Part shown: positions 1 to 64,000 of the stretch, piece by piece | How the letters are laid out: the number at the start of each line of letters is the position of its first letter | How positions within the stretch are numbered: the stretch's first letter is position 1 | Source: Rebecca billardiae RCC1528 | Taxonomy: Eukaryota > Protista > Haptophyta | DNA: 64,000 nucleotides | Assembly: GCA_965240325.2 (NCBI GenBank) | Contig: OZ251241.1 | Location: forward strand, 868,001-932,000 | Direction: 5' to 3' | Notes under the pieces: generated by a model | The model's database searches: none | What the model was told of the DNA's origin: nothing | The model's input: the letters and a program-made list of their open reading frames with translations, nothing else | Position numbers and translations under genes: made by a program

Positions 1-399
1 CTGTCGCCTGTTGAAGTGCCCTCTAGTATGCCCCCCAGCCCAGCCCAGCCGTCAGAAGCACTCAAAACCGACTCCGCGTGCCGTCGCGCCGTCGTGCGGG
101 CGCGCTGCCGGCCACTTAGTGTCACATAGAGATTCAGCGAAGTGGTACCCACCCGTGATGGCGGCTAGATGACGGAATGCGGTCGGTAGTACTTATTGAC
201 AACCGTTGCCACTCAGTCGAATGAATTTATGATGCAGCGACTGCATATTTGGCGCACCATGCTGGGCGCGTAGAAATTCAGGAGAAACAGCAGCAAGATC
301 GAGCATGTTACCCATTTAAATACAGGTAGGTACCCGTAAATATGAGCATGTGTGTACCCGTACATACTAACGGTCGATGCGAGTCCATATGTATTCAAA

Positions 400-1600
400 T
401 CAATGTCTATATATGTGGGTACGTTCGAATACGGGCGCCGGAGATGAATATGCGGGCTCGGTCGCAACACTCGACTCAGCCGGCACCGGCGCCGCGTCGC
501 CAGTCGTCCTACCCCAGCCCATGAGCCCATGCGAGGCCACCACCGGTCTACGATTACCGCGGCTGCAGCGCCCAGCCACCGAGGCGGCCTCCGGCTCCGG
601 CTCGGCGAGCTGCTCGGCGGCGAGCTTCGCGCTCTCTGACTCTGCTGCCACGCCCGCCGTGCTCACCGCCTTGACCATAGTGCGGTCCGCGCGCTGCTCC
701 GCTGTGATCGCCGCCAGATCCTCACGCCGCGCCTTGGCCTCGGATGTGCCTGCGCGGCTGTTGGCGGCCGTGATGGCGCCGGCGGGCTCGGCGTCGCGCG
801 CCTGCTCCGCGGTGAGCGTGACGTCCGTGCGCGTTCTTTGCTTCGCACATCCGTGCTGCAGCCCCACTATCCAGGCGTGCGCCTCGGCCGTGCACAGAGA
901 ACAGGCAGGGCCAAGGAAGCGGCCACTCGAGGCGGAACGCGAGAGATTCAAACCAGTAGTGCACCACCTTCTTGTTCAACAGGCCATCCTTGCCGAGCTG
1001 GGTCCATCCTGAGCGCCGTGGCGTTCTCGTGTGCCTTGAGTTGTTGCCAGAGCGCGCGGACATCGCCCAGCGAGAGGAGGTTGATGCGCTCGCGCAGCCG
1101 GCACCGGTAAGAAACTAGCGGCAGGCATCGTGATGATTACATTCAGCGTCTCGGCGTCGGAGAGAGGCGGCACACGCGACGGCGCGCGCTCGCCAACGCC
1201 TGCATGAGTGAATGCGGCAGTGGAAAGCATGCGTGCGGGAGTACCGCGGGGCCATCAGGGGGGCAGGTACGTGCGCAGGAACGCTACACATGGAAGGAGT
1301 ATGTGTTGGGGACCGCGTATGCGCACCGTATGCGTGCGCGGCGCGCGCGCATCACCTGCAAGGGGAGCACCCTCCTCCATCTCGAGCGCATGAGCCAGCT
1401 TGAACGCACTGGCACGCGTGCAACCTCGCGGTTTCAATGTCCGACGCCGGCGACCGATATGTCCGGGGACTTCATGGTGGTCACGTAGACTCGCTCGATC
1501 GGGCGCTCTCGACGCTCGTACGCGCTCTGTCGCGCCGAGGCGACGGTGGTGGTGACCGTCCAGTCGTGCATCTCCGTCGCCGCCAGCCCACTGAACAGCC
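400..1600 (-). pseudogene. Probable decayed coding remnant (coiled-coil-like segment; possibly TE-derived)
   Basis: Protein-like fragments occur in different minus-strand frames (TLTAEQARDAEPAG...AKLAAEQLAEPEPE; LLNKKVVHYWFESLAFRLEW). They are broken by stops and frame changes with no canonical intron joining them. Confidence 0.25.
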
Positions 1601-1849
1601 CGACCCGGCAGCTCGCCGCGTACGCTCGCGGCGCTCGAATTTATGGCGAAACTCGCGCTCACTCCACTTGAAAACCCGTCGAGGCATTTTTTCGATTTTA
1701 TTTTGGTGTGCTGGACCCCCTACCCCGAGCCGAAGTCAACCAAGCGGACCATGCAGCAGAGTCCCTTCCGACCACCGAGTATTGATGACTTCAACAGCAG
1801 AGAAATGCTGTCGCATCTATCACTCGCATCCGATTACACCTACTCCTGG

Positions 1850-2009
1850 AATAGGTTCAGACTCTAATTTTACTATGTAATTACGCGTCCCTTACTCAGA
1901 TTTCAACACAGTCCGGGAGCGCGTTCCGGACACCTGTATATACATATGCGCATCAAAATATACCCGGACTGGGTATTCAGTTATATAGAAAATAGAGTCT
2001 GAACCTATT
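1850..2009. repeat. Imperfect inverted repeat (~30-bp arms, ~100-bp spacer)
   Basis: AATAGGTTCAGACTCTA (1850-1866) is the exact reverse complement of TAGAGTCTGAACCTATT (1993-2009). Imperfect pairing extends over 1850-1880 and 1981-2009. Confidence 0.8.
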
Positions 2010-2263
2010 GGAGGTGTGGCTGAGTGATCCATCCCGCCCGGGGAATCCCGGGCCGTATTATCGTCCAAGGGACCGCCTAAGAGTAAGGTGGTAGCAGTAG
2101 ATCGATCATCAGCAGAGGCGGCGATCCCGCCGATTGCAGTGTCAAGATGTAACGCTCCAGTGACCGGACTAGGGGGGCCGGGTGGACCGAAGCCGGAGCC
2201 CATGCTATCAGACTCAGTCTTCATCGCTGATCATAACAGCGCCGGCAGCTGCGCCTGCTACTA

Positions 2264-2266
<3 letters not shown>

Positions 2267-2359
<93 letters not shown>
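2267..2359. repeat. (TC)n microsatellite
   Basis: About 46 uninterrupted TC units. Confidence 0.98.
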
Positions 2360-2361
<2 letters not shown>

Positions 2362-2702
2362 ATATTCGGTTATGGGGGTAGTGACCGCAGCCTTGAGTTG
2401 AGACGCTCAGACCAGGCAGCAGAGTCTAGCTTTAAGCAGCAGCAGCTGCTGCGCTACTACTTAAGATGACTGATGATCGCGCCTCGGATGATCCTGCTGA
2501 CGCGGCTGACGACTACTCAGGACTACTCCCAGGACGAGTCCGTGACGACTCGGTCACTGCTGACACTGGCGGCGCGGACTGACCGTACTGAGTCGGGCCA
2601 CTCGGACCGGTCTCAGTCTGACGAGTCGGACTCCGATGAGGCTGATTTCACTTGAATCAGCCAGCGCACGGTACGTAGTGATGCGATTCTGACCGGACTC
2701 AT

Positions 2703-3581
2703 CAGCAGCGGACCCGTTGCACGGGTGAGTGACCGTACCAGTAGGGCGGTGAAAATGCGACGTACCGGTGAAAATACGGTTTTGCAACTAGCGCTGGGCG
2801 ATGGCTGCCGGGCGCGACGAGCCGAGCGGATTGGTGCACGGGGAATCCAATTCCCCGTGCACCAATCCAATCCGTTCGTCGCCAGGTGCTGCCGTTGCCG
2901 AGATCGAGCTGCAAAACCCTCAGCAGGTGGTCAAGAGAAGGAAACGGGGAGGGCTGTCGCAGCGCGCGCGCCGCGGTGGGAAGAGAGAAGGGCTTGCCTC
3001 CCAACTGCAGCTTTGGCAGCGTTCCCTCTTGCGGCAGTGGAAGCCGACGACGAGGAGGATGACGACGCAGCTGCTGATGACTGCTGCGAAGCAGCAGCGG
3101 TGACACTCTGCGGTGCACAGCTGCCACCGCGCGCGCCGCGCGTGACTCGGACTCGGGTGATGGCGACAGCAGCACAGCAGTCCTCATGAAGACGATGAAG
3201 CTGCGTGCACGGGTGCACGAGGTGGCAGGCGAAAGCGCGCCGACGAGACAGCACTTGACACGCCTGAGCGCACGCCCATGCTCGCCGAGCGCGAGCGCTG
3301 CAAGTGCAACTACAGTGCGCGCCGCGCGGCAAGTGGATGCAGGCTGTACTCGGCGGCACTGCGTCCGCGGTCATCGTCTCTTCACTTGTCGAGGCTGCTG
3401 CTGCGGCGGGCCGGGGGCACTACCCGGCACGCGCGGCGTAGCGCGCTAGACGGAAGGTGATGGTAGACGCACTGTCACGCTCCCGCCGCCGCCGCCGCCG
3501 CCTGCAAGACTGTATCGTCACTCTAGGCCGCCGAAGTGTCGTTTTTTCGGCGCTCACGCTTGCAACGGGTCAGCGCTGCTG
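2703..3581. mobile_element. Putative non-autonomous TIR element (MITE-like) with internal perfect hairpin
   Basis: The left end CAGCAGCG-GACCCGTTGCAcggGTGAGtG (2703-2731) matches the reverse complement of 3551-3581 (CAGCAGCGctGACCCGTTGCAagcGTGAGcG). A perfect 19-bp hairpin lies at 2828-2868. No clear TSD and no transposase. Confidence 0.5.
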
Positions 3582-4229
3582 CGCAGCTGGCACGGCACTC
3601 GGCAGCATCATCATGCACTTGCAGATGGATATGATGACCGACGGCGACAGACAGTCATCACAGTAGTTAGTATCAGTGACCCTCATGACGCGATGCATCA
3701 ATTGATATAATCATCAATATCATCATATGATGTGCATCGTCAGCCTCAGGGACAGGTGATCAGCAAGCAGTGTATACGTCGGCTGACGGCTCATGCCTCA
3801 TCTGCGCCGTCTGGCCGCCCGCGGTCTGGCCGGCGCTTTGCTCGGGCTGACTGATTGGCCGGTCACTGACCGTCCGACTGCCAGTCTGCCAGTGAGAGTG
3901 AGACGTCAGACGACTCGGACCGCCGGGAGGAGTCTGACGACTGACATCAGATTCAGTGTGATGAGTGATGATATGCGCACTACTGGCGTCTGCTGGCACC
4001 CGGGGAATAACCGCGGGATACCAATAATCGGATATATTATTCCGCGACGGATGATGAATCGCGTCTCGCATCTTCAGCAAGTCATGCGCATCAATGCCGC
4101 AATGCGCATCATCAATAATGGCGCGGACAATTGCGCCAAAGAAACGGTCACAGTGTCACACGCATAGCCCAACGCCGGCGCCATAGCTTGCGGGCTCATC
4201 CGATGCGCAAGACGCGGCTGCGCCCTCCC

Positions 4230-5023
4230 TCATCTCCGCCCGTCGCTCGACAGCAGCGTGGCGTACCATGCGACGAGCAGAAGCGAGACCTCCGCCGCGT
4301 GCACGAGCGGGCGCAGCGTGCGCAGCAGCTCGCGCACGCTCTCCATCGCGCCGTGCAGCCCGCGCGCGTACGCGCCAAAGTGGAAGGACCTGTGCCGCAG
4401 TGCGCGCGCCCACGGCCCTGGCTCGGCGATGAGCAGGCAGACAGGGATGAGCCTGAGGGTGTGCAGGGCGGGGTGCGCGCGGCAAGCGCGGTCGAGTGAG
4501 AGTGGTGCGCGCACACACGCCGAGCGGCACGCGCGGCGGAGAGCACGGGCAGATGCGGCGGCGCGCGCGCGCACCACGGCATCGACGGGATTGCGAGCGT
4601 GGCCAGCCCAACCATCGCGTAGTACGCAGACTGCTGCACAGCTGCCAGCGTGCCCGTGCGGCGCAACCGCGGCTGCGCGTCTGCGCGCGTGTCGGCCACG
4701 GCGCAGATGAGCCACTCGGTGACGACGGTGGCGAGCGCGAGCACTGCCTTCGCCTGCAGTACCACGAGGAGCGCGTGGCCCGTCGCCAGGCCGAGGCTCG
4801 TCTTGCGCTCCCCGGGCTGGAAGTCGGCGAGGTGGCGTTGGAACGCTGCGCGCTCGAGCGTGCCGAGCTTGCTCGTGCTTCGCGCGGCAGCGAGCACCGA
4901 GGAGCGCTTGAGCAGCGCAAGGTCGGACCACATTCCCTTCGCGGCGCGCGCGTTCGCCGTGTCTGAGCCCAGTACGGCCTCCTCCAGCATGCGCCGCGCG
5001 CGCTTGAGTGATCGGTCGCTCAT
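4230..5023 (-). CDS. Hypothetical membrane protein (~223 aa), one intron 4453-4574
   Basis: ATG at 5023. A GTGCGC...CAG intron joins ...LAIPSMPW to LIPVCLLIAEPG... in frame, with the stop at 4230. Several hydrophobic segments. Confidence 0.65.
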
Positions 5024-5145
5024 CGTGCGCCGAGTGGGTGCAGGCCAGCCACGTGTTCTCGCCGCCGAAAATCCTGCTGACGCGAGCGCGAATCGCTCGA
5101 AAATATGCGCGACCGTGCTGACGATTTATTCGCACGCCGGGCACG

Positions 5146-6567
5146 ATGGCGAGCATGCTGCTCGTCGCGGCGCTGCTGATGTCCTTCGTCAGCATGGCGG
5201 GCGCCGACAGCTTGCAGCCCGACGACGCCGCGGACGCCGCGCACACGCGCTCGTGCGAAGCCTTCTGGCGACGCAGCGCGTTCGAGTGCGGCATCGTCGT
5301 CTTCCGCCACGTGCCCAAGACGGGCGGCTCGAGCATCTCGCACAGCGCTTCCGTGCTGAAGGCGCACTGCTGGTGGACGCTCGGGCACTCGTACCGCGGC
5401 GTCTCGCGCATGCAGAAGGCGATCCATCGCGGCCCACCGCTGCCCTCGTACGAGACGTTCTACGACCTCTTCTCCGCGCACGTGAACGCGTCCGCGGCCA
5501 CGCGCGCGCTCTACCCTCGGCTCTTCCTCGAGTCGCACTGCGAGCAGGGTCCGTACCGCGCGTTCCTGCCCGAGCGGCCTCGCATCGCGCGCGCGTGGCC
5601 GCGCTGCCGGATGCGCCTCTTCGCGCTCATCCGCGAGCCGCTCGCGCAGAAGCTCAGCCAGTGGAGCTTCTTCCGCTCGGTGCGCGGGCCGAACCCGTCG
5701 TTTGTGCGCGACTACACGCGCTGCATCGCCAACGCGAGCCGCACGCGCGAGGGGTGCGGGCTGCAGCTCGAGTACATCCTGCCGTCCGTCGCGTCGCTGC
5801 GGCTGCTCGGGCACTCGGACGCCGACGTGCAGCGCCACGCGCTCGCCTTCCTCGACGCGGACCCGTCCATCTTCCTCGGCACCTTTGAGAACTTCTCGAC
5901 GTCACTCCTCCTGTTCTCACACGAGTCGGGCGTCCCACTCGCGCGGCTCACGATCATGAAGAAGGCCGGGAACACGAAGCGCAGCGCGGCGGCGGTCGAG
6001 GCGATGGCGCGCGCGCGCGCGGAGCTCGGCGCGCAGGGCAGCCCGGCGCGCGCCCACCTGCGCCGCGTGCTCGCCCTCGACCACTGGTTCCACGAAACCG
6101 TTACGGCACGGCTGCACTCGGCGCTCGAGCGCGCGCTCGCGGCGCCGTTCGGACACTGCCTCGCGCCGCGCGGCTGGTCGGTCGCCACGCTCGCGCACAC
6201 GATGCGCGAGCGGTACAGGCGGCGGCCGAAGGGTGAGCGCGTCCCGCTCGACGCGGCCGTGGTCGAGCGCGCCACCTCGCACCTGCAGGCGCAGCATGCC
6301 GCGCGGTGCCGATCGGACATGAACGCGACGCCGTGCGCGCGCGTCGGCTACCCGCCGGCGCACGTGCCGGAGGACCGCGCGGTGGTCGAGCACACGGCGT
6401 GGTGGGTGCACAGGCGGGACCGCGCGCCGCACCTGTACAAGGGCTTTCGCGCGCACGTGCCCACCGTGCCGGACGACTACTTTCAGGAGTGCCGCCGTGG
6501 CGCTGATGCCGCCTCTCCGAGCCAGCCCACTCGTCGAGCGGTCGTTCGCCGTGACGAGACGTTATAA
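5146..6567 (+). CDS. Secretory-pathway carbohydrate sulfotransferase (Sulfotransfer_2/HS2ST/Gal3ST-like), 473 aa
   Basis: N-terminal signal peptide/anchor, 5'-PSB motif FRHVPKTGGSSI and 3'-PB motif FALIREPLAQKLSQW. Intronless, with host-like codon usage. Confidence 0.8.
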   Translation: MASMLLVAALLMSFVSMAGADSLQPDDAADAAHTRSCEAFWRRSAFECGIVVFRHVPKTGGSSISHSASVLKAHCWWTLGHSYRGVSRMQKAIHRGPPLPSYETFYDLFSAHVNASAATRALYPRLFLESHCEQGPYRAFLPERPRIARAWPRCRMRLFALIREPLAQKLSQWSFFRSVRGPNPSFVRDYTRCIANASRTREGCGLQLEYILPSVASLRLLGHSDADVQRHALAFLDADPSIFLGTFENFSTSLLLFSHESGVPLARLTIMKKAGNTKRSAAAVEAMARARAELGAQGSPARAHLRRVLALDHWFHETVTARLHSALERALAAPFGHCLAPRGWSVATLAHTMRERYRRRPKGERVPLDAAVVERATSHLQAQHAARCRSDMNATPCARVGYPPAHVPEDRAVVEHTAWWVHRRDRAPHLYKGFRAHVPTVPDDYFQECRRGADAASPSQPTRRAVVRRDETL

Positions 6568-6794
6568 CGAATACGATCGACGCCGACGACCTCGACGCCC
6601 GAAGCCGACCAGGCACACGCTCGCGACAAGCTGCTCGTCATCATCATGATTGAGCATTGCCGTGTATGATAATCAAGTTTTATATTAATGACATGCTGCG
6701 ATATATTAAATAATAAATTATAATTATGAATGCCGCCGAGTGCCATGAAGTGATGAACTGCCTCACACTTGACTCAGTCTGTGTAGAGCTCTAA

Positions 6795-6909
6795 GGAGAG
6801 AGAGATAGAGAGAGTATATATGTATATATATATATATATATCGTGTATTATTTGTCGTAATAACGACTTCGTTCAATTAACGTGCTGATGATGACTGTCG
6901 TCTAAGACA

Positions 6910-6941
<32 letters not shown>

Positions 6942-6942
6942 A
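6795..6942. repeat. (GA)n and (TA)n microsatellites in AT-rich intergenic DNA
   Basis: GA run at ~6797-6813; TA runs at ~6815-6841 and ~6909-6941. Confidence 0.9.
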
Positions 6943-7556
6943 ATACGACGATATACGCGCCGTAGGGCTCCTTGACAGTGCCTCGCGGAGCCCATGCGGC
7001 CCCGTGCCGTGCTAACAAAGTCGTCGTCCTTATTGCGCACGGGCTCGGGGCTGAAGCTACAGTTTGCTAAGATCGATTTGATAACGAATGCTGCATGTGA
7101 TGCACACTGCTTGGTGTTGGTTATCCGAGGTTATCGCCAGTAACAGCCACGGGCTGCTGCCGTAGTGATTTAGACTGCGCCGTCCCGAACACTGCACAAA
7201 GACACCGCCACAAGCAGACCGGCGCAGGCAGGCGAGGGGCGCGTTGCCGCACCTCATCGAGGCGGCCATTGCAGCAAGAACGGCCGCCCCGCGCTCGGAG
7301 GCACGCGATCGAGATTCGAGAGAGCGCTCTGACACCACACGGGGAGGGTGCTGCACCCGTACCACAAAACCCCGCCGCAGCACGCAGTCCCGCACGCACG
7401 CTGCGGCCTGGACTGATCCGGATCCAGAGCTGGACTCCGGTTCGCGGCCACCGGTCATTCGGAGGCCGCGAGCCCTCCAGCGGATGGCCGCCAGCGGCGG
7501 AGGGAGAAAGGCAGCGCCAAGAGGCCTGCTGCCCGCGGTCTTGAGCCTCGGGGGCC

Positions 7557-10218
7557 ATGAGCCGCCCGAGGACGCTGCCCGGGCTGCTGGGCGACCTCGG
7601 TGACCTCCACCGCGACGTGGCGGAGGCCAAGGCGGGCCGCCTCACGCGCGAGGAGCTGCTGCAGCTCCAGCACCGCGTGCGCAGCGCGCGCGCGCTCGCG
7701 CGCCGGATCGGCCCACCCGGCGGCAGCGGCGACGAGCTGAGTCCGACGGAGCATGGCGGCTCGGCGGGGTGGGATGCGGCGCACGGCGGGATGCACGCCG
7801 AGCCGCACGCCCCGGGGCCGTATGCCGACGCCTTCTCGCCCCACGCCGATCCGGTGAGCGCGAGCCCGCCGCGCTCGGTGCACCCCATAGCGCCGCCGGT
7901 CGGTTCGACGACGCCCGATGCCCTCGGCGTGATGCCGCCGCGCGCGCCGAGCCTGGGGCGCGACGCGCGCGCACCCACGCCGCCGGCGATCGCCGTCGCG
8001 TCGATCCGCGGGGCCGCCCCGGAGACCGCACGCGCGCACGGGCACGGCGCGGGCGCGAGCGCGCCGCGCCTCGGGGCGATCCCTGGGCTTGACGACGGCG
8101 ACGACGGCGACTCGTCCGATGGCGACGGCGAGGGCGGGCTGGGCTACGGCGGCGCGGGGCTCGGGGTGCCGAGCGGCTCGGCCTGCCGCAGCGCGAGCTC
8201 CCTCCTCTCGCCGCCCAGTGGCAGCATGTCCGCCTCGCCGCACCGCGGGTACGATGATGAATGGACGCTCGGGCAGGTGTGCGCGGTGTCCGCGTCCTCT
8301 GCGGCGCCGGGCGGCGCGCAGCAGCAGCGGCACAGCTTGCCGACGAGCGCCGTGCCGCGCGAGGCGGGCTCTGGGCTCGGGCCGAGCGCCGCCGAGCCGC
8401 CCGCGCGCCACTCCCTGCCACCGCTCGCGCGCGCGGCCGAGCCGTCTGACTCTCGGACGGACGTGCGCACACCCTCGCCCGCGTGGTCGGCGTACGCGCC
8501 CACGGAGGGCGGCGGCGTGGAGGAGGGCGGCGGCGGCGGCTCGGGGGGTGAGCGGCGCAGGAGCCACGGCTCGGGCTCGGCCGGGCGCCGCGCGCTCGCC
8601 GAGCCCGCGCGCGCGCGCAGCGGCGCGCGCGCGCCTTCGGCCGGCGCGCGCGCCGCTGCGGGGTCACGCGGATGCAGCGAATCCGCCGGCGCGGCCGCCG
8701 GCGGGGACGGCGGTGGGCGGAGCGCGCGCAGCTCGGCCTCGCCGCCCTGGCGGCTGTGCGCGACGCTCTTCTCCGCGGCGTCCACGCGCAGCAAGCCCGC
8801 CACGCTCGCCGACGAGCCCGCGGCCGCTGGGCACGCGGCCGCGGCCGCGCCGCCCGCGCCGCGCGTGACCTCAGCGTGCGCGGGCGCCGCGCCGCTGCTG
8901 GGCGCCGCTGCCCGCGACTCAGGCGCGGTGGCCGCGGCGCGGGGCGGCGAGGCTGCGTCGGACGACGCCGTCACGCTCGACGCGGCCGTGCCGGCGCGTC
9001 GTCCCCGCCGCCAGTCCGACGGCGCCGCCGAGGCGCGCGCGCGCCGACACGCGCACGCGCAGCCGCAGGCCGCCGGCCAGCGCCGCCACCGCCATTCGTT
9101 CCCGGTCGGGGGCGCGCGCCCGCGCTCGCGCTCGAGCGGCGGCGGCGGTGGCGGGAGCGAGCGCTGGCGCCGCTCGCGCGGCAGCCATCGCGCCGCCAGG
9201 CCCGACGTCGTGATCGCCGAGGAGGGGCCGCCGCCAACCAAGCGGCAGCCGGTGTCCGCGCGCGCGACGCTGTGCGCGGTCGGCTGCTGCCTTCTACTTG
9301 GGTTCTTATTGGGCGCGCTCTCGATCGGGCTGGGAGGCGTGACGTTCGCGACGGTGGGGCACCGCATCTCGCTTGCCGTGCACCCGCCGGACGCGGGCGG
9401 CGGCAGCGCCGCCGGTGGCGGCAAGGGCGGCGGCGGCGCGGGCGCGGCGGGGCGGCACCCGCGGCATGCCGCGCCGCCCCCGCCGCCGTTCGGTGGCGCG
9501 CGGCCGAGACGGCCGGGACGGCTCGGCGCGGCGGCGCCGGCGCAGGTGCCGCGCGTGGGCACGGACGTGCACACGCCCTCGCCGCTGCACGTCGCCGTCG
9601 GCTGGCACGGCGAGCACGGCCTCCGATTCGCATGGGACCTGCACGACGGTGGCGCGCGCGCGCCACGCGAAGGCGCGGGGCGCGCCGGGCCGGCGCCGAC
9701 GCTTGCGCCCGGGAGCGGTCCTCGGAGCGGTGGCACGTCGGCACGCGCGCCGCTGAGCACGCACGAGCTGCTCGTCGGCGGTCCCGAGCTGCGCCGCGCC
9801 CCCGCGCACGACGACGACGCCGTCCCCGCGCCGTGGCAGCCATGGCTCCTCTCAGACATCGCCATTAGCTACGGCCGCGCGGGCACGACCGCGCGCACCA
9901 CCGCCGTGGTGCCCGCCGGCTCACGCGACGCGATCGTTGACGGCCTGGCGTGCGGCACTGCGTACTTCTGGGCGCTGAGCGCGTGCTCGGTGACGGAGGG
10001 CTGCGGCGGCGCCGTCGTCGACGGCGGCGGCGGCAGCGCCGTGGGTCCGGACGTGCGAGGCGTCGCGTCGACCGCACCGTGTGTCGTCGCGTCGCCGCCA
10101 TTTCAGCCGCCGCCGCCGAGCCCGTCGCCGCCGCCGCCGCCGCCGTCGCCGCCGCCGCCCTCATCGCCGCCGCCGCCGTCGCCGTCGCCGCCACCGCCGC
10201 CGAGCCCGCCGCCGCCCG

Positions 10219-10249
<31 letters not shown>

Positions 10250-10886
10250 CTCGCCGAGAAGCCCACCGCCGTCTTCGCCGCCGCCCTCGCCGGCGCCACC
10301 GCCGCCCTCGCCCTCGCCGCCGCCACTGCCATTTGCGCCGCCGCCGTCGCCGAGGCCGCCGCCACCCTCGCCCTCGCCGCCGCCGCCAAGCGAGCCGCCA
10401 CCCAGCCCGTACCCGCCGCCGCCCAGCCCGTCGCCGCCGCCGCCGCCGCCGCCGCTCCGCCTGAGCCCGTCGCCGCCGCCGCGTCGCGCGGCGGCGCGCG
10501 CCGCGACGCGCGGGCCGCGCGCGGGCCAGCGGCAGCCGGGCGATTCGTCGGCAGCGGCCGCGGGGTCGGCAGCCGCGCCACCGGAGGAGCAGGCGGACGC
10601 GTCGCCGCCGCCGCCCTCGCCGCCGCCGCCGCCGCCTGTGTACCTGTCCTCGCCGCCGCCGCCGCCGCCGTACCTGGCCTCGCCGCCGCCGTCGCCTCCG
10701 CCGCGGCGCGCGGCGGCCGCGCGCGGCGCGCACGCCTTGCCCTCGCCATCGCCGCTGCCGAGCGCCGAGCGCGCCGAGCGCGCTGGCGCTGTCCGGCCTC
10801 GGAGTCCGCCGGCGCACGACGACGGCGGGACGTCACGGCTGGCGCGGTGGCGTGCGGGCGTCGGCGTGTGGTCGCCACCGCCGCTG

Positions 10887-10918
<32 letters not shown>

Positions 10919-12375
10919 GTCGCCCCCATCGCCCAGCCCGCCGCCACGGCTTCCGCCGCCGCCGTCGCCGCTGCTGGCGCCGCCTCCGAGCTTGCCGCCG
11001 CTGCCGCCGCCGCCGCCATCGCCGCCGCCGCCCTCGCCGCTGGCGCCGCCGCCGCCCTCGCCGCCGCCACCCTCGCCGCTGCCGCCTCCGCCGCCCTCGC
11101 CGCCGCCGCCCGCGCCGCCCCCGGCCCCGCCCTCGATGACGAGCGCGCTTCTGTTCAAGGACGCCGTGTGCGGCACCATCCGATCCAACCAGCTTTGGAA
11201 CGTCCCCTCGCCCGACGCGTGCGCGGCGCTGTCCGCGCGCAGCAAGGCGCTCGGCGGCAGCGGCTGGGACCCGCGCGTCTTCTTCGCGTACTCGCCGTGG
11301 CAGCAGCTGTGCGTGGAGTGCACGCCGAGCGAGGCGGCGAACAGGCGGTGTGCGCCTCGCGCCTCGCGCGCGCCGCACTGCACTGCAGCGGGGCGCTGCG
11401 GCGCCGCGCCGCCCACCACGCGCGCCTCGCGCCGCCCCCGCCCGCCGCGCGCCGCGCCCCGCGCCGATGCGCAGCAAGTTCGAAGGTGTCGCGGTGTACG
11501 TCGCCGAGATCGACCCGCCTCAGAACGGCGCGGGCGGCACGGAGAAGCTCCGGCAGCGCCCCGATCCGCGCGCATCCCGTGCGGGCGCGCAGGAGGGGCC
11601 GGAGCAGCGCGCGGACGCACCGGCGGGCGGGTCTTCGGGCGCAGCCGCAGCCGCGGGCGCGCAGACTGTTGGCTCGCAGCGCGTCTCGGCGGCCGCTCGA
11701 GTCGGCGCGCGCGAGGCGGCGCCGAGCGTGGTGCTGCTTCGGCGCGCGCGAAAGCGCTCGGCATGGTGGCATCCGCCGCCGCCCACGCCGCCGCCCAGCG
11801 CGCCGCCGGCTGCGCCAAGCGCGCCGCCGCCGCCTGTGCCCCGTGCGCCAGCGCCCCGCGCCGCGCTGTCGCGGCTCGCGCGACGGCGCCTCGGCTTCTC
11901 GCCTCCGCCCTCGCCGCCGCCCACGCCGCCGCCCTCGCCCTCGCCGCAGCAGGCCGGGGGCGTGCCCGACGGGGCAGGCGCCGGGACCGCGCTCGGCGCG
12001 AGCGCAGCCGCCGGCGCTGGCGCGCCAGGCGCGTCGCACGCGCTCACCCCGGCCGAGGCGCGCCGGGCCGCGCGCGATCGCAGGCACAGGGAGCGCCTCA
12101 CGCGCCGCGGGCGGCGCTCCGGCCCCGAGGCTGAGGCTGGCGGCGCCACCGCGGCGCGGCAGAGCGCTGAGGCTCCGGCGTTGGAGGCGCAGACGCCCGG
12201 AGCAGCGCGCGCGCTCAGAGGCGAGCTGTCCGCCCTCGTGCTCCTCGGCGGCGGCGTCGCCCTGGCCGCGAGTGCGCTGCTGGCAGCCGCAGCCATTCTA
12301 GCGGGCGGCCGTGCCACCAGCACGACGTGGCCGGCGCGACGACGCGTTCGTGATAGCCAGCAGATGCTGGTGTGA
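7557..12375 (+). CDS. Two-TM cell-surface protein: FN3-like domain, extensin-like SPPP rods, PAN/apple-like Cys module; intron 11348-11474
   Basis: TM1 LCAVGCCLLLGFLLGALSIGLGGV. FN3-like LRFAW...AIVDGLACGTAYFWALSAC. Long SPPPP tracts. Cys module LFKDAVC...SPDACAAL...FFAYS...LCVEC. The GT..AG intron joins ANRR to KFEGVAVYV in frame. C-terminal TM ALVLLGGGVALAASALLAAAAILAG. Confidence 0.75.
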
Positions 12376-12626
12376 TATGATGGTCGCCGGCGATGACGCC
12401 GCGATGAATGTAGCAGCTAGCCGGAATGAAGATGACTGCGCGTCTGCTGATGCTACTCAGACGTGGCGACTTAGTAGTACTAGCAGTGATGACGGCGACT
12501 TGACCGGCAGGGCTCATGATCAGGACTGCTGCTGTGCAAATTCGTCCGCCGCCAATAATTCCGCCATCAATTCCTGGTCGTAAATACCGGTATCGGTCGT
12601 GCAGGATCGTCCCATTCGTTTGAACG

Positions 12627-14528
12627 ATGCCGCCCGCCTGGGCGGTGCTCGTGCATCGGCACGCGTTCGCGCGCTGGCGGCGGCGCGCGGACGCGCTGCA
12701 CGCGCTCGACGCCGCGTTTCGCCGGCGCGCCGCTGCGCACTCCTTCGTGCACGCGCGCTTCGTCGTGCACACGTGGCTGCGCCAGGGCTTCGACGCGGGC
12801 AAGCTGCGCGCGCGCTCGTGGCGCGTCTGGCGCATGCTCACGTCCAAGGAGCGCGCCGAGCGCCGGGAGGCGGACATCTCGGCGGTGTCGAGGCTGCGCA
12901 TGCGACGCGCCGTCGAGCGCGCGCGCGCCCGCCGGGCCGCGCAGCGGGCCCGCGCCCTCGCGCTCGCGCGCTCCTTGCGAGAGGCCGCGCGCGCACGGCG
13001 GCAGTGCGGTCGCGCAATGCGCGCACTCTCGCTGGCTGCGGCGCACGCGCAGATGCTCGGGCTGTTCATCGTGCGTGGCCGCCGGCTCCGGCTCGTTCGG
13101 ACGCTTGGGGCGCTCGTCTGGCACTCCGCCGCCGCGCGCGCCGCCGCTGCAGCCCGCCGGCACGCGCGTCGGCTCGCCTCCGGCCGGCGGCTTCTCACCG
13201 CCATGCTGTGCTCAGTGTGGCAGGGGCGCGTGCGCGCCGCAGCCGCGGCCGTCGCCGACGCGTCGTGCGCGCGGGCGCGAGTCGCGCGAGGCCTCGCGAG
13301 CTGGCGCTCGGGGCACGCGTCTGGCGCGGCGGCGGCCCGCGCGGGGCACGCCGCGTGCGCAGCGGTGCGCGCCGTGACGCAGCTTCGGGCGCTCGGCCGG
13401 CTCAAAGCGCATGCCGGCCATCGCCGGTGTGAGCGCGCGGCACTGCGCAAGGTGCGCACGGCGCACGTGCTGCGTGGTCTCCGAGCCTGCCTCGCGCACT
13501 GTCAGCGCCGCCGGCGGCGCTCGGTGCACACCGCAGCCGTCGTGTGTGCAAGGCTCGGCCGAGCGCTGCGCGCGTGGCGGCAGCGGCGCCGCCACCAGAT
13601 CAGGCGCCGCCCTGCGCCCGGCGTCCGAACGCTCACGGCGCGTGCACGAGGGCGCGCGGGCCGGCGTGCGCTCGCCACCTGGCGCGCACTCTCCGCCGCG
13701 CCCTCCCGCGCCGGCGCGTTGCGCTCGCGCCTGCGCGCGCGCGCGCTGCTCGCGGCGACGCAGCAGTGGGCGCGCGCATACGAACGGGCGCTCATCGCGC
13801 TGGTTGGGAGGCGCGCGGCGCGCGCGGCGCGCGCGGCGCGCGCGGCGGCGCGCTTGCGCGCGTGGCACGCGCTGGCGCTGATGGAGTGGTGCGCGCGGGG
13901 TCGGGCGGCGGCGGCGCTCCGACGCGCCGCCACGGCTGCGCTGCACCACTGGAGCCGGGTGTGGGACGCGCGCCGGCGGCGGCACGTCTGCGCCGCCCTG
14001 TTCCCCGTGCTACTGAACGCGCGCGCGGGGCGCTCCGCCTCGGCAGCCAACGCACGCGGGTGCCCTTGCGACGCCGCGGTGGCCGAGGCGGAGCGGCTGG
14101 CCGCACGCGCACTCGGGATCTCGGCATCGGCGGCCGTTCGGCTCGTTCCGGCGCAGACGGCGACCGGCTCGTCCCACGACGGGCCAGCTGGCGCCGACCA
14201 GGCTGTGCGCAAGGGGCGGCAGCCAAAGCTGGCATCACCACAACAGCACGGTGACGGCGACGGCGGGCGAGTGCGCCGCGATCGCTGTGGGCTTGGCTCT
14301 GAGCGCAGTGGAGCAGGAGCATCATCCGCCACGATCGGCATCAGCCGTCGCGACGAAGCGTATCACAGGCCTTGTGGTTGCTGCCATCATCACGACGCCG
14401 ACGGTGGGCGGGCGTCATTGGTGCGCCCAGCAATCATGCCAATGATGACGACGACACTGAGCAGCAGGACGACTGCAGCAAATGATGACGTGCCGTTCTC
14501 CACGCCGCCGCTGTCGCACGCTCTCTAG
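12627..14528 (+). CDS. Sfi1-like (centrin-binding repeat) Arg/Ala/Trp-rich helical protein
   Basis: Recurring L/F-x-x-W-R/K/H motifs (AFARWRR, SWRVWR, GLASWR, ALRAWR, ALATWR, RLRAWH, ALHHWS) resemble the Sfi1 repeat consensus. The start codon is uncertain. Confidence 0.55.
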   Translation: MPPAWAVLVHRHAFARWRRRADALHALDAAFRRRAAAHSFVHARFVVHTWLRQGFDAGKLRARSWRVWRMLTSKERAERREADISAVSRLRMRRAVERARARRAAQRARALALARSLREAARARRQCGRAMRALSLAAAHAQMLGLFIVRGRRLRLVRTLGALVWHSAAARAAAAARRHARRLASGRRLLTAMLCSVWQGRVRAAAAAVADASCARARVARGLASWRSGHASGAAAARAGHAACAAVRAVTQLRALGRLKAHAGHRRCERAALRKVRTAHVLRGLRACLAHCQRRRRRSVHTAAVVCARLGRALRAWRQRRRHQIRRRPAPGVRTLTARARGRAGRRALATWRALSAAPSRAGALRSRLRARALLAATQQWARAYERALIALVGRRAARAARAARAAARLRAWHALALMEWCARGRAAAALRRAATAALHHWSRVWDARRRRHVCAALFPVLLNARAGRSASAANARGCPCDAAVAEAERLAARALGISASAAVRLVPAQTATGSSHDGPAGADQAVRKGRQPKLASPQQHGDGDGGRVRRDRCGLGSERSGAGASSATIGISRRDEAYHRPCGCCHHHDADGGRASLVRPAIMPMMTTTLSSRTTAANDDVPFSTPPLSHAL

Positions 14529-14799
14529 TCTACTCCGTAGACCGTACTCGTCGTCGTGAACCGTGTTCTCTCCGGATGGCGCAGGCGCGTCTGCCAGCGT
14601 GTCTCACTGTGGCTCCGTCGGAATGACTCTCGATGATACGCATACGGCGGTAATGGCACTTATAATATTGGCAGCATACTGACGGCGTATAGCTAGTGAT
14701 ACGGTCCGACTCCGCCGGCGTCATTACCGACGATGCCTACGGTAGTAGCCAGTAGGATAGGCGGCACTCATTGAGTCCCTGGCGCGGGGTGGGCCAGTG

Positions 14800-15700
14800 G
14801 GTGGGCAGTCGTGTCGTTTCAAGCCATCATCCAAGGGCAGGGGGCTGTCTTGCTGAGCTTGACTCGGAGCAGAAGGCCTCAGCCTGCGCCTGGGGGCTGC
14901 AATAAGGGGCCTGGTAGAGCCAGCAGGTGGCTGTGTGGCCTGTGGGCCAGTCTCCGACTGTGCAAGGCCGTTGTGAGCTCCGTTAGGCCAGTGTGACTGC
15001 CCGCAGCTGGGTCTGCCTCAGGCTCAGGGCCCCCGAATGTGTCAACACATTGTCCGACGGACGCACATCGCGGCGAGCCATTGGGGAGTGGCAGATTGGA
15101 GCGGCCATATGCCCACAAGAGGTGTGGCAGGCTGCAGAGACCACGCAATCACCATAGGGAGGGGGAGAGCACGCTGTAGACAAGGGCCTTGCTGTAGAGG
15201 CCATGCCCGCAAGAGTACGTAGCTGAGGGTGCACGTGGTGACCACCCGCCACGAGCTGCTGCAGGTTGGCCTGCCCTGCTCCCGCCTGCCAGCCCTGGGC
15301 AGGGGGTTGCTGCTGGATGACAGGTGGCCCTTGCAGCTGATTATCCATGGCAATCGCCCCTCCGGGCCCTGCCTAGTGCCTGTGCCTGTGGGGGCGGGGC
15401 TGCCCCCTGGGCCGTGCCCAGGCGGCGGCCGAAGCTCCCTGGCATGTCTGAGGAGACGCCCTGCCTCTGTGACAGCTGGGTGTCCACTTCCTTGCGGGCC
15501 TGCATGATCGATGATGCCTAGCCCTGCCTTCATTAAGGCCACGTGCATGGTCCTGCCGAGATGCACGTTGCCCCCCACAATGAGCTTCAGTGTGCTGGGC
15601 ACCCTGCCCGCCCATGAGCCATGAGGGCAGCCCCAGAACACACGTGCCGCGCCAAGTTCCATGGCCATGCATGCTGCAGCCTGTCCCTGCATGAAGGGCT
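14800..15700. mobile_element. CpG-depleted degenerate repeat/TE relic
   Basis: GC-rich but with only ~1-4 CG per 60 nt and an excess of TG/CA, unlike the CG-saturated flanking genes. Reading frames are broken, and a (TA)n tract bounds it on the right. Confidence 0.45.
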
Positions 15701-15701
15701 C

Positions 15702-15704
<3 letters not shown>

Positions 15705-15762
<58 letters not shown>

Positions 15763-15778
15763 TATATACATATATATG
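15705..15778. repeat. (TA)n microsatellite (a poly-G run follows at ~15944-15964)
   Basis: Directly visible. Confidence 0.95.
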
Positions 15779-18454
15779 CGCCCGGGGGCACGCGCACGCG
15801 GGGGCGCTGCATACGACGACTACTTCGAGACGACGGCTGACGACGCGTGGCACCGCGACCACCGCGGTGGCGCGCGCGCGTCGACGCCAGACAGACGGTG
15901 CGTCGAGCTTCCGCTCGGCGATGGAGTGATGGGCGACTACGAGGGGGGGGGGGGGGGGGGGGGGACGACGGCGAGGAGCGCTGATCCTGGTGTTTGTCTC
16001 TGCTGCTCGATCTGATGCCGCTACAGCTTGCTGACTTTGACGCCTGCCCGTTGCATACCACGTCGTTAATATATATATATATGCGATATGCATGCTTCTG
16101 GCCGCAGCCACTCGGTAGGCATCGAGCTCAGGGCACTCGGAGAAGAGGTGGTGCTCAGTACTTCAGGCGCGCTGGATGTATCAGTGTAGCATGATCACAT
16201 AGGGGGCAAGCAAGCATCGCTATAAATAAATCGTAAATATGCAGCCCCCGACTGGAATCGCACAGAGAACAACGACGTCGGGTCTCGCAGGGCAGCCGGC
16301 TGTAGGAACTCATATCCATGGTGGAGTATGTAGTACTGAGTCACTAGTAGGCAGGCACTGTGCTGGCAGCAGGTCCGTAAGACGCCTGTGGAGGCCTCTG
16401 GCCACACGCGCCAGTCCATTCACATACCAAGTCACAGCTGGACTTGGCGCCGGCGCCCGGTGACTTGCAGGTGGGCTGCCCCGTAGCTTTGTGACAGCAC
16501 ACGGTCATACAAGAGGGGGCCGGCGGACATCGCGATCTGAATTCTGATATATTCTGATGCTGCACTGCTCGGCCATCAATGAATCGTATAGTTACTAGAT
16601 GATGATGGCCCGCGGTGCAGGGCGGAGCGCGGCAGCGTGGAGCCCGCAGTACGGGCCCTAAGGCCTAACCACGTTTCAAATTTTCAAAATAAAGTTAATA
16701 AAGAGCTTTGATCAAGAAAAAAGGGACGGGGGACGAATTTCAGGGCTGGAGGAGACCGAGTTTCGAATTTTGAGATCGCATAGAGGTATCCATTACTCAT
16801 TAGCGAGAAAAGGTCGCGCCCGGCTTGTTTGTATTCAGAGGAATCAATCAACGAAACCCACGCCCAAGTGTCCGAAAGTGGCGGTATAAATAATTCGGTG
16901 GGTAGACTCTCGTTCATGTGTGACCGTAGTATATAACTGAAAGACAATGGCCTCGCCGCCGCAAGAACGACTCTCACCAACTCCAATAGTGCGTGCGACG
17001 AGACATTGAAAAATACCGCCCGCAGCTATTCGTTGCCAGCCCATTTCATATGACATATTCACTGAGCTCAAAACCTATCACCATTCTGCATTCACCGGCC
17101 GCGTCGTCGCCCGCCGCGGGTCGATCGGTAGGTTTTGAGCCCGCTGAATGAAAAGCCGGCTCAGCAAGCCGAGGGGCTGCCTCGGCGCCTAGCCTCGCGA
17201 CAGGCGCCGCTCGCCGAGCGGCGGCCGCTGCGCACGAGGCTGCGTCGGCAGTTCATTCAATCCGACGGACTCAGCGCAGGTGCGCGCGGCTGCGGCGCGG
17301 GTCCCGACGGTCATGTCGGCGTCGCTTTCGTGCCCCGCTCACCCCGCGCGCCCCGCCCTGCCGATGGCCCCTTCGGCCCAGTGCGGGTTCCTCGTCGCAG
17401 TCGTCGCGGACGGCTCGTGCAGTCCGTGCTTGACTCGTTCGTGTGTGATGATATTCTCAATTTATTCTGGGTGCGAAAGCGCGTGGCGCGTGGGAGCGAG
17501 GCGCGTTTCTAATCGCTGTGTTTCCAGCCGACCATGCGCGCGCCCGCGCGCGCCACGCCGCGCGCCACGCCGCACGCCGCGCAGCTGAACAAGTCGCGAG
17601 GACGAGTTTTTTTTCAGCTTCTTCACTCCGTGACGGACTAGTCCGTGCCGCGCCTCGGATCTGATGGTGCCTCTGGTGGAGCCCAGGGTTCGCCTGATCC
17701 AGTCGGCGTGGTGCGAGCGGGTAGTCTTGGCCGTTATTCTGTCGGGATGTGGAGCAGCCACCCCGGCCATCTCGCTTGCCCAAGCCCTCGCTCGCGCCGT
17801 CCACGGCCGAGCTGTGATGGCCGTCCGCGTGCCGGCTGTGGCTTGCACCGCGTGTGAGCCGGCCTCTAGCTGCGCTTGAATGAAGGCGCGGCAAGCAGCG
17901 CGCGCAGATCTGCGGGCGACGAGGCTGGGCGAATCCTCGCAGCACGAGCTGGACCGCGCGCACATATCTATTTTGCTCTCGTCCGCCCGTCTCGAGTCTT
18001 CACTGCTTCGGACTCGGGCGCATCGAGGGGCTCCGCGCGCTGACCGTGGGGCCGTGGGCGTGTGAGTCCCGGAGCCAGTCGGAGCGGCTCTGGCGCTCAC
18101 GATGGATGCCTGACTGCCTGACACAGAGAGCCACAGGCTGATCTGCGAGCGGCGAGTCCGCGACGATGGCGAGGTGGCATATGCTACGGGCGACGCCGTG
18201 CTCCCCTCTCGCCCTCAGTCCGACACCGCCGCGCCGGCGGCCGCGACCGGCGGGCTGCGCGCACGGCGGCCCTTGTAGTAAGTATAGATAGCTTAGTAGT
18301 TGTACTCACGCATCACTTGGCATCGACGCGGCGGCGAGGCTGCAGTGTGCCGTGACGGAGCGGGTGGCACAGCTGCACCGCGGGCCCCCAACTACGTTGG
18401 TTCTGACGGAAGAGGACCGCGGAACGCGGTCATATTATGCCTCGTCGCTCTCGG

Positions 18455-20038
18455 CTAGTACGACGTGCGCTGCCGCTTGCTCGTGCTTTCGCCACGCTGC
18501 TGCTCTGGTGGCTGCGCACCAACGACGCCCATCGCCACGGCCTGCATCAGCATGCACGCCTCGAGCGGATCCTCGCGCATGAACGCACTCCAACGCGCCT
18601 GGCTCACAATCGCCTGCAAGTTGGCCTTCACCACACCGCGCGCTGCCTCGCTGATCCGAGAGCCAGCTCCCGCCGCGCGCGTGTGCCGCAGGATGTCCAG
18701 GCAGTTGTCCGCGTCCAGCACACCCAGCACCGCCTCCTCGCACCGACCCGCCACGAGGCCCAGCAGGTCACCGCCAGCGCGCGCAGAGGCCACCTCGGCT
18801 GCGTCTGGCCCAGAAAGCAGTGCGCCTTGCGCGCTCCCAGCAGCACCCTCGCCGGGCGGCTGCAGCTTGCACGCCAGCCGAAGCAGCTCGAGCACCTCGC
18901 CCGGCTCGGTGGGCAGCTCGGCGCGACCACCCGCGTGTAGCTGGCGCAGCAGCGCCTCGAGCGCCGCCGAGCTGAAGTCCGGGTCGGCGTCCACCTCGCG
19001 CCGGCTGCCCTCGGCCAGGCCGCCGCCCAGCTGCCGCGCAAAGTAGCTCGAGCTGTGAATCAGAAGCGCGCGGCTGCCGCCCAGCTGCGTGCCGTCCGCG
19101 CAGCGGAACACGACGTCGTGCCGCGCGGCTGACGGCTCGCTCACCAACACCGACTGCGAGAGCAGCTGCTCGTGCGACGCGCGCAGCTCGTCGACCTCCT
19201 GCGCCAGCCGGGCGCACTGCGCGCCCGCCGAGCCCAGCGCGCGCTCACAGCACGCGTCGTCACGCACGAGCTTCTTCGCAGCCTGCATGCATGGGTTCCC
19301 GCTGTCTTGGTGCGCACGACGCAGCAGCGCGCCCACAGCCTGCTCGTTGCTCGCCATCGCCGCACGGCCGGCGGCCGAGCTGGTGAGGGCAATGATCGCA
19401 CGCTGTGCCCACGTTTGAGTGTTGCTGTCGGCTGAGCACACCGCTGAAGCGAGCGGAGGGATGGCGCCAGCCTCGACGATTGGCGCGCAGAGCGAGTCTG
19501 ACCTGGCGAGGTTGCGGAGAGCACCCATTGCATTGCACAGAGCCTCCGCATCGGTGCTGGACTTGAGCAGCGCGACGAGCGGTGCGATCGCACCAGCGTC
19601 GGCGATCGATGCGCGGAGCGGGGGATGGCGAGTGAGATTGGCGAGAGCGCCCGTCGCTTCCTTGTGCGACCCTTCAGCATCGGTCGTCTGCAGCATGGCC
19701 ACGAGGGGCTGCACGGCGCCAGCCTGTGACACGCAGCCAGGGAGATTGTACGCAATCATCGTAAGAGCTGCCGCCGCAGCTGCCCGAACGCTTGCTTCGC
19801 GTGATCCTCCCAGCATGCGCACGAGGGTTGCGACCGAGCCGCCTCGCTCGATTGCATCGGGCTCTTCGAGCTTGCGGCCCATCCACGGAACGCAAAACGG
19901 CGTGAGGGCGCTCACGATGGCCTCGTCATCACGTGGCGTCGCCTCGAGCGCGCGCACGAGGTCAGAGAGCGTGGTGGGGCCGATGACCGCCGAGGCGAGT
20001 GCCCCAGCGCGAGCCACGGCCTCCTGGACAAATCCCAT
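18455..20038 (-). CDS. ARM-repeat + BTB/POZ-BACK protein, copy 1 (527 aa; 1 core 42-aa repeat)
   Basis: ATG (MGFVQEAV) at 20038. ARM consensus IADAGAIAPLVALLKS...AMGALRNLA. BTB motif HDVVFRCADG...SRALLIHSSSYF...LEALLRQLH. BACK/3-box-like RCEEAV...DNCLDILRH. C-terminal basic motif SKRQRT. Confidence 0.88.
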   Translation of the reverse strand: MGFVQEAVARAGALASAVIGPTTLSDLVRALEATPRDDEAIVSALTPFCVPWMGRKLEEPDAIERGGSVATLVRMLGGSREASVRAAAAAALTMIAYNLPGCVSQAGAVQPLVAMLQTTDAEGSHKEATGALANLTRHPPLRASIADAGAIAPLVALLKSSTDAEALCNAMGALRNLARSDSLCAPIVEAGAIPPLASAVCSADSNTQTWAQRAIIALTSSAAGRAAMASNEQAVGALLRRAHQDSGNPCMQAAKKLVRDDACCERALGSAGAQCARLAQEVDELRASHEQLLSQSVLVSEPSAARHDVVFRCADGTQLGGSRALLIHSSSYFARQLGGGLAEGSRREVDADPDFSSAALEALLRQLHAGGRAELPTEPGEVLELLRLACKLQPPGEGAAGSAQGALLSGPDAAEVASARAGGDLLGLVAGRCEEAVLGVLDADNCLDILRHTRAAGAGSRISEAARGVVKANLQAIVSQARWSAFMREDPLEACMLMQAVAMGVVGAQPPEQQRGESTSKRQRTSY

Positions 20039-20815
20039 GCGGCCGTCGCTGGGCAGCCGCTCGTCGCCGCTCGATCGACAAGCGCTCGATCGACGACAAG
20101 CGTGAGCGCCGCAGCCAACCGTCGTCTTCACCGGAGCCCTCCCCGGCCCGGACTCTGGGCGAACTCGGAGAACGGTCACTCCACGGCCGGAGAAGCAGCG
20201 CGATGGCGGGTTGGAGTTCGAGGACGGCAGCCCGTCTCTCTGACCCGATGCATGGCGAAGCCTTCGCCGCCCGGCCCTTGCGCTGGCAGTAAGCCGCTAT
20301 CTAGTTAGTGAGTAGCTGATGCAGCCACCGGGACCGCGCGCAGGTGGTCAGTGCCCGTGCCGTATCAGGTCCGAACCAGCTGCAGGCCGAACGGTCGAAG
20401 CACTGGGTCAAGAACTGACGACGTTCACAGCGGGAGTGTGGCGGCAGTGAGCACCAAGCTACTACTACGTGAACAACTTTCTCCAGGATATGCCTCGTGA
20501 TGGCGGAGCACTCTCGACTCTGCGTCAGGTGTACTGTCACCACGCCCAGGGCCTGGCACCGCCCGTTCTGATCATCACCCTTCGTCCTCGATAGTCGTCG
20601 ATCTGCACTTAGTCGATCGTTCGACGTCTTCGACGACGCCTCAGTCATCGTCCTTGAAACGTGTTACGCAACAATTATTGTCGTCGCATCGAAAGCCTCA
20701 TCATGCGACGAGATGAATCCTCAAGCCAGTACGAGTGCGCACCTGTAATCGGAATCGTCGGACATCGATCTAACTGATGAGGCTCTGCGCCGCGGCCAGT
20801 GACGCTGCGCTCTGA

Positions 20816-23800
20816 TCACGACGTGCGCTGCCGCTTGCTCGTGCTTTCGCCACGCTGCTGCTCTGGCGGCTGCGCACCAACGACGTCCATCGCCACGGCC
20901 TGCATCAGCATGCACGCCCCGAGCGGATCCTCGCGCATGAACGCACTCCAACGCGCCTGGCTCACAATCGCCTGCAAGTTGGCCTTCACCACACCGCGCG
21001 CTGCCTCGCTTATCTGAGAGCCAGCTCCCGCCGCGCGCGCGTGCCGCAGGATGTCCAGGCAGTTGTCCGCGTCCAGCACGCCCAGCACCGCCTCCTCGCA
21101 CCGACCCGCCACGAGGCCCAGCAGGTCACCGCCAGCGCGCGCAGAGGCCGCCTCGGCTGCGTCTGGCCCAGAAAGCAGTGCGCCTTGCGCGCTCCCAGCA
21201 GCACCCTTGCCGGGCGGCTGCAGCTTGCACGCCAGCCGAAGCAGCTCGAGCACCTCGCCCGGCTCGGTGGGCAGCTCGGCGCGACCACCCGCGTGTAGCT
21301 GGCGCAGCAGCGCCTCGAGCGCCGCCGAGCTGAAGTCCGGGTCGGCGTCCACCTCGCGCCGGCTGCCCTCGGCCAGGCCGCCGCCCAGCTGCCGCGCAAA
21401 GTAGCTCGAGCTGTGGATCAGAAGCGCGCGGCTGCCGCCCAGCTGCGTGCCGTCCGCACAGCGGAACACGACGTCGTGCCGCGCGGCTGACGGCTCGCTC
21501 ACCAACACCGACTGCGAGAGCAGCTGCTCGTGCGACGCGCGCAGCTCGTCGACCTCCTGCGCCAGCCGGGCGCACTGCGCGCCCGCCGAGCCCAGCGCGC
21601 GCTCACAGCACGCGTCGTCACGCACGAGCTTCTTCGCAGCCTGCATGCAGGCGTCCCCGCTGTCTTGGTGCGCACGACGCAGCAGCGCGCCCACAGCCTG
21701 CTCGTTGCTCGCCATCGCCGCACGGCCGGCGGCCGAGCTGGTGAGGGCATTGATCGCACGCTGTGCCCACGTTTGAGTGTTGCTGTCGGCTGAGTACGCC
21801 GCTGACGCGAGCGGAGGGATGGCGCCAGCCTCGACGATCGATGCGCAGAGCGAGTCTGACACGGCAAGGTTGGCGAGAGCGAGCGCTGCACTGCCCAGAG
21901 CGTGCGCATCGGTGCTGGACTTGAGCAGCGCGACGAGCGGTGTGATCGCGCCAGCCTCGGCGATCGGTGTGCGGAGCGGGGGATCACAAGCAAGGCTGAA
22001 GAGAGCACCCGCTGCATTGCCCAGAGTGTTCGCATCGGTGCTGGACTTGAGCAGCGCGACGAGCGGCGAGATTGCGCCAGCCTCGGCGATCGGTGCACGA
22101 AGCGAGTGATCGCAAGCAAGGCTCCAGAGAGCACTCGCTGCATTGCCCAGAGTGTTCGCATCGGTGCTGGACTTGAGCAGCGCGACGAGCGGTGTGATCG
22201 CGCCAGCCTCGGCGATCGGTGCGCGGAGCGGGGGATCACAAGCAAGGCTGAAGAGAGCACTCGCTGCATTGCGCAGAGCCCTCGAATCGGTGCTGGACTT
22301 TAGCAGCGCGACGAGCGGTGCGATCGCGCCAGCCTCGGCGATCGGTGCGCGGAGCGGGGGATCACAAGCAAGGCTGAAGACAGCACTCGCTGCATTGCGC
22401 AGAGCCCTCGAATCGGTGCTGGACTTTAGCAGCGCGACGAGCGGTGCGATCGCACCAGCCTCGACGATTGGCGCGCGGAGCGAGTCTGACTGGGCGAGGT
22501 TGGCGAGAGCGAGCGCTGCACTGCCCAGAGCGTGCGCATCGGTGCTGGACTTGAGCAGCGCGACGAGCGGTGTGATCGCGCCAGCCTCGGCGATCGGTGT
22601 GCGGAGCGGGGGATCACAAGCAAAGCTGAAGAGAGCACCCGCTGCCTTGCCCAGAGTGTTCGCATCGGTGCTGGACTTGAGCAGCGCGACGAGCGGCGAG
22701 ATTGCGCCAGCCTCGGCGATCGGTGCACGAAGCGAGTGATCGCAAGCAAGGCTCCAGAGAGCACTCGCTGCATTGCCCAGAGTGTTCGCATCGGTGCTGG
22801 ACTTGAGCAGCGCGACGAGCGGTGTGATCGCGCCAGCCTCGGCGATCGGTGCGCGGAGCGGGGGATCACAAGCAAGGCTGAAGAGAGCACTCGCTGCATT
22901 GCGCAGAGCCCTCGAATCGGTGCTGGACTTTAGCAGCGCGACGAGCGGTGCGATCGCGCCAGCCTCGGCGATCGGTGCGCGGAGCGGGGGATCACAAGCA
23001 AGGCTGAAGAGAGCACTCGCTGCATTGCGCAGAGCCCTCGAATCGGTGCTGGACTTTAGCAGCGCGACGAGCGGTGCGATCGCACCAGCCTCGACGATTG
23101 GCGCGCGGAGCGAGTCTGACTGGGCGAGGTTGGCGAGAGCGAGCGCTGCACTGCCCAGAGCGTGCGCATCGGTGCTGGACTTGAGCAGCGCGACGAGCGG
23201 TGTGATCGCGCCAGCCTCGGCGATCGGTGTGCGGAGCGGGGGATCACAAGCAAAGCTGAAGAGAGCACCCGCTGCCTTGCCCAGAGTGTTCGCATCGGTG
23301 CTGGACTTGAGCAGCGCGACGAGCGGCGAGATTGCGCCAGCCTCGGCGATCGGTGCACGAAGCGAGTGATCGCAAGCAAGGCTCCAGAGAGCACTCGCTG
23401 CATTGCCCAGAGTGTTCGCATCGGTGCTGGACTTGAGCAGCGCGACGAGCGGTGCGATCGCACCAGCCTCGGCGATCGGTGCGCGGAGTGAGTCTGACCT
23501 GGCGAGGTTGCAGAGAGCACCCATTGCATTGCACAGAGCCTCCGCATCGGTGCTGGACTTGAGCAGCGCGACGAGTGGAGGGATGGCGCCCGCCTCGACG
23601 ATTGGCGCGCAGAGCGAGTCTGACCTGGCGAGGTTGCCGAGAGCACCCGCTGCATTGCCCAGAGTGTTCGCATCGGTGCTGGACGTCAGCAGCGCGACGA
23701 GTGGAGGGATGGCGCCAGCTTCGACGATCGGTGCGCAGAGCGAGTCTGACACGGCAAGGTTGGCGAGAGCGAGCGCTGCACTGCCCAGAGCGTGCGCATC

Positions 23801-24412
23801 GGTGCTGGACTTGAGCAGCGCGACGAGCGGTGCGATCGCACCAGCCTCGGCGATCGGTGCGCGGAGTGAGTCTGACCTGGCGAGGTTGCAGAGAGCACCC
23901 ATTGCATTGCACAGAGCCTCCGCATCGGTGCTGGACTTGAGCAGCGCGACGAGCGGTGCGATCGCACCAGCGTCGGCGATCGATGCGCGGAGCGAGTCAA
24001 ACGTGGCAAGGTTGCAGAGAGCAAGAGCTGCCGCCTTGTACAGCCCTTCAGTATCGGTTGTCTGCAGCATGGCCACGAGGGGCTGCACCGCGCCAGCCAG
24101 TGACACGCAGCCAGGTACATGGGCCGCGATCCTCGCAAGAGCTGCCGCCGCAGCTGCCCGAACGCTTGCTTCGCGTGATGCTCCCAGCATGCGCACGAGG
24201 GTTGCGACCGAGCCGCCTCGCTCGATTGCATCGGGCTCTTCGAGCTTGCGGCCCATCCACGGAACGCAAAACGGCGTGAGGGCGCTCACGATGGCCTCGT
24301 CATCACGTGGCGTCGCCTCGAGCGCGCGCACGAGGTCAGAGAGCGTGGCGGGGCCGATGACCGCCGAGGCGAGTGCCCCAGCGCGAGCCACGGCCTCCTG
24401 GACAAATCCCAT
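20816..24412 (-). CDS. ARM-repeat + BTB/POZ-BACK protein, copy 2 (1198 aa; 17 core 42-aa repeats)
   Basis: Same N- and C-terminal parts as copy 1, with 16 additional in-frame 126-bp modules. Uninterrupted ORF. Confidence 0.9.
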   Translation of the reverse strand: MGFVQEAVARAGALASAVIGPATLSDLVRALEATPRDDEAIVSALTPFCVPWMGRKLEEPDAIERGGSVATLVRMLGASREASVRAAAAAALARIAAHVPGCVSLAGAVQPLVAMLQTTDTEGLYKAAALALCNLATFDSLRASIADAGAIAPLVALLKSSTDAEALCNAMGALCNLARSDSLRAPIAEAGAIAPLVALLKSSTDAHALGSAALALANLAVSDSLCAPIVEAGAIPPLVALLTSSTDANTLGNAAGALGNLARSDSLCAPIVEAGAIPPLVALLKSSTDAEALCNAMGALCNLARSDSLRAPIAEAGAIAPLVALLKSSTDANTLGNAASALWSLACDHSLRAPIAEAGAISPLVALLKSSTDANTLGKAAGALFSFACDPPLRTPIAEAGAITPLVALLKSSTDAHALGSAALALANLAQSDSLRAPIVEAGAIAPLVALLKSSTDSRALRNAASALFSLACDPPLRAPIAEAGAIAPLVALLKSSTDSRALRNAASALFSLACDPPLRAPIAEAGAITPLVALLKSSTDANTLGNAASALWSLACDHSLRAPIAEAGAISPLVALLKSSTDANTLGKAAGALFSFACDPPLRTPIAEAGAITPLVALLKSSTDAHALGSAALALANLAQSDSLRAPIVEAGAIAPLVALLKSSTDSRALRNAASAVFSLACDPPLRAPIAEAGAIAPLVALLKSSTDSRALRNAASALFSLACDPPLRAPIAEAGAITPLVALLKSSTDANTLGNAASALWSLACDHSLRAPIAEAGAISPLVALLKSSTDANTLGNAAGALFSLACDPPLRTPIAEAGAITPLVALLKSSTDAHALGSAALALANLAVSDSLCASIVEAGAIPPLASAAYSADSNTQTWAQRAINALTSSAAGRAAMASNEQAVGALLRRAHQDSGDACMQAAKKLVRDDACCERALGSAGAQCARLAQEVDELRASHEQLLSQSVLVSEPSAARHDVVFRCADGTQLGGSRALLIHSSSYFARQLGGGLAEGSRREVDADPDFSSAALEALLRQLHAGGRAELPTEPGEVLELLRLACKLQPPGKGAAGSAQGALLSGPDAAEAASARAGGDLLGLVAGRCEEAVLGVLDADNCLDILRHARAAGAGSQISEAARGVVKANLQAIVSQARWSAFMREDPLGACMLMQAVAMDVVGAQPPEQQRGESTSKRQRTS
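21848..23989 (-). repeat. Coding tandem array of 17 x 126-bp ARM modules, with 630-bp (5-module) higher-order repeat over 21848-23485
   Basis: The near-invariant anchor ATCGGTGCTGGACTT(G/T)AGCAGCGCGACGAG recurs every 126 nt. Modules 5-9, 10-14 and 15-17 repeat in the same order. Confidence 0.95.
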
Positions 24413-25197
24413 GCGGCCGTCGCTGGGCAGCCGCTCGTCGCCGCTCGATCGACAAGCGCTCGATCGACGACAAGCGTGAGCGCCGCAGCCAACCGTCGTC
24501 TTCACCGGAGCCCTCCCCGGCCCGGACTCTGGGCGAACTCGGAGAACGGTCACTCCACGGGCGACCGGAGAAGCAGCGCGATGGCGGGTTGGAGTTCGAG
24601 GACGGCAGCCCGTCTCTCTGACCCGATGCATGGCGAAGCCTTCGCCGCCCGGCCCTTGCGCTGGCAGTAAGCCGCTATCCAGCTAGTGAGTAGCTGATGC
24701 AGCCACCGGGACCGCGCGCAGGTGGTCAGTGCCCGTGCCGTATCAGGTCCGAACCAGCTGCAGGCCGAACGGTCGAAGCACTGGGTCAAGAACTGACGAC
24801 GTTCACAGCGGGAGTGTGGCGGCAGTGGGCACCAAGCTACTACTACGTGAACAACTTTCTCCAGGATATGCCTCGTGATGGCGGAGCACTCTCGACTCTG
24901 CGTCAGGTGTACTGTCACCACGCCCAGGGCCTGGCACCGCCCGTTCTGATCATCACCCTTCGTCCTCGATGTCTCGATAGTCGTCTGCACTTAGTCGATC
25001 GTTCGACGTCTTCGACGACGCCTCAGTCATCGTCCTTGAAACGTGTTACGCAACAATTATTGTCGTCGCATCGAAAGCCTCGTCATGCGACGAGATGAAT
25101 CCTCAAGCCAGTACGAGTGCGCACCTGTAATCGGAATCGTCGGACATCGATCTGACTGATGAGGCTCTGCGCCGCGGCCAGTGACGCTGCGCTCTGA

Positions 25198-27030
25198 TCA
25201 CGACGTGCGCTGCCGCTTGCTCGTGCTTTCGCCACGCTGCTGCTCTGGCGGCTGCGCACCAACGACGTCCATCGCCACGGCCTGCATCAGCATGCACGCC
25301 TCGAGCGGATCCTCGCGCATGAACGCACTCCAACGCGCCTGGCTCACAATCGCCTGCAAGTTGGCCTTCACCACACCGCGCGCTGCCTCGCTGATCCGAG
25401 AGCCAGCTCCCGCCGCGCGCGCGTGCCGCAGGATGTCCAGGCAGTTGTCCGCGTCCAGCACGCCCAGCACCGCCTCCTCGCACCGACCCCCCACGAGGCC
25501 CAGCAGGTCACCGCCAGCGCGCGCAGAGGCCACCTCGGCTGCGTCTGGCCCAGAAAGCAGTGCGCCTTGCGCGCTCCCAGCAGCACCCTCGCCGGGCGGC
25601 TGCAGCTTGCACGCCAGCCGAAGCAGCTCGAGCACCTCGCCCGGCTCGGTGGGCAGCTCGGCGCGACCACCCGCGTGCAGCTGGCGCAGCAGCGCCTCGA
25701 GCGCCGCCGAGCTGAAGTCCGGGTCGGCGTCCACCTCGCGCCGGCTGCCCTCGGCCAGGCCGCCGCCCAGCTGCCGCGCAAAGTAGCTCGAGCCGTGGAT
25801 CAGGAGCGCGCGGCTGCCGCCCAGCTGCGTGCCGTCCGCGCAGCGGAACACGACGTCGTGCCGCGCGGCTGACGGCTCGCTCACCAACACCGACTGCGAG
25901 AGCAGCTGCTCGTGCGACGCGCGCAGCTCGTCGACCTCCTGCGCCAGCCGGGCGCACTGCGCGCCCGCCGAGCCCAGCGCGCGCTCACAGCACGCGTCGT
26001 CACGCACGAGCTTCTTCGCAGCCTTCATGCAGGCGTCCCCGCTGTCGTGGTGGGCACGACGCAGCAGCGCGCCCACAGCCTGCTCGTTGCTCGCCATCGC
26101 CGCACGGCCGGCGGCCGAGCTGGTGAGGGCATTGATCGCACTCTGTGCCCACGTTTGAGTGTTGCTGTCGGCTGAGTACGCCGCTGACGCGAGCGGAGGG
26201 ATGGCGCCAGCCTCGACGATCGATGCGCAGAGCGAGTCTGACACGGCAAGGCGGGCGAGAGCGAGCGCTGCACTGCCCAGAGCATGCGCATCGGTGCTGG
26301 ACTTGAGCAGCGCGACGAGTGGAGGGATGGCGCCAGCTTCGACGATCGGTGCGCAGAGCGAGTCTGACACGGCAAGGTTGGCGAGAGCGAGCGCTGCACT
26401 GCCCAGAGCGTGCGCATCGGTGCTGGACTTGAGCAGCGCGACGAGCGGCGAGATCGCGCCAGCCTCGGCGATCGGTGCACGGAGCAAGCGATCAAAAGTA
26501 AGGTCGCAGAGAGCACCCGCTGCATCGCACAGAGCCTCCGCATCGGTGCTGGACTTGAGCAGCGCGACGAGCGGTGAGATCGCACCAGCGTCGGCGATCG
26601 ATGCGCGGAGCGAGGGATGGCGAGTGAGATTGGCGAGAGCGCCCGTCGCTTCCTTGTGCGACCCTTCAGCATCGGTCGTCTGCAGCATGGCCACGAGGGG
26701 CTGCACGGCGTCAGCCTGTGACACGCAGCCAGGGATATGGGACGCAATCATCGTAAGAGCTGCTGCCGCAGCTGCCCGAACGCTTGCTTCGTGTGATGCT
26801 CCCAGCATGCGCACGAGGGTTGCGACCGAGCCGCCTCGCTCGATTGCATCGGGCCCTTCGATTGTGCTGCCCGGCATAACCCAGAACGGGGTGAGGGCGC
26901 TCACGACGGCCTCGTCATCACGTGGCGTCGTCTCGAGCGCGCGCACGAGGTCAGAGAGCGTGGCGGGGCCGATGACCGCCGAGGCGAGTGACCCAGCGCG
27001 AACCACGGCCTTCTGGACACACGTCATCAT
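25198..27030 (-). CDS. ARM-repeat + BTB/POZ-BACK protein, copy 3 (~610 aa; 3 core repeats at 26230-26607)
   Basis: ATG ATG (MMTCVQKAV) at 27030 aligns with the starts of copies 1 and 2. Same BTB/BACK C-terminus. Confidence 0.88.
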   Translation of the reverse strand: MMTCVQKAVVRAGSLASAVIGPATLSDLVRALETTPRDDEAVVSALTPFWVMPGSTIEGPDAIERGGSVATLVRMLGASHEASVRAAAAAALTMIASHIPGCVSQADAVQPLVAMLQTTDAEGSHKEATGALANLTRHPSLRASIADAGAISPLVALLKSSTDAEALCDAAGALCDLTFDRLLRAPIAEAGAISPLVALLKSSTDAHALGSAALALANLAVSDSLCAPIVEAGAIPPLVALLKSSTDAHALGSAALALARLAVSDSLCASIVEAGAIPPLASAAYSADSNTQTWAQSAINALTSSAAGRAAMASNEQAVGALLRRAHHDSGDACMKAAKKLVRDDACCERALGSAGAQCARLAQEVDELRASHEQLLSQSVLVSEPSAARHDVVFRCADGTQLGGSRALLIHGSSYFARQLGGGLAEGSRREVDADPDFSSAALEALLRQLHAGGRAELPTEPGEVLELLRLACKLQPPGEGAAGSAQGALLSGPDAAEVASARAGGDLLGLVGGRCEEAVLGVLDADNCLDILRHARAAGAGSRISEAARGVVKANLQAIVSQARWSAFMREDPLEACMLMQAVAMDVVGAQPPEQQRGESTSKRQRTS

Positions 27031-27084
27031 GTGGCCGCCGCAGTGATCAGCCCTCGTCGCCGCTCGAACGCTGCAAGCGCTCGA

Positions 27085-28683
27085 CCCGGAACGCCGCAGA
27101 AAAGGGCGGGAACCGGACATGTCGTTGGTCGGCCGGCCGGCGATGGCGGTACGCGCTGCCCCGCGTGTTCGATCGGCTTCTTCAACATCCGCGGCGCACG
27201 TCTGCGCCGATGGGCCCGGCGCTCACGCGCGAGCGCGAGGCACCGAGTGCATCGACGCTTGCCGGGAACTCTGGCAAGAGCCCGAGCAGTGGCCACGCGA
27301 TCCCTCACGACGACGGCTCGCATGATGGCTCAGAGGAGGAGCCGAACCTCGGCTACCAGCCATATCCGCTGCAGGTCGAGGTCGGGGTCGGAGGGCGTGG
27401 ACGGCGAGAACGGCGCCTCGCAGGACGTCATCGCCCGCCAGGTATGGCAGTGTGGGGAATGCGACGACAGGCAGGGCCCTGGCGTGGGCATGTACGCGCA
27501 GCTGGTGCAACGCGGAGCGCAACCAGGGCGGCAGAGGCCTTGGGCTGCACAGCTGCCCCCAGCTGTCGTTCGGCTTCGAGCTGCGCAACCGCGGGCTTAA
27601 TGCGGCAGCAGGGGCGCTGCCGCTGTAGCGGCGACTCGAGGGCGCGGTGCCCGGGTTCGTGCCGAAGAAGGGCGGACGCAAGCGGTCACAGATCAGCGTG
27701 CAGCCCTTCCGGCACGCGGTGGAGACAGTACGCGCACCTGCTGCGCGGGTGGCCGCACGAGGTTGACGCGGCACCGGCCGCGCGGGTCTCCGGGTACAAG
27801 GGGCTGCACACACGAGCGGCCGCGGCCCGGGCAACACGAGGCGCGGGTGCGTCGGATGCGGCGCGCGCGTCTGCAAGCGCTTCGAGCCATTCTGGTCACA
27901 CGCGCGGCAGCACCGCATGCCCCAGCCGCAGCTGCCGCCGCCGTCGGAGGAGCCTATCGTGACTTGTGGAGTTTAGTCATTCCCGCCAAATCCCGAGCTT
28001 GCACCTGCGAGCGCGCCTGCTGGCCTCGGCGCACGCGCCGAGGGACAGGGCGGCCCGGCCGCGAGCGCGGCAGTAGGCAGCCCACCGCGGGGGGCGAAGC
28101 GCACGCGCCACGCGGAGAGCAACTCGCCACTGCGGCAGCTGTCACTATCGAGCCCGGAGCACCGGCGTAAGCGCCGCCAATCAGAGCCGCCGCTCGTGCT
28201 CAATCGCTTATTGGCAGAGGCGTCAGACGCGTCACCGAGCAAGCGGGCACGACCCGCGCGCCGTCGTGCGTCGCTGCCTGCCGCCTAGCCTCAGAGGCGG
28301 TCAGTATCGGCCGCGCGCGTGGCAAGCGTGGCCAGCGGGGCGTTAGACGCGCGCATAGCCTTCGTCCCGCGTGATGCGGCCTTTGGCTAGCTTTCAGATG
28401 CCCGCCGCCCTGGCAGACGAGCCTCTTCTGCCCACACGGCCAGCTGCTCGCGAGTGGCGCCGCTCGTGCGACGTCGAGCCCGCGGGCTCCTCAGAGGGTA
28501 GCTCGACGGCGAGCCTCGCGCTCGCTCGGCATCGCCATCCTTAGCATGCCCGCCGGTTGGGCCGCCCAGAGCACTCACGTGGCCCGACGGCACGCGCCGT
28601 GTACACCTTAAGAACGCCCATATCTGGCCGTAACCGTCATGTGACGAAACTGCAACTACCATGTAACTCCGCGGCGTTCCGGG
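27085..28683. mobile_element. Putative non-autonomous DNA transposon with CCC...GGG termini
   Basis: CCCGGAACGCCGC (27085-27097) is the reverse complement of GCGGCGTTCCGGG (28671-28683). It starts exactly where homology to the other copies' upstream region breaks. Degenerate Cys-containing coding fragments lie inside. Confidence 0.65.
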
Positions 28684-28790
28684 CTAAATCACGCCTTAAC
28701 CAAGTGTGCACGTTAAATCATAGTAAACTGTAAGCTCGATCGACGACAAGCGTGGGAGCCGCAGCCAACCGTCGTTGTCGTTGCCCGGAG

Positions 28791-30085
28791 CTTGTCAGAC
28801 AAACCCACAGGATGGCCAATTGTCCGGGAGGCGCAGATCAGCATCCGGACGACACACCTGCCCAGTGGAAGGTGTGTCGTCCGGTGCGCAGCGAATAGGC
28901 GTCGCGCGTGCGCGGACGCCGGTCTACGGCGGGATGGCGCTCACCAGGCGACGCGAGGGCCCGCCTTGCGCCACGCGCCCAAGGCGGCACACGAGCTTGA
29001 CGGCCGTGCGCGGGCGCCTCTTGGTGGCGAGAAGACCCGGTGGCAGCATTCCCGCCGCCTTGTCGACGCCCTCGCCACCTTTTCTGCGCGCAGAGACTGC
29101 TGACTGGCACGAGCGGCCTTGAGAGAAGGGACTTGAAGGCCTGCCCGATGAGCACGAAGGGCACGCGTGCGCCCCTGAGGTATTCAACGGTCGGGGTTTT
29201 CGCTTCTGTGCGAGGGGCCTGAGAGTGCTGAACAGCGCGAGGGGCCTGAGAGTGCTGAACATCACCGCTGCGTCTTGAGCCATGCTGGCATCGGTCAGAC
29301 CGCACGCATGTGCTAGTGACAGCCCGGACAGGCCAGTGTCACTTGGCATTCGCGCCGCCGTTGGCACGCGTCGCACAGTTCAGTAAGTGTTGCGTCGACT
29401 CCCGATACCTTGCGGTCTGCTTCGTCGCGCATGCCTCGACCTCCCTACGAATGGCTGCATGGGCACCCGGCTCGCGCTTGGCGGCCGGGAGCACGGTGAT
29501 GGCAGTGTTACGACCGGCCTTCTTCGTGCAGCAGTCCGGACACCTTCCTGCTCCAGATCAGACCACACCATGCTACCAGCGTAGGTACACACGAGCCTGC
29601 AGACGATCGCTCACAGGTCGAGCGCGCTGTCTACGGCCAGCAGGTGCCCGAGAACGCACCATGCGGCAACATGAGCATTTGAGGTGTTTGAACAATATAC
29701 TCACCAAGCAACAAAACCGCTCAACTCCGCTGAGTATGCACGGGGATCGTCGTGCGCGGGGGCTCGCCGACGCGCCAACACCTAGGCCCATCAGGCGGAC
29801 GCTGTAACTCGTCCTTAGGAGGCCTCTGGCACTTGCGTGCGCGCGTTCTCGCGCGGCGGGCGCGCATCGTGTACATGTCGCGTCGAAAATAACAGGGCCC
29901 TGCGCACGGCGAGAGCGGCGAGGGCGGGCAGGAGCGCGCGGGCGTGAGGCCCATAGGTGTCCTCGGCCGCGCCGACCTCGCGCGCGCACCCGCAGCGGCC
30001 GTGGGTGCGCGTTCGAGCGCGCCGCGTGAGGCCGCCATCGTGCCGTGCGCGCGCCGAGCCCCATCCTGTGGGTTTGTCTGACAAG
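28791..30085. mobile_element. Non-autonomous TIR DNA transposon (1295 bp) with perfect 25-bp TIRs and TSD
   Basis: TIRs are CTTGTCAGACAAACCCACAGGATGG (28791-28815) and CCATCCTGTGGGTTTGTCTGACAAG (30061-30085). Direct repeat CCCGGAG flanks it at 28784-28790 and 30086-30092. The empty site is seen in the paralogous spacers. Confidence 0.9.
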
Positions 30086-31183
30086 CCCGGAGCCCTCCAC
30101 CCGGACTCTGGGTGAACGGTCGCTCCACCACGGCCGGGGAAGCAGCGCGATGGCGGACTTGAGTTCTAGGACGACCGCCTGTCTCTCTGACCCGATGCAT
30201 GGCGAAGCCTTCCGCCCGGCCCTTCCGCTGGCAGTATGGCACTATCTCGTTAATGAGTAGCTGAGGCAGTCGCCGGGACCGCGCGCAGGTGGTGTTCGCA
30301 CCGCGCTGACAGTGGTCAGTGCACTCCGTGCCCATGCCGAATCAGGTCCAAACCGGCGGCCCGAACTGCCGAAGCACTGGTCGATGGCCAGGACTGACGA
30401 CGTTCACGGCGGGAGTGTGGCGGCAGTGGACACCAAGCTACGTGTACAACTTTCTCCGGGCTGTCTCGTGATGATGGCGGAGCACTCTCGACTCCGCGTC
30501 AGTGTGATACACTGATACACAGACTACCGATCGACCAAGGCCGTCGGACTGAGTCCAGTGACGCGGCTGACGCCGTCACGCCTCACGGGCGTCAGGTCAC
30601 CGGGCCCCGCCCAGGCCCAGGGGCGGGCCAGGGCCAGATGAGAGGCTGGCACAGTGGCAGTGACTCTGACGCGGTCACTGACGATCGCCGCCCGGATCGC
30701 GGATCAGCGCCGACTGGTGGTGGTCCGAACGCGGCGGACTCACGGTCACGGCCTAGGGCACATGTGATCATCGTCTGACGTCTCGTCACGCACGTCTGAC
30801 GACGGCGCGGACGCCCATTAACAGATTACATATCGTATCGTCATCATCATCAGCGCAGTAGCAGTATTAGACCGCCCTTGACGACAGCCGAGTCATTAGC
30901 CATCGTCGTCTAATCTTGACAGCGTATTCTGTAAGACTGTATTTAGTATCGTCCCGCGCTATTATTATTGACTACACTGCTGCTATATCTACATAGTATA
31001 CTCAGTTTTTTTTTTTAAATTCCCCTTTATAACGGGCTCCGGGTGATCAGACTGGCGGCCGAAGCCTCCAGCCCTACCCTGGCCAGCCCCCAACCAACCA
31101 CCACCCTCACCCAACCTCAAACCACTGACCGATAGAGTAGTCGACCAGACTTTCGCCGGCAGTCAAATAGCATGGGCGCCGCG

Positions 31184-34100
31184 CTAGTCGGGCGAGCCAG
31201 AGCGGCGGGCCGCCGAGGTGCTGAGGCTGCTCGCGCCCCGGATCGGCGGTTTGGTGGGCGAGGCGTTCTTGACGGCGGCGGCGGCGACGGCGGCGGTGTT
31301 GGACGAGAGGCCGCGCTTGCCCGCGTACCCTGAGCCGCGCGAGAGCGAGGCGGAGGCCGACGACGGCCGCGGCAGGTTGCGCGCGGCCGCGGCGCCCGAG
31401 CCGCCCACCGCGGGCGTGAGGCCGATCTGCGAGGACGAGCCGGCGGCGCTGGAGCTGCCCGCGCCGCCGCGCGCGGGCGGCGCGGCGGCGGCGGCGGCGC
31501 GCTCCGCGGCGGACGGCGGGTCCTGCAGCCTCGCGAGGATCACCTCCGAGCCGAGCTCGCCGTCCGGATCGAGCAGCCGGACTTTGCGCAGCACGTCCTG
31601 CACCGTCTGCAGCTGCAGCTGCTTCGGGTGGCGCGCGCGCGCGTCGAACGGCGTCGCGGCGCGCTCGGTGCGCTCGCCCGGCTCCCACACGTCCGGCGCG
31701 GGCGTCGGCTTGGGCGGCGGCGGCGGGCCCGCGCGGCCCGCGCGCACGTGGCGCGTCTCGGACGAGCTCATCGCGAAGAGGCGGCGCATCTTGTCGGTGG
31801 TCACGACGGGCAGCTCGCGCATCGCGCGCTTCTTGCGCTCCTCCGCCTCGCTGAACCCGCCGCCCACGCTGCGGAGGTCGCCGATCGTCAGCCCGGTGCC
31901 CATCACGCCGAGCAGGTGGTTCACCGCGTCCAGCAGCGCGCGCGCCGTCTCGCTGCGCGGCGGCGCGGCGCCGCGGGTCGCGGGGCGAGGCGAGCGGCGC
32001 GGCGCGGCGCGGCGCGGCGGGTAGCGAGGTGAGCGGCGCGCAATGATGGCCCTTGCAGCGCGCGCGCGCGGCGTGCGGGCGCGGCCCGCCTGTGCGCGCA
32101 CTCTTGCTGCCGGATCGTCTCATCCCTGCGCGCGAGCTCGGCCTCGAGCTGCGGCGCTTCTCCCGCGGACCCTCGGCCGCCTGCCGCCTCCTCGAGCGCG
32201 CGCGCCTTGGCGAGCGCGGCCTTGAGGTCGGCCTGCAGCCGCGCGGCGTCGCCCGCGTGCTTCGCGAGCTCCTCCTCCGAGGACTGCTGCGCGGCGCGCA
32301 TCTGCTCCGCCCGCGCGCGCGCCTCCGCCGCGTCGCCTTCCGCCTCGAGCGCGCGCTCCCGCGCCGCGTGCAGCTCCGAGCGCACGGCGCGCGCTCGCTC
32401 GTCCGCGGCGCGCTGCGCGCTGGCGGCGGCGTGCGCGTCGAGCTCGGCGGAGCGGCGCGCGGCCTCCGCCTCCGCCGCGCGGCTCTCGAGCGCGTCCGCC
32501 CGCTCGCGCTCCTTCGCCAGCCGCGCAGCCGCGCGCGCCAGCTCCGCGCGACCCTCCTCCGCCTCGCGCGCGCCCTCCTCTGCGGCGTGTGCGCGCGCGT
32601 CCGCGGCTTGCGCGCGAACCTCGAGCTCGGCGATGCGCGCGGCGGCCTCGGCGGTGCGGCTGGCGTTGGCGTGGTTGAGCGCGGCGAGCGCGGCCGACGA
32701 GTCCTCGCCCTCCGCCGCGGCGCTCAGCGCGCCCTCCAGCTGCGCGATCCGCGCCGCCGCCGCCTCTGCGGCCGCGCCGTGCGCCTCGAGCGCCGCGCGC
32801 AGCTCGGCGCTCAGCTCGGCGACGCGCCGCTCGGCGGCGGCGTGCGCGGCCGTGGCGGCGGCGGCCTCGGCGGCGGCCTGCGTCGCGGCCTCGGCGGCGG
32901 CCCTGGCCCTGGCCTCCGCCGCCTCCCGCTTCGCCTCGTCCTCCGCCGCCTTCTTCGCCGCCGCCGCCGCCGCCGCCGCGCTCGCGGCCGCGTCGGCGCG
33001 CGCGCCCTCATCGCCCGCGGGCGCGCCCGCGGGCGCGCCCTCGGGCGCCGCGCCGGCGCGCGCGCGCTCGAGCTCGGCGCGCGCCGCCGCGAGCAGGCGC
33101 TCGAGCTCGCGCGCGCGCGATGCGTCGGCGTCCGACGCGGGCGTGGGCTGCGCCTCCCGCGCCGCGCCGAGCGCCGCGCGCAGCTCCGCCGCCTCGCTGC
33201 GCAGCCCCTCCACCTCGGCCTGAAGCTGGCCCACCCACTCTGAGTCTGCGCGCGCGCGCTCGTCTGCGCGCGAGCGCTCAGCCTCCCAGCGCGCGCGCTC
33301 GGCGGCGGCGCGCGCGCGCTCGTCGGCGGCGTCGGCGCGGCTCTCGGCGAGGACGATCGCGCGCTCCACGTCGTTGCGCGCGCGCTCGGCCGCGTCCGCG
33401 CGGCTCTCCGCCACCAGGATCGCGCGCTCCGCCTCGTCGCGCGCGCGCTCGCGCGCGAGCGCGGCCGCGCGCGCCTCGGCCGCCTCCGCGTCTGCTGCCT
33501 CCGCGTCGTCCAAGCCGCTGAGTGCGGCCTGCGCGCCGAAGTCGGCGCGTCCGGGCTTGGGCATGGTGGAGCGCGAGCGCTCGAAGCCGTCGAGGATCCC
33601 CTGCTGCACCTCCTGCTTGATCCCGTCGCGCAGCCGGTCGAGGTCGGTCGGCTGCGGCGAGGGCGGCGGCGTGGGCTCGGGCGAGTCTGAATTGCGGCGC
33701 GGCCGTCGCCGCTCGGCCGCGCCGTCGTCGTCGTCGTCCGCGCCGCCAGGCTTCGTCGCGGGCAGCCCCCCGGCCTGGCGCTGCGCGCCCTCGATCTCGG
33801 CGCTGGCCGAGACGATCCGCGCGTCGAACTGGTGGCGGAAGTGCGCGCGCACCGCCGCCGCACGCTGCGCGCCCCTGCGCCCGCCGCCGCCGCCGCCGCC
33901 AAGCAGAACGAGCAACCCGCCGCCGCCGCCGCCGCCGCCGTCGCCGTCGCCGCCGCTCGGCGGCGGTGTGTCGCTTGGCAGCAGCTCTGGCGGCGCGTCG
34001 CGCTGCTCGCGCACCTTGCGCCGGAAGAGCGCCATCGTCACCGGCCAGCGCTCGAGCCTCGCGCACAGCTCGCGCAGCACCCCGTACTTGTCCAGTGCGT

Positions 34101-35957
34101 ACAGGTGAAGGACAAAGTCGACGCGCGCCGTGTGCCGCCCGGCGGCGGGGCCGGAGCGGGCCACGCCCGGCCTGATGCGCTGGATCTGTACGGCGGCCTC
34201 GCGCCGCGCGAGGCCGAGCTGGCGCACGAGGAACGCGCAGACGTGCCGCGTGCTCACCGTTGCGTCGGACGGCGAGAGCACCACGGCGAACGACGTGTAC
34301 AGCTGCAGTCGGGACTCGAGCGCGCCGCCGCCACGCGCGTCGCGCCACGGCGCGCCGCCGCTGCCGGCGGCGCGGTCGGCGCTTGTCAAGTCTGCCTCCA
34401 CCTCGTGCTTGACGGCGGCGGCGACGACGGCGCGCGGGCGCGTGCGGTCGGCGGCGGTGGCGATGCTCACCGCGTACTCCGCCACGCGCGGCGCCTCGCC
34501 CTCGCCGCCGCCCCCGCCGCCGTCGCCGCCGCCGCCGCCGCCGCCCTCACCCTTCTCAGCCGCGTTGCTGCGGCTGCTCAGGAAAGCGCCAACTGCCGAG
34601 AGCGTGCCCGTTACGGAGGAGAGGGAGATGACGATGGTGGGCAGCGCGTCCGGCGCGTCCAGCACCTCGATCGCGAGGTACACCGCCGCGCCGAGCAGCA
34701 CGGCGGCGGTGGCGACGAGCAGCAGCACAAGGACGATTGCATCCGACGGGCGTGCGTGCAGCGCCTGACGTGCGGCCGCACGCGCGCGCACGGCAGTGGT
34801 GCCGAGCCCGTGCGCAAAGTTGGCCGCGGAGGTGGCGGAGGCGACCGGCGAGATGCGCGCGCGGAAGTCGAGCGCCGCCTCCGCGACGCGGCCCACCGGG
34901 TCGAGCGTGTTCTCCAGGCTCACGATCCCCTGCAGCTTACGCACGCCGCGTCGCGCCGCATAGTACCCGACGGAAGCAGCGCGCACCTCGTTGAGGGCGC
35001 GCGTGAGAACTGTCCCGACGTCTCGGCTGAGCGTGTCGCGCGTGGCCGCGCTCGCGTCGCGCCACGCCCACAGGGCGAGGCCGCCGCTCGCCGCCGCGCT
35101 GCGCTTGAACGCGTCGACGCGCGCGCGCACGCGGCGGCACGCCGCCTTGGACACGCGGCCGCGCGCCTCGCGCCGCCTCGCCGCCTCGGCGAGCAGCTCG
35201 CCAAAGGCCCCAAGCACCTCCGCGCAGCCGACGCCGAGCGCCGCTAGTAGCGAGGCCACTTCTGAATCTCGCGCGCCGAGATCGGCTGAATCTCGAGCGC
35301 CGAGATCGCCATCCGCGCCCGCGCGCGCGCGCGCGTCGGCGACGCCTGGCTCCGCGGCGGCGGGGCCGAGCTCCAGCGAGGTGAGTGCGCCAAGAGACGC
35401 GTGCAGGTGCGCCGCGCCGAGCACAGCGCCCGGCGTCTCCGCGGCGGCGACGCGCGCGAGGGCGGTCGCGAGCTGCGCGGAGCTCGGCCAGCCGCCCGCG
35501 GGCGCGAGCCCAAGCCGATTCATCGCCTCCTCGGGGTACGCGTTCTCGAGCTCGGCGGCCGCCTCGTCGTCGAGCGCCGCGCCGTGCACGAACAGCCCGA
35601 GGCCGAGCGCGCGCAGCTGGCGCAGCAGCAGGTCCCCGCGCACCCAGCGGTCCACCCGGCCCAGGAGGCGCGCGCTGTGCGCCGCGTGCGTGTGCTGCCG
35701 CGCCGCGCCGGCGCCGGCGCCGAGCGCCGCGGCCGCCGCGCCCTCCGCCGCGCTCGCAACGATCGCGGGTACGGCGGGCCTGAGCTGGTACGCGGACGCG
35801 GTGCTGGGCATCGACTTGGCCGCCGACGCCGCCACCGGCGGGAGCCGCGGCGCGTGCCCCTGCGCCGCGCGCCTCGCCGCCGCGCCCGGCGTGTCTAGCA
35901 GCAGCCCTGTGACATCCTTGACCGGTCTCGCCTCCTCCTCCGCGCCCTCCTCCTCCG

Positions 35958-35989
<32 letters not shown>

Positions 35990-38900
35990 TCCGCGCCGTC
36001 GTCGTCCGCGCCGTCAGCCTCCGTGTGCGCGTCGGCGTCGGGCGCGCACTGCCGCTGCAGCTCGGCCTCGGACGCGCGCAGCCGCGCCTCCGCCTCGCGC
36101 CCCACCGCGCCCTCGATGAAGAGCGCCGCGCCGTCTGCGATCGCGTCGGTGCGCGAGACCTGGCACACGCGCCGCACCCACTTGACGCACGCGGCGTGAA
36201 CAAGGCGGCCGAGCGCGTCGTGTGCCTCGAGCTCAAAGCAGTCGGCCGCGTCGAGCGCCGACGCGCCCAGCGGCGCCTCGCGGCGCTCGTCGGCGACGGG
36301 GGCGAAGGCGACGTTGGCGGGCGAGTCGGCGGCACCGAGCGCGAGCGCGCGCGGCTGCGGAGGCGAAGGCGGAGGCGTCGCGGGAGGCGGCGGGAGCTCG
36401 GCCGCGCCGGCGGCCTCCACCAGGTTCGACGGCTCCTTGCGCGGCGTCGCGCTCTGCCCGCTCGGCGGCGCCGCCGCCGCCGCCGCCGCCGCCTCCGCCG
36501 CGCGCCGCGCCGCCGCCGCCGCCGCCTCCGCCTCCGCCTCCGTCGGCAGGTTCGCGCGCAGGACAGTCGTGATCGCGCCCAGCTCGGCGAGCGCGCGCAG
36601 CGGCCGCGAGTGCGCCTGCACGACCTGCTGCACGATGGACGCCGCCTCCTCCGCCACGCGCTCACTCAGCAGCGCCGTGGACAGCCCGCCCGCCGCGCCC
36701 GCCGCGTGCTCCGGGTCACAGCCCGCCAGGAAGTCCGCAAACGCCTTGAGCGCCTGGGCCGCCGAGTCTCCCACGGCGGGGACAGTAGCGACGGCCATCC
36801 CGACCGCCTCGTCGCGCACGAGCGACAGCGGCACCTCGGTCGCCTGCCGCAGCAGCCGCACGGCCGCGCACGCCTTGTCCAACTCGTGCAGCACCGCCGC
36901 CAGGTCCTTCGCCGGCTCGGCGAGGTCCGCCACGTTGCTGTTCGCCGCGGCGGCGAGCGCGGCGCCGCAGCCCGAGAGCAGGTCGCGCGTCGTGTCCGCC
37001 TCGGCCAGGGCCGTCTCTGCGCCGTTGGCCGCCGCGTTCTGCGCCGCGACGTGCTCGGCGAGGCCGTCGACCGCGCCGGACGCGCGCGCGGCCACAGAGT
37101 TGAGCGCGCCCCCCGCCGCGGCCGCCGCGCGCCGCGCGCCGCCGCCCGCCTTGCTCGCGGCGCCCGCGGCGCCGAGCATGCCCGCCGCGGCCGCACGCGG
37201 GTCCGCGCCACCAAGCGTAGCGTTCAGCTCGCCCATCAGCTCGTCGACGGACGCGTCGACGACGCCGGCGACGCCTGTGGTCTGGGTGCCGCCGGCGAAC
37301 GCGACGAGCGCGAGCGCCACCACGGGCAGCGCGTACACCTCGAGGATCTGCGCGGTCACGTCGCGCCGCACGATGGCGGCCAGCAACACCGACTCTGCCG
37401 TGTAGATGAGAAAGGACAGGTCAGCGATCAGCACGAGGCGCGCCAGCAGGGCGAGCGCGCGCTGCGCGGCGTGCGCGCGGCCGAGGTCGGCGCGGGTCGC
37501 GCGCACGCCGAGCGGGCCGGGCGTGCGGTGCGCAACCATCTCCACCGTCGCGAGCAGCAGGTACGCCGCGCCGAGCCCGAGGCAGCCGTAGGCGACGCCG
37601 CCGAGCGCGGACTGACAGCTCGCACTCGCCTGCCAGCACGGGCGCGACGCCTGCACAAACGCCACGCGATAGACGGTGACGATCAGGGGCGCGACGAAGA
37701 GAACGTGGGCGAGCGGCGCAAGCGCCGCGGGCATCACGCGCCGGCCGAGCGCGTGCAGCAGCGGCGTCACCCACGTCGTCAGCGGGCCGAGCTCCTGCCC
37801 GAGCCGCTCAAGCTCGGTGGCGCGCTCGGCGGGCAGCAAGGAGGTGGCCGAGGGCAGCAGCCGCGCGCCGTGCCGGCTGAGCAGTGAGAAGAGCGCGTCC
37901 GCCGGGTTGAACGCGCGCACAAAGTGCTCGAGCGCGAACGCCGTGCCGCAGTACCGGGCGAGCATCGCCTCGACGAGCTCGGGCGCGCCGCGCGCGTCGG
38001 CGTGCCACCCGCCGCGCTCGGCGTCCGCCTCGGCGGCGCGGACGGTGAGCACGGCCGCGGCGAGTAGCTCGGACAGAGCCACGTGCCGCAGCGGCGGCGG
38101 CGCGAGCGGCGGCACCGTCGGCGGCGCGTCCGCGAGGCGCAGCACATCCGAGACGTCGCCGAACAGCACCGAGTGCGGGCAGAAGAGCTTGCGCCCGACG
38201 CGCACCAGATACACGCCGGGCAGCCGGTGCGTGCGCACGCACACGCGCGCGAGCGCGCGCCACTGCTTGTTCGAGTCTGTCACGCGCTTCGGCCGCGTCG
38301 CCATCGGCAGCGAGGCGAGCAAGGCGGGGCGCAGCCCGGCGGCGCTCGCGCCGCCGAGCCCGTCGGCGTCGCCCTCCTCCTCGTCCTCCTCCTCGTCCTC
38401 CGCCCCGCCCACCACGCCGTACGAACGGCGCTGCGGCACGACGATGCCACCGGTCAGCGGCCCGCGCCAGCCGGGCCACCTCCGCCGCCCCGCGCCGCTC
38501 GGACCGCCCTCGGCGCGGCCGCGCGACGTCGGCGCTGCGTCCGCGTCGTCGCCCTGCGCCGACGCAGCGGCACCGCCGAGGCCTGCGCCGCGCGCGCGCG
38601 CGTCCTCCGGGCTGCCGCGCGCCGAGGGCGAGGGCGCCACGGTGCCGCGCGCGCGCGCGTCCTCGCGCACTCGCGCGGCGTACGCGTCAATCGTTCGGCT
38701 GACGAGTGTGCACAGCCTGGGCTCGAGGAAAACGAGCTCCGCGTCCGGCCCAAGAGCCGGGAGCGGGAGCGCGCCCGCGCCGTGCAGGCGCATCAGCCGC
38801 GCGCGCATCGCGCCGCGCACGGGGCGCACGAGGATCGCGCCGGCGGCGCGCATCACGCGGCCGTGCACGGCGAGGGCAATCAACAGCGCGAGCCCGAGCG

Positions 38901-41900
38901 CGGCGACGACCGTCGTGACCACCGCGGACGAACGGCCCGAGCCGTCGGCGGCGTCCATGCTGATGGGCTCGGACGCGGGGCCGTCGTGCACGTAGCTCGC
39001 GTACTGGCGGAGCGGGAACGCCAGGTCGATCATCTCGTCGGTCGCGACGAGCAGCCCGTCGAACCCGAGCAGCAGAAAGTAAACCGCGTCGAAGCGCTCC
39101 GGCCGCACCGGCCGCATGAACGTGAAACGCCGGTCGGTCGAAAATCCGGCGTCGAAGGAGATGCCGGCGAGGACGAGCGCCCACCACGCGCACGCGGCCC
39201 AGTGCGTGAGGAGCGTGCGCGCGGCGGACTTGGCGCCCTCGCGCCACGTGGCTGGCTCTTTGGCGTCCGAGTCGTCGCGGCCGACGACGAAGCTCACGCG
39301 CTGCACCGGGTGCGGCGCGAGAGGCCCGGCGCGCGCCCACACCACCTGCACACTCAGTCCGCCTACGCTGAGGAGCGGCCGCGGCCGGAGGCGCGCGTCG
39401 GCCGTGGAGCCCTCCGACGACGCCGCCGACGCGTCGGAGCGCAGGCTGGCCGCGGCGAGGTTGGCGACGCCGTCGGTCACCCTGTCGGCGAGCAGGGACA
39501 CCGCGCTCTGCGCGTGCGCGTGCAGCGCGCGCAGCCTGTCCGCGTCGTCCGCGCCCGGCTGCACGCACAGAAGCGTGTCCGCCCCCGCGCGGTGGGTCGC
39601 GCCGTCCGCGGGCATGCCGCGCGTGCGCAGCTCGGCGCCGAGCGAGTGGTGCGCACGCTGCAGCGGCGTCAGGCCGATCGCAAGCGTGTGCGACAGCCAG
39701 ATGCCCTCCACGCCGCTGCTCCCCGCCGGGATCGCCGCCGCGCCGACCGCGCCGCGCGCCGACCGCGGCCGCGCGCCGCAGCACGACAGCGGGAGCATCC
39801 AGCGGCGGCGCGGCGGCGGGGCGGCGGGCTCGGCGCGGCCGGCGAGGCGCCCGAGCAGCCACACGCGCGTGCTCGTCGCGACGAAGCGCTGCGTGTCCCC
39901 CGCGCGCAGCAGCAGAGCGCCGCTCTCCCGATTCTCCGCCTCAAGCACAACGCTGCTGCCGCCGCCGCGCTCCAGCCAAGAGCCTCCGCCGCTGCCGCCG
40001 CCGCCGCCGTCGGCGTCGGCGGACGCGGCGTCGGTGCCGTCGGCGGGGCCGCCGCCGCCCTCGTGGCGCAGCTCGGTCAGCGCGTGCACGCCGTCCTCCG
40101 GCTGCCGCAGCTCCGACGTGCCCCCTCCGTTCTCGACGTCGTGCAGCTTCCGCGCGCGCCACTCGGCGAGTGTGCGCGCCACGGCGCGGCCGGTTGGCTC
40201 CTCCGAGGCGGGCTCGCCCGCGGCGACTGGCGCGCCGCTGGCGGGCGCCTCGGCGCCGGCCTCGGCGAGCGGCACGCCGCGCGCGCGGCGCACGCCCTGC
40301 GCGTCCGCCGGCAGCGGCGCGTCGTACGCGCGCGCGCAGCGCCACACCAGCAGCGTCGGCTCTCCGCCGATGCGGCCGTCCCGCCCCTGCGCCCCGCCGT
40401 CGTCGTCGTCGTCGTCCGCGCCCGCCGCGACGACTTCTGCCAGCGCGGCCTCGCCCTGCCAGATGAGCAGCCAGCGGCGCTCCTTGAGGAGGGTCTCGAG
40501 CGGGCGCTGCAGCAGGCGGCGCAGCGGCGTGGCGAGCGGCGCGTCCCGCACGCCCGCGCCGAGCACCAGCACGCGCGGCGCGGCGAGCACGAGGGCGCAC
40601 TTCTCCTCGCGCGCGCGCGGCGCGCGCGGCAGCAGCGCGCGCGCGCGGCGCGCGGACGTTGCCCCTGGCTGCTGCGCGGCGCGCGCGGCCTTCTTGTCGG
40701 CGTCGGTCCACACCGAGGCGAAGAGCAGGGCCGCGCCGCGCTCGTCCGCGTCGGCGGCGGCGCCCTCCTCCGGCGCAGGCGCGCCGCCGTCGCCCACGTC
40801 GCGGCCGTTGTCGGCCGCGCCGCCGCGCTCGGCGGCCGCGCCGCTCGGGGCGGCCGCGGCCTCGTCGCTCCAGCGCGGCGCGAGCGCACCGCCGCCACCG
40901 CCGCCGGGCGCGGGCGCGGCGCACGCGCGGAGCGCGCTCTCCCACGCCGAGCCGACGTAGTGCGCGTGCCAGTACACGCCTTCCTCGTGCAGCTTGAAGG
41001 TCGCCTCGAGGTCGATGCGCTTCCGGATCGAGCGGTCCGCGCCGCTGGGTGGCGCGCCGAGCGCGAGTGCAACAGCGGCGGTCGCGCACGTTGCAAAGCC
41101 AAGTGTCAGCAGCAGGACCGGCAGGAGCCACAGCGTGAGGTAGGCGGCGGTGCCGAAGCTGCCGGCGTCGAGCGGCGGCGGCGCGTTCGGAGGCGGGGTG
41201 CCAGGCGCGGGCGGCGAGGGCGGCGGCGAGGGCGGCGGCGGCGGCGCGGGCGGCGGCGCGTTGGGCGGCGGCGAGGGCGAGGGCGAGGGGGCGGGCGGCG
41301 GCGAGGGCGGCGGCGCGGGCGGCGCGGATGGTGGCGCGCTCGGCGGCTCAGACGGCGGCGGCGGCAGCGGCGGCGGCGCCGAGGGCGGCGCGGAGGGCGG
41401 CGGGCGTGGCGGCGGCGACGGCGGCGGCGGCTCGGGCACTGTGAGTGTATCCAGCGTCGGCGGGATCACAACAGTCAGCAGCCCAGCGCCCGAGCCATCG
41501 GCGCCGCCGCCGCCGCCGCCGCTGCCGCCCTGCGCGGGCGGCAGCAGCTGCTGTGCCCACCAGGCCTCCGCGCCGCTGAGCTGCAGCTGCCGGCGCGAGC
41601 GCCGTCCGCGTCGGCGCCCCAGCTCGTCCCCGCCGCCGAGCGCGCGCAGCGCGAACGACACGTTCACGTCGCCCTCCTCCCAGCCCCCCTCCGGGTGCAG
41701 CGCCACGGCGAACTCGCCCGGCGCTGTCTGCTCGGCAAGCACCGCGATGACGGAGGGAGCGGCGCCGCCCGAGGGGAGCGTGGCCGCGGCGGGCTTGCCG
41801 ACGAGGACGCGCGGCGCGGTGGCCGGCGTGGTGGCGCCGGCCTCCAGCGCGAGGCGCACGACCACCTCCGTGTGCAGGCCCGCCGGCGCGCCGTCGCGGA

Positions 41901-44900
41901 ACGCCACCGCCGCGCGCACGAGCAGGTCCCCTTTCGACGAAGCGGAGACACAGCCCACTTGCACGTTGCCAACTGTCACGTCGCTCAGGAAGCGCATTCG
42001 GTTCGACGCGATGGCGTGGAGGTAGAGAGCGTCGGCGAGGGCGAGGGCGCCGTCGCGTGTCGCGTCGAGCCGCGCCGCGCACGGCAGCGCCGACGCCGGC
42101 GCGCCGAGGGCGACCCGCTCCGCGAGCAGCACGTCGTACGACGTGAAGGCGCAGTCGCCGTCGCCGTCGCCGAGCACGGCAGGCGCGCAGCAGCCGAGCG
42201 GCGCGCGCGGCGCGCACGGGTCGGCGGGCGCGAGGACGTCGGCGTCGGCGGCGTCGTCGAGCTCCCACAGCGTGTCGGCCGCGTGCGCGGCGCACGCCGC
42301 TACGCCTGCCGGCCCGACGCGCGCGCGGCGCGCGCGGCACTCCGCCCCCCAAACCAACTCCACAGCCACGCCGTGCGCGCTCGCCGCCCAGCCCACCAGC
42401 GCGGTGCCATTCGCGGCGGCGGCGCCGGCGGCGGTGTCGGCGTCGCGCGGCGCAAAGACGACGGTGGCGAGGCGCACGAGCCGGCCGGGCGCGGCGGCGC
42501 CGCCGTCGGCGCCGTCCGCCGAGATCCCATCCGCGCCGCCGGCGATGACCAGCCGGCCCGGAAACGCATGGTCGGGCGCGCACAGCGCGTGCGACACGCG
42601 CGCGGCCGGCGCGCACGAGCTCACGCGAAGCACGTCGGCGTTGTAAGCAATTTCGAGTTGGTACAGCCGGAGCGGCGTGGCGCCGACGTGCGCCCAGAAG
42701 CTGAGCTCGGCGGCCTCGCCGCCGTCGAGCAGCCGCACCGGCGGCACGCACGCGAGCGCGCCCTCGCCCTCGCCCTCCGCGCCGAAGCCCACGCCGATGC
42801 GGCCGAGCGGCGGCGTCGCAACGACGGCAGCGAGCGTCGCGCGCGCGATGACGGCGGTTGAGCACGTGACGCGCGCGCTCAGCTCGACGGCGGCGGCGTG
42901 CGTGTCCAGCAGCTCGACGGTGCCGTCGCCCGCGCTCACGTTCACCGCGCACGGCGCGGACGAGCCGTACGCGAACGCGCCCGCCAGCGCGCCATGCGCC
43001 GCCGTCGACACCATCGTGCCGTCAGCAAACGTCGCCAGCAGCTCCAGACGCCCGAGCGTGGCGCGCGGCGCGCCGCACAGCGCGCCCGGCGTGGCGCGCG
43101 CGCGCACCGAGGCGACGCCGAGCGGCTCGGCGGCGGAGGGCTCGACGGCGAGCTCGGCGAGCGCGCCGCGCCACGCCGCGCGCACGCGCGCGCTGCCCGG
43201 CGACACGCCGTCCACGACGAGCACGCTCACGCCGCCGCCGGCCGCACCGAGCGCGCGCGCGGCCGCGACCGCGGGCGCAGAGCTCGTCGTGTTGAGCTCG
43301 GCGGCGGGGACGTCGGCCCAGGGCGCGGCGGGGTGCGCGCGCGCGCGCACGCGCAGCACGGCGCGCTCGAACGGGCCGTCCGCGCACGCGAGCCTGCGCA
43401 GCACCAGCGTCTCCGCCGGCGTCGGCGACGCCTCGTCCACGTCGGCCGCGGCCGCGACGGCGGCGTCGGCCGCGGCCGCGTCGGCGGCCGCATCGTATGC
43501 CGGCAGAAGCGTCAGGGCGAGCTCGGGCACGGCGGGCGCGATGGGCAGCGTCGCGCGCGCGGAGAGGCCGCTCGGCGCGTGCGTTGCGACGAGGCGCACG
43601 TCGCCCCGCACCGCCGGGTCCGCGCACGCCGCGCCGAGCGCGCCGGACGGCGGCAGCTCGACGCGCGCCGCGGCGGAGTCGGGAGCGGCGGGCGAGCCGG
43701 CAAAAGCGGGCGGCGCGCGCGCGACGGGCGCGGCGAGCGCGGCGCAGCCGGCGTCGACGCCGTCGCCCTCGAGCGAGACGGCGACGCCCGCCGCGCTCGA
43801 GACGTCGACGACGCTGCCGTCCGCGTACACCAGCTCCACCGCCACCTCCACCGAGTCTGGCAGCCCGAGCGGCGGCGCCGCGGCGGGCTCGCTCCCGAAC
43901 GCGAGCGCGGCCGCGCCGCGCAGACGCACCCGTAGCTCGGCCAGGGGCGCGCGCGGCGTGTCCACGCGGGCGAGGGCGAAGCCCTCCCACGCGGCGGCGG
44001 GCCCCGCGCCGCACGGGTCCCAGAGCACGCGCACGAGCTCGCCGCACGCCGGCGCCGCCGTGGACTCGTCCAGCACCACGCCCGTGCCGTTGGCCACGAC
44101 GCTGAGCCCTGCGTGCGCGGAGAAGGTGCCGCCGAGCGCGGCGGCGGCGGCCGCGCCCGCGCGCGGCAGCTCAGCGACGCTGCCGTCGTCGAAGGTGGCG
44201 AAGGCGATGATCGCGGCGGTGTCGCCCTCGCGCGCCAGGGTCTGCGTCAGCCCGAGCGTGCCGCTCGTGTTCGAGCCGCCGCCGGGCGCCACCTCGCTCG
44301 CCCAGAACGCACCGCTCACCGCATAGCCCTCGACAGCTGTCACGGCGGCCATGCTGTCTGACACGCGCACAAGAACGGACGCGTTCAGCGCGGCGATGCC
44401 GCCGTTGAGCGGGCGCACGGTGGCGACGCCCGGCGCGACGCCGCGGAGCCACCCGCCCGCCTCGACCGCGACGACGCCCGCGTCGTCCGAGCCCAGCACG
44501 AACGCGTCCGTCGCGTCGACGACGCCCCACGGCAGGTCGGCGCGCACACGCACGCGCGCGGGCTGGTAGACGCCGGCCGCGGCGCACACGCGGCCGAGCG
44601 TGCCGTCGGCGTCGGAGAGCTCGAGGCGGACGGCGGCGGGCACGGCGAGGGCGAAGGCGAGCTCAGTGCTTACCCGCCCGCCATCCGCGCGGAGCAGCAC
44701 GCGCGCCACCGGCGCCGCCGCCGCCGCGTCGATCTCGTCGCCGAGCTCGAGATTGCAATCTGAGCCGACGCGCACGGAGCGCGCGCTCGCGCCGTCGGCA
44801 GCGACGCACGTCGCGTCGGCGGCGAGGGCGATGGGCTCGTGCGGCGCGTCGCTCAGCGCGAGCGCGCGCGCGCGCAGTGGCACCGCCGCGCGCTCGCCGA

Positions 44901-47900
44901 AGAGTGGCGCGCCATTCACGAGCGGGCGCGGCGCGGCCGTGCCGCACGCGCCACCTCCGTCGACGTCGGCGGCGGCGGCGGCGCCGCCGCCGCCGGCGGC
45001 CGCCGCCGCCGTGCTGTTGCCGTCGGCCAGAGGCAGCGGCAGCAGCGCCGCGAGCTGCGCGCGCACGAGCTGCACGCCCGCCGCGCGATCGTGCGCCCAC
45101 GCGCCCGCGCTCTCCGCGTCCGCCACCGCGGCGCGCGGCGCGTCGCACTCGAGCGCCGCCGCAAGAGCGCTGAGCATGGCGCCACACGACGCGCCGAGCG
45201 CGCCGCCCGCCCAGCCGGCCGCCGCGTCCGGACTCGAGCGAAGCGTGACCTGTGCGAGGACAACCTCGCCCTCGTCGGCGGCGTCGGCTTCGTCGGCGAG
45301 CGCGAGGCTTGGCTCGGTCTGCGCCGCGACGCTCGCCAGCGCGAAGCTGCCGTTGCCCAGCGCGCGCACCGCGGGCGCGCGCAGCAGGCCCTCGTCCGAG
45401 CCCTCCGGCGGGCCTCCGACTCCGAGTAGCTCAAACGCCGCGCCGACCAAGATGTTTGCGTGCCACGCGCCGACGCCGCTCGGCGCGCGCGCGGAGATGC
45501 GCACGACGAACGGCTCGGACACGCGCACCGGCGCGCGCGGCGCGCGCAGCAGCAGACGCACGCCGCCGCCCGGCGCGCCCGCGTCCATGGCGGCGGGCGC
45601 AGCCGGTGCGGCCACGAGTGTCGCGCGCGCCTCGGCCGCGGCGCCACTGCCCGCGCGCGCGCTCACGACCAGCTGGCGCGCGCTCTCATTGCCGAACCAG
45701 CCGCGCGGCACGGCGGCCTCGCATTCGGCGAGGCCGGCGCACGCCCACTCCGCGTGCGCCGCGCACGCCAGCACGAGCGTGCCCTCCGCCTCCGCGCCGG
45801 CCGCGCCCGCCGCGCCGACCGGCCGCGCCGTCACGTTGAGCGCCACGCCGCCGCCGGCCTCGGCCGCCGCCCACGGCAGCGGTTCGCCCGAGCTGTCTCG
45901 GAGCTGCAGCGCAATGGAGAGGGTTGGGCGGTCGGCGTGGAGGAGCGGCGTGCGCAGCGCGAGCCCGAGCGTCGACACGCCCCGCACCTCCGCCGCCGCG
46001 GCCGCCGCGGCCGCCGCCGCGACCGCCGCCGCGCCCGTCATCCCAACCCCAACTCCGCCGCTCTCTGCCAGCGCGGACGACGCGGCTCGGCCCAGCGCGC
46101 CGCCGAGCGCGCCGCGCAGCGCGGCCGCGCCGCCGCGCAGCGAGTAGGTGCTCGGCGCGCCGGCGTCGGCGAGCGCCACCCAGCCGCCGCGCTCGGCGCC
46201 GAGCGCGCTCTGCTGCGCGACGAGGGCGCGCGCCGCGCCCGCCGTGAGCAGCTCAGGCTGTGCGCACGCGAGCGGCGGTGGGCTCGGCGGCGCGGGCGGC
46301 GGGCTCGGCGGGCTCGGCGGCGGCGCGGACGGCGGCGGGCTCGACGGCGGCGGGCTCGGCGGCGGCGAGGGCGGCGGGCTCGGCGGCGGCGGGCTCGGCG
46401 GCGGGCTCGGCGGGCGCGCCGGCGGCGGGCTCGGCGGCGGGCTCGGCGGCGCGCTCGGCGGCGGCGGGCTCGGCGGCGGGCTCGGCGGTGGCGCAAACAC
46501 CTGGATTGAGATCCCTTCGAGCTTCTCAAAAGAATCGACGCCAAGGTCGGTATGCGGCGGCGCGCTCAGCCCCTTGAACGCGCGCAGCCCGACATTGTCC
46601 GCGAAGCGGCCGAGCTCCTCCGCGCGGTTGAGCCGCTCCACGCCCACCGCCGCGCTGATCGCGCCGCCCACGCGCGGCCAGCCGCCAGCGGGCGCCGCGA
46701 CGCGCACCACGAAAAGCCCGCCGCCCGCGTGCTCGGCGCGCGCCACCCAGTGTCCAGCAGAGGACTCGCCGCCGGCCCACGTCTCGCCCGCCTCGTACGG
46801 CGGCGAGCCGAGCTCGGCGTACCCCACGTCGAGCTCGAAGAGCACCACCGCCTCGGCGTCGAGCGTCGCGTCGTCCGACACCGGCTCGCGGTTGTAGTAA
46901 GACTCGAGACGCGCCGAGAGCTCGAGCGCCGAGCTGCCGCCGAGACCGAGCGTCGGCGGGCTCACGGAGGCGTCGGCGAGGAAGTGTAGTCGGTTGAGCA
47001 ACACGTCGCGGAGGAACTGCTCGTTCGCCGCGACGGGCGTCGCGCTCTGCCACTCCGCGCCCTCGGGCGTGCGCAGCGCCGGGTCCGTCTGCAGCCGGTC
47101 CCACTCGCACAGCGCCGAGCGATCCACCGGGAACGCTGACGGCACGCCGGCCTCGAGCGCCGCCAGGTGGAGGCGGAGGCGGGTGAAGGCCAGGAGGTCG
47201 CGCGCGGACGCGACGCCGTCGCCGTCGAGGTCGCCGCGCACGCGCAGCGCGCAGCACTCGCCGAGGCCGCACTCCTGCGCGCGCCGGCCGCGCGCCGCCG
47301 CCGCCGCGCGCTCCGCCGCCGCGCTGCGCGCCGCGCGCCACGCGGGCGCGGGCGCGGCGGCGGCTCTCCTGCGCGCGCGCGGCCGCAGGCTAAGCCGCTG
47401 CGTCAGCGAGCGCCGCCGCCGCCCGCCGCCCACGAGCGCGCACGTCTCGCCCGCGACGGCGGCGGTGGCCTGCACCGACGCGCCCGACGCGGTGAGCAGG
47501 TCGTCGATCGTCGCGCCGATCCTCGCCGCGCTCTCCGCACCCACGCCGCCGTTGACCGTGAGCACCACCGTGACGAGCGTGCCGCCCGCAAACGTCGACT
47601 CGGGGTCAGACGCGAGCACGTACACACGGTCCGATTGTCCCTGGCAGGAGACGCCCATCTGCGGGGAGACGCCGACGCACGTGTCGGCGCGGCGGTACGA
47701 GAGCACCGACGGGTCGAACTCGACGAACAGGCCGAACGCGCGCAGCGCCGAGCCGCCCGTGTTCACGCGCACCGCCACGCGCAGCTCGGCGCCCGCCGCG
47801 GCCGAGCCGGGCGTAAACGGCAGCGTGCCGGAGGCGTGCGCGCCAAGGTCGACGTCCAGCGCGGCGGGGTTGAGGTTGGTGCCGAGCAGCGCGGTCGCGC

Positions 47901-50900
47901 GCGGCGGCGCGGAGGCGGCGCCGCCCTCGGGCACGCACGAGAGCGCCGCGCCCAGCTCGAAGCGCGCGCACGCGTTCTCGAGCACCGTGAGCGCGCCGGT
48001 CGCCGCGTCGACCGCGAGCGCGGCCGAGTCGGTCGAATCATACTCGAGCATGCCTGCCAGCCAGCCGTCGGCCGCGGCGAAGGAGGCGACGTCCGGCAGC
48101 TGCGAGCCGTCGGCGAGGGTGGCGGTGGCGAGCAGCCGGCGCGAGGACGAGCCGCTCACGCCGCTCACCACGCCGCCCGGCGCGGTCGAGCCCAGGCTCA
48201 GCGCCGAGATTGCGATCTCCTCGTCGACCAATCGGATCGCGGCGGCCGCCTCCCAGCCCGCCCACGCCGCGGTGGCGAGCGCGGACTCGGCGGGCGCCCG
48301 GCCCTCGAAGACGCCCGCGTCCGAGCCGAGCGGCACGAGCGCGGACGTGCCCGGCGCGGACCAGCCCACCGCGCTCGCGGGCAGCACGCCGCCGCGCCCG
48401 TCGCTCAGCGCGTAGGCGGCGCGCGCGCGCAGCCGCTGCCAGTCGCCGCCGGCACACGGGATGCGGCGGAGCTCGGCGGTGGGCGCGCAGCCGAGCGTGT
48501 CGAGCGCGCTCGACGGGTACGGCGCGCCGGCGCACACGCTGAGCGCGCGCAGCCGCACAACGGGCACCACCAGCGTCGCCGGCGCGAGGCCGAGCGCGGC
48601 CATCCCCACCGTCACGTTGAGCTCCGCGCACGGCGCGCCCGCGCGCACGCGCACGATCCACGAGCCGCTACCGCCGCCATCGTCGCGCGAGAGCTCGGCG
48701 CACGCCGCGCTCGCGCCGCCGAGGGTGGCGTTGAGCCGCGCGTCGGCGGAGAGGTCGCGCACCTCCTCCTCGCCCGGCGCGTCCTCGCGCGCAAACGTGA
48801 CGCGCGCGACCACCGCGAACTCCGTCGGCAGTGACACGGGCGACGCGGCGGCGGCGTCATCCGGAGGCGCGACGCCCGCCTCCGCGTCGCCGCTCGCGCC
48901 GAGCGCCAAGCCGGTCGCGACGGGCAGGTCAAGCCTGATCAGCGCCTCGGCGGTGGCGAGCGGCGCGGCGCAGCCCGCGGGCGTCCACTCCGCGCGGACG
49001 AGCGGCGCGCACGCGCCGACCGCGCCCGCCGCCACGGTGAGCGTCCACGCATCTCCCGCAATCTCGAGATCGAGATCTGGCGTGAGCGCCGTCAGTGCGA
49101 GCTCGGACGGCGGCACCGCGATCGCGCGGCTCGCGTTCGCGCCGGCGCCGTCGTACTCGGCCCAGCCGAGCACGCGCGCGCTCTCGCCCTCGAAGCGCAG
49201 CGTCTGCTCCAGCGTCGCCACCGCGCGCACCGCCGCCTCGTCGCCGCCCTCGCCGCCCGTGAGGTCCAGCGAAACGGCCGACACCGCCACCAGCGAGAGA
49301 GTAACGGCCGAGCTGGCGCTTGTAACGGTCACGGGCGCGGGCGCGACGACGGCGGCGTCGGCGCCGTCGAGCCGCACGAGCGCGTCGCCGGGGGCGACGC
49401 CGCGCACGTGCACGAAGCCCGCGCCCGTCGCCTCCACCGCCGCGACCGCGCCATCGCTCACGCCGAGCTGCCCCGCCACGCGCCTCGTCAGGTCGAGCGC
49501 CGCAGTCGTCGGCAGCCCGGCGCCGCCCAGCCGCGCGAGGACGCGCGCGCGCGCGCGCTGGAAGTGAGCGGCGCACGAGGGCGCGGCCTCGAGCACGCCG
49601 TCGTCGAGCTGCACCGCGGCGGACTGCACGGCCCACACCTGCAGCGGCACGAGGGCCACCTCGGCGCCGTCCGCTTCGCGCGTCACGCGCACGTCGACGC
49701 GCGCGGCGCCGGACCGCTGCGCCGCGCCCGCTCGCACGGACGCGCACGAGTCGACGACGAGGACGTCGGCCGCCGCCGCGGGCTCGGCGGGCGCGCAGGA
49801 GTAGCCGCTCAGCGCGAGCGAGCCGAGCCCCGTCGCCGCGCGCGCGCGCGCCGCGGTCAGCCCCAGCCCCGCGCTCGCCGCGCTCGGCGCGCCGCTCAGG
49901 GCGCCATCGTTGAGCAGAACCGCCGCAGGCTCGGCGCTCGCAAACACGCCGATGATGGCGTTGGCCTCGACGGTGAGCGAGGCGGTGGTCTGGCCGGGCG
50001 CGAGGTCGGAGCCGTCGGTGACGCTCATCGGCGCGGCGCTGAGGTACTCGAACGCGGGGAATGTCGTCATGCGCACCACCTCGCCACTCAGCGCGCCCGA
50101 GTACTCGCCCGCGCTCGCGCCCGCGCGCACGCGCAGTCTCAGTGTGAGCACAGCGAGATCGTCCGAGGTCACCTGCGCGGCGCCCACGCCCGCGGCGACG
50201 TCGAAGACGTTGACCCGCACCGTGTCGCTGAACTCGAGGCGGTTGACGTTCGCGAGGAACAGCCCGCCCACCTGCACGTCCGCGTTCGTGTCGCCCGCCG
50301 CCAGCTCGAGCACCGCCGCGTCAAATCTGAGCGTGATCTCCCACGCGCGCAAAGGCACGCCACCCGTGTGCGCGCGCACGCTCACGGTGAACGTGTCGCC
50401 GGCGAAGACGGGCGCGGAGGCGAAGGCGGCGCGCATGCCCGCCGCGCTCATCGGCGGCTCGTGCACCGGCGTGCGCGCCACGCTGAGCGCGCCGCCCAGC
50501 ACCGCCGACGCCACCTCCTCCTCGCTGTACAGGACTCGGAGGTCGGCGCTCGCGCTCCGCGCCGCCGCGGTGCTGAACCAGCCGGCCGGGAAGTTTCCGG
50601 AGCATTCGCCGATGCCCGTGGTGGCGCTCGGCGTGGCGCACGAGAGCGCGCGCGTCGCGGTGGGCAGGTCGTCGCGCGAGAGCGTCGCGCGCACGCTCAG
50701 CCCCGAGCGCAGCACCGCCGTCCGCCCCGCCGCGTCGCGCAGCTGGAACGCCAGACGCACGGCCGTGCGCGTCGCGTAGCCAACCGCCGTCCTGACGAGC
50801 GCTCGGACCTCGGCCGCGCGCGCGCGCGGCGCGGTGCGCGAGCTGGAGGCGAAGGTGACGGCGGCGAGCGACGTGTCGACCGTGACGGTCGAGCCCGGCG

Positions 50901-52416
50901 CGAGTGCGAACAGCCCGCCGAACGCGCGCGACTGCTCCGCGCCGCCGCTCCCCGCCTCGCTGCCGTCCAGCGCGAGGGCCTGCTCTGAGCCGAGCCGCGC
51001 GCGCGCGCCCGCGACGAGCTGCGTCGGGTCGCGGCAGAAGGCTGGCGGCGGCGGCGGCGGGGCGGAGGGCGGCGAGGGCGGCGGCGAGGGCGGCGGCGGC
51101 GGCGAGGGCGGCGGCGAGGGCGGTGGCGGCGGCGGCGGCGAGGGCGGCGGCGGCGAGGGCGGCGGCGACGGTGGTGGCGACGGCGGCGGCGAAGGCGGCG
51201 GGGATGGTGGCGGCGAGGGCGGCGGCGAGGGCGGCGGGCTCGGCGGCGGCAAAGGCGGCGGGCTCGGCGGCGGCGAGGGCGGCGGGCTGGGCGGCGGGCT
51301 GGGCGGCGGGCTGGGCGGCGGGCTCGGCGGCGGGCTCGGCGGCGGGCTCGGCGGCGGGCTCGGCGGCGGCTGGAAGCACGACGCGATCGGCTCCGGAAAC
51401 TCGTGCGCGCACGCGCCGCTGCCCTTGCCCGCGCCCACCGTCCCCATCGAGAAGCCTGCGAGCGGCTGCGTCGTGTTGACGGTGCGCATGGCGTAGACGT
51501 GCAGCTGCTCGTACACGAGCTCGAACGTGCCCGCCGGGCGGAACGGCTCGCCCACGCCGCCGCCGTTCCGCAGCACGAGCTGCACCGCGAAGCTCGAGCC
51601 GCAGCCCGACGCGGCCTCGTCGCAGCACGCATCCGCCAGGCTGGCTGAGAAGAGACAACGGTGGTCGGCGACGCGGTCCCAGACGAAGAGCGCGTGGTCC
51701 TCGTGCACGCGCGCGTGCACCTCGTTGTTGAAGTCGTACAGCAGCGGGATGAACTCCCACGAGTCGTCGCCCACCAGCGCGAAGTGCCACATCGGCGCGA
51801 TCAGCGGCCGCGAGCGCAGCTCGGCGAGGTTGGGGTAGCGCGCCTGCAGCACGCCCGACGGGTCCGCGGACGGGAGGAGCTGGACGAAGCCGGAGGAGGA
51901 GACCTGCACGTGCGAGTAGTTGGCGCCGCCGTACGGGAACGGCGTGTCCAGCGCCACGATCGCCGACGGCGAGCCCGGGTCGCCGCCGATGCCGGACATG
52001 GCGAGGGGGCTGAGGCCCGCGTGCGCGCACGCGTCGCCGCTCGTGCCGTCCGCGTCGAGCGAGAGGCCGCCGAAGCGGAGGTCGCTGCACTCGGAGGGCG
52101 CGACGAGGTCGTACGTGCACACGTCGTAGTCCGCCGCGCCGCGCGGTGTGAAGCGGCGCACGCTGCGCGCGAGGCCCGCGTCGTCGGGCACGAGCCGCGA
52201 CGACGCATCGGGCGGCGGCGGGCACGTCTCGCCCGCCGGGCAGTACTCGTCGATGTCGGCGTAGGTGAGGCCGACGCACTCGCCAAAGTGGCCCGTTGCC
52301 GACACCTCGCGCGGTGCGCAGCACAGCGCGAGGAGCACGCCGCTGGCGCTGACGATGCGTTGTAACCGTCGTCGCATCGTCATCGGTGGGCGTCTTGAAG
52401 GCGCGTCCATCCTCAT
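31184..52416 (-). CDS. Giant (~7027 aa) multi-pass membrane protein: signal peptide, NIDO-like domain, 2 x [cohesin-like, Ig-like (TMEM132-like), cohesin-like, dockerin-like], SPPP linkers, ~10 TM segments, C-terminal coiled coil; intron 31953-32101
   Basis: A 20.3-kb open first exon. A GTGCGC...CAG intron joins RQQ(D) to ETARALLDAVN in frame, with the stop at 31184. Motifs: FPYGGANYSHVQVSSSGFV...LIAPMW (NIDO); LRAWEITLRFDAAVL, LRAFGLFVEFDPSVL, LRLYQLEIAYNADVL (cohesin-like); GDLDGDGVASARDLL and GDGDGDCAFTSYDVL...DATRDGALALADALYL (dockerin-like). Confidence 0.85.
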
Positions 52417-53240
52417 TCTATACTGTTACCGTGCGTTTTGATGGGTCAGACGTTCTGACGAAGCCGTTGACCCGTTAGTGGTTCGCGTGTTTACTGGGTG
52501 CTTGAATGGGAGCGTTCTGAACGGTCATCGATTTATCACTCCGGCTCGCGAACAGATTACCGTTACGCAGTGCGGTACGCCTCGGGCCGCCGGCGCCAAG
52601 GAAAACTTACCCCTGATGGGTACCCAGGTATTTTACATATGGGAAAATCAAATGCAAAGATTCTATTTGGACTCCCTGATGCCAGTGATTTGCCGGACCA
52701 GCAGTCATGCAGTGGTGAGCACAGCGGCGCTCCGTGCCGCAGGCGCGCACTCGGGTCCCGCTGCCGGCAATACTCAGCAGCCGTCAGCCTTGAGGGCCTT
52801 GAGGTACTGTCGCAGGCGGGCATGACGACGACCGGAGTCGGCATTTGCCTTGCAGCAGTCGTTGACTGACTCCGTCTCCAGGACAGACGGGACACGTCAC
52901 ACTGAGCAGCGGCAACTCGAGTCCCGCCATCGGCCACTTCTCAGCCCCCCCGCGCGTGGGGCGCAGCCATACACGCAGGGCATGCAGTACGCACGCGGCC
53001 CGCCGGCTGGCAGCTGCGCCCGGCCGCGTGCGTCACGCTGCTCTCCACCGGGCAGCGCGACGAGCGCTGCGCCCAGCAGGCCGTCGTCAGGCCGTCGTCA
53101 CGCACACACGCGCGCACACGGGGCCGGGCGCTGCCCCCGCGGCCGCGCGCTCGCTCGCCCAGCGGCCAGCCCACCAGCTGGGGCAGCGGCGGCCCGCGCG
53201 GCCGGGCGGCTGGCGCGGAGCGCGGGCGCCGAGCGTGTGC

Positions 53241-55391
53241 TCACGCGCCGGCGCCGAAGGCGAGCAGGCCCGTGCCGCTCGCCACGACCAGCTGCTGCGC
53301 GTCCGTCGCGAACGCCACGCGCACCACCGCCCCAGGCTCGAACGAGCAGAGCGGCTCCCACGACTTGGTCGAGAGAACGCGCGCGCCCCTCCCGCCGCCG
53401 GCCGCGAGGAACTGCGCAGAGTCGTCGAAGCGGACGCTCGCGGCGACGCCCGCGCCCTCCTCCCCGAGCGTGCGGAAGCTGGTCAGCTTGCGCAGGTCCC
53501 ACAGCTGCGCGGCGCGCGCGGCGCGAGGGCGCGCGGCGCGTGAGCGCGGTGCAGACTCGCGACCGCTTGCGCGACCGGCGCGAGCGAGCGCGCGCCGGCG
53601 GTGCGCCGCGCGCCGCCGCGGCGCAGCGCCGGCGCACCTTCACGATGCCCGAGCTGTCGGCCGTGGCGAGGTGGTACCCGTTCTCCGAGAACGCGAGCCC
53701 GCTGATCGCGCTGCCGTGCGCGTCCTCGAACGACGCGGCGTTGCTCAGCGACTTGACGTCCCAGATCCTGACCGCGCCGTCGACCGCGCCGGTCGCGGCC
53801 AAGAGGCCATCCGGGTGGAAAGCGCCGGAGCTGAGTCCGGCCGTTCCGGGCGCGCGCGCGCCCGCGGCGGGGCGGCCCTCGCCGAGCGCGAGCAGCGCGA
53901 AGGTGCCGTCGAGCGAGGTGCTCATCAGGTACTCGCCCGTCGCGTGCAGCGCCAGCGCCGTCACCGCCGCGGAGTGCACACTCACGCTGTGCGCACACGA
54001 GCCGACTGCGCGGCGCGGCGCGGCGCGGCGCGGCGCGGCGCGGCGCGGCAAGGCACGGCGCGGCGCGGCAAGGCAAGGCGCACGGGGGCGAGTCACGCCT
54101 CGGCTGCGGGTCGCGCACGGCGCGCGCGGGGGGGGCGCGCCGCGCGGGGCGGCGGGCCGCGCCGCGCGCACCCAGCTGCTCGTCCACGCCCCACAGCTTG
54201 ACCACCGCGTCGTCGCCGGCAGAGCACACCAGCGCGCGCGAGCGGTGAACGAGGACGTCGCGCACCGCGCCGCCGTGCGCGCCCGCCGCGGCGAAGCTGG
54301 CGGAGGCGCCGGTGGCGGCATTGACGAGGGCGACGGTGCCGTCGGACGCGCCGATCGCGGCGCACACGCTCCACCCCGCCGAGCCCTGCGCCCCGGGCGG
54401 CGCGAGCCCGGCGCCCGCCGCCGCGACGTCCATTGCCGTGAGGGTGGCGCCAGCGCCGAGCGCCTGCGGCGCCGTTGCGCCAAGCTGCGTGTACGCACCC
54501 ACGGCGGCGGGCGTGGCGCACGAGGCGGGCGGCGGGCGCTTCTTGCGGCCCTTGGAGAGGCGCTTGGCCGTCGCCTCGAACTCCTCGATCGTCGACGGCG
54601 GCAGCGCGCCGGCCAAGCCCGCCGCGGCCGCCGGCTGCGCGGCCGGCTGCGGCGCGCCACCCGTCACCGCCGCAGCCGCGGCATCGCCTGTCCGCGTGCG
54701 CTTGGCCGGGTGTCCGGCAGCGTCGGCGGCGATGGCGCCGGGCGGCGCGGTCTCTAGCGCCCTGCGCGCCTCGTCGCGCTCCTGCGTCAGCCGCGCGATC
54801 ACGCGGCACGCCGCGTCGTGCTGGTACAGCGCGTGCGCGAGCTCCTTGCGCGCGGTCTCCAGCTGGGCTTTGAGCTCGAACGATTCGAGCATCAGCGCGT
54901 CCCACTCGGCGTGGAGCAGGGAGAGCATGCCCGGGATGGAGGTGGCGGAGGGCGGGCGCGGTTTGACCACCGTGCTGTCTGCTCGCCGCCGCCGCCGCGC
55001 GCGCGCGCGCGCGCAGCGTGACGCCCGGGTCAGCAGCCTGTGCGCGCGCGCGGCGCTCGGCGCGCGCGGGCACGCGCGCGCGCACTCTGCAGGGGGAGCA
55101 GGTCGTCGAGGGTGAGCTCCTCGCCGGTGACGGGGCATTTGCCCGTGCTCTCAACGTACTTCTCCACCAGCCCCTTCTCGAAGACGTGCCCCGTCTTCCT
55201 CGAGGCCACGGGCACATCGGGCGTATGGCCGGAGACTGGTCGCACAGCGCCGCAAGCGCGCGCGCGCGCCGCGCAGCCGCAAGCGCCACGGCGGTGAGCG
55301 CCGAAGGGTGGGCCACGGTGGCCGAGTGCAGAGAGGCGGGCGCAGCGGCAAGCGCACACGCGCGGCGCGCGCGCGCACTCGCGCAGAACAT
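53241..55391 (-). CDS. PRP19: Pre-mRNA-processing factor 19 (U-box, coiled coil, WD40); introns 55236-55378, 54979-55085, 54006-54171, 53505-53637
   Basis: The spliced product reads [32 protein letters not shown]...[27 protein letters not shown]...[19 protein letters not shown]...FHPDG...[11 protein letters not shown]...VKLWDLRKL, all hallmark Prp19 motifs. Four in-frame GT-AG introns. Confidence 0.95.
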
Positions 55392-55599
55392 GGCCGCCTC
55401 GTCAGTGTCGTGCGCGCGGTACTCGCGCGAGGCCAGTAGTCGCGTCGTCTTCGGCAGAACGATGGCGGCGTTCCCGCTCCGATGTGCAGCTCTTGCTTGT
55501 GAGCTGAGTCTCGGAGATGTTCCGAAAAATCACAAATCCATCACCTTTTTATTTGAACTCGGCCGCAGCATGGCGTGACCGAGACCAACGGTAGGGCAA

Positions 55600-58500
55600 A
55601 TGCCCAGGCGTGTGAAGGTGCTCGACACGGAGTCGCTGCTGAGCAATGCCGTGCAGCGCGGCCTGAATGGCGGCGGCACGCCGCGCGCCGCACCGCGCGT
55701 GCCGACCACGCCGCCGCCCACCGCGGCCGTCGACGCGCAGCACTGGCCGCACGGCGACGACGGCAGCGCGCCCGACACGCCGCGCGGCGTGACGGACGAG
55801 GAGCTCGACGGGCTGCTCGCGCGGCACGACGACGCGGCGGCGTCGACGCGCTCGGTGCTCGATGCGATCCGCGCCGCGCGCTCCCGCGCCGCGCCGAGCG
55901 CCGATGCCGACGAGGCCGCGGAGCTCGCGCGCCTGCTCGATGAGGCCGTCTCGCAGCTCGAGTCGTGGCTGGCGCTCGGCGCAGACTACCTGCGCTCGGT
56001 GCACCAGCTGGAGGGCCTGTGCGCCGAGTACGTCGAGCTGCACAGGCAGCTCACGCGCGCCGCCTCGGCCGACGCGCGGGACGCGGACCGCCCCGACGCG
56101 CGTGCGACCGCGCTCGAGCTGGCGGATGCGATTGCTCCGACGGCCGAGGCGGCGCGCGCGCAGGAGGAGGCGCGCGCGGCGCGCGGCGAGGCGGAGGCGG
56201 CGCGCGCGGCGCTCGACGGCGCGCGCGCGGCGGCGGCCGAGGCGGCCGCGCACTCACACCGCCTCGAGGCCGAGCTCGCGCGCGTGCGCGACGAGCGCCG
56301 CGCCGCGCCGTCGCCGCGCGCCGCCGATGCGGTCGGCGCGACGCCTGAAGCCAGGGGACGGACCGCGGCGGCGGCGGCGGCCGAGAGCGGGCTCCGCCAC
56401 GGCCTGGCTCCGGCCGACGGCGAGGGCGGGCGCACGGGCGAGGGCGGCGCGAGGCCCGCCCTCGACGACGCCGCGGCCGCCGCGCGCGAGCGCGTGTATC
56501 TCGGCGCAATCTCGGAGGCGGAGGAGGAGGCGCGGCGCGCGGCAGCCACTTCGCTCGAGGCAGTTGGCACGGCGGCGGCGGCGCGCGCGGCGCGGGAGAG
56601 CGCGCAGGCGCGCGCGGCGGCGCTCGAGGGGCAGCTGCGGGCGGCGAGCGAGGCGGCCGAGGCGGCGGCGGCCGACGCGGCGAGCGTGCGCACCCGGCTG
56701 GAGGCGGCAGAGGCGGAGGCGGAGCGAGCGCGCGCAGACGCGCGCGCCGCGGCCGCGGCGCGCGCGCATGCGTCATCGATTGATGCGGACATCGCTGCGG
56801 CGCGCGCGCAGGCGCACGCGGCGACGCAGCGAGCGGAGGCGGCGGAGGCGGCGCTCGCCGCCGCGCGCGAGCAGCACGCCACCGAGCTCGGCCGCGTCAG
56901 CGCCGAGGCGGAGGTGTCGCGCGCGCGCGCGCTCGCGGGCGCGGCTGCGGGCGCGGACGCAGAGCGCGCCGGCCTAGCGGCCTTCCAAGCGGCGCTGGCG
57001 GAGGCGGCGGCGCGCTGGCGGGCGGGCGCGGAGGTGGAGGCGGCGGGCCGCGCGCACGAGGCGGTGCAGGCCGTGCACGCCCGCGTGCAGCACGAGGCGA
57101 GCGCGGCGGTGCTCGCGCTCGGCCAGAAGCTCTCGGCCGACGCCGACGGCGCGGCCGAGCGCGTGCAGCAAGCGCTTGAATCTCAGCTCGATCTCGTCCT
57201 AAATCGCATGGCGGAGGCGGAGGCGAGGGCGCGCGAGCGGCGGGAGCACGCGCTGGCCGAGGCGGCGACGCGGCTGAGCGCGCTCGTCTCGGACTCGCGC
57301 GACGCGCTGCTCAACCTCGACGAGCGGCTGCTGCAGCAGATTGCGCTGGTGAGCCGCCGCGCACGCGCGGCGCGCGCACGCGCGGCGCGCGGCGCGCGGC
57401 GCGCGCGGCGCGCGTGGCGCGCGCGAGGCGTGCTGCGCGGTGTGCGCGGCTCGTGATGTGCCGTGCTTGTGCTACGCGCGCGCGCGGCGCACGCGCGGCG
57501 GCCGCTCGCGCGGACACGCGCTCCCGCCGCCCGCCGTGCGGCGCGCCTGTCACCTGCCACCTCCGCGCGCGCTGCTTCTCGCCCCACACTGACCCGCCCG
57601 CTTGCTGCTGACCCGCCCGCTTGCTGCTGACCCGCCCGCTTGCTGCTGACCCGCCCGCTTGCTGCTGACCCGCCCGCTTGCTGCTGACCCGCCCGCTTGC
57701 TGCTGACCCGCCCGCTTGCTGCTGACCCGCCCGCTTGCTGCTCGCCCGCCCCCTCGGTGCTCCAGGCGCAGCAGGAGGCGGGCGCCAGGCTGATGGGGGC
57801 CCACGCCGAGGTGACGCGCGCGCACCGCGAGTCCTTGCTGGCGGAGCGTCGCTCGATGGAGCAGGCCGTACTGGGCGCGGTGACGGAGTTGCAGGTGCGT
57901 GCGCGCTCGGCCGCTCGCGGTCGCGCGGGCGGGGGCACGCCACGCGCGCGCGCACTGCGGGCGCGGCGCGCTCGACTCCGCTGCGCGGCTACGCCCCCTG
58001 CGCCGCTGCCCCGCCGCGCACACATGCCGCGGCCACAGGCGAGCGCGCGTGAGCGGGCGGCGAGCACACCGGAGCGTGCCCAGGCGTTCACCCCACCGCC
58101 GCCGGTGCGAGCGGTGGCCCAGCTCCCGGCGTCCGCGCGCGAGGCGCACGCTGCGGCGGGCTGCGGCGCCCACACCCGGAGCGCAGACGCCGCTCTGCCC
58201 TCGATCCTCGGGGCCGCGCTCTCGCCCTCTGCGACGGGGCCACCCGTCGAGGTGCGCATGCAACCACGGACCCCGACGACCACGCCGGTCGCCACGCCCA
58301 CGCCGGGGCGACACAGCCCTGTGCCTGCCGCACCGGCCACACCCGTCGGCGCGGCGAGTCTCGCCAGCTGTCGGGCCGTGGCCGCAGAGCTCGCGGCCGC
58401 GGGCTCGACGGAGCCGAGTGCCGCCGCTGCGAGCATCATGGTGGGACGGCCCGCGCTGTGCGGTACTCGGCCCACCCCTGAGCCCACCGCCACGGACGGC

Positions 58501-58869
58501 CATGCCAGCGGGACTCTGCCTCAAGTGCCAGGCTCGCTGCCTGGCACACGGCCGCACTCGCCAGCGCGCGCACTGCTGGACCCGCCACAGTCGGTGCACG
58601 CCGCCGGGCACGCAGCTGCGACGGCGCATGGCTGCGCCTCGCCGCCCCCGCCCCCGCCGCTCCTGCCCGTCTCCGCGCGCACCATCAGCCTGAGGCTGGA
58701 GACCGAATCGTTCGTGCGCGACACGCGCAAGCAGTGCCTGCTCGAGCCAGCGGCGGCAGGGACGACGACGCCGGCGGGGCCCACGGCACAGCCGCCTGCC
58801 TTCTCGGGCTCGCCGTCCGTCAGGGCGTGCGGGGACGTACGGCGCAGCCCACCACGCGCCACCGCGTAG
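55600..58869 (+). CDS. Hypothetical long coiled-coil protein with Pro-rich C-terminus; introns 57349-57765 and 57895-58038
   Basis: Ala/Glu/Arg heptad-rich ORF. GTGAGC...CAG and GTGCGT...CAG introns keep the frame to the TAG at 58869. Divergent from PRP19. Confidence 0.7.
57589..57740 (+). repeat. Intronic minisatellite, 8 x CTGACCCGCCCGCTTGCTG (19 bp)
   Basis: Eight perfect tandem units ending 25 nt before the 3' splice site. Confidence 0.95.
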
Positions 58870-59051
58870 CAGTCAACTCCGCCTGCTATGTATAATATAT
58901 ATATATATATAAGTAATCGTCGTAGTAGTCCGAAATGCTGACGATGATTAGATGATGATGAATTCAGATGATATATTCGCGCCTGCTGCTAGCTATATAC
59001 GGCGCGTACGACTGCTGACGACAGTCTGGCGACGAGTGCGGGCGGCGGCCG

Positions 59052-61428
59052 CTAGTAATTATTCATCCCGCGACTGCGCGTGTAAGGCGACGTCGAGTGC
59101 TGCGAATCGTCCGAGTGATGGTGGCCGCGCGCGCCGCTGTCGGGGCCCATCCGTCTCCGCACGAGGGGGCTGGGTGTGTGCTCGCGCTTGCGGTGGCTGC
59201 TGCCACCCGCGCCCTTCACACCCGCCCGCTTATTCCCGCGCAGCGGCCACGGCATCGACGGCGACGTGCCGGTCTGCCACAGGTGCTCCAGCGTCATCTT
59301 GAGCGTGATACAGACCACGCCCAGAATCGACAGGATGAAGATCAGCGCCACCATCACCACCCAGCCCCAGAAGCTGCGGCGGCGCGAGCGCGTGTGCGAG
59401 CGGGCGCGCGCGCACGCGCCCAGGGCGGGGGCTGTGAGCCGCGGCGCACGCCGCGCGTGCGCGCGGGGCGGGCGTCGCGCGTCGCGCGCGGCGGCGCGCG
59501 CGGCGGCGCGCGGCGCACCGGCTCGGCCAGAGGCACAGCCGCAGGCTGCCCGCCAGCGTGAACTTGACGGTGCATTCCTTCTCAAAGGCTTCCGCCTCCG
59601 CTGACGAGTCGCCCGCGGTGGCGGTGCTCGGCGCGGCCTCCTCCGCCGTCGTGTTGCCCAGCTGCACGGGGAAGTTGATCCAGCGGCGGTACGTCGGGAT
59701 GAAGGCCGGCATCATGATGCAGACCGCGTCATCAGAGCCGTCCTGTGCGGAGCGCGACGCGACGCGGCGCAACGCGCGCGTGCGGGCGGCGCGGGCGAGT
59801 GTTGGTCAGCGCGCGCTCGGCTGCGCGCGCGCAGCTACGGGGCGCGGGCCGCGAGGCAGCACGGGTACGCGCGCAGCGGTGCCACGCGGCAGCACGCGCG
59901 CACAACCGCGCACGCTCCGTCCGCCCGACCGCGCGCGCGCGCCCGTCCCCCCATCCGACCGACCACGACCGCGCGCGCGTGCGTGCGCCCCGCCCGACCG
60001 ACCGCGCGGCGCGTGCGTGCGCGCGCCCACCTCCACAAAGCACGTCCACTCCTCGGTGAGAGATGCGATCTCGTCGAGGGTGAAGGCCTGCAGCAGCCCG
60101 TCCAGTTTGTACGCGAGTGTGAACGTGATCTCGTCGCCGTCCTTCACCTGCGAGGGCCGGGCGGCAGGCGCGCGCGAGGCGCGCGCCGTGAGCCGCACGC
60201 GCCGCCCAGCCGCGGCGCGATCTCGCGGCGATCTCGCGGCGATCTCGCGGCGATCTCGCGGCGATCTCGCGGCGATCTCGCGGCGATCTCGCCGCGTGCC
60301 CTGAGCGCGCCAGCGTTCGCCGTCGCGCCCGCCGCGCGCCCAGCGGCGGCATGGCGCGGCGGCGTGCCCCCGGCGCGCGGCGCCGCACCTCCACCTCCTC
60401 CGGCAGCGGCGCGGCCAGGTGGAAGCAGCGCGGCAGCCGGAAGTAGAAGTCCTCCGCCATCGTGGCGCCTCGGAACGAAAAGTAGGTTCCGTTGAGAGCG
60501 TTCTCGAGGCACGTCTGTACCACCACAAAGCTGCAAGGGCGGCGGCGCGCGCGCGGGGAGGTTGGCGCGGCGGCGCGCTCGAGGCACGCGGCACACGCCG
60601 CCAACGCCCCCTCCGCTCCGCGCCCGTCGCACCACGGCGCCGCCGCCGCCGCACGCGCCGCGCGCGCGCGCGCACCGGTACAGGCCAGGAGTAATGTACT
60701 GGCGGAAGGGATTCAGAATGTCGGCGATGCTCTCGGTCTGGTCGGCGAGCTCGAGCCAGCCCTGCACCTGGTTGGGGTACTTCCACTCGGTGGTGATGTC
60801 GCAGTCGTCGATCACGCTGTCGCCGTCCGGGTCGCACTCCTGGTTCGTGTAGATCCGGCGCTCGTGCATCTCGAGGCTCAGATTGCCGCTCGGATTGCGC
60901 GGCCCCACCACGTCGCCGTACACTGGCAGGCGGCTCTCGGGCTCAATGTCGTTGGCGAGGTACGCGGCGAGCAGCTTCATCCGCATCGAGACGGGGGTCG
61001 TGGTCTGCACGCAGCATGGCCGCGCGCGGAGGCGATGGCGCGGTCGGCACACGGGTCGCGGCGCGGCGCGCGCTCGCCCGCCGCGCGGGCGCCCGCGCCG
61101 GCCGTGCGGGCGCGAGCGCGCGCATGGCAGGCAGCAAGCAGCGCCGCGCGCACACCAGGTCAGCGAGCGCGCCGTCCTCGTCGCGCGTGGTGTTGTTCGA
61201 GATCTGCAGGAGCACCGATGCCAGCGGCGTCTCGCGTGGCCTGAACTCCGCCAGCGACACCACGTACCCCATGAAGGACACCGAGCCCGCGACGAGGGCG
61301 CCGAGCAGGATGACGAGATACGAGCCTCGCACCTCGATCTCGATCTCCGACTCGCGAGATATGGGGAGGGCATTCGTGCTGCCGCGCTCGATGTGGCGCT
61401 CCGAGCGGAACTGCTTGGCGGACACCAT
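59052..61428 (-). CDS. Hypothetical two-TM membrane protein with Cys-containing luminal domain; introns 61005-61155, 60531-60675, 60148-60388, 59743-60030, 59374-59518
   Basis: ATG at 61428 (MVSAKQF). Five GT-AG introns join protein-like exons in frame. TM segments are YLVILLGALVAGSVSFMGYVV and FWGWVVMVALIFILSILGVVCI. Confidence 0.75.
60218..60292. repeat. Intronic 11-bp tandem repeat (CGATCTCGCGG) x ~7
   Basis: Six perfect units plus a partial one inside intron 60148-60388. Confidence 0.92.
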
Positions 61429-61588
61429 GCGGCTCACACGCCCGCCCTGGCCAGGCCGCCACCCTGCTGATCCCGGCAAAAGCCAAGCCCAAGCAACCGG
61501 CGCGCTCAGCTCCGGATGACTGCTCCCGGACTCCTCCACAGCCTACTCGCCCAGCCGGCGCCGGCTGGTCACAGCGAGGGGCACGACG

Positions 61589-63783
61589 ATGTCGTCGGCC
61601 GACCTCGCCACTCGCGCCGCCGCCGATGCGCGCGCCGACGAGATCGACGCGGAGGAGCGCTTCCACCGGCTCGAGCAGGCGCAGGTGTCGCTGCGCCAGG
61701 AGAATGCCGAGCTCGCCGCCGAGCGCGACGCGCTCGCCGCCGAGCGCGACGCGCTTCGCGCGCGCGACGCGGAGCGCGAGCGCGCGCGCGCGAGCGCCGC
61801 CGACGAGGCGCGCACGCTCTCGTCGAAGCACGCGGAGCTGACGCGCGAGAAGGAGCAGGCCGAGTCCGAGCGGCAGCGCCTGCTCACCGCCGCGGCGACG
61901 CGCGACGAGCAGCTCAAGCTCGTCGAGCGCCAGCTCGGCGAGGCGAACGCGCGCGTGCTCGAGCTCACGCGCGGGATGCAGGCCGAGACGGGCAAGCTGG
62001 TGACGACCGAGTCGTCGGAGCGCACGCTCAAGGTGGAGGTGGAGCGGCTGCGCCAGGAGAAGGGCGCGCTCGAGCGCCGCCTCGCGCTCTCCGAGGAGCA
62101 GGCCTCCGCGCGCGCCGAGCAGCTGCTCGCCGAGCTGGGCGGCGCGACGTCAGCGCTCGAGCACAAGGCAGACGAGTGCCGCCGGCTCGAGGCGGAGCTG
62201 TCGAGCGCGCGGCGCGAGCGCGACACGGCGAAGGAGCTGGCGGAGCGGTACATCGCCGACGCCCAGGCCGCGCGCGCCGAGAAGGCCGACGCCGCCGCCG
62301 ACGCCGAGCAGCTCGCCGAGGGGCTTCGGCAGGAGCGTGACGCGGCCGCCAACCTCGCGCGGCTGCGCGAGGCGTCGGAGGCGGACGCGCGCGGCCTGCT
62401 GGAGCGCGCGGAGAAGCTGGCGGGCGAGCTGCGCGAGCAGGTGCGCGCGGTGCAGGCGCGCGCGGCCGAGGCCGAGCGCGCCAAGGCCGACCTCGACGCG
62501 CGCCTCGCCGACGCCGAGGGCCGCGCGGCCGCGGCCGCGGCGGACGCGGACGCGGCGCGCGCCGCGCCAGAGGCACGGCTGCTGACGACGACGAGTGCCG
62601 TCACGGCGGCGCTCGGCGGCGCGGGCGGCGCGGCGAGCGGCGCGTTCGCCCGCCTCGCCGCCCTCGAGGCCGAGCTCGCCGACGAGCGCGCCGCTCGGCA
62701 GCGGCTGGAGACCACCTACTCCTCCCTCGAGGCCGAGATTGCATCTCGCGTGCCGCAGGTGCGCGCGCGCGCACCGCACTGCACCGCACCGCGCCGCACT
62801 GCGCCGCACCGCACCGCGCCGCGCCGCACCGCGCCACCCGCACTGCGCTGCACCGCGCCGCGCCGCACCGCGCCGCACCGCACCGCACCGAGTGCCGTGC
62901 GGCGCCGTGCACGCGCGGCCGCCTCCGCGCCCGTGCCGCCGCGCGCCGTGCCCTGCGCCGCGCATCGGCGCCGCGCCCTCGGCCGCGCCCCCACCCTCTC
63001 ACGCCCCCGCCCCGCACGCGCCCCCGGCCGCGGCCGCTCGTGTGGTGCGGCGCGCCGTGCCTTCCCGCCGCGCCGCGCAGATCCAGCGGATGCGCGCGCA
63101 GGGCGAGGCGAGCGCCGCGGCGCACGCCGAGGCGGCCTCGCGCCTCGAGCTCGCGCTGCGCGAGGGCGAGCACTTGCGCGTCGCGTGCGCGGACGCGGAG
63201 GCGATCGCGCGCAGCTCGGGCGCGGAGGCGCGCGCGAGCGCGCGCGAGGCGGAGGACCTCGCGCGCCAGCTGCGCCTCGTGCTGCGCGAGAACGAGCGGC
63301 TGCGCAACGGCGGCGCCGCGCCCGCGCAGCAGACGACGACGCCGGCGCTCACGCCGCCGCCCTCGGCGCCCGGTGCCATCAACCTCGGCGCAGGGCCGTC
63401 CGCGGCGGGCGACTGGGCGGGCTCGGCCGAGGCGGTGGTAGCGGGCACGCCCGCGCTGCGGCGCGGCGCGGCGCGCGGCGGCGGCTCGTTGCTCACGCTC
63501 ACGCCCGGCTCGGCCGACGCCGCGATCACCGGCTCGGGCATCGCCGACTTCGCCACCGTCGACGAGCTGCAGACGCGCAACCAGCAGCTGCTCCGGCTTG
63601 TGCGTGCGCTGTCAGACGATGTGGAGAGCGCTCGCGCGGACGCGGAGGCGGCGGTGCAGGCGGGCGTGGAGGCGCGGCTGGCGGAGGTGTCGGCGGAGAT
63701 GGGCGCGATGCGCGCCGCGCGCGCCGAGCTCGAGGCCAAGCTCGCCGCGATCACCGCCGAGCGCGACTTGCTCCGCCTCTCGC

Positions 63784-63814
<31 letters not shown>

Positions 63815-64000
63815 GGCGGGCTCGCCCGCGCGCGGCGGCGGCGGCGCGCTCGTGCGGCGCGGGAGCGATGGCGGCGTCGCGCCCATGTCGCCGGCGGGCG
63901 AGATGATGGCGGTGGGCAGCCCGGACGTGGCGGCCGCGGCGGCCGCGGCCGCCGCCGCCGCGACCGAGACCGCCCGCGCCGAGCACGAGGCCTACCGCGA
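61589..64000 (+). CDS. TPR: Nucleoprotein TPR/Mlp1/NUA-like nuclear-basket coiled-coil protein, 5' part (intron 62759-63080; runs off window)
   Basis: ATG at 61589 and a long coiled coil. RLETTYSSLEAEIASRVPQ|IQRMR and FATVDELQTRNQQLLRLVRALSDDVE resemble conserved TPR/NUA blocks. Confidence 0.72.

Follow-up and report, generated by a model that had tools for sequence, protein, structure and literature searches.

Three tandem ARM-BTB genes with recombining module arrays in the haptophyte Rebecca billardiae, candidate CUL3 adaptors

Described systems and the layout of the locus

The ARM-BTB architecture itself is not new, as ARMC5 and the plant proteins ABAP1 and ARIA have it. In the animal protein ARMC5, the order is the same as at the locus described here, ARM repeats and then BTB, and its targets are the RNA polymerase II subunit RPB1 and SREBF. 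We know of no array of near-identical modules in ARMC5 and of no variable arrays in ABAP1 or ARIA. SPOP, which carries a C-terminal NLS, and plant BPM have a MATH substrate domain where the proteins studied here have an ARM solenoid. ARMC5 with CUL3 and RBX1 forms an active E3 ligase (PMC9226510). ABAP1 and ARIA are reported as nuclear regulators (PMC8121025, PMC7903899), and differ in their reported roles in replication, transcription, and ABA signalling. Repeat arrays that shuffle are also known. In the fungal NLRs (HET-E/D, NWD), the repeats share 85% identity or more over stretches of 100 aa or longer, vary in number, have hypervariable positions on the binding surface, and are swapped both inside a family member and from one member to another (PMC4986451). 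The designed armadillo proteins (dArmRP), man-made consensus proteins with identical modules, bind peptides through residues on helix 3, one dipeptide per module, with an affinity that rises with module number (PMC10684580). ARM-BTB adaptors and shuffling repeat arrays are each known; their combination was not found described in the literature.

The locus lies in a 64,000-nt stretch of the Rebecca billardiae RCC1528 genome (contig OZ251241.1, positions 868,001 to 932,000), the window, to which all coordinates refer. Here, one gene of this GC-rich alga has been triplicated in tandem. The original prediction of three tandem genes with 1, 17, and 3 modules agreed with the open reading frames, the TRF output, and the cutting of the proteins into 42-aa modules. 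All three minus-strand ORFs (18455-20179, 20816-24631, and 25198-27120) are intact, with likely start codons at M48 (20038) in gene A, M74 (24412) in gene B, and an MM pair (27030) in gene C.

18455..20038, minus strand: gene A (ARM-BTB paralogue), one variable module, 527 aa when read from M48 (ORF and translation, Pfam Arm and BTB)
20816..24412, minus strand: gene B (ARM-BTB paralogue), 17 variable modules, 1198 aa when read from M74
25198..27030, minus strand: gene C (ARM-BTB paralogue), three variable modules, 610 aa when read from MM

Upstream of M48, gene A has no ATG in a sequence that it has in common with gene B, and a further in-frame ATG lies upstream of the MM pair of gene C, at 27120. 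Gene A ends with TAG at 18457-18455 (18455-18457 on the forward strand); the stop codons differ among the copies (TAG versus TGA). The layout is common to all three: N-cap ARM repeats, variable ARM modules, a C-cap, a long helix, BTB, a 3-box or short BACK, and a C-terminal KRQR. The order of N-terminal ARM and C-terminal BTB was evident in A, B, and C from Pfam and the translations, the Pfam Arm matches having E values of 1e-22 to 1e-125 (in gene B, 17 matched stretches, E 8e-126). Pfam ARM_ARMC5 scored over its cutoff in B and C and under it in A, the B score being one that accumulates over many repeats.

The paralogues had been called near-identical. This held for the C-terminal half (DNA identity of 96-97%, pS of 0.02-0.03) and less so for the N-terminal cap region (about 88-90% when A or B is compared with C, pS of 0.04-0.14), the N-cap being the most diverged part of the three genes (pN/pS of 0.8-1.9). 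Because the ORFs are intact and pN/pS in the BTB-BACK region is 0.3-0.55 among A, B, and C, the three copies look maintained. It may be that genes A and B, whose arrays are so unequal (1 and 17 variable modules), are not both functional. The GC3 of the ARM-BTB genes, 0.74-0.80, is well under the 0.94 of the adjacent giant gene, which may reflect low expression or a different history.

The C-terminal unit and its relatives

The C-terminal unit is SPOP-like; it and two of its motifs lie as follows.

A 18458..19279, B 20819-21637, C 25201-26019, minus strand: C-terminal unit of long helix, BTB, 3-box/short BACK, and basic tail (AlphaFold2, Foldseek, profile)
A 19010..19018, B 21368-21376, C 25750-25758, minus strand: phi-x-E motif, L-A-E (alignment)
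A 18467..18478, B 20825-20836, C 25207-25218, minus strand: C-terminal basic motif KRQR, NLS-like

Pfam recognized BTB in all three proteins at 22-24 bits (cutoff, 20.5). The predicted Arm and BTB domains were thus recovered by HMM; the predicted BACK was not, as the Pfam BACK models gave no match in A, B, or C, and it is backed instead by a profile-to-PDB match and the predicted fold. This lack of a Pfam match places the BACK with the short form seen in SPOP rather than with the long one of KLHL proteins. A family profile searched against the PDB matched SPOP BTB-BACK over both subdomains (E 1.4e-13), and KBTBD2 and KLHL BTB domains were also matched. In the AlphaFold2 model of the C-terminal half (pLDDT of 84.6), an approximately 36-residue helix precedes the BTB and helices at residues 172-255 follow it. 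Its best Foldseek matches, all of them CUL3 adaptors, were SPOP, KBTBD2, KLHL11, KLHL22, and vaccinia A55, with a target-normalised TM of about 0.7 to SPOP BTB-BACK constructs. Over BTB and the short helical BACK, SPOP/BPM is therefore the best match by both profile and fold; the helix before the BTB is a difference from SPOP, and identity in the Foldseek alignments is only about 14-15%.

Features typical of CUL3 adaptors were found here, in line with the adaptor role originally proposed. The phi-x-E motif contacts Cul3, and the 3-box raises Cul3 affinity (PMC3616122). L-A-E occupies the phi-x-E position, aligning with L-K-E of KLHL22 and M-E-E of SPOP. Its Glu does not vary among the closest relatives. 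At phi, A, B, and C have Leu and several relatives have Thr or Ser, which means that Cul3 docking is not assured across the family. The predicted basic motif was present as KRQR at the very C terminus of all three proteins, a placement like that in SPOP, and KRxR-like tails recur among family members. Judged from sequence and modelled fold, the products of A, B, and C are likely CUL3 adaptors. By the families involved, the BTB/3-box unit would dimerise and dock on Cullin-3, and the KRQR tail would take the adaptor into the nucleus.

An exhaustive phmmer search with the C-terminal 333 aa gave 32 matches in 1.84 billion proteins. All organism-named matches were from Pavlovales, in keeping with the microalgal setting that had been proposed. 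Most of the 32 homologues have ARM repeats in front, and several are MMETSP transcripts, so the family is transcribed elsewhere. The search did not retrieve ABAP1 or ARIA, and with only these 32 proteins returned, ARMC5 is at most a possible orthologue. One other family member has an independent 123-bp array (86% matches). Other family members are single-copy genes with ordinary diverged repeats, located among housekeeping genes, and only 2-3 members each were seen in the two related genomes examined. An environmental ARM-BTB protein, P0006, aligned only at an hhalign probability of 80%.

Module arrays and variation on helix 3

In the TRF output, a period of 126 bp recurs at 21808-23994 (17.4 copies; score, 2799) and at 26190-26614 (3.4 copies). 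Cutting the proteins every 42 aa gave 1, 17, and 3 variable modules in A, B, and C between fixed N-cap and C-cap modules.

19457..19582, minus strand: variable module A2 of gene A, a single ARM module, mosaic
21815..23956, minus strand: variable array of gene B, modules B2-B18, 17 x 126 bp
22193..23452, minus strand: 630-bp five-module higher-order repeat of B, two full copies (B6-B10, 22823-23452; B11-B15, 22193-22822)
21815-22192, minus strand: partial third copy of the 630-bp repeat in B
26197..26574, minus strand: variable array of gene C, modules C2-C4
B 23957..24208, A 19583-19834, C 26575-26826, minus strand: N-cap ARM modules (42-aa module cutting)
B 21689..21814, A 19331-19456, C 26071-26196, minus strand: C-cap module ('PLASA...')

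The reading frame and register are kept across the 21 modules of A, B, and C. The modules had been described as exact 126-bp copies. This was true of five DNA-identical groups (B3=C3, B6=B11=B16, B7=B12, B8=B13, and B10=B15), whereas modules outside these groups differ at 1-31 of 126 nt. Internal identity in B reaches 0.91 over 100 aa at a lag of 42, with a mean of 0.77 for pairs of the 17 modules, and in C it reaches 0.80.

Several traces of recombination were apparent. First, modules are mosaics of each other. A2 joins the front of a B2-type module (nt 1-75, 1 difference) to the rear of a B4-type module (nt 76-126, 1 difference), and B18 is mosaic as well. Second, the B array has a higher-order structure. 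By helix-3 sequence its module types run E H N E / W F H S S / W F H S S / W F H, the two full 630-bp copies differ by 1 nt in 630, and self-identity at the 630-nt offset is raised (96% over 300 nt and 92.7% over 1590 nt). The length of the B array, with its near-perfect higher-order repeat, depends on assembly quality. Third, B3 and C3 are exactly alike, so that one module is common to two genes. All three traces point to recombination among modules, and they agree with the proposed gain, loss, and shuffling of modules. Array change through in-register recombination is well supported by these sequence patterns. On the sequence evidence, unequal recombination in register, together with gene conversion, has remodelled the ARM arrays both inside A, B, and C and from one gene to another, yielding arrays of 1, 17, and 3 modules, the 630-bp duplication, the mosaic modules, and the module common to B and C. 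The junctions and the higher-order repeat are still readable in the sequence, even if the variation is neutral.

Among the modules of A, B, and C, scaffold residues are constant, variation lies on one face of helix 3, and the arrays retain six distinct helix-3 types. The concentration of variation on helix 3 was seen in four ways. The pN/pS was 1.81 at module positions 10-30 compared to 0.27 elsewhere, a contrast that is no formal test of positive selection, since it pools non-independent module pairs with small counts and since helix 3 is where repeats are least alike in any ARM protein. Amino acid changes stood to synonymous variants as 34:5 within positions 12-30 and as 8:12 in the rest of the module (Fisher p = 0.0005), and the 100-degree helical moment of variability had a permutation p of 0.0004, in comparisons that are likewise pooled and not independent. 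Finally, the variable positions 13, 16, 17, 20, 23, 24, and 27 align with dArmRP helix-3 positions 26, 29, 30, 33 (W), 36, 37 (N), and 40, designed consensus ARM proteins being the best PDB matches of the array (E 1e-38 to 1e-40). Like dArmRP, the arrays are built of 42-aa internal modules flanked by an N cap and a C cap. The Trp and Asn positions with which dArmRP bind Lys-Arg peptides hold other, varied residues here, and the ligands must therefore differ. The ARM groove would bind an extended substrate peptide, each module taking up about two residues along its helix 3, and array remodelling would change the length and specificity of the substrate-binding surface. A shift of specificity by array change is what we infer from these features.

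The likeness to fungal NLR repeats that had been drawn is borne out by internal conservation, as B has the high internal identity that defines such repeats (at least 85% over at least 100 aa; PMC4986451). It extends to the repeat numbers of 1, 17, and 3, the B-C module exchange, and the variable positions on the predicted binding face, in a comparison that rests here on paralogues of one locus and not on alleles. The fungal repeats are of the WD40, ANK, TPR, or HEAT type, and are joined to a NOD and a death or effector domain, where the proteins studied here have ARM repeats and a BTB ligase adaptor. In A, B, and C, Pfam gave only ARM/HEAT-type and BTB domains and no NOD (NACHT/NB-ARC); lacking a NOD, they are not NLRs.

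Explanations of the array differences

Taken together, we regard it as fairly probable that A, B, and C are triplicated nuclear CUL3 adaptors of ARM and SPOP-like BTB domains, whose arrays are remodelled by recombination in a way that changes the length and specificity of substrate binding. The arrays could instead reflect neutral instability, in which, after a recent duplication, slippage or unequal crossing-over inflated B and collapsed A while one copy, perhaps C, keeps a conserved job. The single-nucleotide difference between the 630-bp copies does point to very recent expansion, silent-site divergence among the genes is only 2-3% in the BTB half, and the low copy number and ordinary repeats of the other family members, with so few in the two related genomes, fit as well. 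We nevertheless consider this explanation unlikely: all three ORFs are intact with the register kept throughout, six helix-3 types persist, and changes are focused on one helix face with synonymous variants elsewhere, which pure slippage does not predict. An outright assembly artefact, with gene or module copy number misassembled from repeats, is very improbable. Repeats of 630 bp that are near-perfect, and genes that match at 96-98%, do pose a difficulty for assembly; however, the copies carry many private substitutions and have different N-terminal regions, stop codons, and upstream contexts, and their modules are in frame throughout. The usual assembly error for repeats is collapse, not expansion.

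Other explanations concern what the proteins do. They might be nuclear scaffolds or regulators like plant ABAP1, with the BTB serving oligomerisation only and no ligase-adaptor role. ARM-BTB functions outside degradation are reported for ABAP1 (PMC8121025, PMC7903899), the NLS-like tail is conserved, and several relatives have a polar residue at phi. Yet the closest sequence and fold matches, 3-box included, are the CUL3 adaptors SPOP, KBTBD2, and KLHL, and A, B, and C have the hydrophobic phi and the conserved Glu, which makes a pure scaffold role quite unlikely. The view that the proteins form an immune-like set of receptors, redirecting a CUL3 ligase to foreign proteins that evolve fast (such as those of viruses), appears similarly improbable. 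It draws on the hallmarks of fungal high-internal-conservation NLR repeats (PMC4986451); against it, Pfam found no NOD or other immune signalling domain, no virus link was found, and the family is small in related genomes, with no large repertoire. In the literature, no immune-like system with a variable ARM array and a CUL3 adaptor was found for ARM repeats or for haptophytes. The foreign or viral targets originally suggested fared poorly, as no viral homologue was found and so few members were seen in each of the two related genomes; the conserved NLS-like motif, moreover, points to nuclear substrates and was counted against such targets. By analogy, reshuffling of helix-3 modules might turn ubiquitylation against nuclear proteins that evolve fast in viruses or selfish elements, a proposal that we consider doubtful.

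If the arrays of the putative CUL3 adaptors do set substrate choice, they would amount to a natural, module-by-module reprogramming of a Cullin-3 ligase, on the same cap-module-cap plan as the armadillo proteins of protein engineers. If true, this would also supply a first candidate for fast-evolving recognition proteins among the haptophytes, a group whose defence biology is, to our knowledge, little known. If the variation is neutral, the locus would be a clean, recent example of unequal recombination building and collapsing solenoid arrays.

Upstream of the genes, two features were defined by sequence comparison.

20039..20534, minus strand: A upstream segment (5' UTR/promoter)
27085..30086, no strand assigned: ~3-kb stretch between gene C and the rest of the shared upstream segment

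The A upstream segment is nearly identical to that of B (24413-24912) and 77% identical to 30087-30510. The ~3-kb stretch is a probable insertion, and inverted repeats (I1 and I4) adjoin both of its junctions.

Gene models and ARM arrays of the three paralogues

The translations of A, B, and C, three minus-strand open reading frames (ORFs) at 18.4-27.1 kb of the window, are collinear, and the three genes most likely form a tandem set of nuclear substrate adaptors of the CUL3 type, with ARM arrays that have been remodelled by recombination. The DNA 5′ of the Met of "MGFVQEA" is common to A and B and contains no ATG in A; coding therefore likely starts at 20038, 24412, and 27030 for A, B, and C, respectively.

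18455-20179, minus strand, long ORF A; likely coding region 18455-20038
20816-24631, minus strand, long ORF B; likely coding region 20816-24412
25198-27120, minus strand, long ORF C; likely coding region 25198-27030
21808-23994, 126-bp tandem repeat in B, 17.4 copies, score 2799 (Tandem Repeats Finder)
26190-26614, 126-bp tandem repeat in C, 3.4 copies (Tandem Repeats Finder)

All three genes are free of stop codons and frameshifts and no intron is required to explain any copy, in agreement with the original prediction that they are intronless. The stop codon is TAG in A, where it follows one extra codon, and TGA in B and C. Pfam detected Arm in all three proteins (E values of 1.5e-22, 8e-126, and 3.6e-30 for A, B, and C, respectively). 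When the proteins were cut in the "PLVALL..." register, each consisted of two N-cap modules followed by 1 (A), 17 (B), or 3 (C) variable modules of 42 amino acids and then a "PLASA" C-cap; these are the module counts that had been predicted. Among the variable modules (A2, B2 to B18, and C2 to C4), those that are identical at the DNA level form five groups, B3=C3, B6=B11=B16, B7=B12, B8=B13, and B10=B15, and modules outside these groups differ at 1 to 31 of 126 nt.

Module history and divergence

Six helix-3 module types were distinguished, and their order in B is E H N E, W F H S S, W F H S S, W F H. Five modules (630 bp) make up a higher-order repeat, of which copies 1 and 2 differ by 1 nt, and identity within B is correspondingly raised at an offset of 630 nt. 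Several modules are mosaics. For instance, A2, the sole variable module of A, joins a front like that of B2 (1 difference in 75 nt) to a rear like that of B4 (1 in 51 nt), B18 has a front equal to B3/C3 and a rear equal to C4, and C2 has a B2-like front and a B6-like rear. In addition, B3 and C3 are the same despite a difference of 2-4% or greater in the genes around them. The mosaics, the 630-bp repeat, and the B3=C3 identity are the products expected of unequal crossing-over and gene conversion, so that the predicted accordion-like gain, loss, and shuffling of modules is supported as sequence history. In-register unequal crossing-over together with gene conversion, both within and between paralogues, would have generated the arrays. 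The likeness to the repeat arrays of fungal NLR proteins is one of mechanism, not of family membership.

The duplicated unit takes in intergenic DNA as well, with 19450-22236 and 23824-26618 being 95.5% identical over 2.8 kb. Within the genes, divergence is uneven. Between paralogues, the helix-BTB-BACK part has a pS of 0.02-0.026 and a pN/pS of 0.3-0.55, compared to a pS of 0.04-0.14 and a pN/pS of 0.8-1.9 in the much more diverged N-terminal cap region, all of these values coming from small counts. On these small counts, the ligase-side half appears to be conserved or homogenised whereas the recognition half is changing. A and B have upstream segments that are almost the same. C has just the last ~65 nt before the start in common with them, and the remainder of its upstream segment is found at 30087-30510 with 77% identity. 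This split points to a ~3-kb insertion upstream of C (27085-30086), and two inverted repeat pairs lie at or near its junctions.

27085-27100 with 28668-28683, inverted repeat pair
28783-28815 with 30061-30093, inverted repeat pair

The arrangement suggests that one or two elements bearing terminal inverted repeats were inserted. The putative insertion also contains a perfect tandem duplication of 27 bp (1.9 copies, 29210-29261).

The array is most similar in the PDB to designed consensus armadillo proteins (E values of 3e-38 and 1e-40), with Vac8, importin-alpha, and beta-catenin ranking behind them, and a word-indexed protein search using the whole of C gave generic ARM proteins alone, at ~33% identity. 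In designed ARM proteins, contact with the peptide is made by residues of helix 3, with one dipeptide bound per internal module, and the caps usually play no role in it (PMC10684580). Among the 21 variable modules, amino acid variety clusters at module positions 12-30, with peaks at 13, 16, 17, 20, 23, 24, and 27. This i, i+3, i+4, i+7 spacing marks one face of a helix, and the peaks align to helix-3 positions 26, 29, 30, 33 (Trp), 36, 37 (Asn), and 40 of the designed protein YIIIM6AII; variation is thus focused on the predicted binding face. Pooled pN/pS over the 15 unique modules was 1.81 at positions 10-30 compared to 0.27 elsewhere, the ratio of minimal amino acid changes to synonymous variants was 34:5 within positions 12-30 and 8:12 beyond them (Fisher p = 0.0005), and the helical moment of variability at 100 degrees, taken over positions 11-28, had a permutation p of 0.0004, figures that are descriptive and do not formally test for positive selection, because module pairs are non-independent. 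The concentration on the helix-3 face is a real pattern, to be read with the caveat that in any ARM protein this face is where the repeats are least alike. Changes in the array may alter what is bound.

The C-terminal unit and its relatives

Pfam reported BTB in A, B, and C with weak scores that were nevertheless above the cutoff (22-24 bits compared to 20.5), and it reported no BACK family in any of the three. The alignment of the C-terminal domain of 24 family members, alignment A1, shows three conserved parts: a BTB core, a helical block, and, near the C terminus in many members, a basic KRxR-like motif. The A1 profile matched the SPOP BTB-BACK construct in the PDB (E value of 1.4e-13) across both subdomains, followed by KBTBD2, KLHL3, KLHL11, and KLHL22. 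AlphaFold2 run on full-length A as a single sequence was confident in the ARM part only and poor in the C-terminal half (pLDDT of 53 overall). With A1 as input, it gave a confident model of the C-terminal unit (pLDDT of 84.6, pTM of 0.76), in which a ~36-residue helix is followed by the BTB strands and helices and then by six more helices. Foldseek against the PDB ranked full-length SPOP and SPOP BTB-BACK first (target-normalised TM of ~0.7), and next the KBTBD2-CUL3, KLHL11-Cul3, and KLHL22-CUL3 complexes and vaccinia A55 BTB-BACK with Cullin-3. The main Cul3 contact of such adaptors is a phi-x-E motif, M83-S84-E85 in KLHL3 (PMC3616122). At this position A, B, and C have L-A-E, aligned to L-K-E of KLHL22 and M-E-E of SPOP, and the Glu is invariant in the closest relatives. 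The profile match, the model and its fold ranking, and the phi-x-E position show that the predicted label of BTB-BACK was correct, the BACK being of the short SPOP type. Binding of A, B, and C to Cul3 is probable from this kinship, and the basic C-terminal motif, KRQR, may serve nuclear import.

The ARM-BTB architecture itself is already known, from ARMC5 and plant ABAP1, both of which share it with A, B, and C. ARMC5, CUL3, and RBX1 together make up an E3 ligase (PMC9226510). In B and C, the Pfam score for ARM_ARMC5 is a sum over many repeats, and another ARM-BTB protein aligns weakly to the BTB of the family.

An exhaustive search of 1.84 billion representative proteins with the last 333 residues of A gave 32 matches at E <=0.001, the best at 41-47% identity. 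Every match with a named organism is from Pavlovales: Diacronema lutheri (KAG8461085 and KAG8462735) and Pavlovales sp. CCMP2436 (KAJ1624498 and KAJ1624663). The remaining matches come from environmental assemblies and some MMETSP transcripts and carry unnamed or generic labels. ARM repeats precede the C-terminal domain in most matches. The window proteins themselves were not found in public collections by exact look-up of B and C or by the exhaustive C-terminal search with A, and no match to the C-terminal region came from a word-indexed protein search. Likewise, a single-protein search of metagenome contigs and a scan of viral contigs found no relative.

Members with readable context, P0152 and P0166, are single genes amid housekeeping genes; P0152, the closest Diacronema match, is BTB-only. 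In CCMP2436, an unannotated second ARM-BTB copy (MU631621.1, locus L004, 4826-5685) lies ~4.5 kb upstream of an annotated member (7274-10387), so a second pavlovophyte also has family members arranged as a tandem pair. Array growth also has a parallel. P0139, an environmental member (locus L010, 878-1408, JGI 3300038657 contig), carries an independent 123-bp ARM array of 4.3 copies (86% matches) with two modules nearly identical in protein sequence, which argues that recent array growth is recurrent in the family. The C-terminal BTB part of P0139 appears truncated or frameshifted. The repeats of other members are ordinary and diverged, with internal identities of 0.2-0.5.

The observation behind the original prediction of a diversifying CUL3 receptor family thus stands, and its interpretation is supported in part, with regard to architecture and array history. 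The suggestion that the receptors target viral proteins is without support: there was no viral relative and no immune signalling domain in Pfam, and the related genomes show a handful of members each.

Origin of the DNA and neighbouring genes

A Prp19/Pso4 splicing-factor gene lies at 53483-55138 on the minus strand, with a strong Prp19-domain match. Its WD40 match is partial, and the ORF therefore probably runs through introns or is cut by them. The best public relatives, one from the haptophyte Pleurochrysis carterae, are ~44% identical, which suggests that the source organism has no near kin with proteins in the public collection searched. Since the window contains this spliceosome gene, it is eukaryotic, and a bacterial origin was rejected for this reason and because all family relatives are eukaryotic. 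GC content and the absence of viral homologues spoke against an origin in a giant virus, which was likewise rejected. Judging by where the C-terminal family occurs, the source is most likely a pavlovophyte with GC-rich DNA, or a relative of one.

Two long plus-strand ORFs in DNA of 77-83% GC, at 7557-12134 (1,525 amino acids) and 12627-14528 (633 amino acids), have no Pfam match and may be lineage-specific genes or by-products of extreme GC. A single minus-strand ORF of 6,831 codons occupies 31921-52416, in ~79% GC DNA. It is far beyond chance length and is presumably a real giant gene for a secreted or membrane protein; it has a GC3 of 0.94, 23% Ala, a signal-peptide-like N terminus, an E-, R-, and A-rich C-terminal region, and a cohesin domain (E value of 2.4e-7) as its sole Pfam family. 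The ARM-BTB cluster lies in an island of lower GC, 0.59-0.69 at 14000-32000 compared to 0.72-0.83 in the flanks (8000-14000 and 32000-64000), for which low expression, less biased gene conversion, and a different origin are possible causes. GC3 follows the same trend, at 0.74-0.80 in A, B, and C compared to 0.94 in the neighbouring giant gene.

Follow-up and report, generated by a model that had tools for sequence, protein, structure and literature searches.

Within the window analysed here, a 64,000-nucleotide stretch of the Rebecca billardiae RCC1528 genome (contig OZ251241.1), an intron-free gene encodes a long array of near-identical armadillo (ARM) modules followed by a BTB domain. We consider it probable that the product of this gene, hereafter ARM-BTB, is a fast-diversifying substrate adaptor of the Cullin-3 (Cul3) ubiquitin ligase, in which the ARM array would bind the target, Cul3 would be engaged through the BTB tail, and an exposed face of helix 3 would diversify. 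In a preliminary description of this DNA, the variation among the modules had been taken for a small alphabet of recombined half-modules. Recombination is borne out by our results; the most useful outcome on the alphabet, however, is negative, as it represents a history of duplication and not a code.

Anatomy of the ARM-BTB protein and its family

Translation of the ARM-BTB reading frame (Table 1) probably starts at Met74 (24412), since it is from this residue onwards that the N-termini of the paralogs are conserved. Pfam matches to the full frame comprise Arm (E=8e-126, 17 separate stretches), ARM_ARMC5 (300 bits) and BTB (22 bits); domains other than Arm-type and BTB, such as NOD/NACHT or NB-ARC, were not found in this search, and an NLR architecture was discarded for this protein. 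The tetrapeptide AGAI occurs 18 times at an exact spacing of 42 residues, yielding 17 full modules and a degenerate 18th, and TRF describes the array as 17.4 copies of period 126 with 85% matches. Over all module pairs, mean identity is 77% for amino acids and 85% for nucleotides. The preliminary description had placed the modules at 21848-23989, which are the same 17 x 126 nt in a frame offset by 15 nt, and had counted 21 of them, a figure that is reached only if the degenerate flanking ARM repeats are added.

An AF2 model of the array (pLDDT 87.9) displays regular H1-H2-H3 repeats, with H2 at module positions 5-14, H3 at 18-32 and H1 at 35-43. Regular three-helix repeats are also modelled upstream of module 1, where the module HMM matches residues 179-219 at 38 bits. 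In Foldseek, the model retrieved 4rv1 at a TM of 0.75-0.82, together with consensus ARM designs, complexes of designed armadillo binders (dArmRPs) with peptides, Vac8, importin-alpha and beta-catenin. With a profile match above threshold, the 42-residue period and a predicted three-helix superhelix, the modules can be assigned to the Armadillo repeat family (PF00514).

The BTB match is marginal, but 21 of 24 paralog C-termini share it. In an AF2 model of the C-terminal region, built on an alignment of the 24 paralogs, the BTB core is modelled with low confidence, residues 108-164 of the model having pLDDT<50, and the region behind it is helical (pLDDT 82-89). A profile of the paralog C-termini matches the BTB domain of KLHL22, and its positions 245-304 in alignment A1 align with residues 113-171 of KBTBD2 (E=1.3e-4). 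The KRQR motif close to the C-terminus is a candidate nuclear localisation signal.

ARM-BTB belongs to a family of dozens of tandem paralogs with 2-20 modules each, in a very GC-rich genome of 72 Mb (41 Mb-sized contigs). A word-based protein search with a whole 640-residue paralog returned only generic ARM matches of 33-39% identity, the same search with the C-terminal half returned zero relatives, and a scan of JGI metagenome contigs found none of the family. By these word-based and JGI contig searches, the family appears to be without detectable relatives outside its own genome.

Table 1. Features of the ARM-BTB gene and neighbouring paralogs; positions refer to the window.
Feature	Position	Strand	Basis
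ARM-BTB gene, 1271 aa	20816..24631	(-)	Longest ORF, stop included; Pfam
Degenerate N-terminal ARM repeats capping the array, ~aa 133-219	23975..24235	(-)	AF2 three-helix repeats; module HMM
17 in-register 42-aa (126-nt) ARM modules, aa 220-933	21833..23974	(-)	42-aa spacing; AF2
Higher-order repeat, 630-nt five-module block x2.5	21869..23452	(-)	Offset-630 comparison
Module 3, mosaic	23597..23722	(-)	Informative sites; runs test P=9e-4
Module 4, mosaic	23471..23596	(-)	Runs test P=1.7e-4
Module 17, predicted junction of block copy and terminal module	21833..21958	(-)	Informative sites; runs test P=0.07
Degenerate 18th ARM repeat (EAGAIPPLASAAYS...)	21707..21832	(-)	C-terminal cap conserved in paralogs
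BTB/POZ domain, aa 1052-1138	21218..21478	(-)	Pfam BTB 22-24.9 bits, cut-off 20.5
Helical region after BTB, resembling the 3-box/BACK start of KBTBD2	20927..21115 (approximate)	(-)	Profile match; AF2
C-terminal KRQR motif	20825..20836	(-)	K, R and R invariant in 24/24 paralogs
Tandem paralog, 2 ARM module matches + BTB	18455..20179	(-)	Pfam; module HMM
Tandem paralog, 3-4 ARM modules + BTB	25198..27120	(-)	Pfam; module comparison

Block duplication and mosaic modules

All helix-3 types of the preliminary description, and both of the hybrids that it listed, are present in the DNA. The types are AEALCNAMGALCNLARS (modules 1 and 4), AHALGSAALALANLA(V/Q)S (with V in modules 2 and 17 and Q in modules 7 and 12), ANTLGNAASALWSLACD (modules 5, 10 and 15), ANTLGKAAGALFSFACD (modules 6 and 11) and SRALRNAASALFSLACD (modules 8, 9 and 14, and with one change module 13). 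Their recurrence had suggested a small alphabet, but it results from a five-module block of 630 nt (types W, F, H-Q, S and S) that is present 2.5 times, from codon 7 of module 5 to codon 30 of module 17. At an offset of 630, only three mismatches are found in 954 nt (99.7% identity), all of them nonsynonymous (codon 28 of module 8, codons 23 and 31 of module 11). This duplication is very recent, and because of it only 13 distinct DNA sequences exist among the 17 modules. At the level of the family an alphabet can be dismissed altogether: the 60 modules of the ARM-BTB subfamily carry 49 different words at the variable face of helix 3, a single one of which is common to more than one gene, and hence there is no sign of a limited set of reused letters or of a code.

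The preliminary description had raised a potential repeat code. A true modular code, in which each module type would denote a defined ligand unit of about two residues and half-module recombination would write strings from a limited alphabet, is improbable. It would fit the near-identical scaffold, the placement of the variation exactly at the homologues of engineered dArmRP pocket residues (PMC11228518), the binding of one dipeptide per repeat by dArmRPs (PMC6838082) and the fact that half-modules do recombine; the type recurrence that had suggested it, however, is accounted for by the block duplication, and the face words give no indication of letters in common use. It is very unlikely, furthermore, that the near-identical 630-nt copies, and with them some of the array's length and of its apparent alphabet, arose by mis-assembly of a shorter array. 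While repeats with 99.7% identity over 954 nt can be mis-counted by assemblers, the Mb-sized contigs suggest long reads, the copies join cleanly in frame and are set apart by three private substitutions, and other paralogs also possess long arrays of 10-20 modules.

Recombination among the modules is detected by the PHI test (p<=0.001) and, at finer resolution, in individual mosaics, upholding the earlier view of them as recombined half-modules. The informative sites of module 3, one of the two hybrids, follow the N-type (module 16) through codon 25 and the A-type (module 1) over codons 29-36, ending in an H-type tail; the module is also one of four half-module combinations in a four-gamete case, in which two haplotypes of H3a and two of H3b occur in all four combinations in the DNA and which involves a gene 120 kb away. 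Module 4 matches module 3 over codons 3-7 and is identical to module 1 over codons 8-42, which places its breakpoint within the anchor core, the anchor being the conserved stretch around AGAI. In the second hybrid, module 17, codons 1-30 equal modules 12 and 7 and codons 31-42 equal module 2 apart from one base, confirming the module-7 start and module-2 end that had been described; with few informative sites, its runs test remains at P=0.07, and these sites identify it as the place where the third block copy joins the ancestral terminal module. An arbitrarily chosen module phase does not account for the hybrids: when all 42 codon shifts were tried, incompatibility was minimal at shifts of 7-11 codons (121 vs 173), yet about 20% of site pairs remained incompatible. 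Module shuffling is found both within the gene and between family members. The paralog at 18455..20179 contains a full module that differs from module 1 by 1 nt in helix 3, and in the paralog at 25198..27120, modules 2 and 17 recur as its H-V and terminal modules.

The anchor had been credited with three properties, which fare differently. Its near-invariance holds for the protein but only partly for the DNA, where 9 of its 51 bases are polymorphic, with only three of the nine not synonymous. Its role as a crossover point is supported insofar as the unit boundary that fits best falls within the invariant core of the anchor, but breaks also occur inside helix 3, in module 3 and in the four-gamete case. 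Preferential homogenisation, finally, is ruled out, as synonymous divergence in the anchor (pS 0.18) equals that in helix 3 (0.16); the constancy of the anchor is therefore due to purifying selection (omega ~0.2). We propose that unequal crossing-over and gene conversion among near-identical 126-nt modules would grow and reshuffle the array, including by exchange with modules of paralogous genes, and that such exchanges may begin in any short tract of identity, be it the anchor core or the invariant middle of helix 3.

The variable face of helix 3 and tests for selection

As had been noted in the preliminary description, variation is focused on helix 3, at seven positions (19, 22, 23, 26, 29, 30 and 33). 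These do not fall at random but follow the periodicity of a helix, with a variability moment that peaks at 105° and is attained in just 11 of 10000 shuffles for the ARM-BTB gene and 4 of 10000 for the other genes. Aligned on the AL.N[IL]A motif, positions 23/26/30 correspond to E30/W33/N37 of dArmRPs, which lie on the surface or in the pocket (PMC4756613, PMC11228518), and the variable positions 22/23/26/30 as a whole align with the pocket or backbone-binding positions 29/30/33/37. At position 30, 10 of the 17 modules have Ser where Asn would be the canonical backbone-binding residue. The variability is thus supported as residing on one face of helix 3, predicted to bind peptide, with the exposure of this face to the groove deduced from the alignment to solved binders and from the helical periodicity.

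In the ARM-BTB gene, the face codons have N=23.5 and S=2.5 and all other codons N=26 and S=27. The N:S ratio at the face consequently exceeds that of the scaffold (Fisher P=0.006; 3e-4 for the family). For 43 modules of 12 further paralogs, an independent set, face omega is 2.6-2.75 (P ~4e-5), a value that is approximate, as are all tree-based counts on recombining 126-nt modules; disjoint nearest pairs yield a face pN/pS of 2.2-3.0. Overall, omega>1 at face codons is not robust, so that the earlier proposal of diversifying ligand-facing positions stands with regard to their alignment with the ligand positions of ARM peptide binders and to the N:S excess over the scaffold, but not with regard to an omega firmly above 1.

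An alternative to adaptive diversification is neutral drift after recent duplication, in which the exposed helix-3 residues of a scaffold or an ordinary adaptor would be unconstrained (omega ~1) and the core constrained. This is conceivable, if rather unlikely. It would be consistent with the ARM-BTB gene alone, where omega>1 at face codons is not significant (P=0.14), with the young block copies, whose five differences in total (4 N, 1 S) are too few for a test of omega>1, and with a homoplasy-free lower bound from a minimum-spanning tree, at which omega is 1.1-1.6 and not significantly above 1. However, both the tree-based and the independent-pair estimates from the other paralogs reach 2.2-3 at a dS that is equal for face and non-face codons, and diversifying families typically look as this one does, with numerous tandem members of 2-20 modules each and face words that are nearly all unique. 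It is hardly credible that a programmed mutator, in place of selection, targeted the helix-3 codons for hypermutation: the changes do cluster sharply in a few codons next to others that are identical in DNA, but synonymous change per site in the 43-module set is equal (3.1 at the face vs 2.9 elsewhere), the hypervariable codons track helical periodicity and not a DNA motif, and no mutator machinery was seen nearby.

A putative Cul3 adaptor and its relation to known systems

The reading that we favour, a Cul3 substrate adaptor under diversification, integrates these observations. The BTB tail would most likely dock on Cul3, for which the genome has a clear homolog that scores 530 bits against human CUL3 and 360 against CUL4A, and the long armadillo solenoid would bind its target, probably an extended peptide, in a groove that has the helix-3 helices as its lining. 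Purifying selection holds constant the loop, H2 and, in H3, the buried face, which together form the scaffold. At the seven solvent-facing positions of helix 3, amino-acid changes accumulate no more slowly than expected under neutrality, as would be consistent with selection for new binding specificities. As the natural variable positions are those randomised in designed armadillo binders, the arrays could serve as a natural pocket library. We see a slim chance that the family goes further and constitutes a recombination-driven recognition repertoire, directing for example foreign or viral proteins to Cullin-3-dependent degradation, with each module reading about two peptide residues. If this were true, half-module exchange between arrays would create new linear specificities; the family would then be a natural counterpart of the modular dArmRP binders and would form an immune-like system, with a degradation adaptor as its foundation. 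More generally, the arrays offer a possible handle on the way in which a protist marks a shifting set of substrates, perhaps parasites or viruses, for degradation.

Fast-evolving recognition proteins, among them LRR receptors and the fungal NLRs with their WD, ANK and TPR repeats, are characterised by arrays of near-identical repeats in which recombination shuffles the units and variation is confined to the binding face. The same evolutionary mode appears to act here on armadillo repeats fused to a ligase-docking BTB domain, a combination for which we found no description in the literature searched. The closest parallel in domain order, an ARM array followed by BTB, is ARMC5, a known CUL3 adaptor for RPB1 and SREBF (PMC9226510, PMC9462479), a likeness that extends to the ARM_ARMC5 match and to the presence of Cullin-3 in the genome. 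Unlike the ARM-BTB family with its dozens of tandem paralogs and near-identical modules, however, ARMC5 is single-copy and has few, diverged ARM repeats, and we do not assign orthology, because the C-terminal half has no relatives detectable by word search and the ARM matches are generic. The dArmRPs, among the best structural matches, share the 42-residue modules, the near-identical scaffold and, at the natural variable positions, the pocket and backbone-binding positions (PMC11228518, PMC6838082, PMC4756613). They differ in that the ARM-BTB array is natural, with Ser, Gly or Leu in place of Trp33 and mostly Ser in place of Asn37; and the small reused specificity set of modular repeat-code binders, be they TALE-, PUF- or PPR-like or of the dArmRP concept, is not seen among its face words.

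According to Thomas 2006 as cited in PMC8120010, MATH-BTB and F-box adaptor families are expanded and adaptively evolving. They resemble the ARM-BTB family as large lineage-specific tandem families with a conserved ligase-docking domain and with variation and positive selection in the substrate-binding domain; in ARM-BTB, by contrast, this domain is an internally repetitive array that diversifies by module duplication and exchange as well. In this latter respect, the family approaches the high-internal-conservation (HIC) WD40, ANK and TPR repeats of fungal NLRs, which are near-identical, variable in number, shuffled within and between members and hypervariable at their binding surface, with signs of positive selection (PMC4986451, PMC1805685). 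The ARM-BTB array is likewise near-identical, variable in repeat number, shuffled and hypervariable at its predicted binding face, and its block copies, 99.7% identical over 318 residues, exceed the internal repeat identity of >85% over at least 100 residues that defines HIC repeats (PMC4986451), although identity averages only 77% when all module pairs are taken. It differs from these systems in its repeat, as armadillo is absent from the HIC types listed in these two papers, in its effector, a BTB adaptor and not a NOD/NLR, and in its host, a GC-rich protist or alga.

The armadillo array and its gene family

The array lies within one uninterrupted minus-strand ORF, the target gene, in which Pfam recognizes armadillo (ARM) repeats in 17 stretches (Arm, E=8e-126), ARM_ARMC5 with 300 bits, and, at the C-terminus, a BTB/POZ domain. 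The string AGAI occurs 18 times in the protein at a spacing of exactly 42 aa, and we count 17 full modules (m1-m17, numbered along the protein) and a degenerate 18th; TRF reports a period of 126, 17.4 copies and 85% matches. The array has a GC3 of 0.70 vs 0.85 for the C-terminal domain (20816-21706), and the A/T-ending codons GAT, GCT, GCA and AAT are fixed in all 17 target modules.

Conservation among paralogs begins at Met74 of the ORF, and the stretch 5' of it encodes the same amino acids as the upstream extension in the neighbouring paralog. For these two reasons Met74 is probably the true start and the annotated-looking N-terminus probably untranslated, while the shared extension indicates that the 5' flank was duplicated along with the gene. 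In the genome, which is very GC-rich and comprises 72 Mb in 41 contigs, there are more than 100 matches to this ARM-BTB family; several tandem clusters lie on the target's own contig, and arrays have 2 to 20 modules.

Coordinates of the target gene and of neighbouring features in the window
Feature	Window position	Strand	Remarks
ARM-BTB ORF (target gene)	20816-24631	minus	1271 aa, contains the whole array
BTB/POZ domain		minus	aa 1052-1138 of the ORF
Probable start, Met74	24412	minus	
ORF stretch 5' of Met74	24413-24631	minus	
Matching extension of neighbouring paralog	20039-20179	minus	
Full modules m1-m17	21833-23974	minus	aa 220-933
Five-module block, 2.5 copies	21869-23452	minus	W, F, H-Q, S and S types; 630-nt higher-order repeat
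Helix directly before BTB	21500-21620	minus	about aa 1006-1044
C-terminal KRQR motif	20825-20836	minus	
Tandem paralog	18455-20179	minus	flanks target; target-like layout, only 2 modules
Tandem paralog	25198-27120	minus	flanks target; target-like layout, only 3-4 modules
20-nt tandem repeat, 2.2 copies	19201-19244, 21559-21602, 25941-25984		equivalent place in 3/3 local paralogs, within low-confidence Ala/Gly-rich linker after BTB core
Single long ORF	31921-52416	minus	6831 aa; DNA 77-82% GC

A fast-evolving face of helix 3

An AF2 model of aa 101-555 (mean pLDDT 87.9) consists of regular three-helix repeats, with H2, H3 and H1 at module positions 5-14, 18-32 and 35-43. Its top Foldseek matches are consensus ARM designs (4rv1; TM 0.75-0.82, 39% identity), together with complexes of designed armadillo repeat proteins (dArmRPs) with peptides, Vac8, importin-alpha and beta-catenin. 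The helix-3 strings of the preliminary description were all found, in the modules its numbering implies. Per-position entropy in helix 3 is strongly periodic, with a variability moment that is maximal at 105° per residue and was reached by 11 of 10000 shuffles for the target gene and by 4 of 10000 for other genes. The variable face comprises positions 19, 22, 23, 26, 29, 30 and 33; the opposite face comprises 21, 24, 28 and 31 and is adjoined by the invariant position 27. When the modules are aligned to solved ARM designs, anchored on the AL.N[IL]A motif, positions 22, 23, 26 and 30 correspond to dArmRP positions 29, 30, 33 and 37. In dArmRPs, Glu30 and Trp33 of the peptide-binding site are exposed at the surface, positions 27, 32, 34 and 38 pack between repeats, and the peptide main chain is bound by conserved concave-side asparagines (PMC4756613); selected pocket residues carry numbers 29, 30 and 33 (PMC11228518), and binding-induced NMR shifts are largest in helix 3 (PMC10684580). 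The proposed focus of variation on ligand-facing positions of helix 3 thus narrows to a single helical face aligned with known binding positions; that this face would line the peptide-binding groove rests on homology and periodicity. At position 30, only 7 of 17 modules have the canonical Asn; the W, F and S types (classes by helix-3 sequence) have Ser.

Pairwise Nei-Gojobori comparison within the target gene gave a pN/pS of 0.16 for the anchor, the conserved module segment EAGAI.PLVALLKSSTD, 1.66 for helix 3 and 1.98 for the seven face codons. Since pS is about equal in anchor (0.18) and helix 3 (0.16), the anchor is not specially homogenised, as had been suggested; it is purifying selection that keeps it constant. 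Its near-invariance holds for the protein, where position 6 is free and positions 1 and 13 show one change each, but is weaker than claimed in DNA (9/51 bases polymorphic, vs 27/51 in helix 3). Tree parsimony counts 23.5 N to 2.5 S changes at the face codons and 26 to 27 elsewhere, a significant contrast (Fisher P=0.006) in the anticipated direction; the face omega of about 2 does not differ significantly from neutrality (P=0.14). In an independent test, the seven positions picked in the target gene were examined in 12 other paralogs (43 unique modules), giving a face omega of 2.6-2.75 (P=3-5e-5) and 0.6 elsewhere. Synonymous change per site was equal in these modules (3.1 for the face vs 2.9 elsewhere), which argues against a mutational hot spot. 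With local pS, face pN/pS was 2.2-3.0 in disjoint nearest-neighbour pairs, and a deliberately conservative, homoplasy-free minimum-spanning-tree count gave only 1.1-1.6. Evolution of the face is at least neutral and 4-5 times as fast as that of the scaffold, and an omega above 1 at its codons is likely, depending on the method.

Block duplication and mosaic modules

A module-by-module mismatch matrix and an offset-630 comparison revealed a higher-order repeat: m5 codon 7 to m12 codon 30 equals the sequence 630 nt downstream except for 3 mismatches in 954 nt, so that a five-module block exists in 2.5 copies. The 17 modules comprise only 13 different DNA sequences and about 8 independent units. 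Every recurring 'letter' could be traced to this block, to an adjacent S-S duplication or to the m1/m4 and m2/m17 pairs. The larger flanking paralog has the target's H-V and terminal modules, suggesting that m1, m2 and m17 are ancestral array ends and the interior an expansion. Among 60 modules from 13 close paralogs we found 49 different seven-residue face words, only one of them common to more than one gene. What had looked like a small alphabet is therefore duplication history within this gene, with no counterpart at family level; a repeat code is not supported, though as a hypothesis of modular binding it keeps a low probability.

Recombination is indicated by the PHI test, significant for the 13 unique modules at every window size (p<=0.001). 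Site incompatibility is greatest between polymorphic anchor sites and everything downstream; it is moderate for the two helix-3 halves (H3a and H3b) against each other and low for H3b against the tail. When the unit is re-phased, starts at codons 8-12 minimise incompatibility, as would fit duplication boundaries within the invariant core of the anchor, but mosaicism remains at every phase. Module m4 is m3-like at codons 3-7 and then identical to m1 (runs test P=1.7e-4); m3 equals m16 at informative sites through codon 25, is m1-like at codons 29-36 and has a different tail (P=9e-4); m8 combines m5-like and m16-like segments (P=0.008); and in m17 the third block copy meets the ancestral terminal module (P=0.07). 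There are two H3a haplotypes, which differ by 5 nt, and two H3b+tail haplotypes, which differ by about 17 nt; each of the four possible pairings exists, three of them in m3, m8 and m16 and one in a gene some 120 kb distant, with the breakpoint in invariant helix-3 codons 23-25. We regard this cross-gene case as the strongest evidence for recombination. Half-module exchange, including the hybrid m3 noted earlier, is thus real, but its breaks fall inside helix 3 as well as in the anchor, the presumed crossover point. The S-type m8 and m9 are separated by no more than 2-3 nt from one module in the gene L013:4880-6985 (+) (contig C24, about 1.009 Mb), about 120 kb off, although the rest of the arrays differ, which points to ectopic exchange between paralogs.

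A putative Cullin-3 adaptor

The BTB match is marginal, yet recurs in 21 of 24 paralogs, and a profile of the C-terminal halves matches the KLHL22 BTB and the KBTBD2 BTB/BACK junction; in the AF2 model of the C-terminal part, the BTB core is poorly predicted. The genome encodes a clear candidate for a Cullin-3 orthologue (L029:832-3447 (-); contig C29, about 675.9-678.5 kb) that scores 530 bits to human CUL3, 360 to CUL4A and 288 to CUL1. A second cullin, on contig C15, is CUL4-like and seemingly split over two frames. ARMC5 is a known ARM and BTB protein and a CUL3 adaptor (PMC9226510, PMC9462479). Because of the recurrent BTB match, the profile matches, the genomic Cullin-3 and this precedent, we infer that the target protein is probably a Cul3 substrate adaptor, in which the ARM array would act as an expandable, fast-diversifying binding arm. 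The long helix modelled just before BTB (about 39 residues, pLDDT 83-90) may form a coiled coil or serve in dimerisation. All 24 aligned paralogs end in ...SKRQR(T/V)(S/Q), with K, R and R invariant, and the KRQR motif is a candidate nuclear localisation signal.

Neither the protein collection nor metagenome contigs yielded relatives of the C-terminal half, and we found no account of ARM plus BTB with such repeat evolution in the literature searched. The evolutionary mode of the arrays matches that of the 'high internal conservation' WD, ANK and TPR repeats of fungal NLRs (PMC4986451, PMC1805685) and that of the MATH-BTB and F-box adaptor families, which evolve adaptively (Thomas 2006, cited in PMC8120010). 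The ARM-BTB family differs from these in repeat type (armadillo), effector (BTB) and host.

Follow-up and report, generated by a model that had tools for sequence, protein, structure and literature searches.

Gene and layout of the encoded protein

The window, that is, the whole 64,000-nucleotide stretch of Rebecca billardiae DNA analysed here, carries, on the minus strand at 31921-52416, a single 20.5-kb ORF of 6831 uninterrupted codons followed by a stop. GC3 lies between 0.88 and 0.98 in each 200-codon block (34/34 blocks, 6831 codons), indicating that the entire ORF is coding in this frame, without a visible intron. The product is a giant type I surface glycoprotein, reading from a signal peptide through an ectodomain of ~3750 aa, with two tandem ~1300-aa cassettes on proline-rich stalks, to a TM helix followed by a long tail. 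The cell-surface location proposed in the initial annotation is predicted from the signal peptide and TM helix, and the eukaryotic origin it proposed is borne out by neighbouring genes in the window, which encode ARM+BTB proteins, and by relatives in haptophytes, green algae and one choanoflagellate. No further dockerin- or cohesin-bearing gene was found within the window. The features are as follows, "family" referring to 143 homologous proteins.

31921..52416, minus strand: whole gene, single ORF (GC3)
52297..52416, minus strand: predicted signal peptide (aa 1-40), from reading the translation; basic n-region, hydrophobic core, then VSA/TG
51373..52296, minus strand: N-terminal Cys-rich domain (aa 41-348), not assigned to a family; no Pfam match, and none of the 143 family proteins has a homologous domain
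51013..51402, minus strand: proline-rich (SPPP)n stalk 1 (aa 339-468), HRGP/extensin-like
50458..50979, minus strand: CR1 (aa 480-653), conserved and beta-rich, preceding cohesin-a; 49 phmmer matches within the family
50020..50457, minus strand: Coh1, type-a cohesin (aa 654-799; Pfam Cohesin and type-a profile)
47806..50019, minus strand: unit-1 Ig-like array (aa 800-1537; collinear phmmer alignments)
47458..47805, minus strand: Coh2, type-b cohesin (aa 1538-1653; type-b profile)
47287..47457, minus strand: linker 1 (aa 1654-1710), three multibasic sites
46954..47286, minus strand: Doc1, dockerin-like (aa 1711-1821; profile and loop analysis)
46447..46953, minus strand: X1, conserved domain after Doc1 (aa 1822-1990; 11 family matches)
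46243..46518, minus strand: proline-rich stalk 2 (aa 1967-2058)
45553..45969, minus strand: CR2 (aa 2150-2288; 12 family matches), collinear with the cassettes of P0002 and P0001
45166..45552, minus strand: Coh3, degenerate type-a cohesin (aa 2289-2417; profile, and Foldseek on the model)
42721..45165, minus strand: unit-2 Ig-like array (aa 2418-3232; collinear matches to family cassettes)
42403..42720, minus strand: Coh4, type-b cohesin (aa 3233-3338; type-b profile and Foldseek)
42190..42402, minus strand: linker 2 (aa 3339-3409), predicted disordered, RARR at 3361-3364
41959..42189, minus strand: Doc2, dockerin-like (aa 3410-3486), both Ca2+ loops intact
41617..41958, minus strand: X2, modelled all-beta sandwich after Doc2 (aa 3487-3600; pLDDT 78-92), collinear with the X domain of family protein P0006; RRRGRR (3601-3606) directly follows
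41155..41469, minus strand: proline-rich stalk 3 (aa 3650-3754), membrane-adjacent
41062..41139, minus strand: first TM helix (aa 3760-3785; hydropathy scan)
31924..41061, minus strand: C-terminal ~3050 aa, coding by GC3; low complexity, five additional hydrophobic segments and an Ala/Arg/Glu-rich coiled-coil-like end; no Pfam match, no similarity to family members

Due to the composition of this DNA (80% GC, with a translation rich in Gly, Asp and Ala), the modules could be regarded as chance motifs and the ORF as no gene, a suspicion fed by long spurious ORFs in other frames (e.g., 1592 aa on the plus strand at 38083-42861) and by the failure of five of the six modules to pass Pfam individually. 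We give this explanation scarcely any credence, as it is in effect refuted by the GC3 values throughout the 6831 codons, by the 143 homologues (closest at E=1.8e-136, with alignments collinear along 1100-1200 aa), and by shuffled controls that, Coh3 excepted, never came near the observed scores.

Identity of the cohesin and dockerin modules

The initial annotation had placed four cohesin-like and two dockerin-like modules in this protein, and our limits for all six agree with that placement to ~40 nt. Family profiles were built from the 143 homologues with the present protein excluded, and 300 locally shuffled, composition-preserving ectodomains were scored with the same profiles as a control. 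Among the shuffles, the cohesin-a profile peaked at 6.6 bits, the cohesin-b profile at 2.6 and the dockerin profile at 1.9. On these left-one-out profiles, Coh1 reaches 112.7 bits (type-a), Coh2 52.2 bits (type-b, vs 29.2 on the type-a profile), Coh4 17.4 bits (type-b), Doc2 48.2 bits and Doc1 29.1 bits. Coh3, weak by sequence, ranks last of the six: the full-length protein yields 7.5 bits for it, and the segment scored on its own 15.7 bits; the Coh3 alignment spans almost the full profile at the position predicted by the cassette. All six modules thus outscore each of the 300 shuffles, Coh3 alone coming near the shuffle maximum. Against Pfam directly, Coh1 matches Cohesin PF00963 (31 bits, E=3.3e-7; gathering score 24.1), and Coh2, Coh3, Coh4, Doc1 and Doc2 give no match at E<=10.

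At the family level, Pfam Dockerin_1 is passed by 34/51 dockerin copies and Pfam Cohesin by 32 of 52 type-b cohesins. Searched against the PDB, the dockerin profile retrieves 4fl4_A (E=7e-9) and 2ccl_B (1.9e-8), with 32 dockerins ranking ahead of the first non-dockerin, and the best 16 matches of the cohesin-b profile are all cohesins (16/16); Doc2 by itself matches the 2ccl_B dockerin weakly. In Foldseek, the AF2 model of Coh4 retrieves cohesins at prob 1.0 (best E=2.4e-4) and that of Coh3 has cohesins on top (TMt 0.57-0.66), with the caveat that MSA-driven AF2 models may take their fold from better-conserved relatives. Because the profiles match PDB dockerins and cohesins and the top single-domain Foldseek matches are cohesins, the data support true homology to bacterial cohesins and type I dockerins, and not the generic Ig or EF-hand folds that the initial annotation had considered as an alternative.

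The calcium loops are likewise as first described, the second loop of Doc1 being degenerate and Doc2 keeping both. Doc2 retains D1/D3/D5/D12 in loop 1 and D1/T3/D5/G6/D12 in loop 2, and is modelled as three helices at pLDDT ~90. Loop 1 of Doc1 is intact, its loop 2 has A3/Q5/N12, and the module also carries an insertion; it is the sole copy among 61 aligned that lacks Asp at loop-2 position 12 (present in the other 60/61). Across the family, loop 1 is nearly invariant (D1 73/73, N/D3 65/73, D/N5 73/73, D12 70/73), and loop position 6 is Cys in 52/73 dockerins.

Two copies of one conserved cassette

The six modules form two copies of one ancient, conserved ~1300-aa cassette, ordered CR, cohesin-a, TMEM132-type Ig array, cohesin-b, a disordered multibasic linker of ~60 aa, type I dockerin and X. 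The cassette duplication, the cohesin subtypes and the conserved multibasic linker were absent from the initial annotation. Family proteins carry one to four cassettes, and the distance from the cohesin-a start to the dockerin start is 947-1115 aa (42 cassettes). The closest relatives are haptophytes (31-36% identity), in line with the algal host proposed in the initial annotation; the cassette is present in Prymnesium, the Pavlovales, Diacronema, Cymbomonas (prasinophytes being among the hosts), Mesostigma and the choanoflagellate Barroeca, whose cassette has Pfam Cohesin and Dockerin_1 both above gathering scores. The X family profile matches nothing in the PDB or in Pfam, and the model suggests a new beta-sandwich in no recognised family.

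Only type-b cohesins are paired with a dockerin along the chain: a dockerin follows 0/131 type-a cohesins and 85 of 113 type-b cohesins, and 86/88 dockerins have a cohesin 28-106 aa (median 60) upstream. This pairing is kept across three eukaryotic supergroups, which is hard to explain without functional coupling. The pairing, together with the nearly invariant Ca2+ ligands, argues against a purely structural role, in which, as in TMEM132, the cohesin-like modules would serve only as beta-sandwich spacers or to bind ligands, with no cohesin-dockerin recognition, and the dockerin-like module would act as a Ca2+-stabilised, disulfide-stapled hinge. We consider such a role improbable, although binding surfaces may be under relaxed constraint, to judge from the degeneration of Coh3, Coh4 and Doc1 loop 2, the family departs from bacterial dockerins in its Cys at loop position 6, and non-cellulosomal cohesin and dockerin modules with unknown partner are common elsewhere (Peer et al. 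2009, as cited in PMC6030884).

The linkers between cohesin-b and dockerin are marked by basic motifs. Linker 1 contains RRRR (1666-1669), RARR (1680-1683) and RGRR (1709-1712); linker 2, disordered in the model (pLDDT <50, model residues 142-189), has a single basic site, without R-x-R-R-x-L next to the dockerin. Throughout the ectodomain (~3760 aa), the signal-peptide n-region aside, multibasic motifs are confined to these two linkers and the stretch just after X2. In the family, 56/73 copies have RR in the 30 aa preceding loop 1 (7% of background windows) and 28/73 have R.[RK]R there (1.3%), and the choanoflagellate cassette has a multibasic motif too. The GC-rich codon bias of the genome could account in part for the Arg content of the linkers; however, the motif is conserved also in relatives without GC-rich genomes.

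As a plausible mechanism, to which we assign a probability of about one half, the dockerin would form a cis clasp with cohesin-b that is cleavable in the linker. The dockerin, binding Ca2+ via two EF-hand-like loops and stapled by family-specific cysteines, would fold back over the flexible linker onto the adjacent upstream cohesin-b and pack against X, giving a compact clasp. A secretory-pathway protease could then cut the linker at the conserved RR, R-x-R/K-R or RRxL motifs, after which the halves would be joined solely through Ca2+-dependent binding of dockerin to cohesin, in a joint both strong and releasable. Type-a cohesin, never adjoining a dockerin, would remain available for trans binding of a ligand, a role proposed for TMEM132. 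The unit-2 joint would use two intact loops; having lost its second Ca2+ loop, the unit-1 dockerin would offer a single binding face. We infer the cis contact only from the adjacency of cohesin-b and dockerin and from the pTM of the Coh4-Doc2-X2 model (0.66, with a quarter of residues disordered), a value that, despite the disorder, would be expected of one confidently packed body. Linker cleavage we infer purely from motif enrichment. Several observations speak against the clasp: unit 2 has only a single basic site, 12 type-b cohesins have room for a dockerin but none detectable, and Coh2-4 and Doc1-2 each fall below Pfam thresholds, with Coh3 marginal.

The main rival, which takes up the self-assembling scaffold or adhesion lattice suggested in the initial annotation, places the contact in trans, the dockerin of one cassette or molecule binding a cohesin of another; the likeliest targets would be the unpaired type-a cohesin and a neighbour's cohesin-b. 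With at least two cassettes per chain, the protein would polymerise in this way into a Ca2+-dependent surface network, adhesion plaque or cell-covering anchor. Bacterial adaptor scaffoldins bearing cohesins and a dockerin bind in trans, and where a bacterial scaffoldin has cohesins as well as a dockerin, the two do not normally bind each other within that chain; by analogy, trans binding would be favoured over cis. Each cassette, moreover, has one dockerin to two cohesins of distinct subtypes, the 1-4 cassettes per protein provide multivalency, and the scale layer of the algal hosts (the four named ones are presumably all scale-bearing flagellates) could need tethering. We nevertheless regard such a lattice as possible but rather unlikely, since it does not need the strict cohesin-b/dockerin adjacency with a flexible linker of constant length, the modelled pTM suggests that cohesin-b, dockerin and X may already be self-packed, the window holds no other dockerin- or cohesin-bearing gene, and the choanoflagellate host is without scales.

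Comparison with known systems

Cohesins and a dockerin share one chain in cellulosomal scaffoldins, e.g., the ScaA/ScaB adaptors of A. cellulolyticus and CipA of C. thermocellum with its X-dockerin dyad. Common to both systems are homologous modules (profile or fold matches to 4fl4, 2ccl, 3l8q, 6kge and 5nrm), canonical Ca2+ loop ligands, an X beta-module adjoining the dockerin and flexible Pro/Ser-rich linkers. In contrast to scaffoldins, the present protein belongs to a eukaryote, and neither a CBM nor enzymes nor dockerins on subunits of their own were seen. X lies after the dockerin and not before it, cysteines are conserved in the dockerin (loop position 6), and dockerin and cohesin-b are obligate neighbours joined by a basic linker. 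Cohesins of the non-cellulosomal glycoside-hydrolase toxin complexes of C. perfringens (2jh2/2vo8/2w1n) are also among the Foldseek matches; those pairs differ in being bacterial secreted enzymes that bind in trans, without Ig array, TM helix or cassette repetition. Cohesin-dockerin pairs there are general protein connectors beyond cellulose degradation (Adams 2008, as cited in PMC6030884).

The putative cleavable clasp has parallels among cleaved surface receptors. Furin-cut Notch, adhesion GPCRs with GAIN/GPS and mucins with SEA are all held together non-covalently after cleavage; the likeness is of logic only, without homology, namely a conserved cleavage-type motif in a disordered stretch between domains that could remain associated. 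Similarly, the RRxL site of the linker resembles, without homology, the RRL/RXL motifs that an unknown protease removes from diatom secretory and wall proteins (PMC5525289).

The cassette corresponds to the TMEM132 ectodomain in its first half only; cohesin-b, dockerin and X, which make up the second half, are absent from the animal proteins. TMEM132 occurs in animals, and a TMEM132-like block in the choanoflagellate and sponge cadherins lefftyrins, coherins and hedglings (Sanchez-Pulido & Ponting 2018, PMC6030884); that study states that vertebrates have no detectable homologue of dockerin. The connection drawn in the initial annotation is real at the family level: Ig_TMEM132_4th/5th/6th occur in 27/13/6 of 32 cassettes, and relatives in Prymnesium and Cymbomonas are auto-named 'TMEM132 fourth domain-containing protein' in UniProt. 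The present protein's own Ig region stays below Pfam significance (only Ig_TMEM132_5th, 13.9 bits, E=0.06), its unit-1 array being collinear with the homologues' 4th/5th/6th Ig domains (phmmer, over 1100-1200 aa). CR1 corresponds in position to the conserved region/2nd Ig of TMEM132, one cassette giving an Ig_TMEM132_2nd match, and CR2, its unit-2 counterpart, is modelled as a beta-sandwich (pLDDT 80-93). Both architectures are type I membrane proteins with a conserved region, a cohesin and three tandem Ig (BIG-like) domains in the same order. Pfam detected no TMEM132 C-terminal domain or motif in the present protein. Unlike TMEM132, the cassette is tandemly duplicated, with proline-rich stalks separating the units, and continues beyond the Ig array with another cohesin subtype, then multibasic linker, dockerin and the new X, so that relatives of this orphan family of human adhesion proteins have a potential partner for cohesin within their own chain.

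A minus-strand gene for a giant surface protein

The giant protein is encoded on the minus strand by a single open reading frame (ORF) that comprises the following parts.

31921-52416, minus strand: complete ORF, stop-free, 6831 codons
51373-52296, minus strand: N-terminal Cys-rich domain of ~300 aa (aa 41-348)
51013-51402, 46243-46518 and 41155-41469, minus strand: three proline-rich stalks, (SPPP)n / PPSPPP
31924-41061, minus strand: C-terminal ~3050 aa after the first TM helix, in the same ORF

The GC content of the ORF region is ~80%, compared with 60-69% in parts of the flanks, and the length of the ORF is little proof by itself because spurious long ORFs are present in other frames of the gene. 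Throughout the ORF, GC3 is 0.88-0.98, far above GC2, in all 200-codon blocks. Together with 143 homologues, this identifies the ORF as a real gene, with no intron visible. The reading of it as an artefact is effectively refuted.

The translation begins with a signal-peptide-like segment, and the strong hydrophobic helix nearest the N-terminus lies at aa 3760-3785, thereby delimiting an ectodomain of ~3750 aa. Proline-rich stalks, similar in type to algal hydroxyproline-rich glycoproteins, lie between the N-terminal domain, the two module cassettes (see below) and the membrane. The N-terminal Cys-rich domain has neither a Pfam match nor a counterpart among the 143 family proteins; one stretch of it looks by eye like the NIDO 'IAPxW' motif, without a Pfam match at E<=0.01. 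The C-terminal ~3050 aa, coding by GC3, contain another five hydrophobic segments (aa ~4499, 4897, 4987, 5024 and 5894) as well as Gly and Asp runs, and the far end (aa ~6200-6780) is Ala/Arg/Glu-rich and coiled-coil-like, with an AT skew of -0.37 at 32-34 kb. This part has no Pfam match and no homologue in the 143-protein family, and it either forms one protein with the ectodomain or reflects a fusion of gene models.

The eukaryotic setting assumed in the initial annotation is confirmed by the neighbours in the window, which include three tandem paralogous genes combining Armadillo repeats with a BTB domain (ARM+BTB, ARMC5-like; 18455-27120, minus strand). Close to the N-terminus, two of these three ORFs are identical over a stretch of peptide, and the trio is a local gene family expansion. 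Further GC-rich (76-83%) long ORFs occur at 7557-14528 (plus strand) and 52850-58493; among the long ORFs, 7557-12134 (1525 aa, GC3 0.89) and 55600-57456 (618 aa, GC3 0.92) are coding-like by GC3 and have no Pfam match. Antisense ORFs inside the giant gene reach 1592 aa, e.g., 38083-42861 (plus strand), with a GC1 of 0.93 in that frame. Rather than genes, these ORFs are side effects of the extreme GC3 bias and a caution for ORF-based annotation of this genome.

Cohesin and dockerin modules in a conserved cassette

The cohesin fold is a nine-stranded beta-sandwich (jelly-roll), and in type I dockerins a Ca2+ loop (D1, N/D3, D/N5, D12) and the helix after it make up a segment of ~22 residues, present twice in tandem. 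Four cohesin-like and two dockerin-like modules had been delimited initially, and our own limits for all six agree within ~40 nt. The first cohesin, Coh1, matches Pfam Cohesin (PF00963) with E=3.3e-7 and 31 bits (gathering score 24.1). As isolated modules, the cohesins Coh2, Coh3 and Coh4 and the dockerins Doc1 and Doc2 return no Pfam match at E<=10, and a phmmer comparison of the ectodomain with the PDB yields only the dockerin 2ccl_B at a non-significant E=1.7. A word-indexed search with region 480-3720 gave zero matches, neither a close orthologue nor a self-match. Queried with aa 640-1839, an exhaustive HMMER search retrieved 143 relatives, many of them collinear with the query over 1100-1200 residues.

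Across this family, the cohesins split into two subtypes, with type a following a conserved beta-rich region (CR) and type b preceding the dockerin. None of the 131 type-a copies is followed by a dockerin; of the 113 type-b copies, 85 have one within 200 aa and 16 are truncated. The Pfam Cohesin profile is passed by 32/52 type-b copies (best 3.6e-15) and 13 of 32 aligned cassettes. Against the PDB, the top 16 matches of the type-b profile are all cohesins; with the type-a cohesin/CR profile, PDB cohesins score no better than E=0.09-0.2. Family profiles built without the giant's own sequences score Coh1 as type a at 112.7 bits, and Coh2 and Coh4 as type b at 52.2 and 17.4 bits, respectively. 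Coh3 scores only 7.5 bits within the full-length sequence, compared with 15.7 bits in isolation (shuffle maximum, 6.6 bits), covering nearly the whole type-a profile at the position where the cassette predicts type a. AF2 models from family alignments, built for Coh3 and Coh4, are all-beta (pLDDT 75-93 and 70-88, respectively), and the best single-domain Foldseek matches of these predicted structures are cohesins (probability 1.0, TMt 0.5-0.66). The modules match cohesins and dockerins in profile comparisons and, for Coh3 and Coh4, in Foldseek, rather than modelling as the generic Ig or EF-hand folds that the initial annotation had named as the refuting outcome.

For the dockerins, a profile seeded on Doc2 homologues collected ~90 copies. 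The profile of the curated alignment matches 4fl4_A (E=7e-9) and 2ccl_B (1.9e-8) in the PDB, with 32 dockerins ahead of the first non-dockerin, and Pfam Dockerin_1 (PF00404) is passed individually by 34/51 family copies (best 5.3e-9) and in 8 of the 32 cassettes. The giant-free dockerin profile gives 48.2 bits for Doc2 and 29.1 for Doc1, compared with at most 1.9 among 300 locally shuffled ectodomains. The Ca2+ ligands of loop 1 are conserved in the family (D1 in 73/73 copies, N/D3 in 65/73, D/N5 in 73/73, D12 in 70/73), as is D12 of loop 2 (60/61), the lone exception being Doc1 of the giant. Doc2 has the two-loop feature in full: both of its Ca2+ loops are intact, as initially proposed, and lie ~33 residues apart, and its model contains three helices at pLDDT ~90. 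Doc1 has the two-loop feature in part, with an intact loop 1 and a second loop (A3, Q5, N12) that had rightly been called degenerate. In the family dockerins, loop-1 position 6, a Gly in bacteria, is occupied by Cys (52/73 copies); two more cysteines (C..C) lie upstream, and the segment between the helices often holds a fourth. These conserved cysteines are a property of the eukaryotic family that bacterial dockerins lack, and their pattern suggests disulfide stapling in the secretory pathway.

The six modules of the giant are two copies of one conserved cassette, in the order CR, cohesin-a, ~740-815 aa of Ig-like domains, cohesin-b, linker, dockerin and X. The distance from the start of cohesin-a to the start of the dockerin is 947-1115 aa (42 cassettes), the adjacency of cohesin-b and dockerin is obligate (a cohesin lies 28-106 aa upstream of the dockerin in 86/88), and each family protein carries one to four cassettes. 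The domain after the dockerin, X, is predicted to be a conserved beta-sandwich (pLDDT 78-92), and neither the PDB nor Pfam gives a significant match to its family profile. BLASTP of unit 1 (Coh1, Coh2, Doc1) against unit 2 (Coh3, Coh4, Doc2) found nothing; each unit aligns with cassettes of other species, and their mutual homology is visible only via profiles or such third-party cassettes. The duplication of the cassette in the giant is old. We consider it highly probable that the module identities and the cassette hold as described.

Basic linker motifs and a possible Ca2+-dependent joint

The linker between cohesin-b and the dockerin is predicted to be disordered and contains two basic motifs, RR(R) directly after the last cohesin strand and R-x-R/K-R or RRxL 5-10 residues ahead of the dockerin C..C. 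In the giant, multibasic motifs are located as follows.

47287-47457, minus strand: RRRR, RARR and RGRR in the linker of unit 1 (three sites)
42190-42402, minus strand: RARR in the linker of unit 2 (one site)
41599-41616, minus strand: RRRGRR right after X2, the X domain of unit 2

Elsewhere in the ectodomain, such motifs occur only in the signal-peptide n-region. RR precedes loop 1 by <=30 aa in 56/73 copies, compared with 7% of background windows, and R.[RK]R is present in 28/73 copies, compared with 1.3%; family-wide, basic motifs are 10- to 30-fold enriched at the linker position, and the choanoflagellate copy has them too. The giant's motifs resemble kexin/furin-type sites, or the RXL sites of diatom secretory proteins, and may be protease processing sites.

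Cohesin-dockerin pairs are among the strongest non-covalent protein pairs known, and to our knowledge the work on them has been almost entirely on bacterial cellulosomes. In the mechanism that we favor, the dockerin would bind Ca2+ and dock in cis on cohesin-b, together with X. Cleavage in the linker would make the unit a non-covalent, Ca2+-dependent joint, and cohesin-a would remain free for trans ligands. Docking in cis is proposed because of the cohesin-b/dockerin adjacency, the flexible ~60-aa linker, and the model of a 511-aa construct, whose pTM of 0.66 at ~25% disorder needs nearly all ordered residues in one body. We put the probability of such a cis clasp at roughly 0.4-0.5. The same modules could instead pair in trans to build a lattice, a rival for which the analogy with bacterial adaptor scaffoldins and multivalency speak, and which, set against the adjacency and the construct model, we regard as the main alternative and somewhat unlikely. 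That the modules have a structural role only seems to us improbable. The giant and its relatives suggest how ecologically important algae might assemble or release structures on the cell surface, and disulfide-stapled eukaryotic cohesin-dockerin pairs are possible new orthogonal connectors for protein engineering.

Distribution and relation to scaffoldins and TMEM132 proteins

The best matches of the giant, at 31-36% identity, are cassettes in the haptophytes Prymnesium parvum, Pavlovales sp. CCMP2436 and Diacronema lutheri. The cassette is also present in Cymbomonas tetramitiformis (a prasinophyte), Mesostigma viride and the choanoflagellate Barroeca monosierra, and the remaining relatives are metagenome-derived. 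In the B. monosierra protein, Ig_TMEM132_4th, Cohesin and Dockerin_1 pass the Pfam gathering scores in cassette order; given this dockerin-bearing choanoflagellate copy, at least three supergroups of eukaryotes share the dockerin-containing cassette. Prymnesium, Pavlovales/Diacronema, Cymbomonas and Mesostigma (family proteins P0001, P0003, P0008/P0012/P0145 and P0017) are scale-bearing flagellates, and a role of the cassette in anchoring organic scales is conceivable, although the presence of a choanoflagellate member speaks against cassette and scales being strictly linked. In public databases, the relatives are hypothetical proteins or automatically named 'TMEM132 fourth domain-containing'. 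Literature on dockerins in haptophytes, algae or choanoflagellates, within a coverage that excludes the surveys of Peer et al. 2009 and Nichols et al. 2012, does not describe the cassette. In the literature found, the extension by cohesin-b, dockerin and X and its distribution are likewise not described, the relatives' sequences being already public.

In cellulolytic bacteria, cellulosomal scaffoldins recruit enzymes tagged with a dockerin through their cohesins and usually also have a CBM. The giant is eukaryotic, although its modules are of the cellulosome type; Pfam finds no CBM or glycoside hydrolase domain in it, and no other cohesin or dockerin gene lies within the 64-kb window. The giant is not a scaffoldin.

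TMEM132 proteins have a single block, with the TM helix directly after it and then a cytoplasmic tail (PP1/WIRS motifs, TMEM132D_C). The link to these proteins drawn in the initial annotation stands for the first half of the cassette at the family level and not for orthology of the giant. Among the 32 aligned cassettes, Pfam finds Ig_TMEM132_4th in 27, 5th in 13, 6th in 6, and 2nd and 3rd (cohesin-like) in 1 each, and the first half of the cassette therefore has the TMEM132 architecture, as described by Sanchez-Pulido & Ponting (PMC6030884). The TMEM132 block (conserved region, cohesin, 4th/5th/6th Ig) is present at the family level and the giant is collinear with those cassettes; the giant itself matches only the 5th Ig profile, at 13.9 bits and E=0.06, below Pfam significance. 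In contrast to TMEM132, the giant has two blocks, the second half of each (cohesin-b, dockerin and X) being extra, and its 6831 aa contain no TMEM132 N- or C-terminal Pfam domain. For these reasons, the giant is TMEM132-like and not a TMEM132 orthologue.

A more speculative reading, which we consider unlikely, is that the ancestral eukaryotic TMEM132-type cassette had its own dockerin, and that cohesin-b and dockerin with their cleavable linker formed a self-contained, non-covalent joint that depended on Ca2+ and bore force, kept in haptophytes, green algae and choanoflagellates and lost toward animals. If true, this would explain the orphan cohesin of human TMEM132. It would also be the first instance of a eukaryote employing the ultra-strong connector of the cellulosome, here in a surface receptor, where it would act as a mechanical fuse or allow shedding. 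The binding partner of the animal TMEM132 cohesin was left open, a dockerin being undetectable in vertebrates (PMC6030884). Outside animals, the same cassette has a dockerin in cis, always adjacent to a cohesin of a second subtype and preceded by a conserved multibasic linker. The giant and its relatives thereby bear on the ligand of a eukaryotic TMEM132-type cohesin, and make directly testable which cohesin pairs with the dockerin, whether Ca2+ is required and whether the linker is cleaved.
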